Source: a virus
Length of the DNA: 64,000 nt
Virus record (IMG/VR): IMGVR_UViG_3300048011_000525
Location: 1-64,000 of that record
Reading direction: 5' to 3' (one strand)
Shown: piece after piece, positions 1 through 64,000 of the stretch
Numbering within the stretch: the first letter of the stretch is position 1
How the letters are laid out: every line of letters begins with the position of its first letter
The notes under the pieces: model-generated
Databases searched by the model: none
What the model was told of the DNA's origin: nothing
Seen by the model: the letters and a program-made list of their open reading frames with translations, nothing else
Translations under genes and position numbers: made by a program

Positions 1-480
1 ATACACTATATAGAGCAAGAGTATGCGTATAGGCCCCGCTATAGTGATCAACAGCTAAGGCCCCGCTGTAAGGATAGTAAACAGCACACACCTAAGCATT
101 CTAATAAACGTAGATGAACTATATACTAGCATGATCACACTAGAAACTAGCACTACACGGATAAGCACATACTACCAAGGCAGTATGAGAGTTCCTTGCT
201 ATACTGTATACGAGAATGATCGTATAGTGATCCAAACCACACACAAGCCCACGGCATACACTATATATGAGGGGTTGAAATCTAAGGTGAAAAGTATTTG
301 AACTATGCCTCTCGCGACCTCAGTCAATCTTTTTTGAATACTGTATAAAATTACACTAAACCGTCTTAAACTGTAATAATATTACACGGCGAACCTGGCT
401 TTACGGCCGATTCCGCCATGTTGCTAGACACCGTAAACGCATGGTAAAGCCACAGTTCGGCCGCCACCAGCGGCCTCTAG

Positions 481-712
481 TCACTCGCTATATAGTTCAC
501 ATGACTCTCTTATCACTACACTATATAGAGAGCTGCCCCTATCACTACTATATACTCTATCACTGAGCTTTACTACACTATATAGAGTGTCACTAAGGTT
601 GTCACTATATAGTCTATCACTACCATCACTATATAGTGTCACTATTGGCTTACTGTCACTGTCACTATATACTCTGTCACTAAGGTTGTCACTGTTGAAT
701 TGGTCACTACAC
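481..712. repeat. Low-complexity iterated block (CACTATATA and GTCACT units; TGTCACTAAGGTTGTCACT twice)
   Basis: CACTATATA at 519, 576, 603, 627, 663 (also 4 and 259); 19-nt direct repeat at 588-606 and 675-693. Confidence 0.8.
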
Positions 713-770
713 TCATTTTTTGGATTTGTCAAATTTTTCTCGTCCAAAATCCAAGTGTTTTTTGGTGGGA

Positions 771-927
771 TAACCTATTGAAATCATTGAGAAAAATTCT
801 CCTTTAAAATCAAGAGGTTAGGTGGGGCCCCGGCTGTAAATCCTAAGTCATTGATCTTATTGGAGTTTTTGGTGTGAACCTGGGGAGGAACTGTTCTTTT
901 GCTCATTCGAACTGTAACCTCTTGATA
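771..927. promoter_or_regulatory. Cluster of IHF-like sites (WATCAANNNNTTR)
   Basis: Perfect matches at 808-820 (+) and 915-927 (-); one-mismatch copies at 844-856 (-) and 771-783 (-). Confidence 0.55.
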
Positions 928-1006
928 GTATTGAGGTTTCTAATTCTTTCCTCTCTAGTGCAAAAGAACGGTTGACAAGTGGGGAGAAAGACTGTATAAT
1001 AGCAGC

Positions 1007-1100
1007 CGAGGTTGAGGCATATAGAACCTTCGCCCATCGGGAGTGTTTGTCTTCTACTTGGGGAATTCAGTAGCCCTAACCCTCTTTGCCCTTATTGTTC
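1007..1100 (+). ncRNA. Candidate non-coding transcript complementary to early-gene leaders
   Basis: Promoter at 972-1000 has no ORF before 1252; the transcript contains GCCCTAACCCTCTTTGCCCTTATTGTT. Confidence 0.35.
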
Positions 1101-1104
1101 TTAT

Positions 1105-1133
1105 AGTATACCTTCACTCTAGTCAGAAGTCAA
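1105..1133 (-). promoter_or_regulatory. Leftward sigma70 promoter with no credible downstream ORF
   Basis: Reverse complement reads AAAGAGG-TTGACT-17nt-TATACT, the same cassette as the rightward early promoters. Confidence 0.75.
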
Positions 1134-1251
1134 CCTCTTTTTAGCCAAAATCTTATTTTATTTTTGTGGGTATTTTGGAGAGAAAAAGGTTGACAACAGC
1201 CGGAAATGAGGTTATACTGTATACAGTTAAACAATAAAGAGAGGGCTTAAT

Positions 1252-1491
1252 ATGTACGGAATGTTCACTAAAGAAGGAAATGAATTGGTCGCAAGGATCG
1301 CAGCAGCCGGTGAGAAACTCGCAGCACAAGATGGCGCAGCCAGTGCCTGGGGTTTTTGCTTGCGAAAGTTGGAGACTCTCAGCTATGGCGAAGGCTTTGG
1401 TGAGGCCACTGACACTGATGTGAGAGAGCGAGTCTACGGTGATGTGGTTGCAGCCGCAGATGACACTTGCGATTTTTATCTAGCTCATTGA
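1252..1491 (+). CDS. Hypothetical early protein
   Basis: 79 aa ORF with own promoter and GAGGGC leader. Confidence 0.8.
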   Translation: MYGMFTKEGNELVARIAAAGEKLAAQDGAASAWGFCLRKLETLSYGEGFGEATDTDVRERVYGDVVAAADDTCDFYLAH

Positions 1492-1570
1492 GCAGAAAAA
1501 GGTTGACAGCAGCCGGATTAGATGGTATACTGTATATAACAGTTAGGGCAATATGTGGAGGGCACAGCCG

Positions 1571-1912
1571 ATGAATTTTGTAATTTCAACTCAAGTATTA
1601 GAGAACTATGGCGCTCATTGTGAGGACGGCAAGTTCAGCAGCCAGAACCATTATTGGAAGATGAAGGGCGGCATGGACTATCTGGTCAAGGACCTGGACC
1701 GTGTGCAAGATGCGGTGGCGTTCGTAGCAGCCGCGTTTTCGGACAACAGCCTGGGGTATAAAGAGTTCCCCATCGAGTGGCAGACCGAAGAGGAATGGAT
1801 TGCTAAACTGCCGGACGATGCAGACTATCGTGACTTCCTCAAAGAGCAAGTTTGGGTGGTTAGCCCTAAGACGGGGCGAAAGCACACCAAAGGTTATCCG
1901 GAGGAGTTTTAA
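1571..1912 (+). CDS. Hypothetical early protein
   Basis: Start moved to the ATG after GGAGGGCA; own promoter. Confidence 0.8.
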   Translation: MNFVISTQVLENYGAHCEDGKFSSQNHYWKMKGGMDYLVKDLDRVQDAVAFVAAAFSDNSLGYKEFPIEWQTEEEWIAKLPDDADYRDFLKEQVWVVSPKTGRKHTKGYPEEF

Positions 1913-1913
1913 T

Positions 1914-2090
1914 ATGAATACCTGTTCACACTGTAAGTCAGAGGTTGAGAACAACGCTCTTCGTTGTCCTTACTGCCTAGAGAATCCATATGATAATTTC
2001 GCATTTGAAACTGGTGGAACCTTTTCAACCATACTGGAATGGATACTCGGAACAGCCGTGGTATTGGTTATCCTGGCTTGGATATTTTGA
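1914..2090 (+). CDS. Small zinc-ribbon membrane protein
   Basis: CxxC-x10-CxxC plus hydrophobic C-terminus; GGAGGAG RBS before ATG 1914. Confidence 0.75.
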   Translation: MNTCSHCKSEVENNALRCPYCLENPYDNFAFETGGTFSTILEWILGTAVVLVILAWIF

Positions 2091-2163
2091 GCAAAAAGAG
2101 GTTGACATCTCCTTAAAAGATGCTATTATATAAGAGTAAGTTAAACAAAGCGAGGGCAATAAG

Positions 2164-2373
2164 ATGGCAAATTCAAGAGACGTAGCACTAGAGTTGGTAG
2201 ACAACGGTTTGGTAACAGCCGAGGCGATGCTGACTATGTGCCTAAAGTATATGTCAACAGACGATGTTGAGGATATGCTTGACTGTAATGAGTTGAGCGA
2301 ACGGTTTATGGAAGACGATGACGGGCAGCCGACTTGGGAACAAGAGTGGGCAGACTTTGGGGAGGAATACTAA
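2164..2373 (+). CDS. Small acidic early protein
   Basis: 69 aa; promoter and GAGGGCA leader. Confidence 0.8.
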   Translation: MANSRDVALELVDNGLVTAEAMLTMCLKYMSTDDVEDMLDCNELSERFMEDDDGQPTWEQEWADFGEEY

Positions 2374-2374
2374 G

Positions 2375-2965
2375 ATGCCAAATTGGTGCAATAACAATAT
2401 CACGATTCAGGGATCAACTGAAACTATCAAAACACTTTGGGAAGAGGCTACAGCCGAAGATGGTGGACTGCTATCAGCAATGGTTCCTATGCCCAAGGCT
2501 CTAGAAGGAACTACATCACCTACACCACAAGAAGGTGCCAGCAACTACGAAGGTGAACAGCCGATAGTAGATGGCTACGACAATTGGTATGATTGGTCGG
2601 TGGCCCGATGGGGAACCAAGTGGGATGTATCCACAGAAGGACTAGAGTTTACGGACAACGGAGACGGCACAGCCTCGATCAGTGGTTGGTTCGACAGTGC
2701 ATGGGCTCCACCACTTACTGCATACGAAACATTCTGCGAAAGCATGGACGGTGTCTACATTGAAGCGAGTTATCACGAAGGTGGTATGGACTTCGGTGGC
2801 TTCTGGGATAGCGAGACCGGTGAAGAGCATATGGACGGCATCCAAGAGACTTGGGAACAGTATAAAGACAACCTCGACGATGCTCCTAGTCTGTTCAAAC
2901 GCATAGACGAAGAATACGGTCTATCCGATCAATACGCTGAATGGGAAGAAATGGAAATGGAATAA
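2375..2965 (+). CDS. DUF1281/YubB (Api92)-like protein
   Basis: MPNWCNN start, WGTKW and FDSAWAPP motifs; GGAGG RBS. Confidence 0.75.
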   Translation: MPNWCNNNITIQGSTETIKTLWEEATAEDGGLLSAMVPMPKALEGTTSPTPQEGASNYEGEQPIVDGYDNWYDWSVARWGTKWDVSTEGLEFTDNGDGTASISGWFDSAWAPPLTAYETFCESMDGVYIEASYHEGGMDFGGFWDSETGEEHMDGIQETWEQYKDNLDDAPSLFKRIDEEYGLSDQYAEWEEMEME

Positions 2966-3032
2966 AAGAGGTTGACAAGGATGTCTTCCTATGCTATAGT
3001 ATAAACACAATAAGAGATTAGGAGGGCATCCA

Positions 3033-3314
3033 ATGTCAACAGATTTAAGAAACGTTCCAGACTGTGTAGCACAGAACGAATTGACTCAGACACGCTTTTG
3101 GGGTGGCAAGGATCGATTGACTTGCATACAGATCACTCAACGCAAACCCAAGTATGATCCAGACAACGGCGGAGCAATGTTTAACCATATACAGTTGACC
3201 AAGCATCAAGCTCGTATGTTGGCAACAGAATTGATGTTGTTTGCAGAGGGCCGCGAAGTAGAAGAGTTGGCTGAGTTGGATGATGCAACATTTGGTGAAG
3301 AGGAGCCAGCGTAA
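3033..3314 (+). CDS. Hypothetical early protein
   Basis: Promoter and GAGGGCA leader. Confidence 0.8.
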   Translation: MSTDLRNVPDCVAQNELTQTRFWGGKDRLTCIQITQRKPKYDPDNGGAMFNHIQLTKHQARMLATELMLFAEGREVEELAELDDATFGEEEPA

Positions 3315-3514
3315 TGAGACGATCCTATCGTATATACGGAATCAAGGACGGTGGCAAGGAAGAGTTTGTCACTTCAGTATCCGCAGCAGCCGACGGCAAA
3401 GCTGCACACCAGGCAATGAAGCTGCAAGGCTACTTCGATCGCATCGTTTGTCGTGATGTGCTAGGTGGCTTGCGTTTTGAATATAATTTAAAAACTGGTA
3501 GAAAATTGGCATAA
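3314..3514 (+). CDS. Hypothetical early protein
   Basis: TAATG coupling to the upstream gene; GAGGAG RBS. Confidence 0.75.
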   Translation: MRRSYRIYGIKDGGKEEFVTSVSAAADGKAAHQAMKLQGYFDRIVCRDVLGGLRFEYNLKTGRKLA

Positions 3515-3586
3515 AAGAGGTTGACAACTGAGCACTTCGGTGCTATTATATAAGAGTAAGTTAACAAAGCTAGAAGGGCAAACAAA

Positions 3587-4051
3587 ATGGCAACACGTTC
3601 AAACATCGCATACAAAACAGCAGAAGGCAAAATCCGCAGCGTCTACAGCCACTGGGATGGCTATGTAGCAAACAATGGTCGCATCCTAGAGGAGAGCTAC
3701 CAGGACCAAGCAAAGATTGAAGCATTGGTTGCACTAGGTAGCATCAGCAGCCTGGGAGCAGAACTAGGCGAGCAGCAGGACTTCAACGATCGCAGCACAC
3801 AACAAGACGATTGGACACTAGCATATCATCGTGACCGTGGTGAAGATTTGGTTGTTAGCGAATACGACGACATTCCAAGTTGGATCAACGACATGGAGGA
3901 ATACGCTTACCTGTGGAACGGCAAGGAATGGCTTGTAAACGATCACGGTGCTAAGGACGCAAACGGCTTTCCTGTGTTCGACTTGCTGTCAACTGTAGTG
4001 CCAATCGAACTAGCACGTATGGAGCAGCGCATCGCAGCAGCCGCAAATTAA
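3587..4051 (+). CDS. Conserved-type phage hypothetical protein
   Basis: MxTRS...YxHWDGY motif; own promoter. Confidence 0.8.
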   Translation: MATRSNIAYKTAEGKIRSVYSHWDGYVANNGRILEESYQDQAKIEALVALGSISSLGAELGEQQDFNDRSTQQDDWTLAYHRDRGEDLVVSEYDDIPSWINDMEEYAYLWNGKEWLVNDHGAKDANGFPVFDLLSTVVPIELARMEQRIAAAAN

Positions 4052-4135
4052 TTTGGTATTTTGGCAAATTAGGGGTTGACAGCAGCCCCTAATGAGGCTA
4101 TACTATATATAACAGTTAGGAAAGAGGGCAAACAA

Positions 4136-4324
4136 ATGAAACAGACAATTGGTTTTATCTTAATCGTAGTAGGAATGATGGTAGCAGCCGGTAGTGCTGG
4201 GGACTGTGACGGACAGTGTATGGAATACGCTAACAGCCTGAGCGAGATGCTTATGATCGCAGCAGCCGGAATTTTTGCTATGGTAGTAGGTGCGTTGGCA
4301 GTTTTTTCTGCACAAAATGATTAA
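4136..4324 (+). CDS. Small two-TM membrane protein
   Basis: ATG after GAGGGCA; two hydrophobic segments flanking CDGQC. Confidence 0.75.
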   Translation: MKQTIGFILIVVGMMVAAGSAGDCDGQCMEYANSLSEMLMIAAAGIFAMVVGALAVFSAQND

Positions 4325-4395
4325 TTAGGGGTTGACAAACTCCGCAGTAGATGGTATACTGTATATAACAGTTAAACAATTGAGAGGCAAATAAC

Positions 4396-4713
4396 ATGAC
4401 ACAGAAAACTTTTGAAGTAGCAGGTACATCAACACTAAATGGCGTGACTAAGGTAAGGTTCGCAAATGACTATGTAGGTCGTTTCAAGATCCTTGTTAAG
4501 AACGGACACGAGAACATTGAGTTGATGGAACTAGGTGAGAAGATGACCAAGGCAGACATCTGCAAGGTATTGATTGCTCATCCAAACTTCCAAGGTGAAG
4601 ATCAGCAGAGTGCGATCGCAGAATTTGTTGTACGAAATGTGAAGGCGCAGCCGGAGCAGACAGAAACAACAAAGGTGGAAGCAGCCGAAGACGTCGAAGC
4701 AGAATTGGCGTAG
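4396..4713 (+). CDS. Hypothetical early protein
   Basis: 105 aa; own promoter; GAGGCA leader. Confidence 0.8.
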   Translation: MTQKTFEVAGTSTLNGVTKVRFANDYVGRFKILVKNGHENIELMELGEKMTKADICKVLIAHPNFQGEDQQSAIAEFVVRNVKAQPEQTETTKVEAAEDVEAELA

Positions 4714-4816
4714 GCACTTCCACAACCAGGGCGTCCTTGTGTAGCAGCCGGGACACTCCAATAGAGAGCGGTGGGGCTCATTGGACACATTATTGCAGCA
4801 GCCAGAGGATCGGGCA

Positions 4817-4945
4817 TTGGAACTAAATGAAATCATCGCAGTCGTAGGGATTGCATTCACATCATTCATGGCGGGGTATCTACTTTCAGAGATGCATTCA
4901 TTCCGCAAGTATATCAAAGAAAATTGTTTGAAGGAGACTTCATAA
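4817..4945 (+). CDS. Small single-TM protein (42 aa, not in ORF track)
   Basis: TTG start after AGAGGA; MELNEIIAVVGIAFTSFMAGYLL... Confidence 0.45.
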   Translation: MELNEIIAVVGIAFTSFMAGYLLSEMHSFRKYIKENCLKETS

Positions 4946-4952
4946 AGACTTA

Positions 4953-5029
4953 GGGCCTTTAGCTCAATTGGTTAGAGCACCGGACTCATAATCCGTAGGT
5001 TCCGAGTTCGAGTCTCGGAGGGCCCACCA
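4953..5029 (+). tRNA. tRNA with CAT anticodon, most likely tRNA-Ile2 (lysidine type)
   Basis: GGGCCTT/AGGGCCC acceptor stem, CTCATAA loop, TTCGAGT T-loop, encoded CCA; not initiator-like. Confidence 0.9.
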
Positions 5030-5034
5030 AGTAA

Positions 5035-5111
5035 CTGCCCTTAGCTCAGCAGGATAGAGCAAGAGATTTCTAATCTCTAGGTCGGGGGTTCGAATCCCTC
5101 AGGGCAGGCCA
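5035..5111 (+). tRNA. tRNA-Arg(TCT)
   Basis: CTGCCCT/AGGGCAG acceptor stem, AGAGA-TTTCTAA-TCTCT arm, CCA. Confidence 0.95.
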
Positions 5112-5115
5112 ATTA

Positions 5116-5199
5116 GCCTCCGTGGTGGAATAGGTAGACACAAGGGACTTAAAATCCCTCGCTTATGGCGTCCCGGTTCGAGTCCGGGCGGAGGCACCA
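5116..5199 (+). tRNA. tRNA-Leu(TAA)
   Basis: GCCTCCG/CGGAGGC acceptor stem, AGGGA-CTTAAAA-TCCCT arm, long variable arm, CCA. Confidence 0.95.
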
Positions 5200-5200
5200 A

Positions 5201-5300
5201 GTTTAGGGAGTTGAGCAGCCGAACGAGCCGCCCTCACTCAAAGGTACCGCAGCGTATGCCCTCACGCTAAGGAACGCTCCTCCCTAAGCCCTTTGGGCAG
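5201..5300 (+). ncRNA. Candidate structured sRNA with GCCCUC (anti-leader) loops
   Basis: Closing stem 5201-5210/5280-5289; inner hairpins TTGAG/CTCAA and AGCGT-ATGCCCTC-ACGCT. Confidence 0.6.
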
Positions 5301-5334
5301 CAGCCGAGGTTCCAGAACCATCAGGCATCAGTTT

Positions 5335-5364
5335 ATTATAACACAGAGCAGCCGGGGTTGTCAA
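5335..5364 (-). promoter_or_regulatory. Leftward sigma70 promoter, antisense to the sRNA/tRNA cluster
   Basis: Reverse complement TTTAGG-TTGACA-18nt-TATAAT. Confidence 0.7.
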
Positions 5365-5473
5365 CCTAAAAATAACCAAAATAAAATTAAAAAATGGCAA
5401 ATAAAAGGTTGACAGTAACAGCAAACGAGGCTATACTGTATACAGTTAAACAATAAAGCAAAGAGGGCAAACT

Positions 5474-5812
5474 ATGCTTACAATTACTAAAACTGGTTTT
5501 GAACAGAACGACGACTACACTAGCACTTTTTACGGTGTAGAAGGCGCGGTGACGCTTGCTGGCGACAGCTTATGGGGTGACACTGCGGGGCGAGTTGTTA
5601 ACGTTGAAGGCATTACTGTAACAGAAGAACAGTACGGTGAAGAGGCTGACGACAAGTACATGCACGTGACAGTGACACACGACAGCACGTGGGACATTTA
5701 CACTGACACTGCGTTTGCTGTAGCAATTAGCGAAGCGTTGGGCATGGACATTGACTTTACGGAGCAAGGCATGCAAGACGACGGACACGCGAGCATGGAA
5801 GTGTACAGTTAA
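5474..5812 (+). CDS. Hypothetical acidic early protein
   Basis: Promoter and GAGGGCA leader. Confidence 0.8.
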   Translation: MLTITKTGFEQNDDYTSTFYGVEGAVTLAGDSLWGDTAGRVVNVEGITVTEEQYGEEADDKYMHVTVTHDSTWDIYTDTAFAVAISEALGMDIDFTEQGMQDDGHASMEVYS

Positions 5813-5900
5813 AAAAGTGGCAAAAAAGAGGTTGACAACGGCCTCTTTGTTTGCTATACTGTATATAACAGTTAGGGCAATAAGTAGAAGGAACTACGCA

Positions 5901-6095
5901 ATGATCAAAGTATTCAACAGCGCATACCGTGAGTCGATCGAGCAGCCGAAGATGATTCCACTGGATGAAGTCAACATCGTAACACAGAACATCCACAACG
6001 GCGCTCCTTACATCTTGTTCGAGCACAAAGACTATCCGCTGGGCGCACTGAGCGCAACCTTCGACGGTGAGTATTGGGCTTGTGACCTTGATTGA
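5901..6095 (+). CDS. Hypothetical early protein
   Basis: ATG at 5901 after AAGGA; promoter at 5832. Confidence 0.7.
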   Translation: MIKVFNSAYRESIEQPKMIPLDEVNIVTQNIHNGAPYILFEHKDYPLGALSATFDGEYWACDLD

Positions 6096-6187
6096 TGATC
6101 CGTGTGATGATTGGTACCCATTAGGGGTTGACAAACCAAAGAAGTGACTGTATACTGTAAGTATAACAATTAGGAAAGAGGGCAAAC

Positions 6188-6457
6188 ATGGAAAAATCAA
6201 TTTACGAAGTAGGTGAACAGCACAAACAACTAGCAGCCGTTGGTAGACGCATGATGGACATGAGCGAGTATGCCAATTGCAAGGGCATGAAGGATGAAGA
6301 CTTCAAATTGCTCAACGACATGAGTCACGTAGGCAACCTGCTTACCAAATTGGGCAATGCGTTTGGTCCTAAGCTGGACAAAGACTTTACAGCCGAGGAT
6401 ATGGATTTAATTGCTCGTTTTATGAAAAAAGAGATTGACATTCCGCAGATGCGGTAG
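6188..6457 (+). CDS. Hypothetical early protein
   Basis: Promoter and GAGGGCA leader. Confidence 0.8.
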   Translation: MEKSIYEVGEQHKQLAAVGRRMMDMSEYANCKGMKDEDFKLLNDMSHVGNLLTKLGNAFGPKLDKDFTAEDMDLIARFMKKEIDIPQMR

Positions 6458-6495
6458 TATACTGTATATAACAATTAGGGCAAAGGGCAAAACAA

Positions 6496-6633
6496 ATGAT
6501 TAAAACACTAGGTTGGTTAACAGTAATTGGAATAGGTCTTTACACAGGGATCCTACAGGCCATGTTGATATTTGCTGGTGCTGCGGTTATTTGGGTTGGT
6601 ACTTTGCTCGCTAGTTTGGGAGGCGCGATATGA
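6496..6633 (+). CDS. Small hydrophobic membrane protein (45 aa, not in ORF track)
   Basis: Promoter at 6435, AGGGCA twice in the leader, MIKTLGWLTVIGIGL...; stop overlaps the next ATG. Confidence 0.7.
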   Translation: MIKTLGWLTVIGIGLYTGILQAMLIFAGAAVIWVGTLLASLGGAI

Positions 6634-6863
6634 AATGGGTTTTGATAGCAAGCGTTCTTAACTGGCAACCAGTATATGACGATCAGAAGACCTGTCAACT
6701 AGCAGCCGAAGAGCTCAAGAAGGTATATTACCAAGAAGTCGCTGCGTGTATTCCAAAGCCGACTAACACAGCCGGTGAGAATGAGAATGTGGACCGCATG
6801 TTCGAACAGTTCATGAATATGGTAAAAGAACTACAAAAAGAAGTTGACAACGGCAACAACTGA
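6630..6863 (+). CDS. Hypothetical protein
   Basis: ATGA overlap; GGAGG RBS. Confidence 0.75.
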   Translation: MKWVLIASVLNWQPVYDDQKTCQLAAEELKKVYYQEVAACIPKPTNTAGENENVDRMFEQFMNMVKELQKEVDNGNN

Positions 6864-6907
6864 ACGTATACTACATATATAAATTAACTTAACGCTGTGA
6901 GGGCACA

Positions 6908-7912
6908 ATGACAAACATTACAATCAAAGAAGGCACATACAAAATCCGTGGTAAAGACGTAGACCTATCAGGTATGACTTTTCCACTAGTAGAAGAATTC
7001 AAAGTAGGAGCACGAGGTGGCTACGTAACAGTAGACGGTTCAGCAGTTGCTGGCTTTCCACAGCGTAACATCAAGATCATGTGCGCAAGTGCAGATGACT
7101 ATGCCCAAACTGATGCTGCAATTAATACAGCAGCAGTAGAGGAGAGTGACGAAGAAGTTATCGAACGTATCCGTGAACGCTTTGACATGTTGAAGGACAT
7201 GACCAAAGCAGTCAAGAAAGGTGCTGTGCGAGCTATGATCGTTTCAGGACCTCCAGGTGTTGGTAAGTCGCATGGTGTAGAAGAAGTACTAGAGCGTTAC
7301 GACACACTAGAACATCTAGGTGGTTCCTCTAAGTATACAATTGTTAAAGGTGCAATGAGCCCAATCGGACTCTACTGTAAGCTGTTCAACTACGCAGACA
7401 AAGACAACGTTATCGTGTTCGATGACTGTGATGCGATCTTCGAAGAGCCACTTGCACTTAATATTTTAAAAGCTGCTCTAGACAGCAAGAAGAAACGTAC
7501 TATTCACTGGAACACAGACAGTTTCAAGTTGCGTAATGAAGGTGTGCCGGATTCATTCGAGTTCAAAGGTTCAGCGATCTTTATTACCAACCTTGACTTC
7601 CATGACGTAAAGAGCAAGAAGATACGCTCGCACTTGGAAGCACTAGAGTCACGTTGTCACTATATGGATTTAACTATCCACTCTGAGCGCGACAAGATGC
7701 TCAGAATTGCACAAGTCATCAAGGACGGAATGCTAGATAGTTATAAGGTGTCCGATGAAGTCAAAGAAGAAATCATTGATTTCGTGGACATTAATAAGAA
7801 GCGACTAAGAGAACTGTCATTGCGTACAGTACTTAAGGTAGCCGACTTAGCAGTTGCATTTCCAGATCGTTGGGAAGCAATGGCTGAGAACACTGTTATG
7901 AAACATTCTTAA
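6908..7912 (+). CDS. AAA+ family ATPase
   Basis: Walker A GPPGVGKS, Walker B VIVFDD, sensor ITN, ALESR arginine finger. Confidence 0.85.
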   Translation: MTNITIKEGTYKIRGKDVDLSGMTFPLVEEFKVGARGGYVTVDGSAVAGFPQRNIKIMCASADDYAQTDAAINTAAVEESDEEVIERIRERFDMLKDMTKAVKKGAVRAMIVSGPPGVGKSHGVEEVLERYDTLEHLGGSSKYTIVKGAMSPIGLYCKLFNYADKDNVIVFDDCDAIFEEPLALNILKAALDSKKKRTIHWNTDSFKLRNEGVPDSFEFKGSAIFITNLDFHDVKSKKIRSHLEALESRCHYMDLTIHSERDKMLRIAQVIKDGMLDSYKVSDEVKEEIIDFVDINKKRLRELSLRTVLKVADLAVAFPDRWEAMAENTVMKHS

Positions 7913-8034
7913 TGCCCTCAAGAATCATAACAGTTCAAGTGTTAAGCAGGCACCCCTCATAGCCCTCACGCTCTGCTAACACATGCGCCCGGAGTAGGAC
8001 ATGCCCTCGTCCAATACACTCCGGGCTTTTTTTT
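7892..8034 (+). ncRNA. Candidate 3-prime-UTR sRNA: three hairpins with GCCCUC loops ending in an intrinsic terminator
   Basis: Stems 7892-7934, 7939-7982, 7987-8026 followed by T8; GCCCTC at 7914, 7962, 8003. Confidence 0.65.
7987..8034 (+). terminator. Rho-independent terminator
   Basis: GCCCGGAGT...ACTCCGGGC followed by T8. Confidence 0.85.
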
Positions 8035-8120
8035 GATCTTTTTTTGATTTAGGGGTTGACACAGCCGCCATTTGATTATAAGCTGTATATAACAGTTAAC
8101 AAAGCAAGAGGGCAAAAGCA

Positions 8121-8513
8121 ATGACAACTGTAATTAAAGAGAACTTCCGCAAGTGTTCAGTAGAGGGATGCAACAAGCTGGGCCAGCACATGGGCAAGTA
8201 TCGCAAAGACGGATCACCTGTACGCAGAGCCAAGTGTGCCAAACATCATTCAATTGACTACGGCATGAAAGGTTGGGACTACAAGCAACACCGCAAAGAC
8301 TACTGTGAGAACCGTGACGGACGCTTGGGCTTCACCTGCACATCAACTATTGTAGATCCAGAGTGGCAACTAGACGCAGATCACATCAACGGCAACCCAA
8401 GCGACAATCGTCCTGAGAACATACAGACACTGTGCAAGTGCTGTCACCCAATCAAAACTAAAATGGAAGGTGATTACCTAACAGCCGGTCGCAAAGCATA
8501 CGGGGTAAAATAA
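8121..8513 (+). CDS. HNH endonuclease-like zinc protein
   Basis: DHINGNPSDNRPENIQTLCKCCH. Confidence 0.8.
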   Translation: MTTVIKENFRKCSVEGCNKLGQHMGKYRKDGSPVRRAKCAKHHSIDYGMKGWDYKQHRKDYCENRDGRLGFTCTSTIVDPEWQLDADHINGNPSDNRPENIQTLCKCCHPIKTKMEGDYLTAGRKAYGVK

Positions 8514-8599
8514 TTACGCAATTTGGTAAAAAAGAGGTTGACAACCGGCCTCTTTTTTTATATACTGTATATAACAGTTAAGCAAATGAGGGCAAACAA

Positions 8600-8971
8600 A
8601 TGCTAGTAACTAAACACACCGAGGAAAGCACACACAAGTTTTTTGCAATAGCAGACATTGAAGCTCGTGCTCGTGCAGCGTACAATGCAAACAAGCAGCT
8701 ATTTGAAAGTGCTGCACACCAGCAGCGTGTAGAACTTGTAGACACTATACTACGCAACATGCTCGCGGGCTACACTACAGCATATCAAACTGCTCGCGCT
8801 GCTACTAAACGCAAAGCAGCACACACAGAAGTCAAGTACGACCGCGTAATACAATACACAAGCAACAAGCACAAGCAGCTACGTGCAGCAGCCGTTGAGC
8901 AACTAGCAGCACTTGGACTTGACTTAGTATACAAACCCAAAACAAACAGCTATAGCGTACACGTACTATAG
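8600..8971 (+). CDS. Hypothetical basic early protein
   Basis: Promoter and GAGGGCA leader. Confidence 0.8.
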   Translation: MLVTKHTEESTHKFFAIADIEARARAAYNANKQLFESAAHQQRVELVDTILRNMLAGYTTAYQTARAATKRKAAHTEVKYDRVIQYTSNKHKQLRAAAVEQLAALGLDLVYKPKTNSYSVHVL

Positions 8972-9071
8972 CAGCCGCGGCCTGTGGATAACTTTTTGGT
9001 AAAAAAGAGGTTGACAAACACACACTCAGATCATATACTGTATGTATAAGTTAAAGCAAAGAGGGCACAAT

Positions 9072-9332
9072 ATGAAACGCAACATTAGAGCAGCATACAC
9101 AAAACTAAAAGCACTTGGTGCTCCCGTGTATGAAGGTGGTTGGAATGGTGAAGACACATTCCGAATCTCAGGAGAGGACAACGGCGACACCCTTTGGGCA
9201 GACTACTATGAAGAGTTTGTGCCCAGCACATGGGAGTTTGGTGTTAATCCTATTATCACTAAGGTACTGGACAAGCATGGCTTGTTTGCAGAATGGTGCA
9301 ATGCTGGTGTGCTTAATGTATATGAGAATTGA
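9072..9332 (+). CDS. Hypothetical early protein
   Basis: ATG at 9072 after GAGGGCA. Confidence 0.8.
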   Translation: MKRNIRAAYTKLKALGAPVYEGGWNGEDTFRISGEDNGDTLWADYYEEFVPSTWEFGVNPIITKVLDKHGLFAEWCNAGVLNVYEN

Positions 9333-9403
9333 GCAAATAAAGGTTGACACACAGCACACAGATGCTATACTGTATATATAAATTAACGTAGAGGGCTAAA
9401 CAA

Positions 9404-9799
9404 ATGAACAACGAAACACTTACTCCAAACGCACTAGCAGAACGTTACACTGTAGAAGACCTACAGGCAATGCTCAACACTGCTGAGCAAGCGGCACGAA
9501 CTGCACAACATGACTTCCTAGAGCAGTGGAACACTAGCACAGGTGGTAACCAATATGGTGAGCCAATGTACTGTGGCTTTGCTTGGGTTAACATACACGG
9601 TGTTAAAGGCAATACTAAGATTGGTAGACGCTTGAAGTTGGCAGGTGTACAGCAGAGCTGGGACAAGAGCTTCCAAGTATGGAACCCAGGTTCACACGGT
9701 GGACAGAGCATGGATGTTAAAGAAGCAGGTGCTAGAGCATATGCAGATGTATTAACAGCATACGGCTTTAGAGCTTACCCAGGTAGCAGAGCAGACTAA
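9404..9799 (+). CDS. Conserved-type phage hypothetical protein
   Basis: CGFAWV and QSMDVKEAGARAYA motifs; promoter and GAGGGC leader. Confidence 0.8.
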   Translation: MNNETLTPNALAERYTVEDLQAMLNTAEQAARTAQHDFLEQWNTSTGGNQYGEPMYCGFAWVNIHGVKGNTKIGRRLKLAGVQQSWDKSFQVWNPGSHGGQSMDVKEAGARAYADVLTAYGFRAYPGSRAD

Positions 9800-9832
9800 T
9801 ACAGCAGGCTAGGCTGATGGGAGGCAAAAGAT

Positions 9833-9946
9833 ATGGATTTAATTAAAGTGTTGGCTTTTGTAGGGATTGGTTTGGCTATCGGCCAGATATATGTGCATTT
9901 TGCACTAAGGGAATTCTGGAAAGACCATAATGGTGACGACAAATAA
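9833..9946 (+). CDS. Small single-TM protein (37 aa, not in ORF track)
   Basis: GGGAGG RBS; MDLIKVLAFVGIGLAIGQIYV... Confidence 0.6.
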   Translation: MDLIKVLAFVGIGLAIGQIYVHFALREFWKDHNGDDK

Positions 9947-9967
9947 GAAGAACTGTGTGTGGGAAAA

Positions 9968-9996
9968 GATCCTTGCGTGATGCAGGGATTTTTTTT
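9968..9996 (+). terminator. Intrinsic terminator closing the early module
   Basis: ATCCTTGC-GTGAT-GCAGGGAT followed by a T run. Confidence 0.75.
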
Positions 9997-10118
9997 GAAT
10001 TTTTTTTATTTTCGAGACCGGGGGGTCGGGGCTTATAAACACTAGTAAAATCAACAACTTACAAGTCCTTAATGACCGTTTTTTAAAACCATGGTCTAGA
10101 AATCACCACCTCACTTCT

Positions 10119-10347
10119 GTAAGTACTTCACCTAAATTTTTCGTAGCGCAACTTTTTACACTGTAGAACCCATTTCGGACTATATACACATGAAGGGAGA
10201 TCAACTATGTGTAACTGTGAAACATGTACTTGCAAAGACTGTAAGTGCTAATCTAATGTTGTGCGCAAAACTAACCATATGGAATGTGTAAGTACTCCAC
10301 CAAATTTTTTTGCGCACAATTTTTTTCTCACTACAAACCCCTTTTCG
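10119..10347 (+). repeat. Two imperfect direct repeats of about 60 nt
   Basis: 10119-10177 and 10288-10347 share GTAAGTACTyCACC..AAATTTTT..TTTTT..CACT..AACCC.TTTCG. Confidence 0.65.
10207..10251 (+). CDS. Candidate Cys-rich metallothionein-like micropeptide (MCNCETCTCKDCKC)
   Basis: AAGGGAG 7 nt upstream; 6 Cys in 14 aa. Confidence 0.5.
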   Translation: MCNCETCTCKDCKC

Positions 10348-10465
10348 AGCGTAGCGTATACACACGAGTACTAGCGAGTGTGTTATGTACGCAGTACATA
10401 CTGTATAGTCTAAACGAGAACCTCTTAACTGTGCGCTACGGTGTTACGCACTTATAAATACTTTT

Positions 10466-10563
10466 GTAAGCACAGTGTACATCACAGTTTGAACATGTGT
10501 CACAAGTTTGCGTAAGTTTACGTTATATAAAAAAAGCAGACTAGCTGACTACACTGTGCTTAC
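10466..10563 (+). ncRNA. Candidate late structured RNA
   Basis: TATAAATA at 10453; 14-bp perfect inverted repeat GTAAGCACAGTGTA/TACACTGTGCTTAC; T-rich tail. Confidence 0.35.
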
Positions 10564-10686
10564 TTTTATCTTTTATGCATAAGTACTATATGACAGTCAA
10601 CTCAATCATAATTGTATACTCGTGTGCAGTACTACATGCTATTACATTACCCATATGGATATATCTACTCTTACTTGCGTTTTAAC

Positions 10687-10890
10687 ATGTACACACTAAC
10701 ACTAAATTACGAGTCAAGCACAACATCGTATATGCAAGACATCAACACGTTTACATTTGCTACAGAGCTGTTGTTGCGAGGCATACACTGTGATCAACCA
10801 AGTGATTGTACACTTGTGTTTTGGAGTGAGTCAGATCTACTATATGCTACGCTTGCATACAAAGGAACAGCTACTCTAGCTTGGGATTAG
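10687..10890 (+). CDS. Hypothetical protein (start uncertain)
   Basis: Part of ORF 10612-10890; plausible ATG at 10687. Confidence 0.4.
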   Translation: MYTLTLNYESSTTSYMQDINTFTFATELLLRGIHCDQPSDCTLVFWSESDLLYATLAYKGTATLAWD

Positions 10891-11057
10891 AATGGTGTCT
10901 GTGCGCTTATATAAGCGTCATACAGCAGGTTTTATTGTTTGGGGCTTGTGTGATACTACGGTGTAAAATTTTGCTTAGAGCTAACTAGCGTTAGCTGCTT
11001 CGCAGCTTTTTGTGCTTTAACCGCGATGCGGCTTTTTGGCGCAAACGCTTCGCGCTG

Positions 11058-11843
11058 TTAGGCTATCTGGATGAGGCTGATTCTGTCTATGGTTGCTTCT
11101 ACATCTGCTAGGTTTATGCGAAACTCGTTGATTTGATCAGTATAGTCTGTGAGGTTGTCCACAGTAAACTCTGCTGTGTAGGTTACATATTCGTCAATTC
11201 TATTTCTATCTGCTAGTTCAAGTGTGATTATGTCAATGTCGTTACCGCCGTTGTTGGCACTTAGTGTGATCGCACTGCTTACACCTGTTACTTCAGTTGA
11301 GTTAAATGAAGCTGCCACACGATAGGTATTGCCTTCTACTAGTGCAAACTGTGAGCTTGTAAGAGTGCCGGTGTCACCTTCTTCTAGAATAAACGATACT
11401 TGGTCTGCGACGGTGCTGTCAATTGTGCCTGTGCCTGTTGTAGCACCTGTCCACTGACCTGCATAGTCAAGTATTTCACTGTCTGGTACTAGTTCAGCTG
11501 GAGGAGTTCCCCAACGCACCACAACACTTTGTCCAGGAGTTAGTGTGAGCTGTGTGCGCTCAAGCACACCACGTGGCACAATAGTAGTACTGTATTCAAC
11601 CCAGTCGTAGATCTTTGGCACTACGCTGTCACTTACTGCAAGTGCAATAGTGTTTGCTGCTTCTACATCTCTGTTGCACACACTTATTGCTGCAATAGCA
11701 TACGCCAATCCTGGCAATTTAGGTAATGTATATATTACGTTATCCAAACCGTCGCTGGTTGTAATGTCTGCTGTTGCTAGGCGTCCACTGGTTTGTGCGC
11801 CTGTTTTAACTGTAATACCGTGTACTGTAACTGATAATGCCAT
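11058..11843 (-). CDS. Putative virion structural protein with C-terminal carbohydrate-binding-like beta domain
   Basis: Thr/Val-rich, ends IDRISL; AGGAG RBS with TAAATA upstream. Confidence 0.65.
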   Translation of the reverse strand: MALSVTVHGITVKTGAQTSGRLATADITTSDGLDNVIYTLPKLPGLAYAIAAISVCNRDVEAANTIALAVSDSVVPKIYDWVEYSTTIVPRGVLERTQLTLTPGQSVVVRWGTPPAELVPDSEILDYAGQWTGATTGTGTIDSTVADQVSFILEEGDTGTLTSSQFALVEGNTYRVAASFNSTEVTGVSSAITLSANNGGNDIDIITLELADRNRIDEYVTYTAEFTVDNLTDYTDQINEFRINLADVEATIDRISLIQIA

Positions 11844-11861
11844 TTCGTTTTCTCCTGTATG

Positions 11862-12155
11862 TTATTTAGTGTACACTCTTTGTCTTTGGGTAGGAGTTCG
11901 AATTTGTGCAGCTCGCGTGATGCCATTGGGTTTGTAGTCTTGTAGTTGCGGCTTGCCTACCCAATCGCTTGCTCCTTTGTGACGTTGATTGTTTAGTTGT
12001 GCTGCAAATGCATCTGCTTTTTGCTGTGCTAGTGTAGCTCTTGTGGTATGCTGATAAGGAGCAAGTAAACTGTCCTCGTCAAATATACGTTTGGTGGTGT
12101 TTATACTTTTTGAGTATGCATGTATTGCATAAATTTGTGTTGGTGCTTTTGCCAT
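11862..12155 (-). CDS. Hypothetical protein (resembles 15700-15954)
   Basis: AAGGA RBS; shared sequence pattern with 15700-15954. Confidence 0.7.
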   Translation of the reverse strand: MAKAPTQIYAIHAYSKSINTTKRIFDEDSLLAPYQHTTRATLAQQKADAFAAQLNNQRHKGASDWVGKPQLQDYKPNGITRAAQIRTPTQRQRVYTK

Positions 12156-12165
12156 TGTATTTTCC

Positions 12166-13809
12166 TTATGTTACTGTAAAGATATATGGACTAACGTTTG
12201 TTGTTAGTGGCTGTTTGCCATATCTACTGTATAGCATTCTGTTTGGGCTGCCCATTATACTATCTAATATGCGACCATAGTCTGTAGAGCTGCCTGTGTC
12301 GTACACAACAGCAGTACTATCTCCTATGATACGATCTTTTATTTGTGCAGGAGTTAAATTAGGATTTACTTGCAAATGCTGTGCTATTACTCCCGCAACT
12401 TGAGGTGCAGCCATCGATGTCCCGCCAATGCTGGTCACTCTAAAAAACAATCCTCCTAGTCCCGGAACACTGCTAACATCAACTGGATATTCAATAGTAG
12501 TGTAACCATCTGTTACTCTTGACGTTGCTGCTGTTATTTCTGAGCCTGGCGCCCATATGTTAACTCCTGGTCCTCTTGAACTAGAGCTTGCTGTTTGGTC
12601 TAGTGCTTTTTCTTGATCAGTATATGTCTCTGCAAGGTATGCACTAAAGCTATCGTCAATGTTACCTACCATAAAGCAGTTATCACTGTAAGGACTAGAT
12701 CCTCGGTGATAGTTATATGTATTACCATTAAACACCACAGTGTTATTATAATCACTGCCACCAACTACATCTATTTTATTATAGTTGTTGCCTGCTGCTA
12801 TACAGATGTGTATACCGTCTGTGATCATGTCTTCTACTTCTGCGTCAACGCTTGCTACACGAGTTGCTTGTCTAAAGAATGTATTTGAACCTGCATCGAT
12901 AAATCTATCTCTACTAACACCAGTAGCATCTTCTAGCTCACTTCTTGTGTTATAGTCCACACCGTAAGTCCAAGCAGTTCCTCTATAAACGCCCGTCGTA
13001 GGATCAGTACTAAGAGTAGCACCATAACCCCAGCTCATATTAACAACTGTAGGGCGGCCGTTAGTTTTATTATTGTGCCACAGTCTAATTGTATCAAATG
13101 CATCTGATATGCTAATGCCAGTGCCAGGGTCACTAGGGCCTTCTAGTCCTGCTAGTTTTTGTGAATATATGTGTGCGCCTTTAGCCCAGCCGTAGAGCTT
13201 ACCAGCAGCAATACTGGCGCAATGCGTACCATGGCCGTCATAGTCACCATAGTGATTAGCGTCTTGGGTTCCCGAAAGTCCGGACTCAGTGTACCAGTCT
13301 ATTTGTTGTAGCCTACTAGTAGTGCCACTATCAAACCAGTCAGGGTGTAGTGGGTCTATGCCTGAGTCTTGAATAACAACATCAACCCCTGTACCATCTA
13401 CAGCATATTCATACTGCCCTTCTATTTCTGTAAGTCTAGTAATACCATCTGTATCAACAAAGTTATTAGCGTCTGCCATACAACGTCTTAGGCCCCAATT
13501 ACGGTAGTCGCTTTGTAATCCACTGCCTCTATAGAACGTGCCTCGTTGTGAAGCATTTAGTCCAATACTAATATCGTCACGCTGTTCTGGGGGTATCTCT
13601 ACAGCACGTACTCTAGGGTCTTTGCGCAGCTCTTCTGCTTCTTCATCTGTAAGCATAAAGTGTGTTTGTATCTTAGAACCTAGGCGTGGGTTAGCAACGT
13701 CAACTGAGCGATCGGGTATAGGGCCTGCTCCACTGCTCGCAGTAATCTCTGCTTCTAGTGCGGGCAAGTCTTCTCGTGTGTTGGCTATTACTGTGTATTC
13801 TCTTTCCAT
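12166..13809 (-). CDS. Subtilisin-like S8 serine protease
   Basis: VVIQDSG, GHGTHCAS, AAGN, GGTSMAAPQVAG. Confidence 0.92.
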   Translation of the reverse strand: MEREYTVIANTREDLPALEAEITASSGAGPIPDRSVDVANPRLGSKIQTHFMLTDEEAEELRKDPRVRAVEIPPEQRDDISIGLNASQRGTFYRGSGLQSDYRNWGLRRCMADANNFVDTDGITRLTEIEGQYEYAVDGTGVDVVIQDSGIDPLHPDWFDSGTTSRLQQIDWYTESGLSGTQDANHYGDYDGHGTHCASIAAGKLYGWAKGAHIYSQKLAGLEGPSDPGTGISISDAFDTIRLWHNNKTNGRPTVVNMSWGYGATLSTDPTTGVYRGTAWTYGVDYNTRSELEDATGVSRDRFIDAGSNTFFRQATRVASVDAEVEDMITDGIHICIAAGNNYNKIDVVGGSDYNNTVVFNGNTYNYHRGSSPYSDNCFMVGNIDDSFSAYLAETYTDQEKALDQTASSSSRGPGVNIWAPGSEITAATSRVTDGYTTIEYPVDVSSVPGLGGLFFRVTSIGGTSMAAPQVAGVIAQHLQVNPNLTPAQIKDRIIGDSTAVVYDTGSSTDYGRILDSIMGSPNRMLYSRYGKQPLTTNVSPYIFTVT

Positions 13810-15644
13810 TATGCGTACTGATTAGTCTCCATAAACACTTGTACCAGCGACCCTCCTGCGTATAGCAGTTGAAATTTAAATACCTTTTGACCTGTTCCGG
13901 TACCTACAGGTGCTAAACTGTTTAGAGTTTCACTATTACCGTTTACTGTTACTGCATTAATATTAAGACCGCTAAGAGCATACAGATTAAATGTATAAAT
14001 CTTATCAGTGGTAGTGGGTACATTTGTAAATGCAATAGTCCTATTGCCGGAGGTAGCAAAATCATATGCAGTCTGTGTGTTAGATGTGTCTATTGTTATT
14101 TCAGTTGCAGTAGCAGTAGCTTGTCCAACTTTATAACCAACTAATCCAGTGTCAAAAGTCATAGTCGGCGCTTTAATTATTAAATCGTCAGTATAATTTA
14201 TAACAGCACCGTTTGTTGTTAAATTTCCGCTAAGATCAAATGTTAAGGTGCTGCCAAACTGTCCGCTATCAAATTCAAACAACTCTCCAAAGCTATTACC
14301 ATAAGGTCCGCTAAACTTAACTTTCCATTCTCCGTTTCTGTTGCCGCCATTATCAGCACCATCTAGGATAGTGTCTATTACAATATTGCCGCCGTTGGCA
14401 GCGTCGAGAATAATACCGTCTGGTGCGTCGAGTGTGATTGTGCTTGCACTTGTGATACTAGGCGCACCTGTTCCTGCATTTGCATATGTAGTTGCTGTAA
14501 TAGTTCCTACGTTTGTAATATCGTTTGTTGCTGCATCAAGAGTGCCTCCTAATGTAGGAGTTGTATCATCTACAACTTCTCCGCCTCCAACACCTGATAA
14601 GTCCGGTGGCGTATAAGTAAACTGCCCTGTAGAGTTACTATAAGACAGTGCGCCTCCGCCGCTTGCTGCATTTGAAACTACGCTTATATCAGTTAACGCA
14701 ATAAAGTCACTTACAAGAGCAGGACGGAATGTAAACGTACCGTTGCTATAACTTAAACTACCGCCGGCACTTGCTGCACTAGTTGTTACACTAAAACTAT
14801 TTAAATTTGCATACGTAGATAAGTCAGGTGGTGTAAATGTAAACACACCTAAAGTATTATCATATGCTAAACTGCCGGCGCCGCTTGCTGAACCGTTAGT
14901 AGCACTTAAATCAGTTAATTCAATTCCACTTTGCGCTACTGGTGCAGCAACATTAATCCATTGTCCACTATTGTATCCTAGTAGTTGTCCGTCTTGCGGC
15001 GTTGTTATAACAGTATCGCTTAGTTGACTTAACGACGGCAAAGATGTCGATACCTCTATGTCTCCAGTAAGATTAACACCAACTGTTACATTAGTGCCGC
15101 CTACAATTTCTACCTGAGATGTATCACCTTCAGAATCTGTTAGTGTTATATTCGCTCCGCTGTCACCTATACTAGCAGCTATTGAATATGTAGTATCTGT
15201 ATTTACAAACCCGGCAACAGTAGTGTTAACCCAATTAGTTCCGTCCCATTCTAGTAGCTGTCCTGCTACTAGTGGATTTGTTTCTGTGTCAACATCACCG
15301 ATGCTATTAATAGTACTAATGTCAATTGATAACCCGTCTAAGTCTGGAGCATTAATTAAATCATTATAGTCGCCGCTGAATAATAAATTAGTTGCATCAG
15401 AAAGCTGATTGATGTCGGTCGGTACAGTGGGTTTATTAGTTAAGTCGTTGTAGTTACCACTAAAGGTGTTAGCAGTGACCCAGGCCCTATCTGCCATAAC
15501 AATAGAGTCTGACTGGTTTGCAGTGTATATTCTTAATGTGTTTTGACCTGCGTCAAAAAATATTTCACCTGACTCACCACTAAGTGTATCAAGGCTTCTT
15601 GATGTTCTTTTTTCTAATCTTATACTTCGTATTGGTAATGGCAT
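13809..15644 (-). CDS. Tail fibre / fibrous virion protein
   Basis: GEIFFD N-terminus, FSGxYNDL x2, GSLSY...GxFTxxP x3, DTTPTLGGTLD; start at MPLPIR. Confidence 0.75.
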   Translation of the reverse strand: MPLPIRSIRLEKRTSRSLDTLSGESGEIFFDAGQNTLRIYTANQSDSIVMADRAWVTANTFSGNYNDLTNKPTVPTDINQLSDATNLLFSGDYNDLINAPDLDGLSIDISTINSIGDVDTETNPLVAGQLLEWDGTNWVNTTVAGFVNTDTTYSIAASIGDSGANITLTDSEGDTSQVEIVGGTNVTVGVNLTGDIEVSTSLPSLSQLSDTVITTPQDGQLLGYNSGQWINVAAPVAQSGIELTDLSATNGSASGAGSLAYDNTLGVFTFTPPDLSTYANLNSFSVTTSAASAGGSLSYSNGTFTFRPALVSDFIALTDISVVSNAASGGGALSYSNSTGQFTYTPPDLSGVGGGEVVDDTTPTLGGTLDAATNDITNVGTITATTYANAGTGAPSITSASTITLDAPDGIILDAANGGNIVIDTILDGADNGGNRNGEWKVKFSGPYGNSFGELFEFDSGQFGSTLTFDLSGNLTTNGAVINYTDDLIIKAPTMTFDTGLVGYKVGQATATATEITIDTSNTQTAYDFATSGNRTIAFTNVPTTTDKIYTFNLYALSGLNINAVTVNGNSETLNSLAPVGTGTGQKVFKFQLLYAGGSLVQVFMETNQYA

Positions 15645-15699
15645 AATAAAAATATTCCTTTGCTTGTATTTAGTCACTAAATAATACAAAGGAGTATCT

Positions 15700-15954
15700 A
15701 TGTCAGACCCAAAAAAATTTAAACCTTATTATATTATTTGCGCTCACAGTAAAAAAGCAAATAAGATTAGAGAGCAACGACTGTCTACAGAATTAGAACG
15801 TATGAAAAAACCTGGAAGTCTAATTGAAGCTAAGGAACGTACTAAGAATTTTACTACTAGTTTAAATGAATCAAATACACTAAATGTAGATGACTGGAAG
15901 CCTTTATTATTTCTGCAACATACTGAAACAAAAAGACTGCCAGTTGAAGTTTAG
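15700..15954 (+). CDS. Hypothetical protein (resembles 11862-12155)
   Basis: TAAATA late motif and AAGGAG RBS. Confidence 0.7.
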   Translation: MSDPKKFKPYYIICAHSKKANKIREQRLSTELERMKKPGSLIEAKERTKNFTTSLNESNTLNVDDWKPLLFLQHTETKRLPVEV

Positions 15955-15976
15955 TTAATTACAATATAAATACATT

Positions 15977-16147
15977 ATGACACAGCGTAAAGTATACTCA
16001 ACATCAAATTCACCTGCTAGTAGAAACGGCAACTACTCAGTAAGTTTAGATTTTTCAAAAGGCAGTCGAGGAACGGTTACTATTCAACAGCAACCCGAAC
16101 GTACTACCTTTACTAAAAAAGAACGTAAAGTAAACTATAAAAAGTAA
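15977..16147 (+). CDS. Small basic protein (56 aa, not in ORF track)
   Basis: TATAAATA 4 nt before ATG; MTQRKVYSTS...KVNYKK. Confidence 0.55.
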   Translation: MTQRKVYSTSNSPASRNGNYSVSLDFSKGSRGTVTIQQQPERTTFTKKERKVNYKK

Positions 16148-16600
16148 TTAACTGTATTCGAAGTTTTGACACTCGTTACCTCGTTCTAACAAACGAGCAC
16201 CATTTTTAATGTGGAACTTTTCTGCCATTTCAGTTAGAGGACTTAGGGTAACGAAGCGTTTACATCCTCGCACATCACGAACAAAGTCTCTAGCAGCAAA
16301 CACTATGTCTCTACCTGCTCCGCGATCATAACTCCACACAGTATAAAATACTGCAATTCGAGGAGGTACAGTTTCGTCTGCACAAGCAGCTTGACTCCAT
16401 AAGTCGAGTTCTTGTTCTGTAATAGGAACATCATTAGTATATGCACAACAGATTACTGCACGTACTTTGGATTCATCTTCGTTATACAAGACAAATGCTT
16501 CTCTACCTAAACTAGTTCTAAAGTTTGCACTAAGGTGCGGACGCACAGGATCATCATTGAATAGATACCACAGCTCGTGACTGTCTACGATTTTTAACAT
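16148..16600 (-). CDS. Hypothetical protein, GNAT-like fold possible
   Basis: FYTVWSY.RGAGR and TLSP...A.KFH.KNGA. Confidence 0.65.
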   Translation of the reverse strand: MLKIVDSHELWYLFNDDPVRPHLSANFRTSLGREAFVLYNEDESKVRAVICCAYTNDVPITEQELDLWSQAACADETVPPRIAVFYTVWSYDRGAGRDIVFAARDFVRDVRGCKRFVTLSPLTEMAEKFHIKNGARLLERGNECQNFEYS

Positions 16601-16612
16601 GTTTACTACCTT

Positions 16613-18046
16613 TTAGTCGTTGTCGAGATTGTTTAAGAAACTTCTCAGTTTGCTTGAATCTGTTTCAGCACGTATCTTACCTGCTGTTGCACCCTCTGCT
16701 GGATCTTCACGTGGAGTATCACTAGCTGTAACTGTGTTTCTCTTGATTGACTCAAGAACACTGTTGCCTGTGCTTTGTGGTGCGCTACTATAGCCGCCAT
16801 CATCATCTTCACCTAGATCTACAATACGTAGTGTGTCTACATCAAAGCCTAGATCAACTTTCATACCTACACCGCTACTACTACGTGTCTTCATTAACTG
16901 GATCTGATAACGTCCACGTTCACGCATTGCCCTACTAGTAAAGATACCAATCAAGTTGTCTGCTGTGTTAATTTTACTAATACCGCCGGAGATATGCGAG
17001 TGATCAAACTCAATCTCTTCTACACTTGATCTGTTCAACTGTGACGCTGTAACAAAGATAGTATTAAGTTCCATAGCCAAGTTACGTAACTCTTCCGATA
17101 CATACTTGTCTTTCACAAACAAGTTCTCTGCACTAATCTTTTGTCCGATTGGATGCATCAAGTCTAGATAGTCAATTAGTAGTACGTCTACTTTGCGTCC
17201 TGTTTTAATCTCATACTCTTTTAAGTACGCTCTAACATCGTTTGCGTTCTTGCCTGTGGGCATATATTTGACCTGGAACGCACCTGACTTCTTGCCAATC
17301 ATCTTAACTTTCATCTGTACATCATCAATGCTCTTAAAGATGTCACGACTTGGAATCTCACTTACCATAGCATCAAGGCGCATACCTACTAAGTTCTCAC
17401 TAAGCTCGAATGTTAAGTACATTACGTTAAGTCCTTGCAAGCACCAGTTCACTCCTAGGTTTGCCATAAACAAACTCTTACCTGAACCCGACCCACCTGC
17501 AAAGATATTCAGTTCGCCCCTGTTGAATCCGCCAAACAGTTTCTTGTCTAGTGTGGGCCAGCCTGTACTAATCTGTCCGTTCTTGTCTTTGATTGCTTCT
17601 AGTCTGCTCTTAGGATCAGCAAAGTAATCTGTGCCCAAGTCTTTCTGCAAGCCAATCTGTACAGCCTGCTTGACTAGATCTTCACATGCACCATACTCGC
17701 CACTCTCTAACAAGTCAGCACTCTTGAGAATAGCAGCCTCTAGTGCTTTGTGCTTACTGAATGTTTCAAAGTCCTGCAACAACCAGTCATAGTGATTCTC
17801 TTGTAGTTGCCCTGGGTCTTTCAAATTAGTGTCTGTAGCAGCGTTCACCATATCAAATGTAGGCAGTGCGTTATGCTCTTCTACATACGTTTTAATAAAC
17901 TTAGCTGGCTCTACCAAACGTCTATCAAATGTTTGCGGATCAAATACACCCTGACAGCGCACAAAGCTCTCAGCATCTGTCATAAACATTTCTAGATATA
18001 CCTTCTGTATATCATATCCGTAATCTGTGTTTTGTCTAGTTGTCAT
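16613..18046 (-). CDS. gp41: Replicative DnaB-like helicase (T4 gp41 type)
   Basis: GGSGSGKS, IDYLDL, TASQLNR, MKTR. Confidence 0.92.
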   Translation of the reverse strand: MTTRQNTDYGYDIQKVYLEMFMTDAESFVRCQGVFDPQTFDRRLVEPAKFIKTYVEEHNALPTFDMVNAATDTNLKDPGQLQENHYDWLLQDFETFSKHKALEAAILKSADLLESGEYGACEDLVKQAVQIGLQKDLGTDYFADPKSRLEAIKDKNGQISTGWPTLDKKLFGGFNRGELNIFAGGSGSGKSLFMANLGVNWCLQGLNVMYLTFELSENLVGMRLDAMVSEIPSRDIFKSIDDVQMKVKMIGKKSGAFQVKYMPTGKNANDVRAYLKEYEIKTGRKVDVLLIDYLDLMHPIGQKISAENLFVKDKYVSEELRNLAMELNTIFVTASQLNRSSVEEIEFDHSHISGGISKINTADNLIGIFTSRAMRERGRYQIQLMKTRSSSGVGMKVDLGFDVDTLRIVDLGEDDDGGYSSAPQSTGNSVLESIKRNTVTASDTPREDPAEGATAGKIRAETDSSKLRSFLNNLDND

Positions 18047-19523
18047 TATCAGCCTTCGTGAATACCTTTACTCCATACATTATAGCAAAGTCTTGTGCAT
18101 CTGTCAAGTCATTTACTATAGGGTCACCTTTAATATTAAGCGAAGTATTTAACAGTATTGGACATCCAGTAGACTCATACCAGGCTTCTAACAGTTTTCT
18201 AATTCCGCTATTGTCTTTATGTACCACCTGGACTCTAGATGTACCGTCTGCGTGTACGATGGAAGGATACAAGTTTGGATTTTTGCAACGGGCGGTAAAC
18301 TGCATATATTCATTTGCTCTCCCGTCAAAGTGTTCGTCATAATGCTCTGACAGGATAACTGGAGAAAATGGTCTGAATCGCTGTCGCTGTTTGATGTCAT
18401 TGACTCTGTCTTTGATGTCACTACCACGAGGGTCAGCAAGAAGACTCCTATTACCAAAAGCCCTAGGCCCAAACTCCGCCCTACCATTCGCAACGCCTGC
18501 GATTCCCGTTTTCTTGAGTTCGCTAATCGTTTCTTCAACCGGATACTCTCCTTCGATGTTGTAGCCTAAGTACGCATGATCCATAGGCAGTGTTTGTTTC
18601 TTGTGTGCTAGTACAGCACCAATAGCACTTCCAGCATCGCCCGGGTTGGGCATAATCCATACGTTGTCAAAAAATCTATAGGCCAAAGCATTAGCACTAC
18701 AGTTTAGTGCGCACCCTCCCATTAGTACTAAATTCTTACTAGGGCAATTTCGACTAGCCCATAGTAACGTGTTAATTAATACGTACTCATATACCTTCTG
18801 GGTAGCAGCAGCAATGTCAAACATGTCCTGCTCTGTAGTAAGATCCGGGCGCCACCATTTACACCCTCGGTGTAGGTTGTGCTTTATCTTAATACAAGGA
18901 TTATACCCTATACCTTCTTTGTCAATAAAGTCATTGAGTATGTCCATAAACAATCTGTCAGGGTTACCATATGCTGCCATACCCATAAGAATGTATTCGT
19001 CTTCGTTAGGCTTAAGACCTATTCTTTGTGTGAGAGCTGAATACCAAAGTCCGATAGAGTGTGGGTATCCTTGCGAGTAGACTTTCTTAAGTCCGTGTTC
19101 TTTAGAGGCGTTCCAGATGGTAAGGGTGTCGAACTCTCCAATACTATCAATACAGGCAACAGTAGCTTCTGTATAATCACTAGTATAAAAACCGGCAGCA
19201 GCATGGGCAAGGTGATGATCAGTATAGCGAATAGGAGCAGATATATCATACTGTCGAAGATAACGATTAATATTGTTTTCCCTAAAGTTCCAGCCTTGTC
19301 CTGCTCGAAGCTGTCTAAGAGTTTTTCTAAAGGGTCTTTCGTACCAAATAATTTCATCAGGTTCTCCCCATTGACGTGCATAGTTAATTATCTCTTTGTT
19401 GAGGTGCGCATCATTCTTAACTCTACTGAAGCGTTCTGTGTGACTAGCAAACTCTAGTCCTTCATTGTTGAACACTGCTAGTGCAGCATCGTGACTGTTT
19501 GCTGATATTCCCCAAGTTATCAT
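18036..19523 (-). CDS. Carbamoyltransferase, NodU/CmcH family
   Basis: HDAA, HHLAHAA, EFGPRAFGNRS, LNTSLN. Confidence 0.92.
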   Translation of the reverse strand: MITWGISANSHDAALAVFNNEGLEFASHTERFSRVKNDAHLNKEIINYARQWGEPDEIIWYERPFRKTLRQLRAGQGWNFRENNINRYLRQYDISAPIRYTDHHLAHAAAGFYTSDYTEATVACIDSIGEFDTLTIWNASKEHGLKKVYSQGYPHSIGLWYSALTQRIGLKPNEDEYILMGMAAYGNPDRLFMDILNDFIDKEGIGYNPCIKIKHNLHRGCKWWRPDLTTEQDMFDIAAATQKVYEYVLINTLLWASRNCPSKNLVLMGGCALNCSANALAYRFFDNVWIMPNPGDAGSAIGAVLAHKKQTLPMDHAYLGYNIEGEYPVEETISELKKTGIAGVANGRAEFGPRAFGNRSLLADPRGSDIKDRVNDIKQRQRFRPFSPVILSEHYDEHFDGRANEYMQFTARCKNPNLYPSIVHADGTSRVQVVHKDNSGIRKLLEAWYESTGCPILLNTSLNIKGDPIVNDLTDAQDFAIMYGVKVFTKADNDN

Positions 19524-20074
19524 CTGTTGTTTAAATTTAAGTTAAAGTTAGCAATGCATCTAGGTCCTAATTTAGGAATTCCAGCACCGTGAGGAATAAG
19601 TCCGTTAAATATTACACATCTTCCTTTCTTTGGTGTTACACTGCTAATTATAGTTTCGTAATCATCATCGTAGAATACAGTATCACCATCTGCATCATTT
19701 ACGTAATATATTAAACTTGTATGAGGGAAGTTTAAGTCAACATGCGGATCGTGATTTTTTAACTCTGTGTCATACGGAGTTGTTAAAAACAATCTTGCAA
19801 ATATAATATCACCTAGTGCATACCCTAATCGATTAACTACACTTACAGGTATAGTACTAAAGTTAGCCAGGTGAGGAGATAACTCTGCACTGCTTTTTAA
19901 TATATGCTTGAAGCTCATTGGACTTACTCCGTCTCGACGAGCAGTACCTTCATACTTTGCAGTCCAAGGTAATCCATTTTCGATCTCGCATCCTTTAGTC
20001 ATTCCCAAGCATAATGCTTCAAAGTAATCTTGATAAAACTCAGGAATACAATCGTCAATTATATCTAAATCCAT
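19520..20074 (-). CDS. 2OG-Fe(II) oxygenase
   Basis: HVD...YYVNDADGDT...PKKGR..IF.G..H...R. Confidence 0.8.
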   Translation of the reverse strand: MDLDIIDDCIPEFYQDYFEALCLGMTKGCEIENGLPWTAKYEGTARRDGVSPMSFKHILKSSAELSPHLANFSTIPVSVVNRLGYALGDIIFARLFLTTPYDTELKNHDPHVDLNFPHTSLIYYVNDADGDTVFYDDDYETIISSVTPKKGRCVIFNGLIPHGAGIPKLGPRCIANFNLNLNNR

Positions 20075-20089
20075 TTGTAAAGTACTTTC

Positions 20090-20734
20090 CTACTTATGTT
20101 CTACAATCAAATAATAAATGTCGTTATACATTTTCGATTGCGCATAGCTACTTATTTTAAGTCCTGCTTGATCAACTATTTCTCTAAAGTCGTCTGGGCA
20201 TGACCCTTGTGAATTCTCTTGCAAAATAATTTGTCCTTGGGGATGCAACAGTGGCTTAATCATTTTATAAAACTGTTTATGCGATTCCCATTCTGCATCT
20301 ACTAGTACATCTTCAACATGTTTGTGCTCTTTAATATTAAATCCTAAACACTTTGTTGCAGAGTCAGTATCCTTCCAATGAGGCGGATTGCCTACAACTA
20401 CATTATACTGTTGTGATAACGGAATAGATTCTAATGTATGTCCTTCGTAAATAGAAATATTATTAATAAAATTACTGTTGTCACGTGTTCTTTCTAGCAT
20501 TTCAATTGCAGGCAAGTACATGTCATTAAAAGAAATATTTTTACAGATGTCTGAGGCAAGCATTCCGTACCCAATAAATCCTGGTCCTGAACACCATTCT
20601 AACATATTATCAACAGTGCCGTGCCATTCTTTAATTACATCTATATATTCTAATGCAAAGTAGTCGCCGCCACCATTTGTTTCATTTGTGTAATATACAT
20701 CAAAATTGTTGATGCGCCATATGTAATCAATCAT
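20090..20734 (-). CDS. SAM-dependent methyltransferase
   Basis: EWCSGPGFIG and GNPPH. Confidence 0.8.
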   Translation of the reverse strand: MIDYIWRINNFDVYYTNETNGGGDYFALEYIDVIKEWHGTVDNMLEWCSGPGFIGYGMLASDICKNISFNDMYLPAIEMLERTRDNSNFINNISIYEGHTLESIPLSQQYNVVVGNPPHWKDTDSATKCLGFNIKEHKHVEDVLVDAEWESHKQFYKMIKPLLHPQGQIILQENSQGSCPDDFREIVDQAGLKISSYAQSKMYNDIYYLIVEHK

Positions 20735-20853
20735 TTGTAAATAAAAGGATCCCGTTTACTAAGTTCTTCTAAACGCTTTTTTAATTCTTTCTTTTCTTTG
20801 TAACGTGCATAAGGTGTCTTTAACCATTCCCAAAATCTTTTTATGTAAACCAT
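20731..20853 (-). CDS. Small basic protein (40 aa, not in ORF track)
   Basis: MVYIKRFWEW...RDPFIYK; overlaps both neighbours. Confidence 0.6.
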   Translation of the reverse strand: MVYIKRFWEWLKTPYARYKEKKELKKRLEELSKRDPFIYK

Positions 20854-21842
20854 TTTTTTGCTCTCAGTCTAATTTTAAGTGGACTATCGTCTGCACTAAT
20901 AGCAATGCTATGCAGAGTATATAGTCTACCGTTACGTTGTACACTATCACCTATATCGTTAATGTCATCTGCCCAATCAGGCATGCTAACACTGTAACCT
21001 AGTTCTATTGCACGTTCGACAAGTTTCTTACCCGCCTTATCTCTATCAGGTACAACAATAATTTGTTTCTGTAGTCTATTTAACAACATTGCTTGTTGGT
21101 CACTAATTTCTGATCCGCCCAATGCACAACCTTCTATGTGTATAGCATCTATTTGTCCTTCGCACAAGACGGCAAATAGCTTCGTGTAGCGTTGTTCGTC
21201 TAGTCCGTATACGTAACCCGGCTGTACTTCTGTTAGGTACTTGGGCTTCTTGTCTGCTTGCACACTACGCCCTGTCCAGCCTACGATACGTCCTTCGTAG
21301 TAGAACGGAATAATAAGTCTATCACGGTACCCTAGGCTAGGGCTCCAGTAGTAGTCTGTGTCGTCTAAGTTTAAATGACGATCTGCCATATACTGTATCA
21401 CAGCAAGGAAGTGTTTAAAGCCTACGTTGTTCTCGTTGTAGTCGGGTATGTCTACTATTCGAACAGCATCGTCTGGCAACGGAACAGTATTAAACGTTGG
21501 CAGCGTTGCAATGCGTGATTGAGCTTCAACGCCTTCATTTTCTCTCATAACCTCAAGTGCCACCTTATTGATTACATCGTCAGGTGCTCCCATCCACTGG
21601 AGAAGTTTACGCAGCTTGTGACTAAAGTTCCTGCCCGGTTGCCAGGATGCCTTGAAGCCGCAGTTAAAACAATGATAACTTACGCCTCCATCTGGGTTGC
21701 TTATTAAGCCACCACGTCCGCGAGTGTCTGCACTGTTGCCATTGTGATGACAGCAAGGTGCATTGAAACTTAGCCAACCACTAGGAGTTGTCTTCCGCTT
21801 AGCCGGCAAGTATGTCAGAACTGTATCGTTTACTACACTCAT
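20841..21842 (-). CDS. gp61: DNA primase (T4 gp61 type)
   Basis: Zn finger HCFNC; TOPRIM EGQID and PDRD. Confidence 0.88.
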   Translation of the reverse strand: MSVVNDTVLTYLPAKRKTTPSGWLSFNAPCCHHNGNSADTRGRGGLISNPDGGVSYHCFNCGFKASWQPGRNFSHKLRKLLQWMGAPDDVINKVALEVMRENEGVEAQSRIATLPTFNTVPLPDDAVRIVDIPDYNENNVGFKHFLAVIQYMADRHLNLDDTDYYWSPSLGYRDRLIIPFYYEGRIVGWTGRSVQADKKPKYLTEVQPGYVYGLDEQRYTKLFAVLCEGQIDAIHIEGCALGGSEISDQQAMLLNRLQKQIIVVPDRDKAGKKLVERAIELGYSVSMPDWADDINDIGDSVQRNGRLYTLHSIAISADDSPLKIRLRAKKWFT

Positions 21843-21884
21843 ACTATTATTATAGCGTAGTTAGTAAAGTTTGTCAAGCAGTTT

Positions 21885-22010
21885 TTAGTAGATTAATCCG
21901 TATGCTATACACCAAAGCTCTAAACCTACCTTGTATATAAGATAGTATAGAATTGGAGACATTATAAGTAGTCCAGGCCAAAAGAAAGGCTGTTTTGTTA
22001 AGTTTTTCAT
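21885..22010 (-). CDS. Small hydrophobic protein (41 aa, not in ORF track)
   Basis: MKNLTKQPFFWPGLLIM..., directly after the receptor gene. Confidence 0.45.
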   Translation of the reverse strand: MKNLTKQPFFWPGLLIMSPILYYLIYKVGLELWCIAYGLIY

Positions 22011-22012
22011 AT

Positions 22013-23749
22013 TTAAAAATATACTTTGAAACCAGTTTTCCAGTTACGCCCTAATTGACTATAACCGTTTGGTCTCTGGTATTCCTTATTACTAATGTTA
22101 TATATCCCTGCAAACACTTCTAAGTTATTTTTTTTATAATTTAATTCTGTATTATAAATTACTATAGGATCTATATTCATTGTTTCAAATGTTATACTAT
22201 TAATATCTTTGTGCTTGCCATAGTAGTCTGCGTCAAAAGAATACACAATGTTGTCTACTATTGTTGCTAGTTTTAAATTATTAGTAACTTTAGGACGTCT
22301 TAGTTTTTGATTACCATTTGATGTCTTAGCATCTATAACAGCAACATTATTTTCTATAAAGAACTGTCCTATTTCATAGTTAAGTGTATTTTCAATACCT
22401 TTAGTGTAACTTGTATTGTTGTCGTTAATATATGTGCCATTATATACTATAGCATTTTGTTCTTGTGTTACAAACAAAGCCGTGTTTGAAAAGTTATTTT
22501 CGTAACCTATTTCATAACTTATAGTATCTTCTTCTAATAGATTAGGGTTACCTGTAAAGCCGTAATTGTCCTGTCCGTACATTTCGTATAGTGTTGGAAT
22601 TCTATATCCTGTTGATACACTAGCTCGCACACCGTTATTAAAGATACCTATTCTTCCTGTATTCTTTTCTCCGAATTCGTTTATGATATCATGTCTTATA
22701 CCATATGCTAGTGCAGTGTTGCCGATTATAGTATTTGAATTTATAAAAATACCTTTAGTTGTTCTCTTCTTGTCTACACTGCTTGTATAAGGAAACGCAC
22801 TATTAATGTTTATTAAAAAGTCTGCACTAACCTTTTCAACTTCAGTGCCAATAATTACATCAGTATTATTATAATTTAATTTATGCGATCCGTAGAAGGT
22901 GTCTACTGTACTATCATAGTCGCCTTCTAATTTAAAATCTTTTGTGTACACTCTATTATGATTAGAATTATTATACGTTAGTCTACTTTTTTCATTTGTA
23001 TAATCTAACTGTATGTTTTGCCAATTCCACTTGCCTGTATAATTTAATGTATCTGTTGTTGAGTCTAGTGCAGAATAATTTGTTTCGTTTATATAATTAA
23101 CCCGTATGTTATTATGATCGTCACTGTGTACTAAATTTAAATTTATGTTATCGTAATCATGGGGGTCTTTTTCTTCGCCATTTGGATAAACACTTATGCC
23201 GTCAGTTTGAAAAGACTCGATACTAACAGTATAGTTTAAGGTTGGAGATATCTGTCCTGATAGTTGTGCTTCTGCTGTAAGTAAATTATTACTACCCACA
23301 GTTGAGGAAATATACGATCTACCTGTAATATCAGATACTAAGTTAATTACACCTCCAGATGCATTAGCACCGTATGAACTGCTCATAGGACCTTTGTATA
23401 GTTCTATATTACTAATACCTGTAAAGTTATGTTGACCAATATCGTCAGTGCCAGTAGGGCTACTTTGATCTTTGATTGAAATGCCATTGAGTGTTATAAG
23501 GCTCTGATCGCTATCTGCTCCTCTAATATACAAAGAGCTCATTTGTCCTTTTGGTCCACTAGATAATATATCCACACTAGACACTTCGTTGAGTTCGTCT
23601 GTTTCTATAATTTCATAAGAGTACGTCGAGTTTGCAAAATACGACGGTGTCCTATCGGCATATACATAAATTACTAGCTCTGTAGCAAATGTTGAGGTCG
23701 CAAAAAAAGCCGCGAAAAACGCGACTAATAGTTTATTATAATTATTCAT
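22013..23749 (-). CDS. TonB-dependent outer-membrane receptor (BtuB-like)
   Basis: Signal peptide, plug IRG, IELYKGPMSSSYGANASGGVINLV, GNPNLLEE, C-terminal GR..KTGFKVYF. Confidence 0.88.
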   Translation of the reverse strand: MNNYNKLLVAFFAAFFATSTFATELVIYVYADRTPSYFANSTYSYEIIETDELNEVSSVDILSSGPKGQMSSLYIRGADSDQSLITLNGISIKDQSSPTGTDDIGQHNFTGISNIELYKGPMSSSYGANASGGVINLVSDITGRSYISSTVGSNNLLTAEAQLSGQISPTLNYTVSIESFQTDGISVYPNGEEKDPHDYDNINLNLVHSDDHNNIRVNYINETNYSALDSTTDTLNYTGKWNWQNIQLDYTNEKSRLTYNNSNHNRVYTKDFKLEGDYDSTVDTFYGSHKLNYNNTDVIIGTEVEKVSADFLININSAFPYTSSVDKKRTTKGIFINSNTIIGNTALAYGIRHDIINEFGEKNTGRIGIFNNGVRASVSTGYRIPTLYEMYGQDNYGFTGNPNLLEEDTISYEIGYENNFSNTALFVTQEQNAIVYNGTYINDNNTSYTKGIENTLNYEIGQFFIENNVAVIDAKTSNGNQKLRRPKVTNNLKLATIVDNIVYSFDADYYGKHKDINSITFETMNIDPIVIYNTELNYKKNNLEVFAGIYNISNKEYQRPNGYSQLGRNWKTGFKVYF

Positions 23750-23785
23750 ACGCTTATTATAGCGTAATTTTATTAGTCTGTCAAC

Positions 23786-24568
23786 CTAATTTCTTACTAA
23801 TACTTTAGAAATTTTACTTGCTGGATTTGCTGTTGCTTTAACACGTAAGTATGTATATACTCCGTTAAAGTTTACAGGAGTAGGTTCAGTTTCTGTACCT
23901 TTAAGATTTACACTTTCAATGTCTGCCCAATTAGTTGTGCCAGTTACTTGGTTTTCCAATGTACCTTGTACTACAACATCACCTACATATCCGTCTGTAT
24001 ATATTGCGGCAGTATGCAATGCTTCGTTGCCATTAATACCAGGCTGTGCATCTATTGCTTCACTGTGCCAAACATCATTGTCTTCTAAGAATGTATCTAT
24101 CGAATAACTTGCACTAGGCCCAGGAAATGCACTTCCACTTACTTTAATAACTCCTGCACTATCAAACCATTCGTTAGCATAAGTCTGTACTTTTGTTTCG
24201 TCATAGTCTACTAGATAGATATTATAAGATAGGTATTGGTCTTTAACATTTAGTAAATCATTTTCAGTAATAGTAACGCTAAACAGACCTTTTTTAGTGT
24301 ATGCAGTACTATCACCTTCTTGTAAGTTAACTCCGTCATGTTGAATAATCAGCTGTTTGTTTTCATCGAATGCAACAAATTTAGGCGTGTACCTATCCAC
24401 GTCTAACGGTTTCTGATCTGGATTAATTAATTTAAATTCTAAGACATTGTCAATGCCTTTATATACTTGTAGGTTTCTGCTATACACTGGTCTGTACTCC
24501 GTGACGTGTCCTGCTTCATTTGCTAGGACGTCTATTCTGTTTGCGACTAAATATCTTAAAGTTTGCAT
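23786..24568 (-). CDS. Conserved hypothetical (probable virion) protein
   Basis: Late TAAATA 5 nt before ATG 24568. Confidence 0.7.
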   Translation of the reverse strand: MQTLRYLVANRIDVLANEAGHVTEYRPVYSRNLQVYKGIDNVLEFKLINPDQKPLDVDRYTPKFVAFDENKQLIIQHDGVNLQEGDSTAYTKKGLFSVTITENDLLNVKDQYLSYNIYLVDYDETKVQTYANEWFDSAGVIKVSGSAFPGPSASYSIDTFLEDNDVWHSEAIDAQPGINGNEALHTAAIYTDGYVGDVVVQGTLENQVTGTTNWADIESVNLKGTETEPTPVNFNGVYTYLRVKATANPASKISKVLVRN

Positions 24569-24589
24569 AACTATATTTATCGGAATCAC

Positions 24590-24961
24590 ATGTTACTAAA
24601 AGATATTGAAAACAATTTTCCCTACATTAGTGTAGTACATTACGGCGGCAACGAGTATGTTGGCATAGTGATTAATCAAGATCAATATGTTACGTCAATG
24701 TATGTATATACTGATTTAAGATCAGAGGAAGAGAAGAAAGCGTTAATGGAACTCGGCGATGTATGGTGGTGGGAATCTAATCGAATGATTCCTATTAATA
24801 TCTTCTTAGGTAGAGAGATGGACAAGTTCCGTTATGCCATACAAACAATGAATTCAAAAGATGTTAAGGTAACAATAGGACCTTGTGTTAATTTAAACAA
24901 TTTAGCAATTAAACGAATTAAACGCAAAAGTGTACAGCTAGTTAAAAAGCCTAAGAACTAA
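24590..24961 (+). CDS. Conserved hypothetical protein
   Basis: WWWESNRMIPINIF; start at MLLKD. Confidence 0.75.
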   Translation: MLLKDIENNFPYISVVHYGGNEYVGIVINQDQYVTSMYVYTDLRSEEEKKALMELGDVWWWESNRMIPINIFLGREMDKFRYAIQTMNSKDVKVTIGPCVNLNNLAIKRIKRKSVQLVKKPKN

Positions 24962-25511
24962 TTTGCTCACACAATAAATTTATGTGTACAACACATGCCA
25001 TTGCATACGAAACTGCGTGTGCTTTCTTAAAAAAGTATTCACCATTAGTCGGCTTTGTCCACACTTCCTTCATTATTGTTTCCCAAGTCTCGTTCGCTAG
25101 ATGCCTCTTGGCTGGACGAATTATCGCTAGTGTTGCTGCTAATTGTTCTACCGAGGTGGGCTTCAATAGTTTCAATAGATTGTTGTGACCGTTTAGATGA
25201 AAGACTTTTTCGCTGAAGTCTTCGTGTTCCAATAGTTCCCATAGTGGTTCCCTTTCCATAAGTTCTTGTAAATGTGCCTCATCTCTTACATCTTTGTATA
25301 TAGACACATTTAAAAAATCTAGTTTAAAGTAGCCACGTTCTTCTGCTGTCTTGTGTTCGATCGTAGATAAGTTATCTACAGGATTATGTGGTATCTCTGT
25401 AGCATACACACCAGTATTATGTTTTTTACCTGTGTTTAATTTTGCCACACGATGTTTTAGTTGTGATAGTATTACATCTCTGTCTGCAAAATCTATATCA
25501 ATATCAGGCAT
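24951..25511 (-). CDS. dnaE: Compact family C DNA polymerase (DnaE) catalytic core
   Basis: PDIDIDF, HNTGV, KLDFL, IIRP, FKKAHAVSY. Confidence 0.85.
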   Translation of the reverse strand: MPDIDIDFADRDVILSQLKHRVAKLNTGKKHNTGVYATEIPHNPVDNLSTIEHKTAEERGYFKLDFLNVSIYKDVRDEAHLQELMEREPLWELLEHEDFSEKVFHLNGHNNLLKLLKPTSVEQLAATLAIIRPAKRHLANETWETIMKEVWTKPTNGEYFFKKAHAVSYAMACVVHINLLCEQISS

Positions 25512-26203
25512 TATAGATTACTTTCCTTTGCAACGTCTTTAACAAGTTGAACATCATTAGGCAATCTTTTAAATCTCATTGCCCAATGACTAGGATTAAT
25601 AACATGATAGACCATTTCTAGTTGTTCGTCATTAAACTTGCCTAGCATATCTTTTCCGCTTTTACAATTAAGCATTAACCAAGGACTTATCTTTCCATCT
25701 TTAATGTGCCACACTGCTCTATTCAAACTTATGTAATTAAAATAATGATTCCAAGCAGCGGGTTCGTTTTCTTCTGCCCAGTCCATCATAGTTTTTACAC
25801 TACGTTCAAGTGCAGTAGTTACATCTTCTTTAAGAATAAACTCTAGTGCATATTTTTCATATAGCTCGTCACGTGCCCAATGATCTAATTTAACTCCACT
25901 AGTAACTACATAGTCTATATATTTTTCAGGATATAAAGGTTTGACATTATTAAGAAAGCTACCAAACTTAACAAAAGCATTATAGTACGGACTTGCACAA
26001 AAGTCTTCATATGTTTTTTCTTTCTTAGTTCCTGCACTGAGCTTGTAAAATCTCTGAAAGGCATAAAATCCGTACCTCACTCTTTTTTCATCTTTTTGTA
26101 ATGCTCGTCTTTTCTTTTCACACATATGCGCCGCAAGAGTTTTCTCTTTTACATACCCGCTTCCGCAGTATTCACACTTGTATGGTTTTTCAGAGTTTGG
26201 CAT
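25511..26203 (-). CDS. Zinc-finger hypothetical protein
   Basis: YKCEYC...LAAHMC; start at MPNSEK. Confidence 0.75.
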   Translation of the reverse strand: MPNSEKPYKCEYCGSGYVKEKTLAAHMCEKKRRALQKDEKRVRYGFYAFQRFYKLSAGTKKEKTYEDFCASPYYNAFVKFGSFLNNVKPLYPEKYIDYVVTSGVKLDHWARDELYEKYALEFILKEDVTTALERSVKTMMDWAEENEPAAWNHYFNYISLNRAVWHIKDGKISPWLMLNCKSGKDMLGKFNDEQLEMVYHVINPSHWAMRFKRLPNDVQLVKDVAKESNL

Positions 26204-26645
26204 TGATTTCATGTTCTTCAGCCAATTGTTTGAGTTCTTTTTTTGTAGATAGTCTAGCAAGTAATTCTACCTCGTCCTGCTTCATGTTAGGATGTATTTG
26301 TTGTAAAAGTTTCACAGCATTGTTGTTGCCTGTCTTCTTTTTAAAACCAATCCAGTTGTGGCGTCTAATGTCACTGTTTGCGTTGTGTAGTGAACATAAT
26401 AGTTGCCATTGTAATTTAGGATGTCTAGTACCCAGTTCATTCCAATTTTTGTTATAGATTTGATTAGTCATAACAACAGCAAGTTCCTGTGCATCTCTAC
26501 TTCCAGAAACTGAACTAGCATATCTATTCAGCAACCAAAAGTTTACACACTTCTTTTGTTCGTCTGTTAGTTCGTCCCAAACAGACTTGGCGTTGCTATC
26601 TATACATGCTAGTACATCTTTTACTGGGAACGCTTGTTGTGCCAT
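26190..26645 (-). CDS. gp62: Clamp-loader small subunit-like (T4 gp62 type)
   Basis: FWLLNRYAS...N...LQWQLL...RRHNWI pattern. Confidence 0.55.
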   Translation of the reverse strand: MAQQAFPVKDVLACIDSNAKSVWDELTDEQKKCVNFWLLNRYASSVSGSRDAQELAVVMTNQIYNKNWNELGTRHPKLQWQLLCSLHNANSDIRRHNWIGFKKKTGNNNAVKLLQQIHPNMKQDEVELLARLSTKKELKQLAEEHEINAKL

Positions 26646-27313
26646 GCTTCTACATCCTTAGGTGAATTAATCTCTATACCATTAAAGTATACACTCTCTG
26701 TGCCAATTGTGCAACCGTTTTTGAGCCACCGAAGCTGCTCTAGTTGTTCGATATCTTCTTCTGCTGTTACTGGTAAAGTAGGATAACGAAGTAACGCATC
26801 TCGGTCGTATCCGTAAACACCTAAGTGATGTTTACCGTACTTTGTAAATCCTCTACCAAACCAAAGTGCCATGCCTGCACCTTCAATCATCTTAACACTG
26901 TTAGGGTCACTACGCAATGTTGGGTCCATGTCAGTGTGTACTGTTGTGATATCGTATTGGTTTAAATTATAATATACATACTTGATAATATCTGTAGTTA
27001 CATCAGGCATGTCGCCTTGCACATTAATAAATCGTTCGTACTGTTCGCCTTGTTTACTTTGAGCAAAGCCTGCACAACGTTCTGTGCCGTTTGCATAATC
27101 AGTCTTGTCAATATAAACTTGGCTAGGGTCAAAGCGTTCTGCAATACGTTCGTCGTCAGTTAACACATATACATCACAATTTAATTCTTTTGCTGCCTTG
27201 CGACAACGTTCATACACTACACGAACCATAGGAATGTTGTCAAGTGCAACTAAAGGTTTACCAGGAAAGCGTATGCTGCCGTATCTAGCTGGTATTAGTA
27301 TTGCTGTTTTCAT
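26621..27313 (-). CDS. kdsB: CMP-Kdo synthetase
   Basis: IPARYGSIRFPGKPL, GTERC, NVQGD, LEQLRWL. Confidence 0.92.
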   Translation of the reverse strand: MKTAILIPARYGSIRFPGKPLVALDNIPMVRVVYERCRKAAKELNCDVYVLTDDERIAERFDPSQVYIDKTDYANGTERCAGFAQSKQGEQYERFINVQGDMPDVTTDIIKYVYYNLNQYDITTVHTDMDPTLRSDPNSVKMIEGAGMALWFGRGFTKYGKHHLGVYGYDRDALLRYPTLPVTAEEDIEQLEQLRWLKNGCTIGTESVYFNGIEINSPKDVEAWHNKRSQ

Positions 27314-28287
27314 CCAAATCTTTCTCTTATCATATCTACAAACATTTGTACATTGTCTTCTGGTGTTTCTTTGGTTATACCGTGCCCTAGTCCGCAAATC
27401 CATCCTGTTCGATCTATAGCTTGCATTTCATTACAAAAAGATTCTATATGCTTTTTAAGTTCTGATCTTGGTAATAGCATTAGTTGCTCATCAAAGTTAC
27501 CCTGTATAAATCCGTCTTTATATTTTTTAAATGTTCTATGTATATCAACAGTACTATCAATACCCAATCCTGCCCAACCCATTCTATACAAAGAAGGTAA
27601 GCATCTTGAATTTAAATGCTGTGTATAATATCCTGTGTTAGTATGTTGCAACGGCTTTAGTATATTCATGTAATGCGTTTTAAAAAAGGATTCACTCATG
27701 TTGCCTACACCACTATCAAGTATCATAACCTTTTCAGCACCTGCTTCTAATTGCAAATGAATGTTACGTTGAAGTACTGGCACTATAACTTCTTCTAAGT
27801 ATTTTGCCTTCCACTTCAAACTCATGTTAGGCTGTTTGCCTGTAGCATAATTTAACAGTGTCCAAGGACCTCCTACAAAGCCAATTAAACTTTTTGATCT
27901 ATGTAATGCTTCTCGAGTTGCTCTAACTGCACCTGCCTGAAACTCCATATGTTCAGATGCTCTACTAACATCGCTGTGGTCTTTATAATTGTCTTCATTA
28001 ATAGTCCATTCAAATTGTGGCCCTGGTGCAAACTTTAAAGGAACACCTAAACCTTCAATTGGAAATAATATATCACTGAATAATATTGCTATGTCAAAAT
28101 CAAATTGATCAATTGGTAGCATAGCAGTACGTGCGGCTATCCTTGGTAGTTTACACATTTGTTCAAATGTAAACTGTTCCTTTAGTTCCATATAACCTTT
28201 TTGATATCTGCCTGCTTGTCTCATCATCCATATTGGAGGACAAGGTTGATCGATACGATCACACGCATTTTTGAATTTAGTATTCAT
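27310..28287 (-). CDS. hemE: Uroporphyrinogen decarboxylase
   Basis: PIWMMRQAGRY, AILFSDIL, LIGFVGGPWTL, LGHGI. Confidence 0.92.
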   Translation of the reverse strand: MNTKFKNACDRIDQPCPPIWMMRQAGRYQKGYMELKEQFTFEQMCKLPRIAARTAMLPIDQFDFDIAILFSDILFPIEGLGVPLKFAPGPQFEWTINEDNYKDHSDVSRASEHMEFQAGAVRATREALHRSKSLIGFVGGPWTLLNYATGKQPNMSLKWKAKYLEEVIVPVLQRNIHLQLEAGAEKVMILDSGVGNMSESFFKTHYMNILKPLQHTNTGYYTQHLNSRCLPSLYRMGWAGLGIDSTVDIHRTFKKYKDGFIQGNFDEQLMLLPRSELKKHIESFCNEMQAIDRTGWICGLGHGITKETPEDNVQMFVDMIRERFG

Positions 28288-29050
28288 GATGAAATGCTAT
28301 AATATCCTTTACTACATTTTCAAAATTATCTAACCGTAACATATTAGGTCCATCACTAGGTGCTATATCAGGGTCAGGATGTACTTCTAAGAAAAAGTTA
28401 CTGATACCCAAAGCACTAGCGGCACGAGAAAGCCCAGGAACATAATCGCGATTCCCTCCACTTGAAGTGCCGTTTCCGCCTGGCTTCTGTACCGAGTGGG
28501 TAGCATCCAATACAATAGGAACGTTATAATTAGTGAGCATATACTCAAGCCCAGTAAAATCAACAACCAAGGTATTATATCCAAAGCTAGTACCTCTCTC
28601 TGTTATCCATACTTCTTTTGCACCTTCTGTTTTACTTAGTATACCTTTAACATCCCATGGCGCAAGGAACTGTCCTTTTTTAATATTTACAATCTTATCT
28701 GTAGCACATGCTGCTTGAATAAGATCTGTTTGTCTACATAAGAACGCAGGAATCTGATAAACATCAACAGCATCTTTAAACTCACGTTCGATACGATTTA
28801 CCTGAACATAGTCATGTACATCAGTTAATGTCTTTACACCTAGTGTAACTTTGAGTGCAAGGAAGTCGGTGAGTGTAGCATCCATACCCATGCCACGTTT
28901 GCCGTTAGCACTTGTGCGATTAGCTTTATCGTAGCTGGCTTTGAAGTAATATTCAATACCGTACTTGTCGCACACACGTTTGCATTCCTTTGCAATCTCT
29001 GCACTCTGTGCAAGTGTTTCGTGCTGACACGGTCCTGCTATAATCTTCAA
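28277..29050 (-). CDS. kdsA: Kdo-8-phosphate synthase
   Basis: IAGPC, KANRTS, QIPAFLCRQTDL, KKGQF, DATHSVQ. Confidence 0.95.
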   Translation of the reverse strand: MKIIAGPCQHETLAQSAEIAKECKRVCDKYGIEYYFKASYDKANRTSANGKRGMGMDATLTDFLALKVTLGVKTLTDVHDYVQVNRIEREFKDAVDVYQIPAFLCRQTDLIQAACATDKIVNIKKGQFLAPWDVKGILSKTEGAKEVWITERGTSFGYNTLVVDFTGLEYMLTNYNVPIVLDATHSVQKPGGNGTSSGGNRDYVPGLSRAASALGISNFFLEVHPDPDIAPSDGPNMLRLDNFENVVKDIIAFHHEY

Positions 29051-29376
29051 TGGTTTCTCCCTCCATCAAATACACAAATAAATTCTAATCCAAAATCTGT
29101 ATTGTTGTGTACTTTGTGAAACACGTTATCTTCTATTAGTACAGTGTCACCTGCTGTAACATCAAATATTTTATGATCAAGTTCCATTTGACCGCTGCCT
29201 TTGACAAACAAATAGACTTCTTCTTGACCAGCGTGTCTATGACCAGTTGTACTTGTGTTAGCCCTTAGCATTGTAGAACTAACAATTAAATTCTTAAGAT
29301 GAGTATTGTCTTTTACAATATAGCGACTATCTTCCTTAACAATATCGCCACCTATATCCCAATTTGTATATTTCAT
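29047..29376 (-). CDS. Cupin domain protein
   Basis: HRH..QEEVY...G.G; FHKV.N. Confidence 0.8.
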   Translation of the reverse strand: MKYTNWDIGGDIVKEDSRYIVKDNTHLKNLIVSSTMLRANTSTTGHRHAGQEEVYLFVKGSGQMELDHKIFDVTAGDTVLIEDNVFHKVHNNTDFGLEFICVFDGGRNH

Positions 29377-29630
29377 TTGTTATCCTTTATCGTATAGTAA
29401 GTTGTTATCAATTTATCCATTTGTCTTTTTAGTGTGATATATTCTTCACACATAGCACAAAGATTTTTCCACTCACCATAGTCTAAAAGCTCACCCTGTG
29501 CTCTTGCAACAGCACCCGGATCTCCGCCTATAATCCAACGAGGTATCTCAGGTTTGTCGCGATAATGAGCGTAGACAATGCCGTCGCTACGCTCGTATAT
29601 TAACGGCTCATTTGGTATTAGATTTCCCAA
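29373..29630 (-). CDS. Hypothetical protein (start uncertain, TTG 29630)
   Basis: LIYER.DG.VYA; ATGA coupling with the downstream gene. Confidence 0.6.
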   Translation of the reverse strand: MGNLIPNEPLIYERSDGIVYAHYRDKPEIPRWIIGGDPGAVARAQGELLDYGEWKNLCAMCEEYITLKRQMDKLITTYYTIKDNK

Positions 29631-29970
29631 TTGCTGTTCCACTTGTTCTACGTACAATGTCATCATGATTAAATTCTGCCCAGTATAGCTCAAAAGCAAC
29701 ACCGTCTTCAATGCCTTCAAACTGGTGAATTTTGCCAGGCTTTACTTGTGTAAAGTCACCTGCTTCGAGGATAGTTTCGTCTACTAGTCCTTGATCATCT
29801 TGCCAAACACGTACAAGCATTTTACCTGACTCAACAAAGAATCCATTCCATTTATATTGATGCTCATGCTCCGAACATTTGTATCCTGCTTTGTATTCAA
29901 TACGGTGAAACTCTAGTACACCATTTGCGTGAATGAGCTCTGTCTGACCCCAGATCTTTCCTGCTTTCAT
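29608..29970 (-). CDS. Cupin domain protein (sugar isomerase-like)
   Basis: KIWG, SEHEH..K, HQF, DIVR. Confidence 0.8.
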   Translation of the reverse strand: MKAGKIWGQTELIHANGVLEFHRIEYKAGYKCSEHEHQYKWNGFFVESGKMLVRVWQDDQGLVDETILEAGDFTQVKPGKIHQFEGIEDGVAFELYWAEFNHDDIVRRTSGTAIGKSNTK

Positions 29971-29979
29971 TTTATTCTC

Positions 29980-30486
29980 CTACAGTAAATTTGTATAATC
30001 TATTACTTCGCTTTGTCTACTAATGTCTTTGATAAAATAAGCACACAGCGGTTCCGGACTATCGTCGAGGGGTACTGCTAATAATTGTCCATTTTTAACT
30101 TTTGGAAAATACCATTTGACATCTGAGTAAAAGTTAGTAATTTTTATGTCGCCGAAATCAAACTTAAAACTACTTAAAGGATTAAACAGGAATGCTTCAA
30201 ACCCTCTATCATTTATACTAGTTAAAGGCAAAACTTCTAAATCAGGACCTGCTTCTGAGTCTCCAACTGCAATGTGCCAGTCAACTGGCATCGTAATTTC
30301 TTTTCCGTTAATTTCTAATACCATTGCCGGTGCACTAAATGATTCTAAAAAAATCATTGGCACAAAAAAGAAATCGGGGTTTTTAGGATCGCTGTTATCT
30401 AATACAGCAAATCGAACTTCGTCTTCAAGTTCTTCTGGTACGTCTTTTAACGGAAATGTTTTATTATCTAATGTTAATATTTGCAT
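29980..30486 (-). CDS. Conserved hypothetical protein
   Basis: 168 aa ORF in the operon. Confidence 0.75.
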   Translation of the reverse strand: MQILTLDNKTFPLKDVPEELEDEVRFAVLDNSDPKNPDFFFVPMIFLESFSAPAMVLEINGKEITMPVDWHIAVGDSEAGPDLEVLPLTSINDRGFEAFLFNPLSSFKFDFGDIKITNFYSDVKWYFPKVKNGQLLAVPLDDSPEPLCAYFIKDISRQSEVIDYTNLL

Positions 30487-30492
30487 ATATTT

Positions 30493-31956
30493 TTAATTCC
30501 AATCTACTTTTTCTATAGTGAAAGGATACTGTGCTTCCTTATAGAACTTTTTACGTTGTGTTAGATGTCGTTTTGCAAATTTGCACGTTGAAGTGATATC
30601 CCAAATTTGTACGAAGTCTTTGTCTTTTGCCTTTCGAACGCCTCTGCCTATAGATTGAATTACCCGGACAAAACTTTTGCCAGGCTCAATGAGAACAAGA
30701 TTAAAAATACGCGGTATATTAATACCGACAGCCGCGACGCCGTATGTGGCGATAACGACATGATTAGTTCCTTCATTGATTTCATCATATGCCTCCTTGC
30801 GATCCTTTAGTTTAACATCGCCTTTTACGAAAACACTTCCTGGTATTAGTTCTTGTAGTGCTTCGCCAGCACTAATTCTATCTACTAGTATTAGAGTGTT
30901 TCCTGATTGTTTTACTGTGCTTAATAGTTTGCCTATATATTCTAGTCTATCTTTATTTGTTGTTAGATATTTTAATTCTGATTGATAATCTGTATGTGCT
31001 TGCGTGTCCATTAGTTGTACAACATTGACATGGCACTGAGATAGCACGCCTTTGTCTTGCAGTTCCTTAGCACTAATCTGTCCAATAACTGGACCAAGAC
31101 TAGCATGAATGCTTTCAAACTCAAACTTCTCTTTAGGTACTGTGCCAGTTAGTCCCCAACGGATAGGAGCATTACGTAGGTTGCGTGTAAGCAAGTTCTT
31201 AAGAACTTCTGCTTTGGCTTGGTGTACTTCGTCGACAATGATAGTGCTCACGCCTTCTAAGAACTCAGCTAGTGATAGTACTGCTGATCCGTCCTTGTGC
31301 TTCTTGTCTAGAATATTCAAACTCTGCCAAGTGCAAATAGTGTGAGTCTTACCTAACTCTTTTCTGTCGCCGAAGTACACCCCTACATCCAAACCACAGT
31401 TAATATAGTCTTCTTCTGTTTGAGTGACTAGACTCTTATTAGGCACAATAACAAGGCTACGCCCGTAAGATTCAGTTATGTGACTAAGAGTTGCTGTGGT
31501 AATTGTCTTACCTGCACCAGTTGCAATCTGTTGCAAGCTCTGAGGATGTTGTAAAAAATTATTAATCGATTCTACTTGATAGTCACGTAGAATAATATCT
31601 TCTCCTTCTGCTGGATGACCTTTAGGCCATACAACACCTTGATCTTTCCAATAGTTTTCTGTTACTGGAGTAAAATTAAATTGTATCGGATGCCTGTTGT
31701 CTTCAATATCAACTATTTGCACATTGTTTTTAGCAAGTATATCACTAACAACATCAAGGTGATTAACGTATCCTGTGCCACCTATGCCAAAGAAAGCAAC
31801 CTTGCCGTCCCAGCGTCCTAGTTTATATTGCGGCATATACTTTGCATACGGCACTTCAAACTTTAGTGCGTTCGCAACTTTTCTTCGTACGTCAACCTCT
31901 AGTCCTTCTAGCTTAATGTTTACTTCATCTTCAATTATTAATTTACATGACGCCAT
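30493..31956 (-). CDS. uvsW: UvsW-like SF2 helicase
   Basis: LRDYQ, ATGAGKT, DEVH, QSIGRGVR. Confidence 0.92.
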   Translation of the reverse strand: MASCKLIIEDEVNIKLEGLEVDVRRKVANALKFEVPYAKYMPQYKLGRWDGKVAFFGIGGTGYVNHLDVVSDILAKNNVQIVDIEDNRHPIQFNFTPVTENYWKDQGVVWPKGHPAEGEDIILRDYQVESINNFLQHPQSLQQIATGAGKTITTATLSHITESYGRSLVIVPNKSLVTQTEEDYINCGLDVGVYFGDRKELGKTHTICTWQSLNILDKKHKDGSAVLSLAEFLEGVSTIIVDEVHQAKAEVLKNLLTRNLRNAPIRWGLTGTVPKEKFEFESIHASLGPVIGQISAKELQDKGVLSQCHVNVVQLMDTQAHTDYQSELKYLTTNKDRLEYIGKLLSTVKQSGNTLILVDRISAGEALQELIPGSVFVKGDVKLKDRKEAYDEINEGTNHVVIATYGVAAVGINIPRIFNLVLIEPGKSFVRVIQSIGRGVRKAKDKDFVQIWDITSTCKFAKRHLTQRKKFYKEAQYPFTIEKVDWN

Positions 31957-33194
31957 TAAATATTCTCAATAAGTTTCTTTTTCCACGGACTTACATCATC
32001 ATCATAATGTATAACTAAATCCAGACCTTCTAAATAGGAGTCTGTTTTAGCTCCCGGGCTTCTACTAGTAGTTGTAGTAATTGCAGCACTTGGAAGCCAA
32101 TCACTCTTTAGCATAGGCTTAGGAATTTTATTATTATTAATATACACTATTTTCGTACTGTTGTCAACCAAATTATTTAAATTGTTACGTTTAATATACT
32201 GATTAAAATCTACACCGTCTGAATTATTATCTAATCTAAACAACACACTACAACTTTCATTTGGTATAATACCATTAAATGCTTTATGAAATTGTACTAG
32301 TTCACTATAACAATCTTTTTCTGTCAACACAACTATTAACGGAAATCTATATAATTCTAATACAGATTCTGCAATATTTTCTATTGTATATTCTTTAGGA
32401 TTTATTTGAACTTGTGTCTTTTTTCTATTAACAATTTTTTGTGTTAAAGGTGTAAGAGTGCGCATACTTTGGATTAAATCTTCATCGTCAAAATGATTTA
32501 AACCAAATTTATCTTTTTGATCATAATACCTACATAGGTTATCAATGTTTGGTTCACCTATGCTACTTACAGCATAATCAAAACTTTTCTCGTGTAAATT
32601 TTTTAATTTCAAACTGTATATGCCTGGTAAATAATTTTCTTTATTATCTTTCATGTTTACTAACTTTCCGTAATATTCGTTTAATTGTTCTTCTACTTTA
32701 AAATTGTTTGACTCGTTAAATTGAGAGATAATTTCGTATGCCGTTTGTTCTGTAAACGGAAAGTAGTGTATTTTGTTTTCTTTATCGTATATGCCTTCGC
32801 CTAGATTACGTTTGATTGTTTCTATATTATTAATGAGCTTCTTTTGAAAAATAAATCGTACTGCTATCCAAGGTCCGTCACTTTGCTGTCTTTCCAAAAT
32901 ATTATCTGGACTGTCTACAATCTTAACCCAACGACTTCTGTCAACTTCACGCAAAGGCATGCGTAAGTTTTCGATAGCAACTTCGATATCGTAACCGTTG
33001 TCTTCGTATTGTGTCTTATAATAGATAATTTTTTGTTTAGCCAACTCACACTGCCTATCAGTGTATGCTGTGCCTTTGAATGTTTGTCGTGCAAGACTTG
33101 TAACTAAATTATAGTCACTACGATCAATGTTGAATGTACCTTCGTGCTCTTGTAATCCAACAAGAATTTCTATGCAATCTTCTACTGTTTTCAT
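31956..33194 (-). CDS. Hypothetical protein
   Basis: 412 aa ORF with sigma70 promoter; coupled to uvsW. Confidence 0.75.
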   Translation of the reverse strand: MKTVEDCIEILVGLQEHEGTFNIDRSDYNLVTSLARQTFKGTAYTDRQCELAKQKIIYYKTQYEDNGYDIEVAIENLRMPLREVDRSRWVKIVDSPDNILERQQSDGPWIAVRFIFQKKLINNIETIKRNLGEGIYDKENKIHYFPFTEQTAYEIISQFNESNNFKVEEQLNEYYGKLVNMKDNKENYLPGIYSLKLKNLHEKSFDYAVSSIGEPNIDNLCRYYDQKDKFGLNHFDDEDLIQSMRTLTPLTQKIVNRKKTQVQINPKEYTIENIAESVLELYRFPLIVVLTEKDCYSELVQFHKAFNGIIPNESCSVLFRLDNNSDGVDFNQYIKRNNLNNLVDNSTKIVYINNNKIPKPMLKSDWLPSAAITTTTSRSPGAKTDSYLEGLDLVIHYDDDVSPWKKKLIENI

Positions 33195-33208
33195 GTTAAC
33201 AGTATAAC

Positions 33209-34063
33209 TTAAATTATCTTGTTTGTCAAGCGTTTAAGTGGGATACCTTGAGAAATTTCTTCTACAGTGAACTCTGTCCAAGCGTAGTCGTTTAGCCATT
33301 GTTGTCTATCTAACATTGCGGGGTTTTCAATATCGTGCAGGAAGTCTATATCATTAGCCACCGGATACGCTAACGAGGCAGTACCTACAAACGCCGGAAC
33401 GCCATTAATGATACTGTGTATACCCGGATTGCTTGAGTAACTTATAGTGGCCCATACATTGTCAAAGCCCATATCATAATCATCATAGGTGCCTGATAAT
33501 TGTCTAGGTTCTTGTCTATAAACATGTTTTAATCCTCTCTCAATATGTTCTAGCCTACAACGCGGGTGTGGACGAAATAATATAGGACGGGTTGTATGCT
33601 TGCGTATTTCATCGTACGTTTGTAAGATCCAATTGCTTACGCTAGGCATACCTTGCCACTGTAAACTTTTGTCATGTTGCCCTGCTATTAAAATATAATC
33701 GCCGTTGGATCTCCAAGGCTTACAAACCAATCCCAGGCTATCAGCCCTAGTCCGATCATTGTCTTGCTCACCAAAGTAAGCAGTTCGATTGATTCCATTT
33801 AATCCTACCTTCCATGTTGTTCCTCTTTTGATTCCGCCAACTTCGAGTACGATGGTCGATTTGGATTGTGCCATGTTTCGTTCCCAGATGTTTTTATTCT
33901 GAGCCATTCGACCAGAGAAAAGAACACTCCAAATAACATCAACATCACAAACAGGATCATTCCAAACAACATCATGGCCAGCAGCCACAAGGCTGTCAGC
34001 AAAGGCAGTAAAAACTTCTCTACTATTAAGTGCGCCATATTGTGTCCATAAGCTAAATCTCAT
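33209..34063 (-). CDS. KpsS/KpsC-like capsule biosynthesis glycosyltransferase
   Basis: LIAGQ, FRPHP, ATISYSSNPGI..I..GVP, RQQWL. Confidence 0.55.
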   Translation of the reverse strand: MRFSLWTQYGALNSREVFTAFADSLVAAGHDVVWNDPVCDVDVIWSVLFSGRMAQNKNIWERNMAQSKSTIVLEVGGIKRGTTWKVGLNGINRTAYFGEQDNDRTRADSLGLVCKPWRSNGDYILIAGQHDKSLQWQGMPSVSNWILQTYDEIRKHTTRPILFRPHPRCRLEHIERGLKHVYRQEPRQLSGTYDDYDMGFDNVWATISYSSNPGIHSIINGVPAFVGTASLAYPVANDIDFLHDIENPAMLDRQQWLNDYAWTEFTVEEISQGIPLKRLTNKII

Positions 34064-34105
34064 ATGTTAAATACTTCCATATAGCATATTTACACGAGGA
34101 ACACA

Positions 34106-34945
34106 ATGTCAGCAATAACTGTGGTTACAACTTTTCATCCCGAAGGATATTCAGTATACGGTGAACGATTTTTAGATAGCTTTGCAAAAAGAGTAGACAA
34201 GCGTATTAAATTAATTGTTTATGCAGAAGACGTTAATCCTCATAATCCAGACCCTACAAGAATAGAAATATTAGATCAAAAAACTGCACTTCCTAAATTA
34301 GTTAAATTTAAAGAACAATGGAAAGATGTACCTAAAGCAAACGGCATACCTCCAGAAGATATTAAACGCAAACGTCCAAAAGATTGGCATAAAGAATTTA
34401 AATGGCATGCAATACGTTTTGCAAATAAAACTTATGCTGTATTTGATGCTTGCAAAAGATCAAAAGACTGGTGTGTTTGGATGGATGCAGACAGCTTTAT
34501 TCATAGCAACTGGAGTTTCGAAGAGTTTAGTAATCTACTGCCAGAAAATGCTTTCATTACATATGTGGGCAGAGGAAAAGGATCACAAACTTGGCCAGAG
34601 TGCGGATTTTACGGTATGAATTTAAATCATCCTGTGTGTCACGAATTTCTAAAAGATTTCGAGAAGATGTACGAAGATGCAGACAACGGAATCTTTACAT
34701 TAGAAGAATGGCATGACAGTTATGTGTTTGGCGAGTTGTTAAAGAAATATAGCGAATTTCCTTCACACGATTATAGTGCCGAAATGTATCTTAAGGAAGC
34801 AAAGACAGGCGGTGGCGGACATCCACTTATTAACGGACCATTGGGCAAGTGGATGGATCATATGAAGGGCGGACGCAAAGACAAAGGTAAAAGCAACGCA
34901 AAAGATATCATGGTAAATAGAACCGAAGACTACTGGAAATCATAA
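34106..34945 (+). CDS. Putative GT-A glycosyltransferase
   Basis: VWMDAD, ECGF, WHDSYVF, HMKG. Confidence 0.7.
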   Translation: MSAITVVTTFHPEGYSVYGERFLDSFAKRVDKRIKLIVYAEDVNPHNPDPTRIEILDQKTALPKLVKFKEQWKDVPKANGIPPEDIKRKRPKDWHKEFKWHAIRFANKTYAVFDACKRSKDWCVWMDADSFIHSNWSFEEFSNLLPENAFITYVGRGKGSQTWPECGFYGMNLNHPVCHEFLKDFEKMYEDADNGIFTLEEWHDSYVFGELLKKYSEFPSHDYSAEMYLKEAKTGGGGHPLINGPLGKWMDHMKGGRKDKGKSNAKDIMVNRTEDYWKS

Positions 34946-35484
34946 TGAAACCATTTTTATTTGATGTAATGCGAGAAATTATAGGCGATACTAACTGCTC
35001 GTTTATAGGCGAAATAGGTACACACAAGGGCGGCACTGCACAACAGTTTATTAATCTATTTGCTCCAAGGGTAACAAAATTAACTTATTATGGATACGAT
35101 GTATTTGATGCAGATAACCCTGACAAAGTTATGCATAAAAAAGAACGCAACGGAAAAGCGCCTGCTAGTTATAATGTAGCATCTGCAACTCTAAATAAAC
35201 TTAAAAGAAATCATCCTAATTTAGATTACAAATTATACAAAGGATTTACTACTACTACACTAATAAAACCTGTTGTGTTTGACTTTGTGTATATTGACGG
35301 TGGACATAGTTACGATACTGTTAAGCATGATTATTCAATGGTTAAAGACAGTAAAATAATTGTATTTGACGATGTTAAAATTGCCGGCGTTAATCGTAAT
35401 ATCAAAGAACTACAAGAGCAAGGCATTGAAGTGGAATTAGTTAAAACTGACTCAAAGCACACTTGGGCTGTAGTTCGTAACTAA
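34945..35484 (+). CDS. Class I SAM methyltransferase (Methyltransf_24-like)
   Basis: EIGTHKG, FVYIDGGHSY, VFDD. Confidence 0.8.
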   Translation: MKPFLFDVMREIIGDTNCSFIGEIGTHKGGTAQQFINLFAPRVTKLTYYGYDVFDADNPDKVMHKKERNGKAPASYNVASATLNKLKRNHPNLDYKLYKGFTTTTLIKPVVFDFVYIDGGHSYDTVKHDYSMVKDSKIIVFDDVKIAGVNRNIKELQEQGIEVELVKTDSKHTWAVVRN

Positions 35485-36407
35485 ATGTACTGACGCATAT
35501 GCTTCCAGCAGGAGCCGTCTTCTAATTCACTAAACTTCCAATGAAACATACTAATGCGTTCTAACCACTTTTGTCTATCAAACTCTTTTGGATTTTCAAT
35601 ATTTTCAAATCCGTGATGTGAAACTTCTGCACATTGACTAGTCGCAGGATCCGTTATAAAAGCATGGTATCCTTGTATAATAGGTCCTACAATAGCACTA
35701 CTGTTATGGTTAACTACGGCCCAACAGTTAACTAAATCTTTTTCTATGTTGTCTCTATTACTACTAAGAGCAACTTTATTAATTTTTCTTAATGTTTGTG
35801 CAATCTTATTTGCTTGTCTATTAGATTCATTATCTTTAGGATGCAACCTAACAATAATTGGGCGATCACTGTGATTGCGTATTTTTGTACAAGTAACTAA
35901 TAACCAATCAATTAACTTATGTTTACCTAAACTCCAGCCGCCTTCTCGTTGAGCACAAATTAAAATATGATTTCCGTTTGACTTTGTATTTTCTAGAGTA
36001 ATATTGGTATCTGTACTAATTTGTTGCCATCGCTTAGTATCTATGTCTGTATCACAATAGATACCAGTATTTGGAAATACGCCGTCAAAACTATATCTTA
36101 AATAATGATGCGGTGCATTTGTCTTATTAGCATATAAGAATAAATTAGCATCACCACTAACAACATGCTTATTATTAGTACAGTCAATAACACTTTGACG
36201 CAATCGTAAGTGAGGTGCATTTTTGCCACGTTCATGTTGCCAGCCTTGTATTACGCCCACGTCGGCATCTATTAAGGTGTTGCCTGTATGTAATACTCCT
36301 GTATCTCCTACTGCATTAACGCCTTGTACAAATTTAGTTAATATGTTAAACTTTTCTTGGCTTTTGTTTTTGCTAGGCACTACATTATAGTAACTAACTA
36401 CTTTCAC
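35481..36407 (-). CDS. KpsS/KpsC-like capsule biosynthesis glycosyltransferase
   Basis: LICAQ, VRLHP, AVVNHNSS, RQKWL; resembles 33209-34063. Confidence 0.55.
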   Translation of the reverse strand: MKVVSYYNVVPSKNKSQEKFNILTKFVQGVNAVGDTGVLHTGNTLIDADVGVIQGWQHERGKNAPHLRLRQSVIDCTNNKHVVSGDANLFLYANKTNAPHHYLRYSFDGVFPNTGIYCDTDIDTKRWQQISTDTNITLENTKSNGNHILICAQREGGWSLGKHKLIDWLLVTCTKIRNHSDRPIIVRLHPKDNESNRQANKIAQTLRKINKVALSSNRDNIEKDLVNCWAVVNHNSSAIVGPIIQGYHAFITDPATSQCAEVSHHGFENIENPKEFDRQKWLERISMFHWKFSELEDGSCWKHMRQYI

Positions 36408-38098
36408 TTAACTATTTCCCAAGCATAGCCGCTCATCATTTCTTCACGGTTAAATTGGCAATAACTTAGATGACACATTAAAGAATGCATTTCGTCTTTA
36501 TCTGGCATATTAAGATTTTCAACATCGGTTAAACTTGTATTACATACTGCTGTAGCACAGTTGGGACCTAGTGCAATAGCAGGTTTACCAAAATTTAATG
36601 CTTCGAGTGCTGCAATACTGTTATATGTAATAACACAGTATACATCATCTGCCATTGCTGCTTCTAATGATTGATTAGTGATTCTATCTCTACGATCTGG
36701 TTTTAGTCTAATTTCAATAGGACGATCAGTATACTTACGCAACTCGTTACTTACATTATTAACCCACTCTTCTGGCATTGGTTGATCCCATAACATCATA
36801 ACTTTTTCGCTAGGCGGAACTAATAGAATTTTTTTACCTTCACCTTTAAATTTTTTATATTTCCAATTTAATAATCTATCATCAGGTCTACTAACAATTG
36901 ATTGCGTATTTTGTAATTCGTTCTTTGTAACACGATGCCATATCTTTGCTTTACTACCTTCGTTGCCAAAATATCCTGTATCAATAGCATAAAACTCTCT
37001 ACCAGTTTCCCAACAGTGTTTAATAGCTTTGCGACTTCCGCCGCCAAGACCTCTGATAATTAAAGGTGTATCGGTAGTTTCTTCTGTCTTCCAGTCACTT
37101 AGTCGACCATTACTGCCAATTACAAAAGATTGCAAGTACTCATCGTATTGCAATCCATCCTTATAATTACTAATACCTTCTTCAGGCGCAATTGCAGCAT
37201 TTTTGTGAACAGTGCCTTTCATAAATTTATTTTGTATAACTTTCATGGCTTCTTCCTGTGTATTGCTGTAGTACTTACCGTGTATGTCCAGCGGTCCGGT
37301 TATTAATGTATGTATTGCTGTTTTTAAATCTTCAGGCAATGTTAATGCATTAAAGTGCGAACCTTTTGATTTTGCGTTAATTACTTTTTGTTCAGCGCCT
37401 TTAATACTTTCTAATAGATACTTACGTTCAGCTCTATAATATTCTAAGTTGTACTCACAGTCTTTATATTCTTCAAACCAAGGGCCGCCTTCTGTGTAAT
37501 GTAAAAACTTAGGCTTGCCGTCTTTAGGCTCTTTGTACCAACCTACTAACCAGTTCCATTCGTGACTGATCTTGCCTATTTCGCTATCATTAAGCCAGCT
37601 AAATCTATGTAAATACTTGCCATCAATGTCTGGGTCGTTTACTAAGTCTTTTGTTAGTTTTTCATTTGAAGGGTGACCACAGTTGAATAACATCATGCTT
37701 GACCAATTTTTACGTGGATAGTTAAGTTGTTGTTTGCCATCCATCTTTGTGCCTTCTTTTGGCGTATAATCATGCTGTGCGCACATTACTGCATATTTGT
37801 CGTCTGCTTGATCAAATAGTTTTTTAACATCATCGAGTGCAATAAAGTCACAGTCGATAAACAATGCCCAGCCATTAAATTCAGCAAGTTCTGGTACAAG
37901 AAATCTAGTAAATGTAAATTCAGTGCTTGCTAGTTTATCTGATTTGCGCCAGTATAAACCTTCTCGTTTTAAATTACGCTGCTTTAGCGGAACAATTTCA
38001 ACATTAACACTTGCAGTATCTATTAGGCTTTGTTTACAGGCCTGAAAAGCTATGTCTTCTCTACTATCCCAACCTACATAAATTCTTAATGGTTCCAT
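36404..38098 (-). CDS. Two-domain glycosyltransferase (GT8-like plus KpsS-like)
   Basis: STEFTFTRF, DCD, PRKNWSS, HYTEGGPW; C-terminal VITYNS.AALEA...GKP. Confidence 0.75.
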   Translation of the reverse strand: MEPLRIYVGWDSREDIAFQACKQSLIDTASVNVEIVPLKQRNLKREGLYWRKSDKLASTEFTFTRFLVPELAEFNGWALFIDCDFIALDDVKKLFDQADDKYAVMCAQHDYTPKEGTKMDGKQQLNYPRKNWSSMMLFNCGHPSNEKLTKDLVNDPDIDGKYLHRFSWLNDSEIGKISHEWNWLVGWYKEPKDGKPKFLHYTEGGPWFEEYKDCEYNLEYYRAERKYLLESIKGAEQKVINAKSKGSHFNALTLPEDLKTAIHTLITGPLDIHGKYYSNTQEEAMKVIQNKFMKGTVHKNAAIAPEEGISNYKDGLQYDEYLQSFVIGSNGRLSDWKTEETTDTPLIIRGLGGGSRKAIKHCWETGREFYAIDTGYFGNEGSKAKIWHRVTKNELQNTQSIVSRPDDRLLNWKYKKFKGEGKKILLVPPSEKVMMLWDQPMPEEWVNNVSNELRKYTDRPIEIRLKPDRRDRITNQSLEAAMADDVYCVITYNSIAALEALNFGKPAIALGPNCATAVCNTSLTDVENLNMPDKDEMHSLMCHLSYCQFNREEMMSGYAWEIVK

Positions 38099-38869
38099 TT
38101 AATCCCTTCTTTCAATGTCTTCTTCATAACACTTTCCCCGTTGTATTTCAAGGATGTGTGCATTTTCTTTACCTGGATTGCTTGCTTTGTGCCAAACTTC
38201 TTTAGCAATGTTATAAGGTCTACTTTCAGGTTCTAATAGTATTGAACTTTGTACACTGTTCCATTCAGTGTCCATTTTTACTTTACCTTCTAGTACGGCC
38301 CATTGTTCTGAACGTTTAAAATGTTTTTGATCACTTAAACTTTTGCCAGGATAAATTACAAGTTCTTTTACTTTGTAACCTTTCTCAGGCTTGTCATCTA
38401 GCACACGCCAATAGCCCCAGTCACGTTCTGTCTTTTGCGTTTTCCACTCATCAAGTATCCAACTGCTACTGTTGGCTTTGTTACTGCCGCCTACGCCAAA
38501 TGCAAACTCGCACCAACGATAGCCACCGTATACTTCATATTCAGGAGTTGTTGTATTGGTTCGATCTCCGCCGTTTGCAAAGATCATAATGTCGTCACCT
38601 GAAATCATTGTTGCTACTTGGCCAATTGCTTTGTTTGCTGTGTTGTCTAGATCGTCAAATCCAATAACCTGATCAACTACTTCTAGTTCTTTTATAATAG
38701 CACAACGTTCTTCAAAAGACATAAATGGTCTGCCTTTTTTGCGTGTTAACCAGTCGTCGCTATTCACGCCAACAATAAGTTTGTTGCCGAGTTTTTTTGC
38801 TGCTTTAAAATAGGCAATATGCCCTGAATGGAGAGGATCAAACCCTCCGGTAACTAACACTACTTTCAT
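38099..38869 (-). CDS. Cytidylyltransferase-like domain fused to a mannose-6-P isomerase-type cupin
   Basis: GGFDPLHSGH, FANGGDR; RDWG...SDQKHFKRSE, EEDIER. Confidence 0.85.
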   Translation of the reverse strand: MKVVLVTGGFDPLHSGHIAYFKAAKKLGNKLIVGVNSDDWLTRKKGRPFMSFEERCAIIKELEVVDQVIGFDDLDNTANKAIGQVATMISGDDIMIFANGGDRTNTTTPEYEVYGGYRWCEFAFGVGGSNKANSSSWILDEWKTQKTERDWGYWRVLDDKPEKGYKVKELVIYPGKSLSDQKHFKRSEQWAVLEGKVKMDTEWNSVQSSILLEPESRPYNIAKEVWHKASNPGKENAHILEIQRGKCYEEDIERRD

Positions 38870-38889
38870 GTAGATATTTATGTGCGCAG

Positions 38890-39528
38890 TTATTGACTTT
38901 TTATGTTATTGAGTTCTTCTATTGTTAATGCCCAAGTAGACATTGCAAGATCATAATTGTAATTAACGATATCTTGATACTCGTCGTTGCTTAGATTTTG
39001 AAAATTATGATTTTCTAAATATTTAAAAGTTTTTAAGAAATTTTTACCTAAGGGTGTTTCTTTAAATAGTATTGGAACTGTTTTGGAAAAAACGGTTTCT
39101 ATAAATCTATACGTCCAAGCATTATCATGATTATACCATTCGCCATTATGATTAGGAACAAGACTATATTTTGTTTGTGATATTATAGTATAGTATTCTT
39201 TATCAAAATCGTACTTTATTGCCTTATCTCTTCCTTTTTTTGAATTAACAATAAAGCTATTTTTGCCTTTGTACTTTTGAAGTAATTCTTGTCTACCTTT
39301 ATCTTCAAAGTGTCCTACAAAGCAAAAATCATATTTTTTATCCTTTGCTATTTTATCAATTTGATTAATATAACTTAAAGGATATTTAAGTTCAAATTTA
39401 AGTGTGTCGTTAAGAGTTATAAATCCATTTTGATGATCTACTATAATATCAAATTTAGAAGAGTCTATATTATTTTCTATTAAACACTTTTCAAATAGTT
39501 TATATTGTAATTTGTCTTTATCTTTCAT
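38890..39528 (-). CDS. Hypothetical glycosyltransferase-like protein
   Basis: YDFCFVG, KYSLVP, RFIE (exostosin/GT1-like tail). Confidence 0.55.
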   Translation of the reverse strand: MKDKDKLQYKLFEKCLIENNIDSSKFDIIVDHQNGFITLNDTLKFELKYPLSYINQIDKIAKDKKYDFCFVGHFEDKGRQELLQKYKGKNSFIVNSKKGRDKAIKYDFDKEYYTIISQTKYSLVPNHNGEWYNHDNAWTYRFIETVFSKTVPILFKETPLGKNFLKTFKYLENHNFQNLSNDEYQDIVNYNYDLAMSTWALTIEELNNIKSQ

Positions 39529-40229
39529 GCTAACTCTAAAAATTGTTCTTCTATATCTTTTGTTAAATCTTTGTTTCGATCATAATATTTTATGTTATCT
39601 AAACTCTTATTTGGATCAGTTAAACTGCATCCTACTGACATAAAGTAATCATAAAATTTTGTATCATCGCCTTTTACTTTTTTACTTAGTTTAATCCAAG
39701 CGGCCGGAATACCATACGCATGTGCTGCAATAATTCCGTGTAAACTACTACTAATTATTTTTTCACATTTAGTAATTTCTTGTGCTACTACTAATGGATC
39801 TTGATTAATAACGTCTATAATATTATATTTTGGAAAGTTCTCTTTTGCAAATTTATAATCTACAAAATGTGGAACAATACCTATCTTATATTCTTTTTTA
39901 CTTTCTTTACAAAACTTTGGCAACAATAAAGCAGGATCTCCATAAATATCGGGACAGACACCTCCGTCTCGAATTACATACTTTCTTGTTAACGGACCTC
40001 TTACAAATTTATATGTAGAATTAGGATTTAACTTATATTTTTTACTTGCAGTTCCTGATCCTAAAATTAATGCATTATCGTTTGCTAATCTTGCTATGCT
40101 TCCTATGCATAAAGTATTAGCACTATCCTTTTCTGTAAATTTGTAATTTAAATTATAGTAATCAAAAATATAAGGACTTAATAAGTCTCCAAAGTTATTA
40201 TCTTGTTTCATCCACCAAAGATTATACAT
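39525..40229 (-). CDS. Polysaccharide pyruvyl transferase family
   Basis: NFGDLL, VRGP, GDPALL, SSSLHG. Confidence 0.85.
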   Translation of the reverse strand: MYNLWWMKQDNNFGDLLSPYIFDYYNLNYKFTEKDSANTLCIGSIARLANDNALILGSGTASKKYKLNPNSTYKFVRGPLTRKYVIRDGGVCPDIYGDPALLLPKFCKESKKEYKIGIVPHFVDYKFAKENFPKYNIIDVINQDPLVVAQEITKCEKIISSSLHGIIAAHAYGIPAAWIKLSKKVKGDDTKFYDYFMSVGCSLTDPNKSLDNIKYYDRNKDLTKDIEEQFLELA

Positions 40230-40909
40230 TAAAGATTCCTTGTTAAACTTTCAGTTTCAATATTACTACCAATTGCATAAAAAGGATGTAATCTTACTAC
40301 AGTAGGTACAGTAGTTTTAAGATTCAAAAGAGTATTGTTTATTTGCTGATCAGCAGGTCTATGTCCGTATGTTCTTGCACTATATACTAGTTTCCGGGCG
40401 CCCCTGGGTTTTAGTATATATGAATACGCACCTTTAAAGTAATTACTTATACCGTGTTTGCTTAAATTTTTACTAGAAGGATTTATATAATCTTGTATAG
40501 TTATAGAACTATGCTTTTCTTGATCTAATAATTTATCGTACTTACTACTATAAGGATCTAATCTGTCTAATTTAAGTACATCAGTAAATCCGTCTAATAT
40601 GTCGTTAGGCAATCTTCTAATAAAATAACCGTCATGTTCTAGTATAATAATGGGCTCATTTAGATCTATACATTTTTCCCAGAGATAGAAATGACTGAAA
40701 AAACAACCCGAAACACCGGGTCTATTTTTCTTAAATTTACCAGCTTTTACAATTCCAGTACGTTCGTAATGGTATTCTGAATTATGACCGTTTATAGCTT
40801 TAAAAAAATCAGGCTGCAAGTTAAATTTAACAGCCTGTTCGTAACACTCTTGTGCCATTCGACACGAATGATCATTTTCTTCTAGTCGAATAATAAAACT
40901 TTTTATCAA
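40229..40909 (-). CDS. Glycosyltransferase family 25
   Basis: FKAING, GCFFSHFYLW, ILEHD, GAYSY. Confidence 0.85.
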   Translation of the reverse strand: MIKSFIIRLEENDHSCRMAQECYEQAVKFNLQPDFFKAINGHNSEYHYERTGIVKAGKFKKNRPGVSGCFFSHFYLWEKCIDLNEPIIILEHDGYFIRRLPNDILDGFTDVLKLDRLDPYSSKYDKLLDQEKHSSITIQDYINPSSKNLSKHGISNYFKGAYSYILKPRGARKLVYSARTYGHRPADQQINNTLLNLKTTVPTVVRLHPFYAIGSNIETESLTRNL

Positions 40910-41361
40910 AGACTTGCATCCTCCATGCCAGCAACACGTAACTTAACTACATTAGTAATTTGCCATTGCTTTTGATCAAGTGCTTTAAGCACACCTAACC
41001 ACTTGTTGCGCATAAGAGCAAACTCGTTAATAATCTTTTCGTAGTCAACAACGTCTGCCTCACCGTCTACGTATTTTTCAACGTCACGGCTTGACAGAGC
41101 TCGTTGATAATTTTCAAGATATTTCTTAAAGTATGAACTACGCAATCTGCGTAGCTCAATATTTAAGTAGTTTAGGATTGCTTCAATTTCTTGAAGTTGG
41201 TTAAAGCGATGTTCTACAATGCCCGGCATACTTGCTGCCGCTTTTTCTACATTGCCTGCAAGTTTGCATTCAACTCTTGCGTCTACTAATTCCTGTTCAA
41301 AGTATGCTACAGCATTAGGAATTTTGCCTACGTCACGAGATATCTCGCTATACCAACCCAT
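40906..41361 (-). CDS. uvsY: UvsY-like recombination mediator
   Basis: Helical protein, DVEKYVDGE..., downstream of uvsX. Confidence 0.7.
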   Translation of the reverse strand: MGWYSEISRDVGKIPNAVAYFEQELVDARVECKLAGNVEKAAASMPGIVEHRFNQLQEIEAILNYLNIELRRLRSSYFKKYLENYQRALSSRDVEKYVDGEADVVDYEKIINEFALMRNKWLGVLKALDQKQWQITNVVKLRVAGMEDASL

Positions 41362-41364
41362 AAA

Positions 41365-41595
41365 TTAATCCCATTCTTCTTCTTCGTCAAGAACATCATC
41401 GTCATCTAAGTCTAAATAATAGTTAATGGCATGATCAAGTGCATAATCATTTCCTAAACAATTAGTAAGTGTATCATCAGCTGTACCCATGTCTGCCATT
41501 AAATCTACAAATCGTTCAGCAGCCATCTCGACATGTTTTTTATCAAGATACTCCTTAAACATATTCCAAACATCTATGATCTGTTCTTCTTCCAT
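41365..41595 (-). CDS. Small acidic hypothetical protein
   Basis: GAGGAG RBS; in the operon. Confidence 0.75.
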   Translation of the reverse strand: MEEEQIIDVWNMFKEYLDKKHVEMAAERFVDLMADMGTADDTLTNCLGNDYALDHAINYYLDLDDDDVLDEEEEWD

Positions 41596-41600
41596 ACAGT

Positions 41601-42692
41601 TTACTCCTCGACTGGTTGTAATTCATCAGTGTCAATGTCTTCGGTAACATCGTCGTCCGCGGTATTTACCACTTGCGATTGTTTTACGAGATAATCTGAC
41701 ATTACCTTGTCGAGGTTTTCACCAATCCACTTTTTACGATAGTCAAGGATTTCTTCACCATCAAGTGTAGTGTATGCAAGCCTGTTGCCTTGCTTTTTAA
41801 TAATGTCTTTTGCTTCAAACAATTCAAGCAAGCCACTATAAGGATTCATACCTGTTTCGTATGGAATCTTAACCTGTACGCCTTCAAACGGTTTAGCATA
41901 ACGTGTTTTCATAACTTTACAGCCTGCACGAATACCCATAACCTGGCTAATCTTATTGCCATCTTCATCTTCTTTTAGTTTCAATTTCTTCATTGCAACT
42001 ACAATAGATGATGCATAGATAAAGCCTTGTCCACCTGAAATCTTATCATCTGGATCAAACATATCTTGCGATGCGTATGTGTGGTTAGTACAAACTAATC
42101 CTACGTTATGGCTACCAATCATGTTAACTGTATTACGAACAAGTGAAGTCAATGCCTTAGGCTTACGACCCATATCACCTTTCATATCACCTTTGTTAAA
42201 CTGATCAACATCTGTAGGTGTTAGCAACATACCCAAACTATCAATAACAAACAATACTTTAGGACGATCTTCGTCTGGCATTGCTTTGTAGTCTGTCATA
42301 AATGTTGAAATAGTTTTTGCTACATCATCAATCATTGACATATTAAGTTTAAGTAGTTTTTCTTCTGAAGTGTCTACATCTAATGCATGTAGCCACGATT
42401 CATCAAGTGCATTCTCTGAGTCAATTAGTACTACAAAAATGCCTTGTTTTTGTGCTTCTTTTACAATGTTACCTGCACAGATATATGATTTACCTGCACC
42501 AGACTCTCCTGCAAAAACTGTAACCTTACCCATTGGAACACCTTTGTTAAAGTCTCCTGAGATAAGATAGTTGAGTGCGTAGTTACCTGTGCTAATCCAA
42601 TCAGTAGGGTCATTAAAACCTGCACTCATACCTGAAATAGATTTAGTTAACGAGTTTCTAAACTTCGTTGGGTCGAATGATTTATTCGCCAT
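41601..42692 (-). CDS. uvsX: RecA-like recombinase
   Basis: GESGAGKS, DSE, VIDSLG, SGG.G..YASS. Confidence 0.93.
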   Translation of the reverse strand: MANKSFDPTKFRNSLTKSISGMSAGFNDPTDWISTGNYALNYLISGDFNKGVPMGKVTVFAGESGAGKSYICAGNIVKEAQKQGIFVVLIDSENALDESWLHALDVDTSEEKLLKLNMSMIDDVAKTISTFMTDYKAMPDEDRPKVLFVIDSLGMLLTPTDVDQFNKGDMKGDMGRKPKALTSLVRNTVNMIGSHNVGLVCTNHTYASQDMFDPDDKISGGQGFIYASSIVVAMKKLKLKEDEDGNKISQVMGIRAGCKVMKTRYAKPFEGVQVKIPYETGMNPYSGLLELFEAKDIIKKQGNRLAYTTLDGEEILDYRKKWIGENLDKVMSDYLVKQSQVVNTADDDVTEDIDTDELQPVEE

Positions 42693-42715
42693 GTGTATCT
42701 CCTATCTAAAAAGTT

Positions 42716-42766
42716 GGGCAACTAAAAAGGGTTGCAATCAGTAAAAGCAACCCTTTTAGCTTGCTC
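42716..42766. terminator. Long hairpin between the ssb and uvsX genes (terminator or processing site)
   Basis: CTAAAAAGGGTTGC...GCAACCCTTTTAG inverted repeat. Confidence 0.55.
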
Positions 42767-42769
42767 TTA

Positions 42770-43741
42770 TTAACCTTGACGGCTTCTAATCATTGCTAGA
42801 ATGTCTTGGGCGTTGCCACCTTCTGCAGGAGCCGCTTCAGCCGCTGGTGCTGGAGTTGCTACTGGTGCTGCCTCTGCTACTGGAGCAGGTGCTGCCGCAG
42901 GAGTTGGTGCAGGAGTACTTGCTGCCGGAGCAACAGGGTCACCTGTACGTTGTGCCATACCCGCTGGACGGAAATATTGTCCCCAACGATCCATGTCAAA
43001 TGCTTCACCATCTACTGATGCTTCGAACATTTCTTGCATGACTTTGAGTTCAACATCGCCTGGCTTTTTAGGTAAGAAGTCACTTAGATTAAACAATCCG
43101 TGTGCATTAACAGCAGCCATTTCATTATCACCTAGTGGACGATCTCTACGTGCCCAATTAGATGTTGAATAGTCTGCATATCCGCCTTTAGTAGTTTTAT
43201 TAAGACGGAAGTCTACACCAGCAGTATAATCTGTTGGCAATTCTTCCATATCTGGATCCATAAGCGCCTGCTTAATGATATTGAAGATTTGAGGACCGAT
43301 AATAAATCTACGGATTGGATTCTCCGGAGTAGTGTCCTCGTTTAATGGGTTATCCGTTACAAAGCCTTGGAAGATGTAAGAACGCTTTTTCCAATACTTA
43401 CGACCCATATCTTCTAGACTTGGATCTTTAAACCAACCACGTACTTCGTTAAGAATGTTACATGTTTCGCCATACATTTCCATACACGGAATTTGTACTT
43501 GTACTGGACGCGAATCTGTTTGTCCTTTAACGCCTGCAAATGGTAGTTTAATTACCAAACGCTCTTGCCAAAAGAATGTGTTATCAGCGTTGCCATCAGG
43601 AAGGAAACGCAGAGTTGAACTCTCGCCTTCTTTCATATTCCAAAATGGGTAAATGCTGTTGTCACCACCGCCTGAATTGCGGTTGTTGTTTCCTGATTCT
43701 TGCTCTTTGAGCTTTGCTCGGATTTCTGCTAATGATGCCAT
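42770..43741 (-). CDS. gp32: Single-stranded DNA-binding protein (T4 gp32 type)
   Basis: LRFLP, D.TAGVDFRL, GYADYSTS, Ala/Pro-rich tail; next to uvsX. Confidence 0.85.
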   Translation of the reverse strand: MASLAEIRAKLKEQESGNNNRNSGGGDNSIYPFWNMKEGESSTLRFLPDGNADNTFFWQERLVIKLPFAGVKGQTDSRPVQVQIPCMEMYGETCNILNEVRGWFKDPSLEDMGRKYWKKRSYIFQGFVTDNPLNEDTTPENPIRRFIIGPQIFNIIKQALMDPDMEELPTDYTAGVDFRLNKTTKGGYADYSTSNWARRDRPLGDNEMAAVNAHGLFNLSDFLPKKPGDVELKVMQEMFEASVDGEAFDMDRWGQYFRPAGMAQRTGDPVAPAASTPAPTPAAAPAPVAEAAPVATPAPAAEAAPAEGGNAQDILAMIRSRQG

Positions 43742-43904
43742 AGTTAATGCCTCCTAAATGTTATGCCTATGTGCAGTAGCTACATTGCTACTAGTGCCTG
43801 TTTTGTTTGTAGCACAGTTCTTATTATATGCTATTCTACAAACGTTGTCAAGTCTTTTTTAAAGAAAAACTTAAAAACTTAATGGATTACTCATCCAATT
43901 CTAT

Positions 43905-46031
43905 TTATCTTAAGCCTGCTAGTTCTTTCATTCTTTCGAATTCTTCTGACTGTCCTGCTTTTGATCTAATGTAGTCTGCTAAGATTAACATTCTATCAGC
44001 AGCTTCGCCTGCTGTATCTTTCTTTAAAGGATTGTCAAAAATGCTAAATGTTTTCTTAGTAAATTCTTTTGCTTTCTGCTCAAGCATGTCTGCAACTTTA
44101 TCCATCGGTGCATTATACTTCTTGAGCATATCAACCATTTTTTGTGCTGCACTGTCGTCGCCCATAACAAAATCTTTAGTAATACCTTGTAACAGCTTTT
44201 CAAGTACACCTGCTCCGCCATCGTCTGGTAGACCTTCTTCCATGTCTGCTTCTTTGTAGCCCATTACTTCTGCAACTTTGTCACTGATCATTTCAATGAA
44301 CTTTTTAGCAGGAGTAATGTATTGCTCGCCGTAGTCTTTTTCTACCATTGTTAATACTGCTGTTTCGCCTTTTGGAAACTGCCCTGTTTCACGATCGAAG
44401 TAACTAAGAATAAATTCGCCTAACGGTGTTTTTTCGTCTTCTTTTTCTAATTTAATCTTTTCGCCATCTGGACCATCAATTTCGTCGCCTTTTTTCTTGC
44501 CATCTCTTTTAGCATCTTGTACTGCTTTAGCGTATGCATTGCCTTCATCCATGTTGTCCATTACGTTAGCAACCATTTCGGCAGCTTCTTCGCCGTCTGT
44601 TCCGGTAATTTTTTCTATATCGTCAAACATTGCTTTAGTAATAGGCATAGCTTCTAGTGCTTTTTCTTGATCGTCGTAATCCCAATCTGCGTAAGGCTTA
44701 CCAATCATTTTTTCTGCTTTTGCAGTTTCATTTTGTTCGTAAGCATCACTAAAGATTCCACTATCCATTAAGAACTTTACGTAGCCTTCTGGAAGAGTGT
44801 CGCCGTTGTTACCAATTTTTGTTTCGTATTTTTTGACCCAGGCTTCAATCTCACTTGTCTTTTCTTCTTCGCCTTCTGCAAATTGACCCATCATCTCGTT
44901 AAAGCCTTGCTCTAGTTCGGCTTCTTCTGGTACACAATTGTTGACACGTTTGCCGCCCTTCATTTTAGTTTTAGGGTTGCCAATCTTTTTACCGTCCCAA
45001 CATGCTGGCCCGCCTGCTGGTGAGCTTTTCTTTTCACTCATTAAATCTTCAGCAGTAAGTTCTTCAGCCTTAGTTGCTTCACTTACTAGTTTATAAATGT
45101 ACGGGAATACATCTGCTAATTCTTCATTAAACTGCTTGATAGTTAATTGATCAATCCAATTTTCAGCAACATCACTTGGAACATCTTCCATTACTGCTGG
45201 AGCAAATGCTTCAAATGTTTCTTTGTAATATGCAGGACGTTGTAGAGATTCTAGTGTCTTTTTAACTGTGGCGATACGTGTTTTAACTACGTCCATATAC
45301 TCGCTTAGGCTTTCTGCCATTACAGCACTACGACCCATGTAAGTTTTAAACTTGCGCAATTTTGACATTTCTTCTGACATACTAACAATATGCTTACCAA
45401 AATCATCATAAGCGTTTCCGCCTTCTGCTACGTGACGTGCCATTGCTCTTGCACCAGTTAAGTGCTTGTATGGATATTTAAATCTTTCGCCTTCTGCGCT
45501 TTCGATGTATAATGAGCCAACTTTCTTTGCTCTACCACCTGGTATTTCTTGATTAATGCCTTCGGTGTGTTTAATCATTAAACGTGCTCCATCAAAGTCT
45601 TGATAACTTACTCTTGATGTGCCGTACATCTTTGATTCATTCATGTTTTCGTCCCCGCCACGGTTATTTGCTAAAAATTTGTAATCTCTACTATCTAAAT
45701 TTGATTTAGTAATATCTCTTGTGTCAAATGCTAGTGTTCGCTTTCTTGCAAACATTCTCAATTCTTTTAAAAAGTCGTACCAGCCAGTCTTAGTTGAGTC
45801 ACCTTCGTTGGCAACTAAATCTTCACCATAAACAACTGCTACACCTTTTTCATCTAAACTTATGCTTACTTTTCCTACAGGACGTCCTTCACTAACAAAG
45901 TTAAAGTCGAAGTAACGACCTAACTTAGGTTCGTTTGTTACATTACCTTCGGCATCGCCGATAGTAACACTAGGAAAACGTCCTCGTATTTTATTGAATA
46001 GTTCTTCTGCTGTTAAGTCTAAATTCTGCAT
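43905..46031 (-). CDS. Large acidic virion (head-associated) protein
   Basis: Late TAAATA 4 nt before ATG; Glu-rich; ends ERMKELAGLR. Confidence 0.7.
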   Translation of the reverse strand: MQNLDLTAEELFNKIRGRFPSVTIGDAEGNVTNEPKLGRYFDFNFVSEGRPVGKVSISLDEKGVAVVYGEDLVANEGDSTKTGWYDFLKELRMFARKRTLAFDTRDITKSNLDSRDYKFLANNRGGDENMNESKMYGTSRVSYQDFDGARLMIKHTEGINQEIPGGRAKKVGSLYIESAEGERFKYPYKHLTGARAMARHVAEGGNAYDDFGKHIVSMSEEMSKLRKFKTYMGRSAVMAESLSEYMDVVKTRIATVKKTLESLQRPAYYKETFEAFAPAVMEDVPSDVAENWIDQLTIKQFNEELADVFPYIYKLVSEATKAEELTAEDLMSEKKSSPAGGPACWDGKKIGNPKTKMKGGKRVNNCVPEEAELEQGFNEMMGQFAEGEEEKTSEIEAWVKKYETKIGNNGDTLPEGYVKFLMDSGIFSDAYEQNETAKAEKMIGKPYADWDYDDQEKALEAMPITKAMFDDIEKITGTDGEEAAEMVANVMDNMDEGNAYAKAVQDAKRDGKKKGDEIDGPDGEKIKLEKEDEKTPLGEFILSYFDRETGQFPKGETAVLTMVEKDYGEQYITPAKKFIEMISDKVAEVMGYKEADMEEGLPDDGGAGVLEKLLQGITKDFVMGDDSAAQKMVDMLKKYNAPMDKVADMLEQKAKEFTKKTFSIFDNPLKKDTAGEAADRMLILADYIRSKAGQSEEFERMKELAGLR

Positions 46032-46041
46032 ATTGTATTTA

Positions 46042-47619
46042 TCATATGTTACTGCTAATGAAGATTGGCATTGGTGGTTCGTAATCTTCGTCATGTTCTG
46101 CTTGATTAAATGTATTATATACTCTCGGATCCCAGTCTTTGAGTACAGCCATCATTCTAATAGCTAATAAAGTTGCACTAATTAAATCATCAGTCATACC
46201 CGATTTAGCATTAAAACTTGAACCTGTTGCTACAAAACCTTTTAACTCGCCTATTAAAGGTTTTGAATGTACAGTCATTTTGTCGCCTTCTACCATTGTT
46301 TTTAAACGACTACATGCTGTAATCTTTGTACTGTGTGTAGTATTAAAGCCTTTGCGGAACTTCCTAACGTGACCTTTTCTCATCGGTTCACTAACGAACA
46401 AACCCGGTATGTTCTCTTCCCCAAAATCGTTTATAACGATCAGCGCCGCTTCTCCTATGCCATTGTTTTCCACACTCCAGTACACATTGTTAGCACCCGA
46501 TGCATCTGCAAGATATTTACATATATCAGATAGGATTCTAATTTGTCCTGGTATAGCAGTTTGATTGTGTTGCCATTCTGCTACCTGTTCATAGCTTGGT
46601 AGCTCAAACACTTGTATAGCTGCATTGTCGCCGCCTGTTCCCATGCTAGGGTCAAGTGCTACTGCATACGTAAACTGGCTTGTAGGCTTCTTATACCAGC
46701 GTGTTTGCCCCATATTAAGTACAGGATTTCCACCTTCCATAGCTGCTAATTTAATTGAGTTAATAAGAGTTTCGTCGAATACTAGGAATTCACAACCGTA
46801 TTCACGACGGAATTTTTCTTCACCAATACGACCAATTTCATCTTCTTTCCATTTGTCGTCACGATCTGGATGTTCATTCCAGTTAGCCATAAATGATCGA
46901 AAGCCATTAACTCCTGTTTCAGTTTCATTGCCATGTGCATCAAACTTTTGCTCTGCTTGTTTCCAAATAGTAGCAAATGTATCTTCATCCGAGTTAGGTG
47001 TGCTGGTAATAATAGCACGACCACCTGTTGCTAGTGTAGGAGATATTGATGTCCAAAACTCTTCCGCAATGTTAGGTTGCACAAATGCAAACTCGTCACA
47101 GTATAGTAATGATATACTCATACCACGTCCTGTATTACCTGTGGTAGTTTGCGCTACAATACGACTTCCGTTTTCAAACTCAATTGATTGTTTGTTGTAA
47201 CTAGTAACACCAGCTCTAATATGATCCGGACAAGTTTCGTACACATAACGTATACGTGACATAATCTCTTGTGCGCCTGTATACTTGTGAGCTGCAACAA
47301 GTATAGTTTGATCTGGATTATACATTGCATACCAAGCAAGATAGATACTAGCACAAGTAGTTTTACCTGTCTGCCTAGGCATCATATTAATATTAAATCG
47401 ATAGTTATGGTAAGTGTCCATTAGACCTAACTGATAGTCATAAGGATCAAACAACAACTTCCCTTTTACAGGATGCTGAATGTATGCAAAATGTTTTGCA
47501 AAATACAAATAGCCATCTTTAGGATCCATGCATTTAGCAATGTCCTCTATTTGAGCATTTGTAAATGTTTCTTGTTTGTTCGCCTTTTTAATTAGGACGC
47601 CGTCTAATGATGCTGCCAT
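46042..47619 (-). CDS. gp17: Terminase large subunit (T4 gp17 type)
   Basis: PRQTGKT, LYCDEFAF, ITSTPN, DPS.G.GGD, DDL. Confidence 0.95.
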   Translation of the reverse strand: MAASLDGVLIKKANKQETFTNAQIEDIAKCMDPKDGYLYFAKHFAYIQHPVKGKLLFDPYDYQLGLMDTYHNYRFNINMMPRQTGKTTCASIYLAWYAMYNPDQTILVAAHKYTGAQEIMSRIRYVYETCPDHIRAGVTSYNKQSIEFENGSRIVAQTTTGNTGRGMSISLLYCDEFAFVQPNIAEEFWTSISPTLATGGRAIITSTPNSDEDTFATIWKQAEQKFDAHGNETETGVNGFRSFMANWNEHPDRDDKWKEDEIGRIGEEKFRREYGCEFLVFDETLINSIKLAAMEGGNPVLNMGQTRWYKKPTSQFTYAVALDPSMGTGGDNAAIQVFELPSYEQVAEWQHNQTAIPGQIRILSDICKYLADASGANNVYWSVENNGIGEAALIVINDFGEENIPGLFVSEPMRKGHVRKFRKGFNTTHSTKITACSRLKTMVEGDKMTVHSKPLIGELKGFVATGSSFNAKSGMTDDLISATLLAIRMMAVLKDWDPRVYNTFNQAEHDEDYEPPMPIFISSNI

Positions 47620-47632
47620 ACAAGTATTTAAC

Positions 47633-47660
47633 CAAAAAAATAGGCACCGGAGTGCCTATT
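47633..47660 (-). terminator. Intrinsic terminator
   Basis: AATAGGCAC-TCCG-GTGCCTATT followed by a T run on the - strand. Confidence 0.75.
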
Positions 47661-47682
47661 GAGTTAAGTGTTACGATAGTTA

Positions 47683-48393
47683 TTAACTACAGCCGCAACT
47701 GCCGCAAGCCATTAACTTTTGTTTTGCTTCGCCACATTCTGGACATGCTTCCATATCTGCGCCGTCTTCGTGATCGTGATCGCCTTCTGGATCACCTTCT
47801 TTAAAGTTTGCATAATCATCTTGTAATGCTTTAAGAATTATTTGCTCTAATGTTTCTTCTTCATCTTCAACAGCCATTGGATTGTCGCCGTCTTGTGTAG
47901 CAGCGTATGCTTTTTTAGACTTATGCAAATCATCACCGGAATCAATTACGTCATCAATTGAACTATACTGTTCGTCTGGCTCGTTATCGTATTCTGATAC
48001 TGCTTCGTCATCCATCTCAATTGAGTCATTACAGCTACTTGCACCAATATGCTTTTTGCCGCATTTTGGACAAGGTTCGTCTTGTATGCCTGGTTTTAGG
48101 TCGTCCATGTCTTTTGGTCCGTCTACAATATCACGTAGTCTTTCCATGTCTTGGCGCGGTGGCATCATATCTGCACCAACTTCGCCTGCATCTTTTAATC
48201 CTGCATTTTTCATCATGTCAATTAAGTCTGCAACATGATCTTTACCACGTGCATTTAATGACACATTCATTGAAACTGGATCGCCTTTGTCTTCTGCTGG
48301 TTGTGGCGGCATAGGTGGTACCATTGGCATGCCTTCTTCTACGCCACATTCTTCAATATTATCCATTGATTCTAGTAGTTTTTTCATATTCAT
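47683..48393 (-). CDS. Acidic low-complexity virion protein with Cys knuckles
   Basis: Start MNMKKLLES after GGAGG; CPKC, CPEC, CGSCGC. Confidence 0.7.
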   Translation of the reverse strand: MNMKKLLESMDNIEECGVEEGMPMVPPMPPQPAEDKGDPVSMNVSLNARGKDHVADLIDMMKNAGLKDAGEVGADMMPPRQDMERLRDIVDGPKDMDDLKPGIQDEPCPKCGKKHIGASSCNDSIEMDDEAVSEYDNEPDEQYSSIDDVIDSGDDLHKSKKAYAATQDGDNPMAVEDEEETLEQIILKALQDDYANFKEGDPEGDHDHEDGADMEACPECGEAKQKLMACGSCGCS

Positions 48394-48394
48394 T

Positions 48395-48907
48395 TTAGTT
48401 AGCCTCCGGTGCCGCTGCACTTGGATCGTGCTCACGTTCTTTGCGAGCCACTTCTAGCTCTTTTAACAAATCCATAACACGGTTTCCGCCTACACTTTCT
48501 TGTGCGCTTTCGCCGCCCATGTCTTCTTGTGTTAATTTAGTTTGGTAAGTAGTATCTTCTGGCATTGCTTGATACTTCTCTTGCATTTCATCTGGATTAC
48601 GTACAATAATGTGTGCTTGATCAATATTACAACATTGTCCAATGTATTCTTGCAACACTTGCTGTGTTGAGGGATAATTAAGTTCAACTTCGTAATATGT
48701 AACTTCCATGTTTTCTAATTGTGGAAAATCTAATGGACGTTCTTGTATTGGAGTCTTTTTACCTTTAGACATTGAAGCAACACTGTACTTTTCTAAACAG
48801 CTTTTGATGCTATCTTCGCAGCCTTCGGGTAGTGCGCCAGCAATACCAACTTTAAAGTTATAAGTCTTTTTAGACTCATTTAGTAATTCTTGAAATCGTG
48901 TTTCCAT
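48395..48907 (-). CDS. Conserved hypothetical (probable head) protein
   Basis: FQELLNES N-terminus; PIQERPLDFP. Confidence 0.75.
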   Translation of the reverse strand: METRFQELLNESKKTYNFKVGIAGALPEGCEDSIKSCLEKYSVASMSKGKKTPIQERPLDFPQLENMEVTYYEVELNYPSTQQVLQEYIGQCCNIDQAHIIVRNPDEMQEKYQAMPEDTTYQTKLTQEDMGGESAQESVGGNRVMDLLKELEVARKEREHDPSAAAPEAN

Positions 48908-48927
48908 TGTACATATCCTATTATATG

Positions 48928-49428
48928 TTATTTATCTTTATCGAGTCCTTTGAGCTTCTCTAGTAGACTATTTCTATCTGTAACAACATACCCTTCGCCG
49001 CTGATCATACCGTCATCGCTAGGGCCGCTGTCCTTGTCCATCTTTTCTTTTTTAAGTTGTAGCTCAATCATCTTTAATTTTTTGTCTAGTTTAGCAGTTT
49101 TTGCGTCTAATGATGTTTTAAGCATGTTACCTGCAACTTCAAATACACGCCCACTGTAGCGACTTTCTACATTCATGCCTAAATCCATTAAATCGTCATA
49201 TGCTGTTAAAGCACGTTGTGCAATGTCTTCAAGTTCACTGTCTGCTCTATCGCCTAAACCCTTTACTCGAGGTAACGCACTTGCAATTTTGTCAAAGTCT
49301 TCTATATCACGAAAACTTTCTTCGTGAGCTAGTTCATGTTTAGCTTGAGCTTTTTCTTGCTCTTGTGCTTGTTTGATGATTTCTTTCGAATCATCCATAT
49401 TAAGCAAATCTTCTAATTTTTTAGTCAT
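48928..49428 (-). CDS. gp16: Putative terminase small subunit (gp16 type)
   Basis: DLMDLG...RVFEVA..MLK coiled coil; C-terminal VVTDRNSLL. Confidence 0.6.
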   Translation of the reverse strand: MTKKLEDLLNMDDSKEIIKQAQEQEKAQAKHELAHEESFRDIEDFDKIASALPRVKGLGDRADSELEDIAQRALTAYDDLMDLGMNVESRYSGRVFEVAGNMLKTSLDAKTAKLDKKLKMIELQLKKEKMDKDSGPSDDGMISGEGYVVTDRNSLLEKLKGLDKDK

Positions 49429-49457
49429 TGTTCCATACCATTAACTGCTACTATTAT

Positions 49458-50093
49458 TTAGTCAAATTCATAGTTGTATGTATTAATATCAGTTTTGTAT
49501 TTTTTATATACAATATCTTTTAGTTTAGGTGTATAATAATCTTGATATGATGTTCGATTAATTGTTTTATTTTTTATAGGGAGAGGAGTAAAACAATTAA
49601 TTTTTTCTTGTACAACTAAAAAATCGTTGTTTATATTTTCTAATTTTAAAACATAATCGCATTCGTGTGCCCAGTGATGTTGATTAAGTTTTTTAAATTC
49701 TGTTAAATAACCTTCAAACCCTATAGATTCTAAATGAAATGCTCGATGTTTTTGTAGCTCTAAATTATATTTAGATTTTCTTTTTTTTTCAAGTTCGAGA
49801 TTGTTTTTTAGTTTATCTACATAGATTTTTGCAAGTTCTAATTCAAAAGTATACCAACTAACGCACCAGTTCCACGGATTTCTTACTACACAAAATGTCC
49901 AACCTAATTCTTGTCGCGTTAAAGGTCCTAAACTATGATTGCCGTTTATAACTTGCTGTAATGTGGCGTGTTGTTTTCTTTTTGTAGTTTTTGTAGTTGC
50001 ATTTTCCTTTAACCAGTCAGTGATACTATTACCGCCAGTTTTTGGAATATGTATAAAAGTACAATTATAAGGTTCTGTTAATATTGTTGCCAT
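49458..50093 (-). CDS. Sulfotransferase family 2
   Basis: FIHIPKTGGNSI, VVRNP, D...YNY.F. Confidence 0.85.
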   Translation of the reverse strand: MATILTEPYNCTFIHIPKTGGNSITDWLKENATTKTTKRKQHATLQQVINGNHSLGPLTRQELGWTFCVVRNPWNWCVSWYTFELELAKIYVDKLKNNLELEKKRKSKYNLELQKHRAFHLESIGFEGYLTEFKKLNQHHWAHECDYVLKLENINNDFLVVQEKINCFTPLPIKNKTINRTSYQDYYTPKLKDIVYKKYKTDINTYNYEFD

Positions 50094-50530
50094 TATCTTC
50101 GTTTTCCGCTATGGAATATATCTTGTTCAGTTATAATTCTAAAAAATATACCCTTTTGTTTGCAATAAGCTCTGGCTGCTTCCCACTTGGCTTGATTAAC
50201 AATCCATGCTGCTTGATTGTGTCTACTACGACCTAATTTTTCTTTAACTGTTTGATTTTCAGGTTTAACTTCTATAAGTTCAACTCTTGATTTACCTTTT
50301 TTATCGGCATAAGCAATAAAAAAGTCGGGAACATAAATTGTATGCTTACCAGTTAATGGATTTTTATATGGAATTTTAATTGCTTCTGAAGCCCATTTTG
50401 CAACACTCGGGTGTTCGTCGCAAAATTTCATAAATGTAAACTCCCAACTGCTTCTATAAGTTGGAGTCTTTGTACCTATATATTTCTCTGGATTTTTGAG
50501 AGTAAATTTTCCCTGTGCAAATCTTCCCAT
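50093..50530 (-). CDS. gp4: Head completion nuclease (T4 gp4 type)
   Basis: NPEKY, YRSSWE, YVPDF, IEVKP, NQAKWEAA. Confidence 0.9.
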   Translation of the reverse strand: MGRFAQGKFTLKNPEKYIGTKTPTYRSSWEFTFMKFCDEHPSVAKWASEAIKIPYKNPLTGKHTIYVPDFFIAYADKKGKSRVELIEVKPENQTVKEKLGRSRHNQAAWIVNQAKWEAARAYCKQKGIFFRIITEQDIFHSGKRR

Positions 50531-50536
50531 AGCATA

Positions 50537-50902
50537 CTAGTAGATAATATTTCTTTTCTCAAGTCGTTCATACTTGGATTCAACTTTAAAACCTAGTGTA
50601 CTAGTTTTTTCTCTATTATAGTTTAGTACATTAGCAACAATGTCACTTAGTTGTGTTTTGTTTAGTCCTTGCAAACTATCTATAAGTTCAAATACTTTTA
50701 TATTATCAATCTTTGCTTGTTGTAATAAAACTGTTGCAACTGCAATAGCACTTGATTTTTCAAAATCTCTATTTTCAAAAAATCCAATAACTGCGTCAAC
50801 ATCACTTGCAGGGTAAGATATTTTTTCTGTTAAATATTGATTAAAAAATTCTTTAACTGCACCTGCACTATCATTTGATTGTTGTTTTGGTAAATTTGAC
50901 AT
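50537..50902 (-). CDS. Conserved hypothetical protein
   Basis: ORF coupled to the upstream tail gene. Confidence 0.7.
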   Translation of the reverse strand: MSNLPKQQSNDSAGAVKEFFNQYLTEKISYPASDVDAVIGFFENRDFEKSSAIAVATVLLQQAKIDNIKVFELIDSLQGLNKTQLSDIVANVLNYNREKTSTLGFKVESKYERLEKRNIIY

Positions 50903-52311
50903 TATGTATTTCCTAACGGATTTTTCTGACTAGGTATTGTTCTTAAATTGCCTTGTCCATTTTCGTTAAAGTTATTTACAACTTGATTAGCAATACCAAT
51001 AACTTTTTGGTTGCCGTTTTCTATAGCTTCATCAACATTTTGCAATAGTGTTGCTTGTTCTGTTGCATTTAAATCATCAAATGCGGTAAGACTGCTGCCA
51101 GCTTGTCCTGTAGATGTAGTCAGCACACCAATAGCAAGCGCCTTCTTAGCAACAGTTTCTTTTAGTTCGATATTGCCGTCTAAAGATGCTTGTAGTGCAA
51201 CTGGTGGATAGAATTTGTCTTCTTTTTGTAATGTTATTGCTGTTGCTTCAGTGGATTGTGTGCCATTGCCGCCCGACTTAGGGAAACTTGTATTTGATAG
51301 TCCGCTTACATTTGTACCAGTTGCTGTTCTAATAGTTTTTCCGGCAACTTGAAATGCTTCACTTCTTACACCTTCTTTGGTAAGTTTTTTAGCATTGTTT
51401 ACTGTACGTGCTGCTGTTAGCAACGTGCCTAAGTCTGCTTTGCCACTTGCTAAATCTCCTAGCACACTAGTTCCGCCTGCTAATACACCCGCACTACCAA
51501 ATAAACTTGCACTACTGCCTGCTGAGATAGGACTTGGTGTACTATCATAATGGTCTGTAGCAAATCCTTTGGGCGATGTTCCTTCTGCAATAGGTCCGTC
51601 TGCATAAAATACTGTTTCATATGCAACAGTCATACTACTTTGTACTGGCTCTGCACTTGCACTATTATCTAAAGTGTCATGTTGCCAGCTTTCTATCATA
51701 GGATTAACAAGTGTCATTGTTAGATATTGATGTCTTGCAAGTTGGCTTATTTGGATACTTGTAAAGAATGGTTCGTAACTATCGTTGTCAAAACCAAATC
51801 TATATCCGTTTTGTTCTCTTCCTTTATAGGAATTAAATCTATCGTATGCTCTATCTGTTTGATTAGGGGCGCCAGCGCCGTCTCTACTACCGTATGTTCC
51901 ATCTGCATAATAATAGTTATAATAAGCAGTCCATAGTTGAGTAACAATACTGTTGCTGTCATCATGAAATGTAATATTTACAGGGCTGTAATCAATTCTA
52001 GTTTGTAAATTTTTCTTACGATTGTATTTGTTTTTAGTTTCTAAACTAATATCAAACTTAGGCATTGTTACTGCTTTTACAAGCATATTAACTTCGTTAG
52101 TGTGTCTTTGTACCCATTGAGGTAATATCTTATTAACTACATTATCATTTAAGTTAAGAGTTACATGATATAGAAATTTTTGTTTTGGAGATAGGCGAAA
52201 CTCGTTATCAGTGAACAAACGAGCCGCATGAGCGTAGTCAGCCATATTGCCTTTAGGGCTTAATGCTCCATTTACTACGTTATCTAAGAAACCATTGAAT
52301 ATACTTGCCAT
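50902..52311 (-). CDS. Tail tube-like baseplate protein (gp48/gp54 class)
   Basis: VK.V.MPKF, Y.PVNITFHDD, TVAYE; adjacent to the tube gene. Confidence 0.65.
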   Translation of the reverse strand: MASIFNGFLDNVVNGALSPKGNMADYAHAARLFTDNEFRLSPKQKFLYHVTLNLNDNVVNKILPQWVQRHTNEVNMLVKAVTMPKFDISLETKNKYNRKKNLQTRIDYSPVNITFHDDSNSIVTQLWTAYYNYYYADGTYGSRDGAGAPNQTDRAYDRFNSYKGREQNGYRFGFDNDSYEPFFTSIQISQLARHQYLTMTLVNPMIESWQHDTLDNSASAEPVQSSMTVAYETVFYADGPIAEGTSPKGFATDHYDSTPSPISAGSSASLFGSAGVLAGGTSVLGDLASGKADLGTLLTAARTVNNAKKLTKEGVRSEAFQVAGKTIRTATGTNVSGLSNTSFPKSGGNGTQSTEATAITLQKEDKFYPPVALQASLDGNIELKETVAKKALAIGVLTTSTGQAGSSLTAFDDLNATEQATLLQNVDEAIENGNQKVIGIANQVVNNFNENGQGNLRTIPSQKNPLGNT

Positions 52312-52349
52312 ACTAATATTTATCCAATGTAATAAAGTACGTACATAAA

Positions 52350-52376
52350 GAAAAAGGGAGCATTGCTCCCCTTTTC
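52350..52376 (-). terminator. Terminator after the tail tube gene
   Basis: AAAAGGGAGC...GCTCCCCTTTT. Confidence 0.7.
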
Positions 52377-52402
52377 AGTCGACTGTTTGACTAGTTTAGT
52401 TT

Positions 52403-53041
52403 TTAACTTGTACCTGTTGTTGATGCAATAGCTGCTACGCTTCTGCCAATAGCAGTACCAACTCCGCCGCCTGATGCGCCTTGAGTTTGGATTGCATTAT
52501 CGTACTTAACTGTAAGTGCAACAGTTACTGGCTCGTTAGCAGAATATGCTAGTGAGTTGTAATTTGCACTTTCTAAGTAACAACCGTATAGTTCAAAAGT
52601 TTCTAATACTTCTGGTGCATAGTTACCGTTACCACCGTCTAGAATTTCAATTCTAGTTACAAACTTGTAATCAATACCTGATGCTGCACTTGACTGTTCC
52701 ATAAAGTCGAACTGTCTTTGTAGTTGTTCACCAACTAGTTTTTGTACTGCACCTGTTGCATCGTCACGTAAGTTTAATGTAATAGCTTCCCAGGTATGTT
52801 TACCTGCAAGATAAACTCTTGAGTTATATACGTCAACAGTCATTGTCTCGAAGCTTACGTTAGGTCTAGTAACATCAACCACCTGTTTTGTTAGTTCAGT
52901 AACTTCGCCTGCACTTACACCAAAGTTTTCCAAGCTCACTCTAAAGCGATATTGGAGTTTTGGCATAAGCAACCCTTGTGTAGAGTTGCTTGCATCCGAA
53001 GCTAATGGAACTGTGATTTTTGATAATGATGAAATAGCCAT
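52403..53041 (-). CDS. gp19: Tail tube protein (gp19 type)
   Basis: YRFRV, AGK.TW..I.L.LRDD, L.GC, YD; follows the sheath gene. Confidence 0.85.
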   Translation of the reverse strand: MAISSLSKITVPLASDASNSTQGLLMPKLQYRFRVSLENFGVSAGEVTELTKQVVDVTRPNVSFETMTVDVYNSRVYLAGKHTWEAITLNLRDDATGAVQKLVGEQLQRQFDFMEQSSAASGIDYKFVTRIEILDGGNGNYAPEVLETFELYGCYLESANYNSLAYSANEPVTVALTVKYDNAIQTQGASGGGVGTAIGRSVAAIASTTGTS

Positions 53042-53078
53042 TTAATTTGCTCCTAATTTGTTATATGTATTTATCAAT

Positions 53079-56000
53079 TTACAGTCCTGCTATCTCACCA
53101 GTGTTTTTCAAGCGTAGTGGAACGTAAATAAATTCAACTGCTTTCACTGGTTCAATTGCTATATCTAAATACAGCTCGTTTCTATCGATACGTGCCGGTG
53201 TGTTATTGCTTTCGTCACATACTACTAAGAAGTCGTATAGTGCTCTAGCGCCAACTAGCTCTAGACATAAACTCTCTGCTGCCTGTTTGATTTGATCACG
53301 TGTAATCTTATCGTTTGGCTCAAAGATGTAAGGTTTAGCAAGTTTGTTAAGTTGGCTACGTAAGTAGATAACCAAACGTGCTACGTTAATTCTATCTAAA
53401 GAACTAGCACCTCTTGCACGAGTCTTTTGACCGTAGTTAACAAGTCCTGCTCCGTTGATAAATGTAATCGGGTTAACGTTAACACTGTATAGCGTATCAC
53501 GCTGTCCTTCGTTTAGTGCAACACTTGTAAATTCGCCTTCGGCATTAATATAACCTGTTGCTGTTGCGTTAGTAACTCCACCGCGTCTTGTACCTGCTGG
53601 TGCAAACCATGGATAAGAAACTTGATCGCTTAGTGCAATAGTGCGTAGCATCATGTGACTTGGTGGAACAACTACGTTGTTACCTGCGTTATCACTTGTG
53701 AAGCCTGCTGGGTAGAAGATACCTAAGTATTCATCTCTACTAACTAAGCCGTCATCGTTATCTTCAACTGCTAGTGCAACGTTCTGACCCCACTCATTAA
53801 GTGAAGTAGCGTCTGACGCTAATCTAAATGGACTGTCGCCTACAATAAATGCACTTAGTCCTCTATCATAGTTTAGGCTTACCATTTCGCCAATTAGCTC
53901 TGGATAACCTGGTGTTGCCATTATGTTAAACACTCTTGATTCGTCATCTCTGATTTCATCGTTGCTGTTAACCATTGATTGTAGCTGCTGTACAACAACC
54001 TTACGCTGTGCATGACGTCCAAAACTACCTGATCCATCTTCTTGGTTAGCTGATTCAGTAACCCAACGGTCAGTTCCGTATCCACTCATGCTTACGTCAC
54101 CCATTCTGCCGTTATCAGCAGTTGTATCAATGTAGTTACGTACATATTTCTTAACGTTGAATCCGCTACGTCTCATGTTCCATAGCAACATACCTTGTGG
54201 ATATAGTGCTGGATCTGGAGCATCTGGATCTAAGAAGTCGCTTGCGGCTAATTCTGCAATAGTTGCTTCTGTGCCGCTTCCGTCTGTACTCCAACGTGCA
54301 TCTGCAAATAGTACACCGTCTTCTGTGGTTTGATCTGATTTATCAACTAAATCCCACTGTGTAGTGCCGCCGTTGTAACGATAAATTGTTGGATAATTTT
54401 CTAAGTCAGCTGTGCTTACCCAAATGTCTTGATCAGTTGGGCTGCTTGGCTCAGTTGCTGCTGTAGTAACACCTGCTAACGGATGTAGAGTGTTGTATCC
54501 TACCCATGTAGTACCATTGTGTACCATCATGTCAACTTCGTCAACAACTGAACTATACCATAGTGTACCGTCTGCTGTTGTTGAGGTCGGAGCATCTGCT
54601 GATGCTGTAAATGTATCTAGTACTGCCCAGTTACTAACACCGTTTGTTGGAGTTATACCAATAGCTGCTAATGCGCCATCAGTATCAGCCATTTCAATGT
54701 CGCCGCCCAACTTGTGTGAAATAGTAACTTTATCGTTTGCATCTACTGAAGCAACAATATTAGTAAATCCTGAACTATTAATGGCATCGGCCATGTCATC
54801 AGCATCTGATGCTGCGCCTGCTGCTGTAAATGTTATAGTTCTTGTGCTTACTGTAGCATTTCCTACAAGTGTTTCTGATAAATTAAAGCTAACTGAACCA
54901 GCACTAATTTGTGTTGCTACTGCATTTGATGTAACAGAACTTGCACCTGCTGCACTTCTTCTAAATACTTTAAATTCAGCTAGTGGGCTTGCTGCTTCTG
55001 TCCAGTTAGACTGTACATACAAGTCACCAATTGGTAAGTTAACTCCGCCGCCTGTTTTGTCTAATGCTACAAGTGCTGCTTCATTATCAGCATAAATTGG
55101 TGCGCTTACTAAGTCCCATAGTGCAGTATCAGCATTCCAAGTTTTAATTCTCCAACGTGCGCCGCCATTTGGTTCTGTTGTTTTAACCCATACACTACCT
55201 GTTGGGCGTGTGTCGGTTCCTGAAGATTTGTACTGCGGTACACTTGTATGAGGTGCAATAGCTAGTTTTGGAACTGCATAATTGCCAATTGTAATACCTA
55301 GTGTGCCTTCTAAATCGTTGTTTCCTGCTTTTACTTCAAGCGTTGTAGCAACAGTTCCGTCATTTAAAATAGCAAGTTGATCGTCAATATTTGCTAATGA
55401 AACGCCAGTACTTGTTAGTACACTATTACCGTTTGAAACAATATCAGCCAATGTAGTTGCTGCGCCGCCTGATGCTGCTGCTGTAATTGTGTAATCACTA
55501 CCAGAAACATTAATAATAAATGTATCTGTATCAAGTAGTCCACTTGTAACTGCTTCAGTTCCTAATACGCTCGGAGTAGAACCTACCCAGTCATCTGATC
55601 CAACTTTAACCCATGTACCTAAATAATTTTTCTTGTACACTGCATATGATGTAGTTTGTCCTGCAACAATAGCATAATCGCCAATTGCGCCTACTGATCC
55701 TTTTGGAGCTCCGCCGCTGAGTTTGTCAGCATCAGTAATAATCATTGGACTTTGTACAGAGAAACTTTGTCCGCCTGCTGTGGTTGCTGCTTCGCCATTC
55801 CACTCAAAAATGCCAAATGCTGTAGAAGCTGTGTCTACCCAATAAGCGCCATCTGCTGGATCGCCTGTTGGTGCATCTGCTGTTGCTTGTAGTGCGCCTA
55901 AGTCTACATCTGCTCTTACAATCCAAGCTCTATTACTTACACCTAATAGTGAGTAAGCTGCTTGTAGTCCGTATTCATTAAGTTCACCTGCATGAATTGG

Positions 56001-56246
56001 ATTGTTATTGTTATCAGTGTAAAAAATTGGATCGCCGAATGTTTCAGTTAGATCGCGCTGCGATGTAAGCAAGTAAGGTTTGCCTGCGTTTGCTGCGGTT
56101 GTACCCGGAGCAATACCTGTGCCAGCGCCATTTGTTTTGTTTTCGGCGGTGGCTACAAAAATCATTGGAACTGTACCTGGTTCAGCGGGTGTGTAAAAAC
56201 TTTCGTCTACTACGCTTACCTGTACGCCTGGTGATGTTAGTGCCAT
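53079..56246 (-). CDS. gp18: Tail sheath protein (gp18 type)
   Basis: SPGV.V..VDES, PWFAPAG.RRG, DRINVARL, CDESNNTP, PVKAVEFI. Confidence 0.95.
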   Translation of the reverse strand: MALTSPGVQVSVVDESFYTPAEPGTVPMIFVATAENKTNGAGTGIAPGTTAANAGKPYLLTSQRDLTETFGDPIFYTDNNNNPIHAGELNEYGLQAAYSLLGVSNRAWIVRADVDLGALQATADAPTGDPADGAYWVDTASTAFGIFEWNGEAATTAGGQSFSVQSPMIITDADKLSGGAPKGSVGAIGDYAIVAGQTTSYAVYKKNYLGTWVKVGSDDWVGSTPSVLGTEAVTSGLLDTDTFIINVSGSDYTITAAASGGAATTLADIVSNGNSVLTSTGVSLANIDDQLAILNDGTVATTLEVKAGNNDLEGTLGITIGNYAVPKLAIAPHTSVPQYKSSGTDTRPTGSVWVKTTEPNGGARWRIKTWNADTALWDLVSAPIYADNEAALVALDKTGGGVNLPIGDLYVQSNWTEAASPLAEFKVFRRSAAGASSVTSNAVATQISAGSVSFNLSETLVGNATVSTRTITFTAAGAASDADDMADAINSSGFTNIVASVDANDKVTISHKLGGDIEMADTDGALAAIGITPTNGVSNWAVLDTFTASADAPTSTTADGTLWYSSVVDEVDMMVHNGTTWVGYNTLHPLAGVTTAATEPSSPTDQDIWVSTADLENYPTIYRYNGGTTQWDLVDKSDQTTEDGVLFADARWSTDGSGTEATIAELAASDFLDPDAPDPALYPQGMLLWNMRRSGFNVKKYVRNYIDTTADNGRMGDVSMSGYGTDRWVTESANQEDGSGSFGRHAQRKVVVQQLQSMVNSNDEIRDDESRVFNIMATPGYPELIGEMVSLNYDRGLSAFIVGDSPFRLASDATSLNEWGQNVALAVEDNDDGLVSRDEYLGIFYPAGFTSDNAGNNVVVPPSHMMLRTIALSDQVSYPWFAPAGTRRGGVTNATATGYINAEGEFTSVALNEGQRDTLYSVNVNPITFINGAGLVNYGQKTRARGASSLDRINVARLVIYLRSQLNKLAKPYIFEPNDKITRDQIKQAAESLCLELVGARALYDFLVVCDESNNTPARIDRNELYLDIAIEPVKAVEFIYVPLRLKNTGEIAGL

Positions 56247-56361
56247 TATAAATCTCCTATAATAATGTTTGAGCGTTTGTTATAGTTATTTAGCAGAGTT
56301 TCAATAATTCACTGCTTATAACACCATAAAAAAGGTACCGAAAAGGTGAGCTAAATACAAT

Positions 56362-56697
56362 ATGAGACCATTATGCACATGCGGACAGCGTCCTGCTGCA
56401 ATAAACTACAAAAAAGGTAATAAAACCTATTATAGAAAGCTATGCGAACGTTGTTTACGTAACGGACTAGGACACGGCATTCCTAAGTGGAAACAACGAG
56501 GATATAAGAAAAAAGATGTTTGTGAAAAGTGTGGTTATAAGTCTAAACATCCTGAACAGTTTAATGTATTTCATATAGACGGGGATTTAAATAATTGCCG
56601 GCCAGGCAACTTAAAAACTATATGTGCTAACTGTCAGCGTATTCTTCAAAAAGATGGAGTTGTGTGGAAGCAGGGAGACTTAGTCCCTGATTTTTAA
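56362..56697 (+). CDS. HNH endonuclease-like zinc protein
   Basis: CEKCG, HIDGDLNN....NLKTICANC. Confidence 0.75.
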   Translation: MRPLCTCGQRPAAINYKKGNKTYYRKLCERCLRNGLGHGIPKWKQRGYKKKDVCEKCGYKSKHPEQFNVFHIDGDLNNCRPGNLKTICANCQRILQKDGVVWKQGDLVPDF

Positions 56698-57187
56698 AGA
56701 TAGTTTTAATTAGTATTTCTACGTTCTTTTCAAGTCTTGCTAAATCGCCATTGTTGTCAATAGTATAATCACACATCCATTGTTCAATGCTCATCGAGTC
56801 AGGATCTTCTTTAGGCAAATGATCTGTACGATCAACCCAAATAGCATAATCAAAAATTTCTTCGTTCTGCATTGCAAAGAACTCGCGCTTGTTACGTAGC
56901 CCACAATAGATATCGTGTTTTGCAAACAAGTTACGCCCTAGACGTGCTAAATCATCTTTGCAGTAATTATGAATCATGTTGTACCATAGCACACGATGAT
57001 GGTGTCTATCTATATAACACTGTTCTTCGTCAGCATATCCGTACTCGTGTTTTAGTTCTTCAAATATAAAAAGCTCTGAACAGAACTTAGAACTTGATTG
57101 AAATGTATATCCGTACTTCTCTAACATTTCACAGACAGTATCTTTGCCGTGCCTGCCGTGTCCAACAATTAATAATTTAGGTAACAT
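56627..57187 (-). CDS. Deoxynucleoside monophosphate kinase-like
   Basis: GHGRHGKDT, R...E, IDNNG.L. Confidence 0.75.
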   Translation of the reverse strand: MLPKLLIVGHGRHGKDTVCEMLEKYGYTFQSSSKFCSELFIFEELKHEYGYADEEQCYIDRHHHRVLWYNMIHNYCKDDLARLGRNLFAKHDIYCGLRNKREFFAMQNEEIFDYAIWVDRTDHLPKEDPDSMSIEQWMCDYTIDNNGDLARLEKNVEILIKTIFKNQGLSLPASTQLHLFEEYADS

Positions 57188-57246
57188 ACAAACTCCTCTA
57201 AGAATATGTATATTATAGCATCTTAGTTTACGTTGTCAAGAAGTTT

Positions 57247-58230
57247 TTAGCCAATAGTGAAGCCGTAGCCTACACCGCCTGCCATTTGAGTTGAAACCTC
57301 TGCTTCAAGTTTTTCCATTTCGGCTTGTGCTTCTGCTTTGAGTGCGTCACCGTTAAGTGCTGATCCGCCTTGTGGTCCTGCAATAGTAGCAAACTTACTA
57401 CGTGCTTCGCCTAACATAAATTTACATGCAGCAAGTGTGTAGTCTTTAATCCATTGACTTGCTAGGTAGTCGTTTAACAACTCGCTGTCTGGTCGATAGT
57501 TGTAGCAATATAATAAAATAGTTTCGTTTGCTCTAGGACGCTGAAGCAGTGTTAGCTTTTTGCTTGTAGTGTTCCATTTAAATTCAATAAAGCTACCAAA
57601 CATTCTACCTACCAGTTCTTGGTATTGACTAAACATATCGTATGTTGCTAGTCCTCCTAAGTTAGAACTTGATAGCAAGTATGCGTTTGTGTATGCTAAA
57701 CTAAAAGGATCAAATAAACTTCCGCCGCCATTTTCGCCACTATCATAAAGTTTTACATTTACAACATCTCCAGTAGTTAACCCTGTGTTGAATGTAATAG
57801 TTCTTGCATTATAATCAGTAGAATAATCTGTAGTAACTGCACCGTTAACTGTTACTACAATAGATTGCACTATTCCTAAATTGTAATTTACATTAAAAAC
57901 TTGTTGAGATGCTGTTGATATTAACGTAGTTGAATATAATGCTGGTCCTGAGACTGAAGTACTTGGGCGTGAGCCAATGCTTCTGCGAAATGTTTTACGA
58001 ACTTCTACAACTTCGTTAGGCAATGTATATTCGCTTTGATCAACTATAGTATCCATAAACAAATAGCTTTCTTCTACGCTATTGTCACTACGCTGTCTAA
58101 ATTTAGAAAATGCTTTTTTAAGTGCAGTTTCGTAGTGGATAGGATCTAGTTCAACATCTACCATGCCTCCGCCAAGGAAGGCATTTACATAGTCGAATAC
58201 TTCTTGCTTTTGTGTTTGTGCTACTGCCAT
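57247..58230 (-). CDS. gp13: Neck protein (gp13 type)
   Basis: LGG..VDVEL, WIKDY..A..K..LG..RSKF, GG..LNG. Confidence 0.85.
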   Translation of the reverse strand: MAVAQTQKQEVFDYVNAFLGGGMVDVELDPIHYETALKKAFSKFRQRSDNSVEESYLFMDTIVDQSEYTLPNEVVEVRKTFRRSIGSRPSTSVSGPALYSTTLISTASQQVFNVNYNLGIVQSIVVTVNGAVTTDYSTDYNARTITFNTGLTTGDVVNVKLYDSGENGGGSLFDPFSLAYTNAYLLSSSNLGGLATYDMFSQYQELVGRMFGSFIEFKWNTTSKKLTLLQRPRANETILLYCYNYRPDSELLNDYLASQWIKDYTLAACKFMLGEARSKFATIAGPQGGSALNGDALKAEAQAEMEKLEAEVSTQMAGGVGYGFTIG

Positions 58231-58274
58231 TTACATTTCTCCGTCATAGTATTTATCTTTCGATAAATATGTGT

Positions 58275-59642
58275 ATGCCAAGACTTAGTTTATATAAACC
58301 AGAGCGCGGTGCAGACTTTAAATTTCTGGATCGACAAATTAACGAAATGTTCACAATAGGTGGTACAGACCTGTTTGTCCACAAATATATCGGTACGAAT
58401 GACGGTACAACTGAAAAGGATCATACACAAATCCAAGATATGTTGTTCTTAGAAAATCGCGATAGAAAATATGATTCAGACATATACACCATACGTGGTA
58501 TTTACAATGTACAAGACATTGACTTTGATTTAAGTCAATTTGGTTTGTTCCTTAGTAATGACACACTGTTTATGACTGTGCATATTAGTAGTTCTGTAGA
58601 TGCTATAGGACGCAAACTAATGCCAGGTGATGTAATTGAATTACCACATTTGAAAGACGAGTATGCACTAAATGATTTTAGTGTAGCACTTAAACGTTTT
58701 TATGTTATTGAAGATATCAACAGAGCAGCTGAGGGATTTAGTCCTACTTGGTATCCGCACTTATATAGACTAAAACTTAAACAGATTGTTGATTCGCAAG
58801 AATACAAAGATATACTCGACTTACCTGCAAGTGAAGATTATCCAGAAGACGGAACACTGCGTGATGTATTAAGTACATTTGAAGCGGAGATGAATGTTAA
58901 CAATGCAGTAGTTGCAGAAGCAGAAGCAAACACGCCTAAGAGCGGCTATGATGTTGACGACAATTATTACACACTTGCTGTGGACGAAAACACAGGTAGG
59001 AAAAAAGTTCAACAAGTTGCACAAGATGGTAGTACTATTACAGATAGTGCAACACCTACAACCCACGGATATAAGGGTGTACTAATTGGTGACGAATTTG
59101 CTCCTAACGGTAGTAACTTTAGTAGCGGGATTAGTTTTCCACTAGACAGTACCGAAGGTGACTACTTTTTACGCACAGACTTTTTGCCACAACGTATGTT
59201 CCGCTATGACGGTAGACGTTGGCTGAAAGCACATGATGTTAAGAGAGCTCCAATGAATAACGATACAACACAGACACTACGTGGTTCGTTTATTAATGAT
59301 ATAGATTCGTTTATTTACGACAGACACATTGCACAAGACTTTGTACGTTTAGATGTTGGAGATACTGTTATTAATACTGAGATTGCATATATGACTGCAA
59401 AGTATGTACAACTAGAATATACTAGTGATACAGGAGATGGTGCTCTAAGATTAAATTATGTTGTTGCTGACAATGCAGGCATGCTAACAAGTTATGACGA
59501 CAGCGGCACAGATAGAGTACGTATTACTTTACCAGCAGGTGCAATTAAAGACGAAGGATTGTATAGTTTAACACTACACAATGAAAGAACACAACAACGT
59601 CAAGCACTATCACAAGTGCTAAAACCTAAGGCAGACAACTAA
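58275..59642 (+). CDS. gp14: Neck/head-closure protein (gp14 type) with C-terminal extension
   Basis: LFLENRDRKY, LSQFGL, GDVIELP; start MPRLSL. Confidence 0.65.
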   Translation: MPRLSLYKPERGADFKFLDRQINEMFTIGGTDLFVHKYIGTNDGTTEKDHTQIQDMLFLENRDRKYDSDIYTIRGIYNVQDIDFDLSQFGLFLSNDTLFMTVHISSSVDAIGRKLMPGDVIELPHLKDEYALNDFSVALKRFYVIEDINRAAEGFSPTWYPHLYRLKLKQIVDSQEYKDILDLPASEDYPEDGTLRDVLSTFEAEMNVNNAVVAEAEANTPKSGYDVDDNYYTLAVDENTGRKKVQQVAQDGSTITDSATPTTHGYKGVLIGDEFAPNGSNFSSGISFPLDSTEGDYFLRTDFLPQRMFRYDGRRWLKAHDVKRAPMNNDTTQTLRGSFINDIDSFIYDRHIAQDFVRLDVGDTVINTEIAYMTAKYVQLEYTSDTGDGALRLNYVVADNAGMLTSYDDSGTDRVRITLPAGAIKDEGLYSLTLHNERTQQRQALSQVLKPKADN

Positions 59643-61156
59643 TGGCTGAACACTTTTATGACGGACAAATAAGAAAATATCTCGTACAGATGATGCGGTT
59701 GTTTAGTAATTTTAGTTACCAAACAGGCGACGGTACTGAAAAACAAGTACCTGTTTTGTATGGAGACTTAACACGCCAAGTAGGAAGTATTTTAAGAGAC
59801 AATTCTGAAAATAAAATTCCAAGTGCTCCTCGCATGGCAGTTTATATTACAGGCTTAGAACTTGATAGAGATAGAACTAGTGATGCTAGTTATGTAAACA
59901 AGCGTCATGTAAGAGAACGTGCTAAAGATTCAAACGGTGATTATACCGATGAACAAGGACGTCAATATACAGTTGAGCGTTTAATGCCTACACCATATAA
60001 ACTAACTATAAATGTTGACATATGGAGTACAAATACAGATATGAAACTACAGATTATGGAGCAAATATTAATGCTGTTTAATCCTAGTTTAGACATCCAA
60101 ACCACAGACAACTATTTAGACTGGACAAGTTTAACAACAGTAATGCTAGACAGTGTAAACTTTAGCTCACGTTCAATTCCAGTTGGAGTCGATAGTGAAA
60201 TTGATGTAGGACAAATGACATTTAGCACACCAATTTATATTAGTCCTCCTGCTAAAGTTAAACGTCTTGGTGTTGTTACTAATATTGTTACTAGCATATT
60301 TGACGGTGACGGATATTATGACTTTGAAAAAATGCTTGAAGGTACTAACTTGTTTAGTATAGGCGGAGCAACTGCACCTTATGAAAAGGGTAGCGAGCAA
60401 AACGAAGTTGTTGATACAGGTGCCATGCCCAATGACGGTGATGGTGTTCTTACTCCTAGAAAACAAATTACAAGAACTGTTAAACCTATTATTAAAAATC
60501 CATTACAACATCGCATACTGATACTTAATGGACAAATTCAGTTGCTTGATAACGGCTTACCTAGCAACACTGCATGGTCTGAGTATTTTGAAGAAATTCA
60601 AGGTACTTATAAGCCGGGGTTAAGCATAATGTATTTTAGAAAGCCGGACATAAGCGGACTAGTTGCAGGACGTATTACAATCAATCCATTAGACGAAACT
60701 AAACTGTCAATTGCTTGGGATAGAGATACATTGCCAAGCAATGATACAATACAAGGCCCTGCTCGTAATGCTAATCAATATTCAAGTGTAGATTATATTG
60801 TAGATCCGTTGCGTTATGATCCGCAATCAGATACTTCAAAAGCAGGAGTACGATTGCTTATACTTGGTGCAATAGGTGATGCAGATAATGTAGATGGTGC
60901 TGATGCTTGGAAAAATACTGACAACACAGATTTTGTAGCAGGTGATAATGACATTATCGAATATGATGGCGCTAATTGGCATATTGTATTTGATGCAAGC
61001 AAAGACTACCTTCCGTACAATGACGAAACTATTACAACCTTATACACTACAAACTTAAATACCGGTGTACAATACTACTGGGATGGCGATCAGTGGTTAT
61101 TAAGCGTAGACGGCGAATATGCCAAAGGTGACTGGGTAATTGAGCTAGACGGCTAA
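59642..61156 (+). CDS. gp15: Tail terminator / sheath stabiliser (gp15 type) with extension
   Basis: FYD.QIR, VP..YG, PRM, PTPY.L, QI.EQI...FNP. Confidence 0.8.
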   Translation: MAEHFYDGQIRKYLVQMMRLFSNFSYQTGDGTEKQVPVLYGDLTRQVGSILRDNSENKIPSAPRMAVYITGLELDRDRTSDASYVNKRHVRERAKDSNGDYTDEQGRQYTVERLMPTPYKLTINVDIWSTNTDMKLQIMEQILMLFNPSLDIQTTDNYLDWTSLTTVMLDSVNFSSRSIPVGVDSEIDVGQMTFSTPIYISPPAKVKRLGVVTNIVTSIFDGDGYYDFEKMLEGTNLFSIGGATAPYEKGSEQNEVVDTGAMPNDGDGVLTPRKQITRTVKPIIKNPLQHRILILNGQIQLLDNGLPSNTAWSEYFEEIQGTYKPGLSIMYFRKPDISGLVAGRITINPLDETKLSIAWDRDTLPSNDTIQGPARNANQYSSVDYIVDPLRYDPQSDTSKAGVRLLILGAIGDADNVDGADAWKNTDNTDFVAGDNDIIEYDGANWHIVFDASKDYLPYNDETITTLYTTNLNTGVQYYWDGDQWLLSVDGEYAKGDWVIELDG

Positions 61157-61164
61157 TTACTAGT

Positions 61165-61602
61165 ATGAACAAGATAGTTTGCAGTGGTGCTCTCTTTTAC
61201 GCACTCAATACAAAACGTTTTTTATTTTTACACAGAGCTGGCGGCAAGACTTCTGGCACTTGGGGACTTGTAGGTGGCGGCAACGAAGAAGGTGAAACAC
61301 CTTTTGAAGGACTTACACGTGAAATACAAGAAGAAGTAGGAAAACTACCTAAGTTTGTAAAAACAATACCTTTAGAAACGTTTGTATCAAATGATGAAAA
61401 GTTTAACTTTCACACATACCTTGTTGTAATAAAAGAAGAATTTTTACCTACACTAAATCATGAACACAACGGGTATGCTTGGACTACATTTGGTAATTGG
61501 CCTAAAACCCTACACCAGGGATTGCGCAACACACTACAAAATAAAACTAATCTTACAAAGTTAGAAACTGTATTTCAAGTAATAGACTTACTTGACAATT
61601 AA
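61165..61602 (+). CDS. NUDIX hydrolase
   Basis: GG..E.GE......REIQEEVG. Confidence 0.88.
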   Translation: MNKIVCSGALFYALNTKRFLFLHRAGGKTSGTWGLVGGGNEEGETPFEGLTREIQEEVGKLPKFVKTIPLETFVSNDEKFNFHTYLVVIKEEFLPTLNHEHNGYAWTTFGNWPKTLHQGLRNTLQNKTNLTKLETVFQVIDLLDN

Positions 61603-61626
61603 CTCAAAAGACTGTATAATATGAGT

Positions 61627-62763
61627 ATGAAAGTTTTAGTTCTCGGTGACATCATTGTCGACAAATATATCTACGGTACATCAACACGCATTAGCCCAGA
61701 AGCGCCAGTGCCTGTTGTAACATATCAGCGTGAAGTTGAGACTGTAGGTGGTGCCGGACTTGTTTACGAAAATCTTAAAAGTCTAGGTGTAGATGTTACT
61801 CTGTTTGTAATGCCTGGAAAGCCAAGCGTTAAAACACGAGTTATATGTGACGGACATTATATAACACGCATCGACAACGATGTACACACAAACGGATTAG
61901 ATGTATTAAAACGTGTATTAACTACCGACTTTACAGTATATGATTATGTTATTTTAAGTGATTACAATAAAGGTACACTAGACGAAAGTATTGAAATAAT
62001 CAAACACATTAATACATACGGATGTCGTATTATTGTTGATCCTAAAGAACACTCTAGTCACTATGAAGGTGCTTGGTTAGTAAAACCCAACGAAAAAGAA
62101 TTTCAAGAATACTTTATCAACTGGCACGGTAACATTATTACAACTAGAGCAGATAAAAGCGTTGTTGCTAACATTGACAATGAAGTATTTGAAATAGATG
62201 TGGAGCCGGTTGAGGTATCGGATGTAACAGGAGCAGGAGATTGTTTCTTAGCAGCATTTGTATATGGTCTTACTAAAGGTTATGATTACAAACATGCAAT
62301 TGAACTAGCAGTTAAAGGCTCTACAGAAAGTGTTAAGCATGTAGGCACATACACGCTACAACAGCGCGATTTAGAAGAAAGAGTAGTCTTTACTAATGGA
62401 GTATTTGATATACTGCACAAGGGTCATTTTGAGCTCTTAAAAGAAGCTAAATTTCTCGGTGCTAAACTAATTGTAGGTATTAATAGCGATGCTAGTGTAA
62501 AACGTCTTAAAGGCGAAACACGCCCAATTAATAATCAAATGAAGCGTATTAGTCAGTTAGAAATTTTACCGTGGGTAGATCAAGTAGTTGTATTTGATGA
62601 AGATACCCCATACGAATTAATTAAAAAAATTAAGCCGCATGTAATAGTTAAGGGCGGCGACTATACAGTAGAAACCGTAGTAGGACACGATTTAGCCGAG
62701 GTGCATCTTGTACCTACTGTTGAAGGCTACAGCACTACAGAAATTATAGAGGCAAGCAAATGA
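61627..62763 (+). CDS. hldE: Bifunctional heptose-7-P kinase / heptose-1-P adenylyltransferase
   Basis: RISPEAPVPV, DVTGAGD, FTNGVFDILHKGH, VKGGDY. Confidence 0.93.
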   Translation: MKVLVLGDIIVDKYIYGTSTRISPEAPVPVVTYQREVETVGGAGLVYENLKSLGVDVTLFVMPGKPSVKTRVICDGHYITRIDNDVHTNGLDVLKRVLTTDFTVYDYVILSDYNKGTLDESIEIIKHINTYGCRIIVDPKEHSSHYEGAWLVKPNEKEFQEYFINWHGNIITTRADKSVVANIDNEVFEIDVEPVEVSDVTGAGDCFLAAFVYGLTKGYDYKHAIELAVKGSTESVKHVGTYTLQQRDLEERVVFTNGVFDILHKGHFELLKEAKFLGAKLIVGINSDASVKRLKGETRPINNQMKRISQLEILPWVDQVVVFDEDTPYELIKKIKPHVIVKGGDYTVETVVGHDLAEVHLVPTVEGYSTTEIIEASK

Positions 62764-63578
62764 AAATTTTAATTACTGGCCATAAAGGATTTATTGGACA
62801 AAATCTAACCCTGTTCTTACAAAACGAACACGAACTATTTGGATACGAATGGCAAGAAGATAGCTTACCAGAAGTTGAAGGTTTTGATTGGGTTATACAT
62901 ACTGGAGCGATTAGCAGCACTACAGAAACAGATGTAGATAAAGTAATGTTGCAAAATTACGAGTTTAGTAAATGGTTATATAACGAATGTAATACTAAAG
63001 GTGTTAATTTGCAATATGCATCAAGTGCAAGTGTTTACGGAACAAATACAGAGTTTAGCGAAGATGCTCCTAAACAGCCACAGAGCCCTTATGCTTGGAG
63101 CAAGTATTTGTTTGATCGCTGGGTTTGGGGTTTAAGTTCTCATAATATTATTGTACAAGGTTTCCGTTACTTTAATGTATACGGTCCATTTGAGGATCAT
63201 AAAGGTAATCAGGCAAGTCCAGTTACTAAGTTTACTGAACAAGCAATTAAGACTGGTAGAATAAAACTATTTGAAAACAGTGATAAGTACTTACGTGATT
63301 TTATATTTGTAGGCGATGTGTGCGAAGCACATAAACAATTGTTAGAAAATAAAACAGCAGGTCTGTATAATATAGGTACTGGTAACACAACTAGTTTTAA
63401 AGAAGTAGCAGAAGTAATTGCTAAAAAATATAATGCTGAAATTACAGAAATACCAATGCCAAAAAACTTAAAAGGACAATATCAAGAATATACTTGTGCA
63501 GACACAAATAAATTAAGTACAGTAACAGATATTGATTTTGCAACAGTAAAGGAGTATGTAAATGAGTCAACCAACTAG
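62760..63578 (+). CDS. hldD: ADP-L-glycero-D-manno-heptose 6-epimerase
   Basis: GAISSTTE, YASSASVYG, Y.WSK, RYFNVYGP.E.HKG, YQ.YT.AD. Confidence 0.92.
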   Translation: MKILITGHKGFIGQNLTLFLQNEHELFGYEWQEDSLPEVEGFDWVIHTGAISSTTETDVDKVMLQNYEFSKWLYNECNTKGVNLQYASSASVYGTNTEFSEDAPKQPQSPYAWSKYLFDRWVWGLSSHNIIVQGFRYFNVYGPFEDHKGNQASPVTKFTEQAIKTGRIKLFENSDKYLRDFIFVGDVCEAHKQLLENKTAGLYNIGTGNTTSFKEVAEVIAKKYNAEITEIPMPKNLKGQYQEYTCADTNKLSTVTDIDFATVKEYVNESTN

Positions 63579-63981
63579 AAAAACAGGCGTAGATCAAAAA
63601 GGCTGGGGATACGAGATGATTTGGGCTACTAACGACAAATACTGTGGCAAGATTATGGCCTTTACTAGAGAAGGTGCAACAACAAGTATGCACTTCCACA
63701 GAGAAAAAGACGAAACTTGGTTTGTTAATAACGGACGGTTTAAAGTGCGATATATTGATACATCTAATAGTATGTTGTACGAAAGAGATTTAAAAGAAGG
63801 TGATGTATGGCATAATCCGCCATTGCAGCCGCATCAATTAGTCTGTCTTTCTAAAGAAGGTAGTATTACAGAAGTAAGTACACCCGACAGTGTTGAAGAT
63901 AACTTCCGTATTGGCCCTGGAGACAGTCAAATAGCCGAAAAAACTCAAGACCAATTGCAAACTCAAACAACAGGAAAGTAA
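63562..63981 (+). CDS. Cupin domain protein (sugar isomerase-like)
   Basis: KGWGYE, SMHFH..KDET, EVST.D..ED. Confidence 0.8.
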   Translation: MSQPTRKTGVDQKGWGYEMIWATNDKYCGKIMAFTREGATTSMHFHREKDETWFVNNGRFKVRYIDTSNSMLYERDLKEGDVWHNPPLQPHQLVCLSKEGSITEVSTPDSVEDNFRIGPGDSQIAEKTQDQLQTQTTGK

Positions 63982-64000
63982 CAAATGACATTTGAAGAAA

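Follow-up and report, generated by a model that had tools for sequence, protein, structure and literature searches.

Escherichia coli phage LLS carries 23 Chi sites, 20 of them co-oriented and clustered at one end, and Pseudomonas phage MD8 carries 32, which share a single strand and likewise cluster towards an end; such sites are missing from close relatives of both phages (PMC12315714). The stoperators of Cluster A mycobacteriophages are tens of asymmetric sites that are oriented with transcription and lie in some cases in promoters (PMC9283540, PMC6550527), and the L5/TipsytheTRex repressor binds >20 such 13-mers (PMC9283540). A third setting is provided by the hyperplastic regions of T4-type phages, where PeSL early cassettes form promoter/stem-loop units between genes (PMC2839356, PMC4122927).

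Here, we analysed a window of 64,000 nt (positions 1 to 64,000 of IMG/VR record IMGVR_UViG_3300048011_000525) in which the 7-mer RCAGCCG is repeated in the early module of a marine phage. We find that the word is a selected, strictly polar and sharply specific signal at the nucleotide level, which is independent of frame and coding and is confined to the early module. Selection, polarity, frame independence and confinement all support the directional signal proposed for this region by the first-pass annotation, which was made from the letters alone.

RESULTS

The early module and its surroundings

The carrier contig (115,582 bp) is a piece of an ~350-kb marine myovirus, a T4-related jumbo phage (CheckV 33%). 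Its early module is a T4-type early cassette of ~20 small genes, all on the + strand, with a GC content (44–47%) above that of the rest of the contig. The features referred to below are as follows:

1..720, no strand: ORF-free, repeat-rich block with CACTATATAG and GTCACTA words, from the contig end to the early module
294..314, +: perfectly conserved 21-mer GTATTTGAACTATGCCTCTCG that in nearly all relatives borders the early module on its upstream side
831..837, −: inverted single copy of the word (CGGCTGT on the + strand), shortly before the first early promoter
972..9371, +: 17 near-consensus sigma-70-type promoters, GGTTGACA-N17-TATACTGTATA, roughly one for each small gene
1002..8977, +: RCAGCCG array found by word scan, 31 copies (21 GCAGCCG, 10 ACAGCCG)
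1002..1008, +: first copy, 1 nt 3′ of TATAAT in the first early promoter (972-1000), where transcription is expected to start
1196..1202, +: spacer copy immediately 3′ of a TTGACA −35 box
1509..1515 and 8061..8067, +: spacer copies with the same −35-adjacent placement
4953..5199, +: tRNA-Met, tRNA-Arg and tRNA-Leu, within the array
5348..5354, +: spacer copy within a leftward promoter (5364-5335) that matches the consensus at 12/12 positions
6908..7912, +: conserved AAA ATPase gene (phrog_1250), free of RCAGCCG
9962..9996, +: strong terminator-like hairpin that closes the early module

The 17 early promoters match 11–12 of the 12 consensus positions and are accompanied by GAGGGCA ribosome-binding boxes. 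Gene content is mosaic among 51 loci. The surroundings of the array are a T4-type, PeSL-like hyperplastic region: as in PeSL regions, there are many small, lineage-variable ORFs, each headed by its own strong early sigma-70 promoter and shuffled among relatives. RCAGCCG itself is a separate word. Unlike the PeSLs, which are intergenic units, it is scattered through genes and spacers, and it is missing from most relatives that share the cassette layout. Beyond the early module, a UvsX-like RecA, a gp32-like protein and a UvsW-like helicase are encoded at 41.6–43.7 kb and 30.5–32.0 kb. No sign of a temperate lifestyle was seen on the contig, which covers about a third of the genome.

Abundance and polarity of the word

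The 31 + strand copies that had been counted by eye were all recovered at their exact coordinates in the word scan, and there is indeed no − strand copy between 1002 and 8977. The few copies noted elsewhere in the window (47689 and 63825 on the + strand, 831 and 21219 on the − strand) are also right, but one at 30728 (+) had been missed. Over the whole contig the word occurs 35 times on the + strand and five times on the − strand. The 105 kb outside the array contain four copies on each strand, about what chance would give (6.3 and 5.8 expected), and so are neither as dense as the early module nor polarised.

Dinucleotide shuffles of the window yielded 7.0 ± 2.5 copies on both strands together, compared with 36 observed. 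In a strand-specific, Markov-corrected scan, as the first-pass annotation had advised, the excess on the early + strand stood, with 1.81 copies expected from an order-2 model of the early region and 31 observed (P = 2e-27); the corresponding figures for the − strand are 0.41 and 0. This is an ~17-fold enrichment at a density of one copy per 260 bp. The recognition unit is sharply bounded. All 31 CAGCCG cores have a purine directly 5′, and no single-substitution variant is enriched except RCAGCAG (13 observed on the + strand, 4.9 expected). The sequence flanking the copies is not conserved, leaving seven informative positions only; thus, the array is not a longer repeat. From left to right, the quarters of the early module hold 12, 10, 5 and 4 copies (KS p 0.07), and the array ends ~1 kb short of the terminator-like hairpin.

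Placement relative to genes and promoters

Two reading frames had been claimed for the word, and both are used: among the 22 of 31 copies inside genes, 17 are read as RCA-GCC-G (Ala/Thr-Ala) and 5 as CAG-CCG (Gln-Pro). The remaining nine are intergenic, including those at 1002, 1196, 1509, 8061 and 5348, which bears out the report of copies between genes and in promoter spacers. The enrichment also survives correction for codon and amino-acid usage. Synonymous-codon shuffling with the proteins kept gave 2.7 ± 1.5 in-gene copies (maximum 9) and shuffling of codon order gave 1.3, against the 22 present, which is 8-fold above the synonymous expectation. GCC is a rare Ala codon here (29/210), and 17 of the 29 GCC codons fall within RCAGCCG. 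Because copies occur in two frames, between genes, in promoter spacers and at the first start site, the placement ignores what the DNA encodes.

The copy at 5348 does keep its + orientation inside a leftward promoter, as had been noticed. The further claim, that the word follows the DNA strand rather than transcription, goes beyond this observation: the same copy also lies in + strand read-through 3′ of the tRNAs, and DNA strand and sense strand coincide since every early gene is on the + strand. It is likewise true that the AAA ATPase gene has no copy, and the early transcription units at 5409-5832, 6844-8056 and 9011-9996 have none.

Conservation among relatives

Relatives were fetched using the AAA ATPase gene as a marker. 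The same word is found on the same strand and in the same place in at least 12 distinct related contigs, so that the search for equivalent motifs in relatives gave a positive answer. Counts of + and − copies per contig include 24/1 in L011, 20/2 in L430, 17/0 in L396, 13/0 in L423, 11/0 in L424, 9/0 in L009 and 8/0 in L425. Individual sites are retained despite 20–30% nucleotide divergence: L011 has kept 9 of 14 at the orthologous position (2.0 expected, P = 5e-6) and L009 5 of 7 (1.3 expected, P = 0.003). The copy at 1002..1008 is kept in L011 as ACAGCCG, and the density in the quarters of L011 falls as 12/8/2/2 (p 0.003). The inverted copy at 831, whose orientation is wrong for a Chi-like model, has an orthologous counterpart in L011 (685).

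At these sites, L012 and L010, which are non-carriers, use other, synonymous codons for the same residues. About 50 other relatives have neither an RCAGCCG array nor an array of any other word, so the array is not a family strategy; on the ATPase tree its presence or absence has changed at least five times. None of the early-module gene families tracks array status, and the first 48 kb contain no gene common to the three long carrier contigs yet missing from non-carriers. In PA5oct, the nearest relative in culture, the Pseudomonas Chi forms no array.

Position relative to a possible genome end

Among 17 related contigs of >100 kb, 11 terminate ≤8 kb upstream of the ATPase gene, and five contigs terminate 24–293 bp left of the conserved 21-mer. 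Breaks in many related contigs fall within this non-coding kilobase, yet the place is internal in ~20 others. A terminal repeat was not consistently visible in depth data. The copies, co-oriented 31:0, fall in density from the contig end, which is this recurrent break. The terminal or first-entering segment that had been suggested is a candidate rather than established: the carrier is a fragment, and its border lies inside ~20 contigs.

DISCUSSION

A Chi-like signal as the preferred reading

We favour, at a probability of roughly 0.36, a Chi-like polar DNA signal that would act on a host end-processing nuclease through the bottom-strand word 5′-CGGCTGY-3′. A phage-encoded reader of DNA or RNA ranks close behind and is nearly as likely. 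Under the Chi-like reading, the word would be written into the first-expressed segment, adjoining a probable genome end. A RecBCD- or AddAB-type helicase-nuclease would enter from the left and scan the strand that has its 3′ end there, the bottom strand. Over the first few hundred bases, dense, co-oriented copies would then turn the nuclease from degradation to a recombinogenic mode of attenuated activity. The early genes would thereby be spared, and recombination-dependent replication of the phage could be fed in this way. We infer the host nuclease as reader, the left border as the physical first-entering end and the strand that is read.

The published precedent speaks for the Chi-like suggestion of the first-pass annotation (PMC12315714). 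As in the Chi arrays of LLS, MD8 and P1, the most over-represented oligomer is short, asymmetric, almost confined to one strand and concentrated towards one end, here a candidate end; codon usage does not explain it, and some phages have the array where close relatives do not. The word, a 7-mer found 31 times with 1.8 expected, is within the 5–8 nt typical of Chi. CGGCTGY has in it the GCTG with which the Chi sequences of E. coli and Pseudomonas begin, a weak resemblance. Unlike LLS and MD8, the density here is ~7 times higher and restricted to 8 kb. Lambdoid phages rich in Chi typically have no Rec module, whereas this T4-related jumbo myovirus has its own UvsX, gp32 and UvsW. RCAGCCG/CGGCTGY is not among the published Chi sequences, and nothing relevant to the word came up in a literature search. 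The search for an over-represented or skewed word in host chromosomes, proposed along with the Chi-like idea, gave no confirmed outlier among 300 sampled Gammaproteobacteria. G102, the lone apparent outlier of the 300, failed a Markov test (94 observed, 115 expected).

Alternative readers of the array

Since all copies are on the early sense strand, a reader linked to transcription or acting on RNA fits the polarity equally well. The copies might be oriented sites for a phage DNA-binding protein, made after infection or co-injected, that stops host RNA polymerase during elongation, depending on the orientation of the site (early shut-off), or coats and protects the DNA; this is somewhat less likely than the Chi-like reading. 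As with stoperators, all 31 sites are co-oriented with the transcription of a module under host-type promoters, to which they are confined; those at 1002, 1196, 1509 and 8061 are at operator-like positions, and sharp specificity with a purine-tolerant first position is typical of protein–DNA recognition. A single word that is patchy among close relatives would fit gain and loss of a phage gene. Stoperators, however, are 13–14-bp sites for an identified, monomeric repressor (L5 gp71, TipsytheTRex repressor), lie genome-wide in promoters and short intergenic gaps and belong to temperate phages, whereas the present word has seven conserved positions, short for a specific DNA-binding protein, is mostly within genes and occurs in the early module only, in a phage with no temperate traits on the contig. 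No repressor candidate was found among the early-module proteins searched, no gene follows array status in the comparisons above, some early units have no copy, and the left-to-right gradient has no obvious role in such a model. An RNA-level signal is less probable still. T4 RegB cleaves GGAG in early mRNAs; similarly, an RNA-binding protein or sequence-specific endoribonuclease, of phage or host, could recognise the word in early mRNAs and so time their decay or translation. The sense-strand rule holds for 31/31 copies, the opposite-strand copy at 831 would be sense in a leftward transcript from a promoter at 1133-1105, and the ATPase gene and last early units lack copies, as longer-expressed genes might. 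But RNA from the promoter concerned would not include copies that lie in its spacer or that precede or coincide with the first start, the internal positions show no wobble tolerance, and the gradient is unexplained. Accessibility in predicted RNA folds is 0.382, against 0.385 for control GC-rich 7-mers (p 0.75), and the 20 early proteins of this partial genome include no match to RegB or another nuclease except a window-specific HNH protein.

Strict polarity beside a probable end would also suit another directional DNA process, which we regard as similarly improbable. A translocase word (KOPS/SRS-like) would load or orient its enzyme during genome entry or segregation. KOPS and SRS are genome-wide, skewed 8-mers that converge on a resolution site, whereas this array is local, over 8 kb, with 4+/4− in the rest of the contig; the KOPS-like guide raised by the first-pass annotation thus loses ground. 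Lagging-strand priming sites would serve end-bound forks, and the bottom-strand word contains GCT and CTG, the primase trinucleotides of T4 gp61 and DnaG, but these are abundant without any need for a 7-mer. In the remaining version, the array would be a decoy that engages a defence enzyme of the host whose site is short and asymmetric, in the style of Type III, Type ISP or BREX systems. Type III, Type IIL and BREX sites are 6–7 bp, asymmetric and have adenine on one strand only, a format that RCAGCCG shares, and patchiness among near relatives would fit strain-variable defences. In T7, all EcoP15I CAGCAG sites have one orientation, which has been interpreted as a way to evade an enzyme that requires inverted sites for cleavage. 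There, too, a short asymmetric CAG-containing word is on one strand only; that bias is a modest enrichment over the whole genome, whereas here it is ~17-fold and local. As neither the word nor its inverse is depleted elsewhere in the contig, there is no sign of restriction avoidance, and we know of no benefit from enriching a restriction site. It is very improbable that the array has no function as a signal and results from composition, from codon habits, from a mutational process or from a dispersed repeat. The higher GC content of the module and the enrichment of RCAGCAG would fit, but this reading is largely refuted by the Markov tests, the shuffles, the rare GCC codon being used specifically in this context, the unconserved flanks, the retention of sites across diverged genomes and the relatives that have the same composition and proteins but no array.

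Implications

RCAGCCG may be the address label of an undescribed system, specific to this lineage, whose phage-encoded reader shuts off, shields or processes the first-expressed module, a tentative view in which the reader gene would be encoded within the two-thirds of the genome outside this assembly. Such a reader would represent a new way to address a whole gene module, via a 7-mer in coding sequence. If the word instead serves an uncultured marine host as Chi, the phage discloses a recombination hotspot of that host, and end-clustered arrays, described in small temperate phages, extend to a jumbo phage that is related to T4 and has its own recombinase; the leading early-gene segment would then need protection before phage proteins exist. 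Carriers and their array-free sister phages form a natural experiment: both encode the same proteins, the former using the word and the latter not, and the question is therefore directly testable given the host or complete genomes.

The contig and its early module

The contig is an IMG/VR virus record of class linear (115,582 bp; CheckV completeness 33%). It encodes a tail sheath, a T4 gp15-like protein and a T4-type large terminase, together with a UvsX-like RecA, a gp32-like protein and a UvsW-like helicase, and several of its ORFs span 1,700-4,000 aa. Beyond the window, the full contig has two adjacent ORFs of 4,021 and 2,620 aa (78538-98501, minus strand); two of 1,739 and 1,894 aa are found further on. 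Within the window, a bifunctional kinase/cytidylyltransferase-like ORF (HldE-type domains) and an NAD-dependent epimerase (61621-63578, plus strand) adjoin neck/tail genes, and GT8 and GT25 glycosyltransferases and a Methyltransf_24 protein are found at 34.9-40.9 kb. Related contigs reach 236-358 kb. Among cultured phages, the PA5oct-like Pseudomonas jumbo phages come nearest, at 47% identity in the ATPase and 31% in the gp15-like protein; no close cultured relative was found, and when 1-10 kb was compared with GenBank phages by megablast it matched one tRNA only. Metagenomes of seawater, marine and estuary origin contain the window DNA, in at least 13 studies.

The early genes, about 20 in number, are small, lie on the plus strand and have no function assigned. 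The module that they form also holds three tRNAs, beyond which an Rfam search found nothing, and 17 promoters of the form GGTTGACA-N17-TATACTGTATA that match 11-12 of 12 consensus positions; a ribosome-binding box, GAGGGCA, is common to its genes. In the window and in all relatives examined, this is the published architecture of T4-type hyperplastic regions with PeSL cassettes (PMC2839356, PMC4122927). The features are:

972-9996, plus strand: early cassette module, ending at a strong terminator
1133-1105, minus strand: strong leftward promoter (10/12 match) that faces or backs onto a rightward early promoter, both within 972-1140
5364-5335, minus strand: strong leftward promoter (12/12 match) that faces or backs onto a rightward early promoter, both within 5335-5437

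RNAs started at the leftward promoters would run antisense to the leader and the tRNA cluster. An HNH endonuclease ORF (8121-8513, plus strand) has a counterpart in no fetched relative and is probably a recent homing-endonuclease insertion; its neighbour (8600-8971) is likewise window-specific.

RCAGCCG is enriched on one strand of the early module

The first-pass annotation had listed 31 plus-strand copies of RCAGCCG at 1002-8977 and none on the minus strand of that interval. In a pattern search of the window, all 31 were exact and zero minus-strand copies were found there. The copies that it gave for the rest of the window (plus strand, 47689 and 63825; minus strand, 831 and 21219) were also right, but a plus-strand copy at 30728 had been overlooked. 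The whole contig has 35 copies on the plus strand and 5 on the minus strand. Under an order-2 Markov model, 1.81 copies are expected on the plus strand of the early region (P ~2e-27) and 0.41 on the minus strand. By the same model the remaining 105 kb, with 4 and 4 copies against 6.3 and 5.8 expected, shows neither enrichment nor avoidance of the word; the density there is at chance level, rather than equal to that of the module.

In an unbiased k-mer scan, CAGCCG, GCAGCCG and AGCAGCCG head the 6-, 7- and 8-mer lists and outrank the promoter and ribosome-binding-site words. A purine precedes the CAGCCG core in 31/31 copies. The flanks are little informative, with A preferred at -1 and codon phase accounting for G at +3. 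When single-substitution variants were tested, none was enriched except RCAGCAG, which is also polar on the plus strand of the early module (13/0 versus 4.9 expected); we judge this to be incidental.

Selection acts on the nucleotide sequence

Nine copies are intergenic and 22 lie in genes, 17 of them read as RCA-GCC-G (Ala/Thr-Ala) and five as CAG-CCG (Gln-Pro), which bears out the earlier description of two reading frames plus intergenic copies. Shuffling synonymous codons with all proteins kept gave 2.7 +/- 1.5 copies in genes (maximum 9), and shuffling codon order gave an expectation of 1.3. GCC is a minor Ala codon (29/210), and 17 of those 29 are within RCAGCCG. Where Ala/Thr-Ala is followed by a codon starting with G, xCA-GCC is used in 17/29 cases, compared with 2/22 where the next codon starts otherwise. 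The enrichment thus does not vanish on codon and amino-acid correction and, since the excess survives the shuffles and GCC use is context-specific, it is selected at the nucleotide level.

From the copy at 5348, inside a leftward promoter, the annotation had concluded that the word follows the DNA strand rather than transcription. This copy does not establish the point, as 5348 is also within plus-strand read-through. Because every early gene is on the plus strand, DNA strand and sense strand cannot be separated for the array here.

Relatives with and without the array

We compared 80 IMG/VR loci and 80 metagenome loci encoding the ATPase (6908-7912 in the window, phrog_1250). Arrays of the same word are present on at least 12 distinct contigs, with plus/minus counts in the ATPase flanks of 24/1 (L011, the same contig as L199), 20/2 (L430), 17/0 (L396), 13/0 (L423), 11/0 (L424), 9/0 (L009) and 8/0 (L425); the short contigs L391, L392, L393 and L400 are also carriers. 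The terminal 8.4 kb of the L011 contig (75.7 kb) holds 24 of its 26 same-strand copies, and copies are similarly clustered on that of L009 (37 kb). On five long non-carrier contigs the word occurs about once per 10 kb, on both strands and unclustered. L012/L438 and L412 are among the array-free sisters. The check for equivalent motifs that the annotation had proposed was made by 5-, 6- and 7-mer scans of ~50 other early modules; these returned only promoter and ribosome-binding-site words and weak matches, with best P values of 1e-5 to 1e-9, versus 1e-14 to 1e-19 in carriers.

Individual sites are retained between carriers. The window and L011 have 9 of 14 alignable sites in common (2.0 expected, P 5e-6), in blocks of just 67-83% identity; for L009 the figure is 5 of 7 (1.3 expected, P 0.003). 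The first position of kept sites often switches between A and G. At orthologous sites, L012 and L010, which lack the array, use different codons for the same residues (e.g. GCGGCG, ACTGCC, CAACCT).

One half (41 rows) of a quick maximum-likelihood ATPase tree contains every carrier; the other (27 rows) contains none. Carriers and non-carriers are interleaved in the former, where the starred branches force at least five changes. Core genes agree with this tree: among related long phage contigs, the non-carrier G003 is as near to the window as the carrier G001. No gene tracking array status was found in the early module or, among genes common to three long carriers, within the first 48 kb. A promoter-plus-word pattern scan of IMG/VR gave mostly chance matches in GC-rich contigs, with a 2-5-fold excess at most.

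Position of the array and a probable genome end

Copy density drops from left to right across the module, with 12/10/5/4 copies per quarter in the window (KS p 0.07) and 12/8/2/2 in L011 (KS p 0.003). Eleven of 17 related contigs >100 kb end <8 kb upstream of the ATPase, and in the window, L011, L035, L036 and L049 the contig end lies 24-293 bp left of a conserved 21-mer. The break position is internal in ~20 contigs, with plus-strand genes further left. The features here are:

1-720: ORF-free, repeat-rich block upstream of the early module, packed with CACTATATAG and GTCACTA words, with two copies of AGGCCCCGCT; contains the 21-mer
294-314: 21-mer GTATTTGAACTATGCCTCTCG, conserved without a change in 20 IMG/VR contigs from this phage group, both flanks unalignable

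Several related contigs break within the region equivalent to 1-720. The 21-mer lies 0.4-2 kb ahead of the first early promoter in nearly all relatives, with A-rich short tandem words directly upstream, and is a candidate packaging, terminus or origin landmark.

In Logan exact-match contigs from sequencing run X1, depth was 34-46 over ~2.3-10.1 kb, 19-21 at 10.3-12 kb and 15-26 in bins 1-800; i.e. ~2x depth over roughly 0.8-10.2 kb, changing 2:1 at each border of the early module. This suggests a doubled block at 0.8-10.2 kb in that one run, which is not clearly seen in three others (X2, X3 and X5: ~1.1-1.7x). The Logan contigs of all runs are of insufficient length to reveal ends. In PA5oct, a terminal repeat of 39 kb is rich in early genes (PMC7318152), so terminal early genes have a precedent in the lineage. 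A terminal location of the window's early module is probable.

Search for a host

Word excess was scored in a sample of 300 Gammaproteobacteria, including three unpublished genomes (G052, G154, G309) on which no conclusion here depends, using the reversed word as control. Word/control ratios were mostly 0.4-2.5. An outlier that appeared word-rich (G102, 394 kb fetched) showed no over-representation under an order-2 Markov model; because it fails this test, the reversed word is a poor null. Inside the phage, a 578-aa ORF (22013-23749, minus strand) has TonB-dependent receptor Plug and beta-barrel domains, and is shared among fetched relatives only by the long contig G002 (67%). A pattern scan for a bacterial relative of this gene found none.

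What reads the array?

Among documented phenomena, the end-clustered, co-oriented Chi array comes closest. Of the 23 Chi sites of phage LLS, 20 are in the active orientation and gather at one end, and phage MD8 has 32 Pseudomonas Chi sites on one strand only; in both, Chi is the commonest octamer, codon usage is no explanation and close relatives are without Chi (PMC12315714). The RCAGCCG array shares these properties, the end towards which it is concentrated being a probable one, and our leading, still tentative, reading is that it may be a Chi-like polar signal of this kind (probability roughly 0.36). From the geometry of the same study, it is the bottom strand that a nuclease coming in from the left end would read, making 5'-CGGCTGY-3' the candidate recognised word; after CG this begins with GCTG, as in enterobacterial and pseudomonad Chi sequences. 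Against a Chi-like role, the phage has its own recombination proteins, the array is far denser than those of LLS or MD8, most relatives have no array of any word, and PA5oct has only scattered Pseudomonas Chi sites (4+/7-, no array). Nor does the conserved inverted copy at 831, just upstream of the first early promoter, fit.

A phage-encoded, orientation-dependent DNA binder would accommodate the single-word, present-or-absent pattern and the copies located in promoters, and stoperator repressors are a precedent for such binding (PMC9283540). We nevertheless think it rather unlikely, as the word has a length of only 7 bp, the majority of sites fall inside genes, not every transcription unit has a copy and the regions searched contain no array-tracking gene. 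The sense-strand rule would equally suit an RNA-level signal, as with T4 RegB; this is distinctly improbable, given that some copies occupy promoter spacers or the first start site, that predicted RNA folds show no accessibility bias, and that a search of 20 early proteins, the window-specific HNH apart, found no nuclease candidate. Other directional DNA processes, or a decoy for a defence enzyme with an asymmetric site, are likewise quite improbable: positive evidence is lacking, and the word is not avoided elsewhere in the contig. A non-functional origin is largely excluded, and hardly credible, given the codon shuffles, the context-specific GCC, the synonymous codons of non-carriers, and the Markov statistics with site retention.

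Two further ideas were rejected. The conserved CGGCTGT at 831 could pair, as a guide RNA, with ACAGCCG and (by G-U) GCAGCCG, but site flanks have no extended complementarity and the preferred -1 base is A in the window and T in L011. AGCAGCCG also occurs within the universal 16S rRNA 515-536 segment; L011 prefers ACAGCCG and flanks do not lengthen the match, and we judge the resemblance incidental.

A full-text literature search with both orientations of the word found no report of it as a biological signal. On the Chi-like reading, the array would be a variant of end-clustered Chi-like arrays, new as to its word; that it instead belongs to an undescribed system read by the phage is less likely than not, though the chance of it is considerable. 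In practical terms, carriers and their array-free sister phages, which encode the same proteins, provide a natural contrast.

Follow-up and report, generated by a model that had tools for sequence, protein, structure and literature searches.

The DNA analysed here, referred to as the window, is a 64,000-nt stretch from an uncultured marine giant-type phage (IMGVR_UViG_3300048011_000525, positions 1-64,000). Near its start lies an early module of small genes, tRNAs and two structured RNAs, elements 1 and 2 (Table 1). An inverted cassette at 1001-1145 is predicted to give an anti-leader RNA; fold z-scores were not significant for the ORF-less RNA at 1001-1150 or for the antisense of element 1. 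A near-identity DNA search of positions 1-10000 against cultured phages returned a tRNA match only. The AAA ATPase encoded upstream of element 2 is at most 47% identical to its counterparts in cultured relatives (T4 NrdC.10 type, PA5oct), and because of this distance we found no cultured phage with the element-2 RNA. Inspection of ncRNA001 and ncRNA002 of PA5oct, both defined by RNA-seq, revealed no GCCCUC-type loops.

Table 1. Features of the early module, with positions in the window
Feature	Position	Strand	Details
Early module	970..9996	+	17 sigma-70-type promoter cassettes, ~21 small genes, 3 tRNAs, 2 structured RNAs
Cassette	1190..1254	+	GAGGGC 1241, ATG 1252
Cassette, two tags	1503..1573	+	AGGGCA 1545, GAGGGCA 1558, ATG 1571
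Cassette	2102..2166	+	GAGGGCA 2152, ATG 2164
Cassette	2972..3035	+	GGAGGGCA 3021, ATG 3033
Cassette, variant tag	3521..3589	+	AAGGGCA 3574, ATG 3587
Cassette	4076..4138	+	GAGGGCA 4124, ATG 4136
Cassette, degenerate tag	4332..4398	+	GAGAGGCA 4382, ATG 4396
tRNA-Met, tRNA-Arg, tRNA-Leu cluster	4953..5199	+	upstream of element 1
Element 1, structured RNA	5201..5289	+	starts 2 nt after tRNA-Leu
Cassette	5409..5476	+	GAGGGCA 5463, ATG 5474
Cassette, upstream tag	5832..5903	+	AGGGCA 5874, ATG 5901
Cassette	6128..6190	+	GAGGGCA 6178, ATG 6188
Cassette, two tags	6435..6498	+	AGGGCA 6477 and 6484, ATG 6496
Cassette of AAA ATPase gene	6844..6910	+	GUGAGGGCA 6897, ATG 6908
AAA ATPase gene, T4 NrdC.10-like	6908..7912	+	hairpin RNA in 3' end and 3'UTR
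Element 2 hairpin 1	7905..7925	+	spans stop codon, loop AAUGCCCUC
ATPase stop codon	7910-7912	+	within hairpin 1 of element 2
Element 2 hairpin 2	7939..7981	+	large loop with CCCCUC and GCCCUC (7962)
Element 2 hairpin 3, intrinsic terminator	7987..8033	+	inner stem GGAC/GUCC, loop AUGCCCUC (8003), then U8
Cassette	8056..8123	+	GAGGGCA 8108, ATG 8121
Cassette	8538..8602	+	GAGGGCA 8588, ATG 8600
Cassette	9011..9074	+	GAGGGCA 9061, ATG 9072
Cassette	9344..9406	+	GAGGGCU 9391, ATG 9404
Strong terminator closing early module	9962-9996	+	

The early genes share a sequence tag, GAGGGC(A), which belongs to a promoter-leader cassette repeated 17 times and resembling the PeSLs of T4. In keeping with the published PeSL definition (PMC4122927), all 17 copies combine a repeated stem-loop, a sigma-70 promoter, a ribosome site and an ATG in front of early ORFs. 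The stem-loops span the -35 (for example, 5825-5848), and the leaders are about 26 nt long, A-rich and free of any obvious inhibitory fold. At ATG 5901, the AGGGCA lies 27 nt upstream and is therefore not at ribosome-site distance; the homologue of the gene with ATG 1571 begins MNFVI in relatives. PeSLs (PMC2839356, PMC4122927) likewise place a repeated stem-loop, a near-consensus sigma-70 promoter, a ribosome site and a start codon before small early genes; the Shine-Dalgarno sequence is described there as part of the cassette, but the PeSL work is not known to describe a complementary RNA.

All 19 GAGGGC/GCCCTC sites of the window fell inside 1241-9396. In 100 shuffles of the whole window, sites of either orientation numbered 8.8 +/- 2.9 and never as many as 19. 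Fourteen of the sites were sense-strand GAGGGC, and 12 of these lay in leaders of promoter-proximal early genes (1241, 1558, 2152, 3022, 4124, 5463, 6178, 6899, 8108, 8588, 9061 and 9391), exactly as listed in the initial annotation; the other two + strand copies were at 3246 (coding) and 5018 (tRNA-Met). We also recovered the variants it had listed, AGGGCA at 1545, 3575, 5874, 6477 and 6484 and GAGGCA at 4384 and 9821. The five complement sites (GCCCTC) occurred on the + strand solely at 5230, 5258, 7914, 7962 and 8003, again as first reported, and all were within the two non-coding elements. Extending the search to the whole 115.6-kb contig added one further copy per strand only. Active avoidance of the motif in the remaining genome was unsupported, with one copy per strand compared with 1.6-2.7 expected under higher-order models.

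The tag was absent upstream of all 90 ORFs outside the early module, which carried AGGA (40), AAGG (24), GGAG (22) or AGGAG (16) motifs instead. This agrees with the initial annotation, which had noted ordinary AGGAG or no leader at replication and structural genes elsewhere and had named an equal frequency of GAGGGCA before late genes as grounds for abandoning its idea. Its broader statement that early genes carry the tag held for promoter-proximal genes but failed for internal, translationally coupled ones (starts 1914, 2375, 3314 and 6630), which have GGAGG(A). The tag is thus the mark of the first gene behind each promoter and not of every early gene.

The complement of the tag recurs in elements 1 and 2, where folding showed that each of the five GCCCUC motifs can be accommodated in a hairpin loop, as originally claimed. 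In element 1, a 10-bp closing stem surrounds two GCCCUC loops (5230 and 5258), and its 3' arm carries GCUCCUCCC inside the stem. The word said to be common to the two elements, GCCCTCACGCT, was indeed present at 5258 and 7962. Rfam covariance models matched nothing besides tRNA in 5200-5300 and 7890-8040 at E <= 1. Contigs from RNA libraries of marine and river samples, which give no ends, strand or level, covered the 3' end of the ATPase gene together with the element. Contigs over 7682-8036 had a depth much above that of upstream contigs, and the highest-depth contig continued past the terminator; uncovered parts and depth steps (~7405 and ~7700) in such metatranscriptome contigs are not readable as RNA ends.

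Element 2 belongs to an undescribed RNA family. An element follows the NrdC.10-like ATPase gene in 69 of 80 related IMG/VR loci, and conservation of loop motif and leader tag alike extends across about 70 related phage contigs. Among 45 distinct relatives, with 1-5 hairpins per RNA, GCCCUC was placed in loops for 104 of 109 motifs, and the unpaired probability was 0.87 for the motif versus 0.33 for other positions. The loop consensus (GUGCCCUC / AUGCCCUC / CCGCCCUCA) is the exact complement of the tag GAGGGCA. When 18 full elements were aligned with plain MAFFT, RNAalifold returned no more than 4 pairs, since the modules cannot be matched up by sequence; a motif-anchored analysis was used in its place. 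A stem of at least 4 bp closed 70% of 123 motif instances, compared with 32% when flanks were shuffled, and 62 different stems were found around the motif. The 5-bp closing helix was paired in 81% of cells in alignment A2, versus 57% after shuffling and 27-40% when slid, with 77 double changes against 24; none of 500 shuffles reached the observed covariation. This pattern across relatives indicates that covarying stems hold the motif in loops, and the conservation of the loop motif that the initial annotation had anticipated was borne out.

At the RNA-bearing loci, 57% of 293 distinct promoter-proximal leaders contained GAGGGC and 70% contained [AG]AGGGC; the bases following GAGG were GCA in 125 of 217 cases. 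In a sister ATPase clade without the RNA, the tag was found in none of 48 leaders and AGGAG in 62%. In an intermediate lineage (L176), the loops were degenerate and numbered one or two, and a single leader out of five was tagged; two others (L151 and L160) had GAGGGA as their ribosome site, yet kept GCCCUC loops. The presence-absence contrast between clades may reflect a single evolutionary event. Leader spacers varied widely and the tag was constant. Counting all leader positions, we found 268 tag copies compared with 5.6 expected from composition, and 26 leaders had two tags. Of the copies, 45 were separated from the ATG by more than 16 nt, too far upstream for a ribosome-site role.

Duplex energies between loop and early leader averaged -13 kcal/mol, compared with -5 for other start regions. 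On the same leaders, the canonical 16S tail gave -7 kcal/mol. Loop and tag flanks matched no better within than between contigs (16 contigs, P = 0.83), and loop number did not correlate with the fraction of tagged leaders among RNA-bearing loci (rho = -0.11). A search within +/-4 kb for an analogous GCUCCU loop in the RNA-less, AGGAGC-using sister clade yielded nothing convincing. Thus, the expectation that the loop motif tracks the leader motif was supported by their joint absence from the sister clade, but not by the flank test within lineages. Directly observed here are the two motifs and where they lie, the placement of the complement in loops, their conservation, and the fact that RNA and tag occur together.

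C-rich loops directed at ribosome sites have precedents. RNAIII and RsaE of S. aureus and the actinobacterial 6C RNAs expose C-rich seeds in loops, through which each pairs with the G-rich ribosome sites of several messages; the phage RNAs likewise have an unpaired seed whose complement occurs at the ribosome sites of more than one message. In the Gram-positive systems the targets are canonical ribosome sites of host regulons, whereas the phage tag reaches beyond the part expected to pair with 16S and is private to one temporal gene class. The cuckoo/CcsR sRNAs of Alphaproteobacteria (RSs0680, SmelA075/A099) are modular arrays of 2-4 hairpins in variable copy number, in which a C-rich, anti-Shine-Dalgarno-like loop motif is the sole conserved sequence and stems carry mostly compensatory changes (PMC4615179). 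The phage family shares this layout of adjacent covarying hairpins without other conserved sequence (1-5 per RNA). It differs in its loop motif, GCCCUC rather than CCUCCUCCC, and the single instance of CUCCUCCC lies in the stem that closes element 1. The phage RNAs also differ in being phage-encoded, in being 3'UTR- or tRNA-linked and in having as their partner a dedicated, non-canonical tag in the leaders of early genes of the phage itself; they had no Rfam match, the ar14/CcsR type included (E <= 1). The endoribonuclease RegB of T4 cuts GG*AGRAYARAA in early start regions (PMC3014915, PMC1702504). There too, early start regions carry an extended ribosome-site motif, through which a single factor can inactivate many early messages; most middle messages and all late ones escape. 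In T4, however, the motif is read by a protein, a nuclease that S1 assists, and the candidate reader in this phage is an RNA. We found no RegB homologue among the early proteins tested from the 115.6-kb contig (Pfam, PHROG), and our literature search found no described phage system of this tag/anti-tag kind.

We infer pairing of loop and tag in the cell, with repression as its outcome and early shut-off as its purpose. In the proposed mechanism, each early promoter is followed by a first gene whose leader bears a private tag, AGGGCA and usually GAGGGCA(A), at the Shine-Dalgarno position, sometimes with a second copy nearer the 5' end. The same module would produce two stable, highly folded RNAs, one being the 3'UTR of the ATPase message (7905-8033, three hairpins, the last a terminator) and the other a two-loop RNA (5201-5289) attached to the tRNA cluster at the cluster's 3' end. 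With every hairpin loop displaying (U)GCCCUC, which complements the tag exactly, the accumulating RNAs would pair with 6-8 nt of the tag, block 30S binding on the short leaders and so turn down translation of the early set, and later messages with AGGAG-type sites would be left alone. We consider the chances evenly balanced that multivalent anti-tag sRNAs block early translation in this way and spare the later messages. The RNAs and their targets share early promoters, so the timing would hinge on an assumed difference in stability. The seed is only 6-8 nt long, which we counted against the silencing model. The initial annotation had proposed such silencing, and the conserved motifs, the loop display, the lack of the tag in later genes and the tagless, RNA-less sister clade favour it, with the RNA-library contigs, the sole transcript evidence, as a weak further point; co-change of loop and tag flanks within lineages did not materialize. 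Its idea was of a GGCA extension as the address; the common core is better described as AGGGCA:UGCCCU or GAGGGC:GCCCUC.

Several other explanations share part of this evidence. Pairing may be real but serve nuclease shielding, stabilization, activation or tethering, or the leaders may titrate an RNA aimed at host messages. This rests on the same complementarity and conservation, and co-expression of the RNAs with their supposed targets is as compatible with protection or titration as it is with delayed shut-off. We nonetheless judge it unlikely: by analogy with RsaE, RNAIII and cuckoo-type anti-Shine-Dalgarno loops, pairing over the ribosome site of a 26-nt leader should hinder 30S, and the short, A-rich leaders with no obvious inhibitory fold argue against activation specifically. 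We give an equally low standing to the reading in which proteins recognize both motifs, the tag as a nuclease or repressor site and the hairpin array as a CsrB-like sponge or assembly platform, with complementarity incidental or a relic of inverted cassettes. T4, a distant relative, does have a protein-read early tag (PMC3014915, PMC1702504), arrays of hairpins with identical loops are a classic sponge design, and the inverted cassette with its anti-leader RNA illustrates how complements can arise. Yet no single protein can recognize a motif as well as that motif's complement, two independently conserved motifs would be exact 7-nt complements by chance only about once in 10^3 to 10^4, and the early proteins tested had no nuclease or RNA-binding family match (Pfam, PHROGs).

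Less probable still is the absence of any joint function, with the tag as the ribosome site of a mobile PeSL-like cassette spread by recombination and the hairpins as 3' stabilizers or terminators. The unit of promoter, ribosome site, start and stem-loops across the -35 resembles PeSLs (PMC2839356, PMC4122927), and the lack of within-lineage co-variation points the same way; but the tag stays while the spacers differ widely, tag copies outside the Shine-Dalgarno position are in large excess, the sister clade lacks both RNA and tag, and loops are invariant while stems change, when stabilizer hairpins need no conserved loop. Finally, the same 6-bp site in both orientations within one module could suggest a DNA-binding factor or modification enzyme reading double-stranded GAGGGC. 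This seems highly improbable, given that the motif is confined to single-stranded loops by covarying stems, that its orientation strictly follows transcript sense and that it occupies a set position with respect to the start codon.

Returning to the anti-tag RNA, we make a wider proposal, slightly less firmly than for the blocking mechanism itself: a whole clade of marine giant-type T4 relatives may use an RNA-only ribosome-site code, in which an orthogonal AGGGCA tag marks the first gene of every early transcript and a multivalent anti-tag RNA, a 3'UTR and tRNA-linked by-product, switches the regulon off or gathers the tagged messages with no dedicated protein. The circuit would be testable in E. 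coli because its promoters are near-consensus sigma-70, and the tag/anti-tag pair could act as a compact orthogonal translational switch. Among large lytic phages, early post-transcriptional shut-off is known from T4, where it works through the proteins RegB and RegA. If the proposal is correct, an RNA acting through a private tag at the ribosome site would achieve early shut-off in a new way and be the RNA counterpart of RegB/RegA; it would also give a function to a widespread, unannotated RNA family of ocean viromes and explain why, in this clade, the canonical AGGAG is avoided by early genes next to a promoter.

The window forms the left-hand 64 kb of a contig of 115.6 kb (G+C 38%) from an uncultured myovirus. 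In protein comparison, the tail sheath shared ~42% identity with its counterparts in Pseudomonas phage PA5oct, Agrobacterium phage Atu_ph07 and Rak2-type giant phages; related contigs reach sizes of up to 260-357 kb, and the sequencing runs holding the stretch originated from seawater, estuary and river samples. The early module occupies 970-9996 on the + strand. We found 14 copies of the tag GAGGGC on the + strand of the window, all inside 1241-9391, and five copies of its complement GCCCTC, all in two ORF-free stretches. These 19 sites lie within 8.2 kb, a count reached in 0 out of 100 whole-window shuffles, and the other 51 kb of the contig hold one further copy per strand. Twelve sense copies of GAGGGC are located 8-13 nt 5' of the ATG of the first gene after a promoter, with AGGGCA or GAGAGGCA variants in four further cassettes, the promoter-leader units before early genes. 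The ribosome site of internal, translationally coupled early genes is GGAGG(A). None of the 90 ORFs outside the module is preceded by the tag; these have AGGA, AAGG, GGAG or AGGAG upstream or directly follow a TATAAT-like box. When checked on the window, the motif positions and the contrast between early and later genes reported in the initial annotation were correct, and its assignment of the tag to early genes held for promoter-proximal genes but not for internal coupled ones. Several later genes, at 20841-23770 (- strand) and 61600-61623, are almost leaderless and directly follow a TATAAT(A)-like box (for example, 5' of the ATGs at 21842, 23749 and 61621), which suggests T4-late-type promoters and near-leaderless messages for these genes.

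The early module contains 17 near-consensus sigma-70 promoters, most with the arrangement GGTTGACA, 17 nt, TATACT and GTATATAACAGTTA, followed by a short A-rich leader. With its A-rich stretch, stem-loop over the -35 box, promoter, ribosome site and ATG, the cassette matches the description of PeSLs, mobile cassettes that carry early promoters in T4-type phages and are its closest precedent (PMC2839356, PMC4122927). An exact-pattern scan of IMG/VR detected more than 118 viral stretches with the same promoter word, and dozens of these also share the leader, ACAGTTAGG...GAGGGCAA. Most cassettes (for example, at 5434-5450) carry CTGTATATAACAG or CTGTATACAG, an inverted repeat lying across the -10 box and predicted start, and it is present also in many unrelated IMG/VR contigs. 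This repeat is operator-like; its half-sites are similar to those of the LexA box (CTGT/ACAG), but their spacing is 5 or 2 nt rather than 8. The first promoter (972-1000, a 12/12 match) has no ORF after it. Its predicted transcript of ~145 nt (window 972-1145), closed by GAGGUUGA/UCAACCUC and a U-run, folds no better than shuffles; antisense to an inverted cassette (- strand promoter 1133-1105), it would expose CCCUAACCCUCUUUGCCCUUA, complementary to AAGGGCAA- and AGAGGG-type leaders.

Other repeats were observed in and near this region. The word AGCAGCCG has 18 copies on the + strand of the early module (window 1001-8977) and none on the - strand, and GCAGCCG has 22 copies in the module and one elsewhere in the window; copies fall in coding frames, a promoter spacer (1508), a predicted transcript start (1001) and just past stop codons or terminators. 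The AGCAGCCG word is found also in the closest relative (L033/L119; 6 copies versus 1), whereas most other relatives do not share it. This word is part of the universal 16S 530-loop sequence CAGCAGCCGCGG, which is matched over 11 nt at 8970; the likeness may be coincidence. Near the left end of the contig, 5' of the early module, positions 480-720 are densely filled with CACTATATAG and GTCACTA repeats, both direct and inverted. These may represent iterons, or else a signal related to packaging or injection.

The initial annotation had placed the complement in hairpin loops of non-coding stretches, and folding put all five copies in loops. Element 2, a hairpin RNA adjoining the stop codon of the AAA ATPase gene, folds as three hairpins, each with GCCCUC in its loop (fold z-score -3.7). 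Element 1, a structured RNA after the tRNA cluster, has two GCCCUC loops inside a 10-bp closing stem. Neither element matched an Rfam family at E <= 1.

Coordinates of the cassette example, the ATPase gene and the hairpin RNAs in the window
Feature	Position	Remark
Stem-loop over -35 (example)	5825-5848	cassette part
Element 1	5201-5289	starts 2 nt after tRNA-Leu
AAA ATPase, 334 aa	6908-7912	distant homologue of T4 NrdC.10
Hairpin 1, element 2	7905-7925	spans stop codon
Hairpin 2, element 2	7939-7981	
Hairpin 3, element 2	7987-8025	followed by U8

The 3' arm of element 1 (window 5279-5288) carries GCUCCUCCC, kept in all four contigs compared (window, L102, L033 and L045) and paired within the closing stem; it matches the cuckoo motif at 8 of 9 nt and is the complement of GGAGGAG, the ribosome site of internal early genes. 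On the - strand, 5364-5335 holds a leftward sigma-70 promoter that matches perfectly (12/12) and has a TG extension. With no ORF after it, the predicted product is an antisense of element 1 and the tRNAs, showing GAGGGC instead of GCCCUC; L033 has kept this promoter, and L102 and L045 have not.

With the ATPase protein as guide, a scan of IMG/VR yielded 80 related loci (57-91% identity). The loop motif proved to be conserved across them, a check proposed at the outset: in 69 out of 80, the ATPase gene is followed by one to five GCCCUC hairpins, the terminator usually being the last. Among 45 distinct sequences, 104 out of 109 motifs lie in loops of the minimum-energy fold, with a mean unpaired probability of 0.87 versus 0.33 at other positions. 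Stems of at least 4 bp surround 70% of 123 distinct motif instances (32% with shuffled flanks) and stems of 8-15 bp one quarter (~1% with shuffled flanks), with stems of 62 different sequences; the most frequent loops are GUGCCCUC (n=35), CCGCCCUCA (n=16) and AUGCCCUC (n=6). We also aligned 58 hairpins without gaps, anchored on the motif, so that motif invariance is built in but stem covariation is not. The five loop-closing pairs were 81% paired, versus 57% in shuffles and 27-40% with the partner slid, and showed 77 double-sided changes versus 24 expected, which 0 out of 500 shuffles reached. At least three other contigs also have element 1 after a tRNA; around the same CCGCCCUCA loop, the inner stem changes from GAG/CUC to CGA/UCG between contigs.

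Expression data consisted of assembled contigs from four RNA libraries in three studies. Contig depth was ~290-950 at the ATPase 3' end and element 2 versus 12-36 for most upstream contigs, depths that cannot rank gene parts. The highest-depth contig runs on past the terminator, and DNA may be present in the RNA libraries.

Among 293 distinct promoter-proximal leaders from RNA-bearing loci, GAGGGC occurred in 57%, [AG]AGGGC in 70% and AGGAG in only 12%; the three bases after GAGG were GCA in 125 out of 217. In a sister clade without the RNA (10 loci, ATPase 57-61% identity, an ORF directly after the ATPase gene), the tag was found in 0 out of 48 leaders and AGGAG in 62%. In L176, an intermediate lineage (65% identity), the loops are one GCCCUC and one GCCCCUC, and one of five leaders is tagged. 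The tag is not just a ribosome site. We counted 268 AGGGC boxes in 310 leaders (5.6 expected from composition), 45 of them 17-39 nt upstream of the ATG; two boxes occur in 26 leaders. In L141, AUAGGGCAAAC lies close to the 5' end of almost all leaders; the sub-lineage of L151 and L160 has GAGGGA, not GAGGGC, at the ribosome site with unchanged GCCCUC loops, and keeps AGGGCA upstream, with GUAGGGCAA near the leader 5' end. Common to both tag positions is AGGGCA, the complement of loop UGCCCU, and the loop 5' U (58%) and tag 3' A (79%) are complementary at the consensus level. For the 16 promoter-proximal early genes, simple duplex energies between loop and start region averaged -13 kcal/mol; the average for 89 other genes was -5. 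A canonical 16S tail, which may differ from that of the host, gave -7 kcal/mol on early leaders; this pairing is weaker because within the tag the partner for CCUC of the conserved 16S tail is limited to GAGG.

Direct RNA-RNA pairing of loops and tags is the most economical explanation: the two motifs, each conserved independently, complement each other exactly, one being held single-stranded in loops and the other lying in short unstructured leaders. We give about an even chance to such pairing silencing early transcripts together, as originally proposed. Pairing across the ribosome site would exclude the 30S subunit, and five loops on two stable RNAs could progressively silence ~16 tagged transcripts, among them that of the ATPase (tag at 6897); later AGGAG-type messages would escape. 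Pairing with another outcome, such as protection or titration, is unlikely.

The expectation that the loop motif tracks the leader motif held for joint presence and absence but not within the RNA-bearing group: the fit of loops to leaders was no better within a contig than between contigs (16 contigs, P = 0.83), and the share of tagged leaders showed no correlation with loop number. The presence/absence contrast may represent one evolutionary event. Hitch-hiking of the cassette, with no joint function of tag and RNA, seems improbable, somewhat more so than a reading of the motifs by proteins, in which the tag would be a RegB-like site and the hairpin array a sponge; the latter we consider no likelier than pairing with another outcome. 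T4 RegB reads GG*AGRAYARAA in early start regions (PMC3014915) and, as a functional precedent for an early regulon marked by a tag, comes closest. A DNA-level site, set beside the covarying RNA stems, is very improbable.

In architecture, the phage RNAs most closely resemble the cuckoo/CcsR RNAs of Alphaproteobacteria, which have two to four hairpins with an anti-SD-like loop motif as their only conserved sequence (PMC4615179), but they fall outside that family, since their motif differs and they gave no model match. Searches of the available literature found no phage system joining a private ribosome-site tag to complementary loop RNAs. The tag and hairpin RNAs are a real, conserved and undescribed feature, which offers a specific mechanism open to test.

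Follow-up and report, generated by a model that had tools for sequence, protein, structure and literature searches.

The shut-off of the first gene set in large lytic phages is known in few models, where it is carried out by proteins (the RegB nuclease of T4; gp44/50/51 of SPO1). Small RNAs encoded by phages and acting on ribosome-binding sites include the c4 antisense RNA of P1 and P7 (RF01695) and the CI RNA of P4. They are cut from a longer transcript by tRNA-processing enzymes, and their loops base-pair with phage genes in the ribosome-binding region. The c4 RNA controls one operon (icd-ant) in lysogenic immunity, whereas the element described here, a trailer behind a tRNA cluster, lies in an early module of the lytic type and faces a box shared between genes; it gave no match to RF01695, the Rfam model of c4. 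Saito and Richardson reportedly observed in 1981 that the 3' end of a T7 early mRNA pairs with the ribosome-binding site of gene 1.1/1.2 if the RNase III site R1.3 is left unprocessed. The T7 case resembles what is proposed for our trailer in that a 3'-proximal sequence of an early transcript is able to reduce translation by pairing with a ribosome-binding site further upstream, but R1.3 is a single case, with no repeated loop motif, no link to a tRNA and no shared box.

Two further systems come from cellular bacteria. RNase E frees the 3' external transcribed spacer (3'ETS) of glyW-cysT-leuZ, an RNA that acts on other RNAs by base pairing (bioRxiv 10.1101/2021.04.25.441314). In this E. coli 3'ETS-leuZ, as in our element, the RNA lies directly behind the last tRNA of its operon, a tRNA-Leu, and includes the end hairpin. 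It is freed by tRNA maturation and acts by base pairing, and we propose that the phage trailer may do the same. The differences are that 3'ETS-leuZ sponges RyhB and RybB via a single-stranded stretch, whereas the presumed partners of the phage trailer are mRNA ribosome-binding sites and its motifs are in loops, and that 3'ETS-leuZ ends in a U-tailed terminator, whereas the copy of the phage trailer studied here has no U-run and no sequence likeness to it. In the icaR mRNA of Staphylococcus aureus, the anti-SD motif UCCCCUG of the 3' UTR pairs with the mRNA's own Shine-Dalgarno (SD) sequence and blocks initiation (PMC3868564). Both icaR and the trailer have a C-rich motif in a 3' region that is complementary to a Shine-Dalgarno region. 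The icaR motif acts on one host gene, on itself and in cis, whereas the trailer motif matches the box of at least a dozen phage early genes and is present in several copies, located in covarying hairpin loops, with one copy tied to a tRNA cluster. In protein sponges of the CsrB/RsmZ type, the loops show the leader motif itself; those of the trailer show its complement. Full-text literature searches found no paper describing such an element or system in phages, and we regard the trailer as a variant of the tRNA-trailer and 3'-UTR anti-SD regulators, with a well-supported structure and a mechanism for which the evidence is suggestive.

The element behind the tRNA cluster

The DNA analysed (64,000 nucleotides, here called the window) is the first 64 kb of an IMG/VR virus of 115.6 kb. 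The virus, a myovirus without a close cultured relative, has a tail sheath and a T4-type terminase; near-identical DNA is present in seawater and estuary metagenomes. Its initial 10 kb form a rightward early module of about 20 small genes, nearly all with a near-consensus sigma-70 promoter and a short conserved leader upstream. A scan for promoters and terminators showed that the early genes mostly have their own promoter and that terminators are absent in between. ARAGORN and Rfam placed a tRNA cluster at positions 4953-5199, composed of Met(CAU), Arg(UCU) and Leu(UAA), the last of which (5116-5199, + strand; 58.2 bits with the Rfam tRNA model) has an encoded CCA. The nearest early sigma-70-type promoter upstream of the tRNAs is located at 4332-4360 (+ strand, 11/12), and the consensus scan found no + strand promoter between it and the tRNAs; its transcript presumably carries the gene at 4396-4713, the three tRNAs and the element. 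A blastn search of 5200-5470 against cultured phages gave no match, and the matches of a wider stretch were to the tRNAs only.

The whole element, as delimited by its sequence, minimum-energy fold, homologues and covariation, occupies 5201-5289 of the + strand. The CCA of tRNA-Leu ends at 5199, A5200 is a linker and the element begins at 5201, one nucleotide after the CCA, as an earlier note on this DNA had read it from the letters. The same note had described a 10-bp closing stem with a U-G pair available on the + strand only, two GCCCUC motifs and an AGCGT/ACGCT hairpin, and all three were recovered: the outer stem (5201-5210/5280-5289) is paired at 10 of 10 positions including U5202.G5288, which is feasible on the + strand only, the motifs are at 5230-5235 and 5258-5263, and the hairpin forms in the minimum-energy fold. 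After a 2-nt bulge, this fold continues with an inner GAGC/GCUC stem (5213-5216/5276-5279), and then with a junction bearing two apical hairpins. Hairpin a (5225-5239, + strand) has a 3-bp GAG/CUC stem (5225-5227/5237-5239) and a 9-nt loop with the first motif (anti-box 1), and hairpin b (5251-5268, + strand) has a 5-bp stem (5251-5255/5264-5268) and an 8-nt loop (5256-5263) with the second (anti-box 2). The mean unpaired probabilities calculated with the partition function were 0.78 for anti-box 1 and 0.99 for anti-box 2.

Two details of the earlier description fared less well. The letters of its TTGAG/CTCAA stem (5211-5215/5237-5241) are present, but the fold and the relatives favour the GAGC/GCUC and GAG/CUC stems instead; the proposed stem is not kept in two relatives (L147 and L150) and is broken by the substitution T5212A of a near-identical variant found in two RNA-library contigs. 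Its GCCC-TTT-GGGC hairpin exists in the sequence and in the fold (5288-5298, + strand), where it holds GCCCUU, a near-copy of the anti-box, but it overlaps the base of the closing stem by two pairs and is absent from the relatives. The view that the element is not a tRNA was upheld, since ARAGORN saw just the three tRNAs at 4953-5199, and a permissive Rfam scan of 5100-5420 gave no tRNA-clan match past 5196. The Rfam search that the note had proposed as a check also brought no known family to light: the families of Rfam 15 (including RF01695 and the HDV-like, hatchet and twister ribozymes) gave no match at gathering scores, and E values up to 10 gave just noise matches that straddled the element or lay outside it. 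Ribozymes of the HDV-like/theta, hatchet or twister kind were rejected as candidates for the RNA behind the tRNA; no model matched, and the simple nested stem is unlike a double pseudoknot.

The fold energy of the window copy alone is not significantly stable (z = -1.46), a value that a chance inverted repeat or a decayed tRNA fragment without function could also give. Related IMG/VR loci (L-numbers) were fetched via the neighbouring 105-aa and 112-aa proteins and an AAA-ATPase, yielding more than 100 loci, many of which carry the same three tRNAs in varying order. A homologous hairpin is located 1 to 12 bases after the last tRNA (Leu, Arg or Met) in 13 distinct sequences. Six of the 13 are single-tier, their 11-bp stem closing a loop of some 20 nt, and seven, including the window, are tiered, with an outer stem of 8-10 bp, a short bulge and an inner stem of 4-5 bp, to which an apical stem of 3-6 bp closing an 8-9-nt loop is often added. 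The stems share little sequence, and GCCCUC is always in the loop.

MAFFT misaligned the 3' arms when applied to all homologues, and covariation was therefore counted on two structurally uniform subsets. In the outer stem of six single-tier homologues, 98.5% of the cells were paired and 6 of the 11 pairs had changed on both sides; in that of six two-tier homologues, 88% were paired and 7 of the 9-10 pairs had changed on both sides. None of 500 shuffles reached the observed covariation in either subset, and RNAalifold independently predicted the same outer stem. The inner 5-bp stem exists in four mutually compensating sequence versions among the homologues. The single-tier set held five G.U cells and zero A.C cells, which, together with the U5202.G5288 pair of the window, identifies the + strand as the folded RNA strand. 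It is because of these homologues with covarying stems, and not of the fold stability of the window copy alone, that the element stands beyond chance. The comparative data (a structure conserved and covarying in 13 relatives, and a conserved loop motif) contradict the reading as a chance repeat or decay product, to which we give practically no weight; the element is also devoid of tRNA-like features. The position of the element, its fold, its conservation and its identity as a + strand RNA are established.

Hairpin a is the copy common to all relatives, and equivalent mini-stems of other sequences are found in L147, L158, L175, L153 and L016. Hairpin b is an insertion with respect to the nearest relatives (L147 and L150), specific to the window phage and its closest kin, and it resembles hairpins that follow the ATPase gene in L018, L199 and L210. 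Four loci (L018, L020, L023 and L154) have the leader box described below and no element behind the tRNAs. A pattern scan of IMG/VR for the loop motif together with TAAGAC returned 118 loci, nearly all of them chance matches in coding DNA; the true loci were only L015/L119 and L025/L026, with L136 doubtful.

The early ribosome-binding box and its complement

The sequence GAGGGC, of which the loop motif is the complement, occurs in 15 + strand copies in the 115.6-kb genome, with 14 in 1241-9391 and 12 a few bases before a start codon. The presumed targets, with GAGGGC(A) at the ribosome-binding position according to a motif count, are at 1241, 1558, 2152, 3022, 4124, 5463, 6178, 6899, 8108, 8588, 9061 and 9391 (+ strand, within 1241-9396), so that the exposed loops are complementary to the box at 12 early start sites. 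GCCCTC occurs in six + strand copies genome-wide, two in the trailer and three at 7914-8003. The relatives contributed 364 distinct leaders with the box, and GCCCTC was by far the commonest 6-mer in the strong + strand hairpin loops of the lineage (83 of 681 distinct hairpins); the stems of many of these GCCCUC-loop hairpins contain G.U pairs. The box is restricted to early genes and the loops are exposed.

The two window loops, paired with 16 early leaders, gave median hybrid energies of -13.4 and -12.7 kcal/mol, compared with -6.3 kcal/mol for an E. coli-type anti-SD, which may not be the 16S 3' end of the host, on the same 16 leaders, and with -3.8 and -2.9 kcal/mol for the two loops on 97 non-early start regions. 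Complementarity between loop and box always extends over 6 nt, and a 7th pair (U opposite the A after the box) is available in about half of the loops. Flank profiles agreed only 5' of the loop motif; on its 3' side the next base is a purine, unable to pair with the purine usually located 5' of the box. RNAcofold paired the leaders with the 3' tail (the GCCCUU mini-hairpin) instead, and it cannot model kissing between loop and leader; duplex energies of the whole element are inflated by stem sequences. A special extended match to the ATPase leader, of 8 nt in the window, was tried and rejected, as it is not kept by the relatives.

Sister elements with GCCCUC at 7914, 7962 and 8003 are found behind the AAA-ATPase gene (7892-8035, + strand), as seen in the sequence and in relatives. 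The copy at 7914 is located at the ATPase stop codon, and that at 8003 is in the loop of an inner hairpin inside a terminator stem (7985-8035) that is followed by T8. Two to four hairpins in tandem follow the ATPase gene of the relatives, with conserved loop words, varying stems and several G.U pairs. Distant ATPase relatives (L212-L225) have no intergenic space behind the gene, and hence allowed no comparison of hairpins. In lineage 1, the first hairpin behind the ATPase gene (7914-7940) often has GCUCCG as well, the complement of a GGAGC-type box, and a minority of the lineage-1 leaders use a box of this type (e.g. L016, L163 and L194).

A second lineage (L002-L014, records G001-G005), reached via the 112-aa protein, has the early leader box GGAGC(G/A)A, i.e. 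GGAGCGAA. Behind the ATPase homologue of G005 (59% identical), at locus L227 (G005:C1:13650-13950; also L228), two tandem hairpins with unrelated stems have identical 9-nt loops, AUUCGCUCC, and the second is followed by a U-run. The same loop word, AUUCGCUCC, is present in G003 in a hairpin ahead of a terminator, while L004 (2195-2290) has two loops with UUCGCUCC and L003 (2201-2223) has one loop with UUGCUCC. A census of lineage-2 loop words did not rank the anti-box first, and included too few hairpins. The loop word thus differs between the lineages, and in each it is the complement of the lineage's own early box. Because the loop word tracks the box from one lineage to the other, RNA-RNA pairing is favoured over a protein site; the match in two lineages, which comprises a handful of hairpins, is the strongest argument for such pairing.

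The earlier note had taken the trailer for a member of an anti-leader family. The family itself is borne out, as the loops complement the leader box, the trailer groups with the hairpins at 7892-8035 and the second lineage has its own complementary pair; the pairing and the repression implied by the name are predictions, as is the release by tRNA 3' processing of an RNA of about 90-100 nt that the note had envisaged.

The end of the transcription unit

Like intrinsic terminators, the trailer has a G+C-rich stem where a transcription unit ends, and five homologues (L150, L158, L171, L175 and L153) have a U-run right after the stem, followed by the next rightward promoter. The trailer of these five is, by its sequence, a predicted intrinsic terminator, and thereby has the U-tailed end of tRNA 3'-trailer RNAs, which the window lacks: no intrinsic terminator was predicted at 5201-5300, and there are at most three T per 8-base window just after the stem. 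The trailer also differs from intrinsic terminators by its loops, which are very large and conserved in sequence.

The element could be a hairpin for boundary, processing or stability only, which would halt transcription or make it pause, protect against 3' exonucleases and set the 3' end of tRNA-Leu, with a loop that serves a phage or host protein or the folding of the hairpin and that does not pair with leaders. The U-runs of the five relatives agree with this, as does the sister at 7985-8035, which is itself a terminator and at which an RNA-library contig ends (8036); tandem hairpins with one loop sequence and varying stems resemble protein-binding arrays, and the complement of the loop extends on one side only. 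A protein site, on the other hand, has no reason to be complementary to the box, nor to switch with the box in lineage 2, terminators rarely have loops of 19 to 45 nt, and the U-run is missing in 8 of the 13 homologues. We consider this reading rather unlikely.

The lack of a terminator in the window copy also bears on whether the loops act in cis only, by pairing with boxes on the same read-through transcript and silencing or insulating its cistrons, with transcripts from the genes' own promoters being the main ones translated and no free small RNA being made. Transcripts of the window probably reach the box at 5463, most early genes have their own promoter with no terminator between them, and the icaR 3' UTR (PMC3868564) provides a precedent. 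An element with an immediate U-run, as in the relatives, cannot reach downstream boxes, however, and the position after a tRNA, where host enzymes cut, favours release. Action in cis and in trans are compatible, and action in cis exclusively appears distinctly unlikely.

A leftward promoter of the sigma-70 type (5335-5364, - strand, 12/12) faces the element and the tRNAs; it has perfect hexamers 18 nt apart and an extended -10 TG, and its transcription is predicted to start near 5326-5328. Such a promoter is located 40-75 bases downstream of the element in the window, L147, L015, L016 and L207 (12/12) and in L192 (10/12). None of the homologues with a leftward promoter has a U-run, so that the two features never co-occur, and three (L186, L025 and L162) have neither. 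This suggests that the opposing promoter takes the terminator's place or gives rise to an antisense RNA able to pair with the trailer, the association being weak and based on related sequences (n=13). The antisense RNA from 5335-5364 would carry the GAGGGC box twice and could neutralise the loops.

This RNA (from 5364-5335) might even be the active species, as a decoy for the anti-box hairpins or by forming an RNase III site on the tRNA precursor. The + strand element would in that case be the partner or target of this RNA and not the regulator. The perfect-consensus promoter is kept in the window, L147, L015, L016, L207 and L192, all without a U-run, the predicted start is close to 5326, where an RNA-library contig ends, and there is a similar face-to-face promoter pair at 972-1000 and 1133-1105. 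Against this, 8 of 14 homologues (L207 included) keep the element without a leftward promoter, the G.U pairs favour folding of the + strand, and the antisense RNA is poorly conserved over its first 40 nt and has short frames that differ and are not conserved among the relatives. We hold an antisense RNA as the active species to be very doubtful, and retain the + strand trailer.

The evidence for transcripts comes from assembled metatranscriptome contigs, which give one depth per contig and may include DNA carry-over; bins without RNA-contig cover (e.g. 5470-5783 and 8139-8452) are uninformative. Contigs from two libraries, 5054-5414 (from tRNA-Arg) and 4952-5326, join the tRNAs to the element without a break. 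The end of the latter at 5326 adjoins the predicted leftward start, which is a weak hint. A contig of depth 951 (7682-8036) ends at the U-run of the terminator behind the ATPase gene, and this single end is likewise a hint.

The facing promoters near the left end are a rightward one at 972-1000 (12/12) and a leftward one at 1133-1105; the latter leads into a leader-like sequence that no gene follows. The transcript of the rightward promoter would include about 28 nt, at 1073-1100, that are complementary to the consensus early leader and single-stranded in the fold. An 8-bp end-to-end stem followed by U5 could close an RNA of about 135 nt at 972-1145; the + strand RNA 1005-1145 showed no excess fold stability (z = 0.08). 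A homologue of the 972-1145 cassette is present at L022:1-75. A further leftward promoter-like site (6671-6698, - strand, 11/12) is located within the coding frame 6630-6863.

A proposed brake on early translation and further features of the genome

The element is probably the 3' trailer of an early tRNA operon and an RNA brake on early protein synthesis, and we give a probability of about 50% to pairing of the trailer with early leaders, in trans or in cis, as a selected function. Members of its lineage-wide family would mark the ends of early transcription units and show the complement of the private box in open apical loops. Host tRNA maturation would detach the trailer, with RNase P acting at the 5' sides and an RNase E-type enzyme cutting the A/U-rich linker behind the CCA, and the detached stable hairpin would persist. 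Its GCCCUC loops would pair with GAGGGC(A) in early mRNA leaders, in trans or on the same long transcript, and this pairing would compete with the 30S subunit and lower or stop translation of the early set as the trailer accumulates. The same hairpin would close the transcription unit, as an intrinsic terminator in relatives; in the window, which has no U-run, the leftward promoter may close the unit via its transcription or its antisense RNA. A timing mechanism must be assumed, because the element and its presumed targets would be produced simultaneously.

If the pairing is true, it would provide a compact, RNA-only timing or capping of early translation, in which host tRNA processing makes the regulator. 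More tentatively, it is possible that the whole forms an RNA-only shut-off circuit for the host-takeover module, with a private box, anti-box boundary RNAs, antidote RNAs and co-evolution of box and anti-box. The anti-box RNAs of such a circuit would accumulate in stable form and would comprise the trailer of the tRNAs, the hairpin array that follows the ATPase gene and the 972-1000 transcript, which is antisense through the leader-like cassette; the antidote RNAs, with the box in them, would come from opposing consensus promoters. Early genes seem to be tagged with a private ribosome-binding box across a whole group of uncultured marine myoviruses, and a shared leader box together with its complement in 3' hairpin loops could be used as an annotation signature when early modules and their regulators are sought in metagenomic phages.

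An ordinary terminator (9962-9996), the loop of which has no GCCCUC, closes the early module; about 1 kb of non-coding DNA, rich in neither genes nor promoters described here but containing T-runs and repeats, separates it from a leftward gene block (region 9960-11000). The left end of the contig (1-720), ahead of the first promoter, has dense direct repeats of short words (CACTATATAG-like and GTCACTA-like). Several related contigs of about 116 kb also stop at the early module, which suggests a physical genome end or a terminal repeat.

The word CAGCCG, mostly as RCAGCCG, occurs in 38 + strand copies in the 115.6-kb genome, 31 of them within 1003-8972, where coding and non-coding DNA contain it alike; the - strand has just 6 copies. 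The bias is also present in L015 (22 vs 0 in 6.3 kb) and not in more distant relatives; two copies flank or enter the element (5215 and 5300). The word is thus a polar, lineage-specific DNA or RNA signal, and a Chi-like site or a nuclease or packaging signal are guesses at its role. Outside the early module, the - strand of the window encodes a subtilase (12166-13809), a phage-borne TonB-dependent receptor with Plug and beta-barrel domains (22013-23749) and a family-8 glycosyltransferase (36404-38098).

Follow-up and report, generated by a model that had tools for sequence, protein, structure and literature searches.

In an uncultured marine giant phage, the gene for an early AAA ATPase is followed by a row of three hairpins, each exposing the sequence GCCCUC in its loop, and this sequence is the exact reverse complement of a GAGGGC(A) tag restricted to the leaders of promoter-proximal early genes. 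The array is read from the + strand, and its loops are conserved behind the homologous genes of related phages. In the reading that we prefer, to which we assign a probability of roughly 0.55 on the basis of sequence comparisons and structure predictions, the end of the ATPase transcript would provide a 3′-UTR, terminator-embedded anti-Shine-Dalgarno RNA, which pairs with the leaders of early genes, including its own, and damps early translation.

The window (the whole 64-kb stretch of DNA that was analysed) is the start of a 115.6-kb viral contig, whose completeness is estimated at 33%. Its tail sheath protein and ATPase show the closest similarity to proteins of the giant phages PA5oct, Atu_ph07 and Phosso, with an identity of merely 42–47%, and the public runs containing this stretch are metagenomes of seawater, estuary and river. 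The early module occupies bases 1–10,000 of the + strand and contains approximately 14 near-consensus sigma-70 promoters (TTGACA-17-TATACT), each leading into a short leader and a small gene. The ATPase transcript has a promoter of this type at 6844–6872 (+ strand; 11/12 matches in a consensus scan). The ATPase gene itself (6908–7912, + strand) encodes a 334-aa homologue of T4 NrdC.10. The protein matches AAA_16/AAA of Pfam with scores below the curated cut-offs and PHROG 1250 (E 1e-85), a group without known function, while its tblastn matches carry the annotation nrdC.10.

Structure, strand and conservation of the hairpin array

A preliminary description of this DNA had placed three + strand hairpins, the last of them followed by U8, behind the ATPase gene, and every coordinate and letter of that anatomy was verified. 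Hairpin 1 (7892–7934) is composed of an outer stem, in which ACTGTTATGA (7892–7901) pairs with TCATAACAGT (7925–7934), and an inner stem formed by TTCTT (7906–7910) and AAGAA (7920–7924), enclosing the loop AAUGCCCUC (7911–7919; AATGCCCTC in the DNA). It spans the ATPase stop codon, with the TAA (7910–7912) at the stem/loop junction in the top of the hairpin and the 3′ end of the gene constituting the 5′ arm, and an equivalent is present in most relatives. Hairpin 2 (7939–7982) has a stem of GTGTTAAGCAG (7939–7949) and CTGCTAACAC (7973–7982) with a single bulged A. Its 23-nt loop (7950–7972) contains CCCCUC (7953–7958) and GCCCUCACGCU (7962–7972), the latter with GCCCUC at 7962–7967; GCCCUCACGCU-type hairpins were found repeatedly among the relatives. 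Hairpin 3 (7987–8026) is the stem of an intrinsic terminator, in which GCCCGGAGT (7987–7995) pairs with ACTCCGGGC (8018–8026) around an inner GGAC/GUCC stem presenting AUGCCCUC (8001–8008; ATGCCCTC in the DNA). As is usual for such terminators, the G+C-rich 9-bp GCCCGGAGU/ACUCCGGGC stem is followed directly by U8 (8027–8034; T8 in the DNA) on the transcribed strand.

The array has the position of a 3′-UTR, since the stop codon and the terminator (7987–8034) lie one behind the other on the same strand. The consensus scan listed no + strand promoter-like site between the ATPase promoter and position 8034, so that the ATPase transcript ends with the array. A micro-ORF with its ATG in the TAATG overlap (7912) was considered and rejected, as its ATG is not kept among the relatives.

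For the region 7885–8040 RNAfold predicted exactly three hairpins, with all GCCCUC segments and the one CCCCUC unpaired. The fold energy was −48.2 kcal/mol (z = −5.2), and none of 200 shuffled sequences was as stable. The + strand of the window contains only five copies of GCCCTC in 64 kb, three in the array and two at 5230 and 5258. On the − strand it is present 14 times, which gives 19 copies on both strands vs. 8.9 expected.

The two + strand copies outside the array belong to a second candidate RNA (5200–5300, + strand), located directly behind tRNA-Leu and presenting the loops CCGCCCUCA (GCCCUC at 5230–5235) and AUGCCCUC (5258–5263). This candidate is weaker than the ATPase-linked array, because its fold is no better than those of shuffled sequences (z = −1.3) and whole-contig scans of ten relatives found no tRNA-linked element; the exact tRNA-Leu 3′ half, used as a query, gave no match. 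Processing of the tRNA may release this element as a further source of such loops. In E. coli, the regulatory RNA 3′ETS-leuZ is freed from the 3′ trailer of a tRNA operon and serves as a sponge for sRNAs. The candidate element likewise lies in the trailer position of a tRNA, but 3′ETS-leuZ is an sRNA sponge and not an anti-Shine-Dalgarno RNA.

A search of IMG/VR with the ATPase as the query returned 80 loci, from which 57 non-redundant regions (ATPase identity 62–91%) were obtained after removal of duplicates, and these were folded singly. Almost all loci of at least 62% identity carry 2–5 copies of GCCCTC within 360 nt behind the ATPase stop codon, and in the 57 relatives 2–5 such hairpins follow the same NrdC.10-like gene. 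The region behind the stop codon accounts for 196 of the 259 + strand copies of GCCCTC present in 481 kb of these loci. Whole-contig scans of relatives (262–358 kb) revealed + strand clusters only behind the ATPase gene, which is centrally placed within the tagged early module. Two GCCCTC pairs in contig G003 (at 173.6 and 176.9 kb) were rejected as arrays, being ordinary − strand ribosome-binding sites. Arrays in other contexts were sought with the pattern GCCCTC-N8-38-GCCCTCACGCT over IMG/VR. Among the matches listed, 7 of 80 loci were linked to the ATPase, and the others were two-copy matches, mostly on G+C-rich contigs, or 12-nt tandem repeats.

In the folded relatives 161 of 163 GCCCUC motifs are enclosed in hairpin loops, and the mean unpaired probability is 0.85 for the motif vs. 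0.34 for the remaining bases. With strict limits (loop of ≤14 nt, stem of ≥3 bp, core unpaired) 119 of 159 motifs (75%) qualified, compared with 4% when the flanks were shuffled with the motif fixed in place. The loops are of few types (UGCCCU closed by G-C, CCGCCCUCA and AUGCCCUC), whereas the stems closing them comprise 107 distinct 5′ arms. This invariance of loops on changing stems indicates selection on the loops and not on the stems, as the preliminary description had proposed. That description had also proposed to look behind homologous ATPase genes for stem covariation around invariant loops. The invariant loops and varying stems were found in the 57 relatives, but a formal covariation score was not obtained, since the stems are too variable to align: MAFFT and RNAalifold, applied to 17 three-hairpin loci, gave no usable consensus and predicted only 4 pairs. 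A like difficulty is reported in the description of the cuckoo RNAs (PMC4615179).

The assignment of the RNA to the + strand, made originally from the polarity of the terminator in the window, also holds across the relatives. Of the 57 loci, 46 have a U-rich tract behind the last hairpin, while only 4 have in front of the first hairpin the A-rich tract that a − strand terminator would need, and the position of the U-tract fixes the + strand as the RNA. Folding is also more stable for this strand at 37 of 55 loci (p = 0.009).

Expression data came from assembled RNA-library contigs of two studies. In the marine set (X18), a 145-nt unitig (7838–7982) has a depth of 321, compared with 7–91 for the upstream coding unitigs, and no unitig lies past the terminator. 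In the river set (X16), the bin 7707–7877 reaches a depth of 947 vs. approximately 30 farther upstream. The depth over 7707–7982 thus exceeds that of upstream sequences in both sets, but contig depth is a weak measure, giving one figure per contig and possibly pooling strains, and is too coarse for a rigorous ranking of the parts of a gene. The metatranscriptomic gaps past 8049 (past 7877 in X15 and X16) are uninformative, because the relatives diverge there. The depth peak that covers the hairpins and the final ~200 nt of the gene is a weak hint that fits an accumulating 3′ fragment.

The early-leader tag and its complementarity to the loops

The leader of the ATPase gene reads GTGAGGGCA (6897–6905), as previously described, and includes GAGGGCA (6899–6905) 2 nt before the ATG. 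In total, GAGGGC(A) is located 3–8 nt before the ATG of 12 genes of the window (1241–9396), each of which is the first behind a sigma-70 promoter. Besides that of the ATPase, these + strand early leaders contain (i) GAGGGC at 1241–1246 (a candidate target) and 9391–9396, (ii) GAGGGCA at 1558–1564, with an AGGGCA copy 7 nt upstream, (iii) GAGGGCA at 2152–2158, 3022–3028, 4124–4130, 5463–5469, 6178–6184, 8588–8594 and 9061–9067, and (iv) GAGGGCA at 8108–8114, in front of an HNH endonuclease gene immediately downstream of the array. In the window the tag is limited to first cistrons: internal early cistrons have GGAGG/AGGAG, and the ~55 remaining genes have AGGAG or weak sites. The canonical 3′ end of 16S rRNA pairs with only the GAGG of the tag, and the GCA extension therefore needs another explanation.

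The words shared by leaders and loops were identified from two independent k-mer lists. For the first, 411 promoter-proximal early leaders of the relatives were gathered without reference to the motif, and their last 20 nt were counted; the top 6-mers are GAGGGC (245 leaders) and AGGGCA (227). The tag is present on approximately 80% of these leaders, and 23 of the 411 contain two AGGGC copies. The second list was drawn from the ATPase 3′ regions, which yielded 258 hairpin loops, and the top 6-mers are GCCCTC (145), CCCTCA (89) and TGCCCT (81). The leading word of one list is the exact reverse complement of the leading word of the other, and AGGGCA and TGCCCT match in the same way. The agreement extends to the seventh position: GAGGGC in the leaders is followed by A 182 times, by U 47, by G 9 and by C 7 times, GCCCUC in the loops is preceded by U 84 times, by A 54, by C 25 and by G 0 times, and the two rank orders match as complements. 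The array therefore combines two properties of anti-Shine-Dalgarno RNAs with C-rich loops, i.e., a motif that is on average largely unpaired and exact complementarity of this motif to the leader tag.

The predicted gain in co-folding with the array was −6.1 kcal/mol for 13 early initiation regions vs. −2.1 kcal/mol for 48 later genes (p = 8e-7). A weak point is that the core expected to pair comprises only 6–7 nt and that these predicted gains are modest. The uniformity of the tag could also result in part from recombination between promoter-leader cassettes.

Tag and array are present or absent together at the level of clades, a pattern that goes back to one or two evolutionary events. Tags occur at 0.96 per kb in the array clade, where 53 of 56 loci have arrays, and at 0.05–0.11 per kb in two groups of ATPase homologues that are more distant, where none of 51 loci has an array. 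Arrays were likewise absent from the more distant homologues reached from L066 and L224. In Pseudomonas phage PA5oct, the next gene follows the ATPase homologue after 44 nt and the array is absent, and in the AAGGAGCA clade the ATPase gene abuts the next ORF, with no repeated loop motif seen nearby. Among the sampled relatives, a joint change of tag and loop was found in no lineage. L036, with mostly GAGGAGCA leaders, and L066/L215, with mostly AGGAGA, keep GCCCUC loops, which counts against the pairing of tag and loop. Clusters of TGCTCCT in five contigs were rejected as changed loops, since they are Ala/Pro-rich coding sequence, and the TTCGCTCCT twin-loop pattern was found in 83 stretches, of which 80 were retrieved as loci, none with an ATPase homologue. 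Two CUCCC-type loops lie beside GGAGAG leaders in L224/L251, on one short contig.

Proposed mechanism and alternative explanations

The preferred model begins with two steps that follow from the sequence: the early promoters fire, and the ATPase transcript terminates in a compact, exonuclease-resistant hairpin array (~7892–8034). The subsequent steps are modelled on CcsR, RsaE and RNAIII. By this analogy, the array, cleaved or uncleaved, would be structured and probably long-lived, and would outlive the early messages. Its (U)GCCCUC loops would pair with the GAGGGC(A) Shine-Dalgarno element of early leaders and exclude the 30S subunit, and the synthesis of early proteins would fall, as a delayed negative feedback or an early shut-off. 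We thus infer pairing within the cell, repression by this pairing, and an action in trans as well as on the array's own mRNA. With approximately 5–6 loops per genome facing the mRNAs of ~14 strong promoters, the model requires that the RNA outlives these mRNAs.

Feedback of the array on the mRNA of the ATPase, suggested in the preliminary description, is plausible from the sequence, and the loops might act on nothing else. They would then contact the GAGGGCA (5′-3′) of their own mRNA or of its other copies and set the output of the ATPase alone, with the tag on other early genes being merely the preferred ribosome-binding site of the phage. The array is indeed always found on one gene, whose stop codon is overlapped by hairpin 1, and a tag of the GAGGG/AGGGC type was found in 47 of 50 ATPase leaders, although the relatives do not conserve the extra GU of GUGAGGGCA. 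Moreover, most other leaders in L224/L251, L227 and L036 have GGAGAG or AGGAGCA, while the ATPase keeps GAGGGCA/AGGGCA and the loops persist; that the ATPase is among the few tag-keeping genes in these relatives favours a self-regulatory core. We nevertheless consider an action confined to the ATPase unlikely. The three relatives without an ATPase tag still have the loops, and loops are retained where the ATPase lacks the tag in L025/L029 (with a GAGGAGCA leader) and L066/L215. The redundancy of 2–5 loops and the second GCCCUC element behind the tRNAs would be left unexplained, and the sharing of the tag by ~80% of early leaders makes the early gene class, beyond the ATPase alone, the likely target. 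The best fit to these distributions is a regulon that includes the ATPase yet is wider than it.

Other explanations do without pairing to leaders. The loops could be sites for a phage or host RNA-binding protein, or for the ATPase itself, and form a processing, stabilising or titration platform with only incidental complementarity. RNAs bound by proteins, too, typically show one short motif in the loops of differing stems, a fixed linkage of array and ATPase would suit a protein-RNA pair, and CcsR is bound by the product of its upstream gene (PMC8034643). However, an RNA-binding domain was not found in the ATPase (only AAA in Pfam, and a PHROG without function), and such a platform explains neither the reverse-complementary top 6-mers, nor the second-ranked pair, nor the seventh base, so that we regard it as doubtful. 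A purely structural 3′ end, acting as a terminator, as a block to 3′ exonucleases or through RNase III sites such as those between T7 early genes, with a partnerless loop, is in our view quite improbable. Hairpin 3 is a textbook intrinsic terminator and the relatives include long stems of 10–16 bp, but termination and protection need stems, and it is the stems that drift around nearly invariant loops. It is least probable, and very much so, that the − strand is the functional RNA, presenting GAGGGC in its loops, e.g., as a decoy for a tag-binding factor. The hairpins form on that strand too, and a weak − strand promoter-like site (8102–8075; 10/12 matches) is present. This site, however, lies in a region that differs between the relatives, no − strand terminator was found, and both the flanking tracts and the better fold point to the + strand. 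The invariant loops and the polarity of the terminator are thus poorly compatible with the structural and the − strand readings.

A bolder extension of the anti-Shine-Dalgarno model, which we offer as speculative and unlikely as a whole, is that tag and loop constitute a translational code private to a whole family of giant phages from marine and fresh waters. A single stable RNA would silence all GAGGGCA-tagged early messages simultaneously, in the role that RegB/RegA have in T4. Its persistence in infected cells would extend the silencing to the early genes of a later-arriving, tag-sharing relative, which would amount to superinfection exclusion or immunity. The ATPase might then be a protein partner of the RNA, as CcaF1 is for CcsR.

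Comparison with known systems

Temporal control in large lytic phages is usually credited to promoters, sigma factors and proteins such as RegA/RegB. T4 RegB cuts GGAG in early Shine-Dalgarno sites, and RegA/RegB are a protein-based shut-off of early translation. The outcome proposed here is alike, i.e., early mRNAs silenced at their ribosome-binding regions, but the proposed effector is an RNA. The locus suggests a route in which a class-specific extension of the ribosome-binding site is read by a multi-loop RNA originating from the same gene class. If this is true, an abundant group of uncultured aquatic phages possesses a simple mechanism of early-gene shut-off, anti-Shine-Dalgarno hairpin arrays arose independently in phages, and the two sequences form a compact orthogonal tag/anti-tag pair for translation control. 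Our literature search found no paper describing this phage array/tag system.

The c4 antisense RNA of phages P1 and P7 (Rfam RF01695) has exposed loops that pair over a ribosome-binding site and belongs to the same transcript as its target. It resembles the array in being a phage-encoded RNA with loops complementary to a phage ribosome-binding region. However, c4 controls one operon (icd-ant) in temperate-phage immunity, its two loops differ from each other, and neither sequence similarity nor an Rfam match to RF01695 was detected. The Rfam search of the whole window at gathering thresholds, and of 4900–8200 at E ≤ 10, returned only three tRNAs and tRNA-derived noise.

In RNAIII a C-rich motif is also present in the terminator hairpin. 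The C-rich loops of RsaE and RNAIII block ribosome binding (PMC2790875). RsaE/RoxS and RNAIII of Staphylococcus and Bacillus share with the array unpaired C-rich motifs, present in several loops and complementary to Shine-Dalgarno sites. They are nevertheless host-encoded, stand-alone genes that use a UCCC motif and longer, target-specific pairings, whereas the phage array displays a fixed 6–7-nt word matching one gene class.

The cuckoo/CcsR RNAs of Alphaproteobacteria (RSs0680a-d, alpha-r14, NfeR) consist of 2–4 adjacent hairpins with the same C-rich anti-Shine-Dalgarno loop motif (PMC4615179; PMC8034643), and their stems are highly variable through compensatory changes, so that covariance models perform poorly (PMC4615179). 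The phage array is similar in its number of hairpins (three in the window and 2–5 in relatives) and in its variable stems. Differences concern (i) the loop motif, which is CCUCCUCCC in cuckoo/CcsR, a sequence absent from 7892–8034, and (U)GCCCUC in the phage, (ii) the carrier, an alphaproteobacterial chromosome with a DUF1127 gene vs. a lytic giant phage with an AAA ATPase gene, and (iii) the targets, stress-response mRNAs vs., presumably, the phage's own early genes with their private extended tag. The array is therefore not a member of cuckoo/CcsR, as motif, carrier and model match all fail, nor is it RsaE, RNAIII, c4 or any Rfam family. The phage-borne array can best be classed as a variant of the anti-Shine-Dalgarno hairpin arrays that is coupled to a ribosome-binding site extended in a class-specific manner.

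Genomic surroundings of the ATPase gene and its hairpin array

The array of three hairpins with GCCCUC loops (7892-8034, + strand) lies at the 3' end of the early gene encoding the NrdC.10-like AAA ATPase (6908-7912, + strand), and the next gene downstream (8121-8513) encodes an HNH endonuclease (Pfam HNH_3, with a score just below the cut-off). This downstream gene is not the same from relative to relative, and therefore the ATPase gene and the array form a conserved island surrounded by a variable early region. In one of the ATPase-bearing relatives, L029, a GIY-YIG-type homing endonuclease gene (L029:2190-2900) has inserted at the ATPase gene's 3' terminus, in the opposite orientation. The final ~30 nt of the ATPase gene are present there in duplicate, and the duplicated end is followed by an intact hairpin array.

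The early module of the window also contains three phage tRNA genes (Met-CAT, Arg-TCT and Leu-TAA; 4953-5199). In RNA-library contigs of relatives, position 5200 is joined back to position 4952, the arrangement that a tandem repeat of the tRNA cluster in some strains would produce.

Repeats matching the two-copy GCCCTC search pattern

The IMG/VR scan also retrieved unrelated viral contigs in which a 12-nt unit, (G/T)(C/G)CC(N)CACGCTG, is repeated in tandem to form long arrays (L097:3712-3937 and L105:1215-1464; also L116, L148 and L110). These arrays look like coding repeats and are chance matches to the pattern.

Sequence elements of the early leaders

Many early leaders of the window carry, immediately 3' of the -10 box, the sequence (T)ACTGTATA(TA)ACAGTTA (1218-1235, 1531-1552, 4104-4122, 8566-8585, and other early leaders). 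This is a short inverted repeat (ACTGT...ACAGT); either the transcript would begin with a small hairpin at its 5' end, or the repeat would act as an operator. The ACTGT/ACAGT ends are common to this repeat and the closing of array hairpin 1 (7892-7934).

The early leaders of the L066 and L215 lineage are longer (L215 positions 481, 2156, 6053 and 6407) and contain, in order, a GAGCGAACAGCUC hairpin, one or two CACUCC words and the ribosome-binding site AGGAGAUC; the CACUCC words could be built-in, cis-acting anti-SD elements. A second recurrent leader word, CGCAAGGGGCAUUGCAC directly followed by ATG, precedes several early genes of L058, L059 and L069, including the ATPase gene; a G-U pair could still allow this word to base-pair with UGCCCU.
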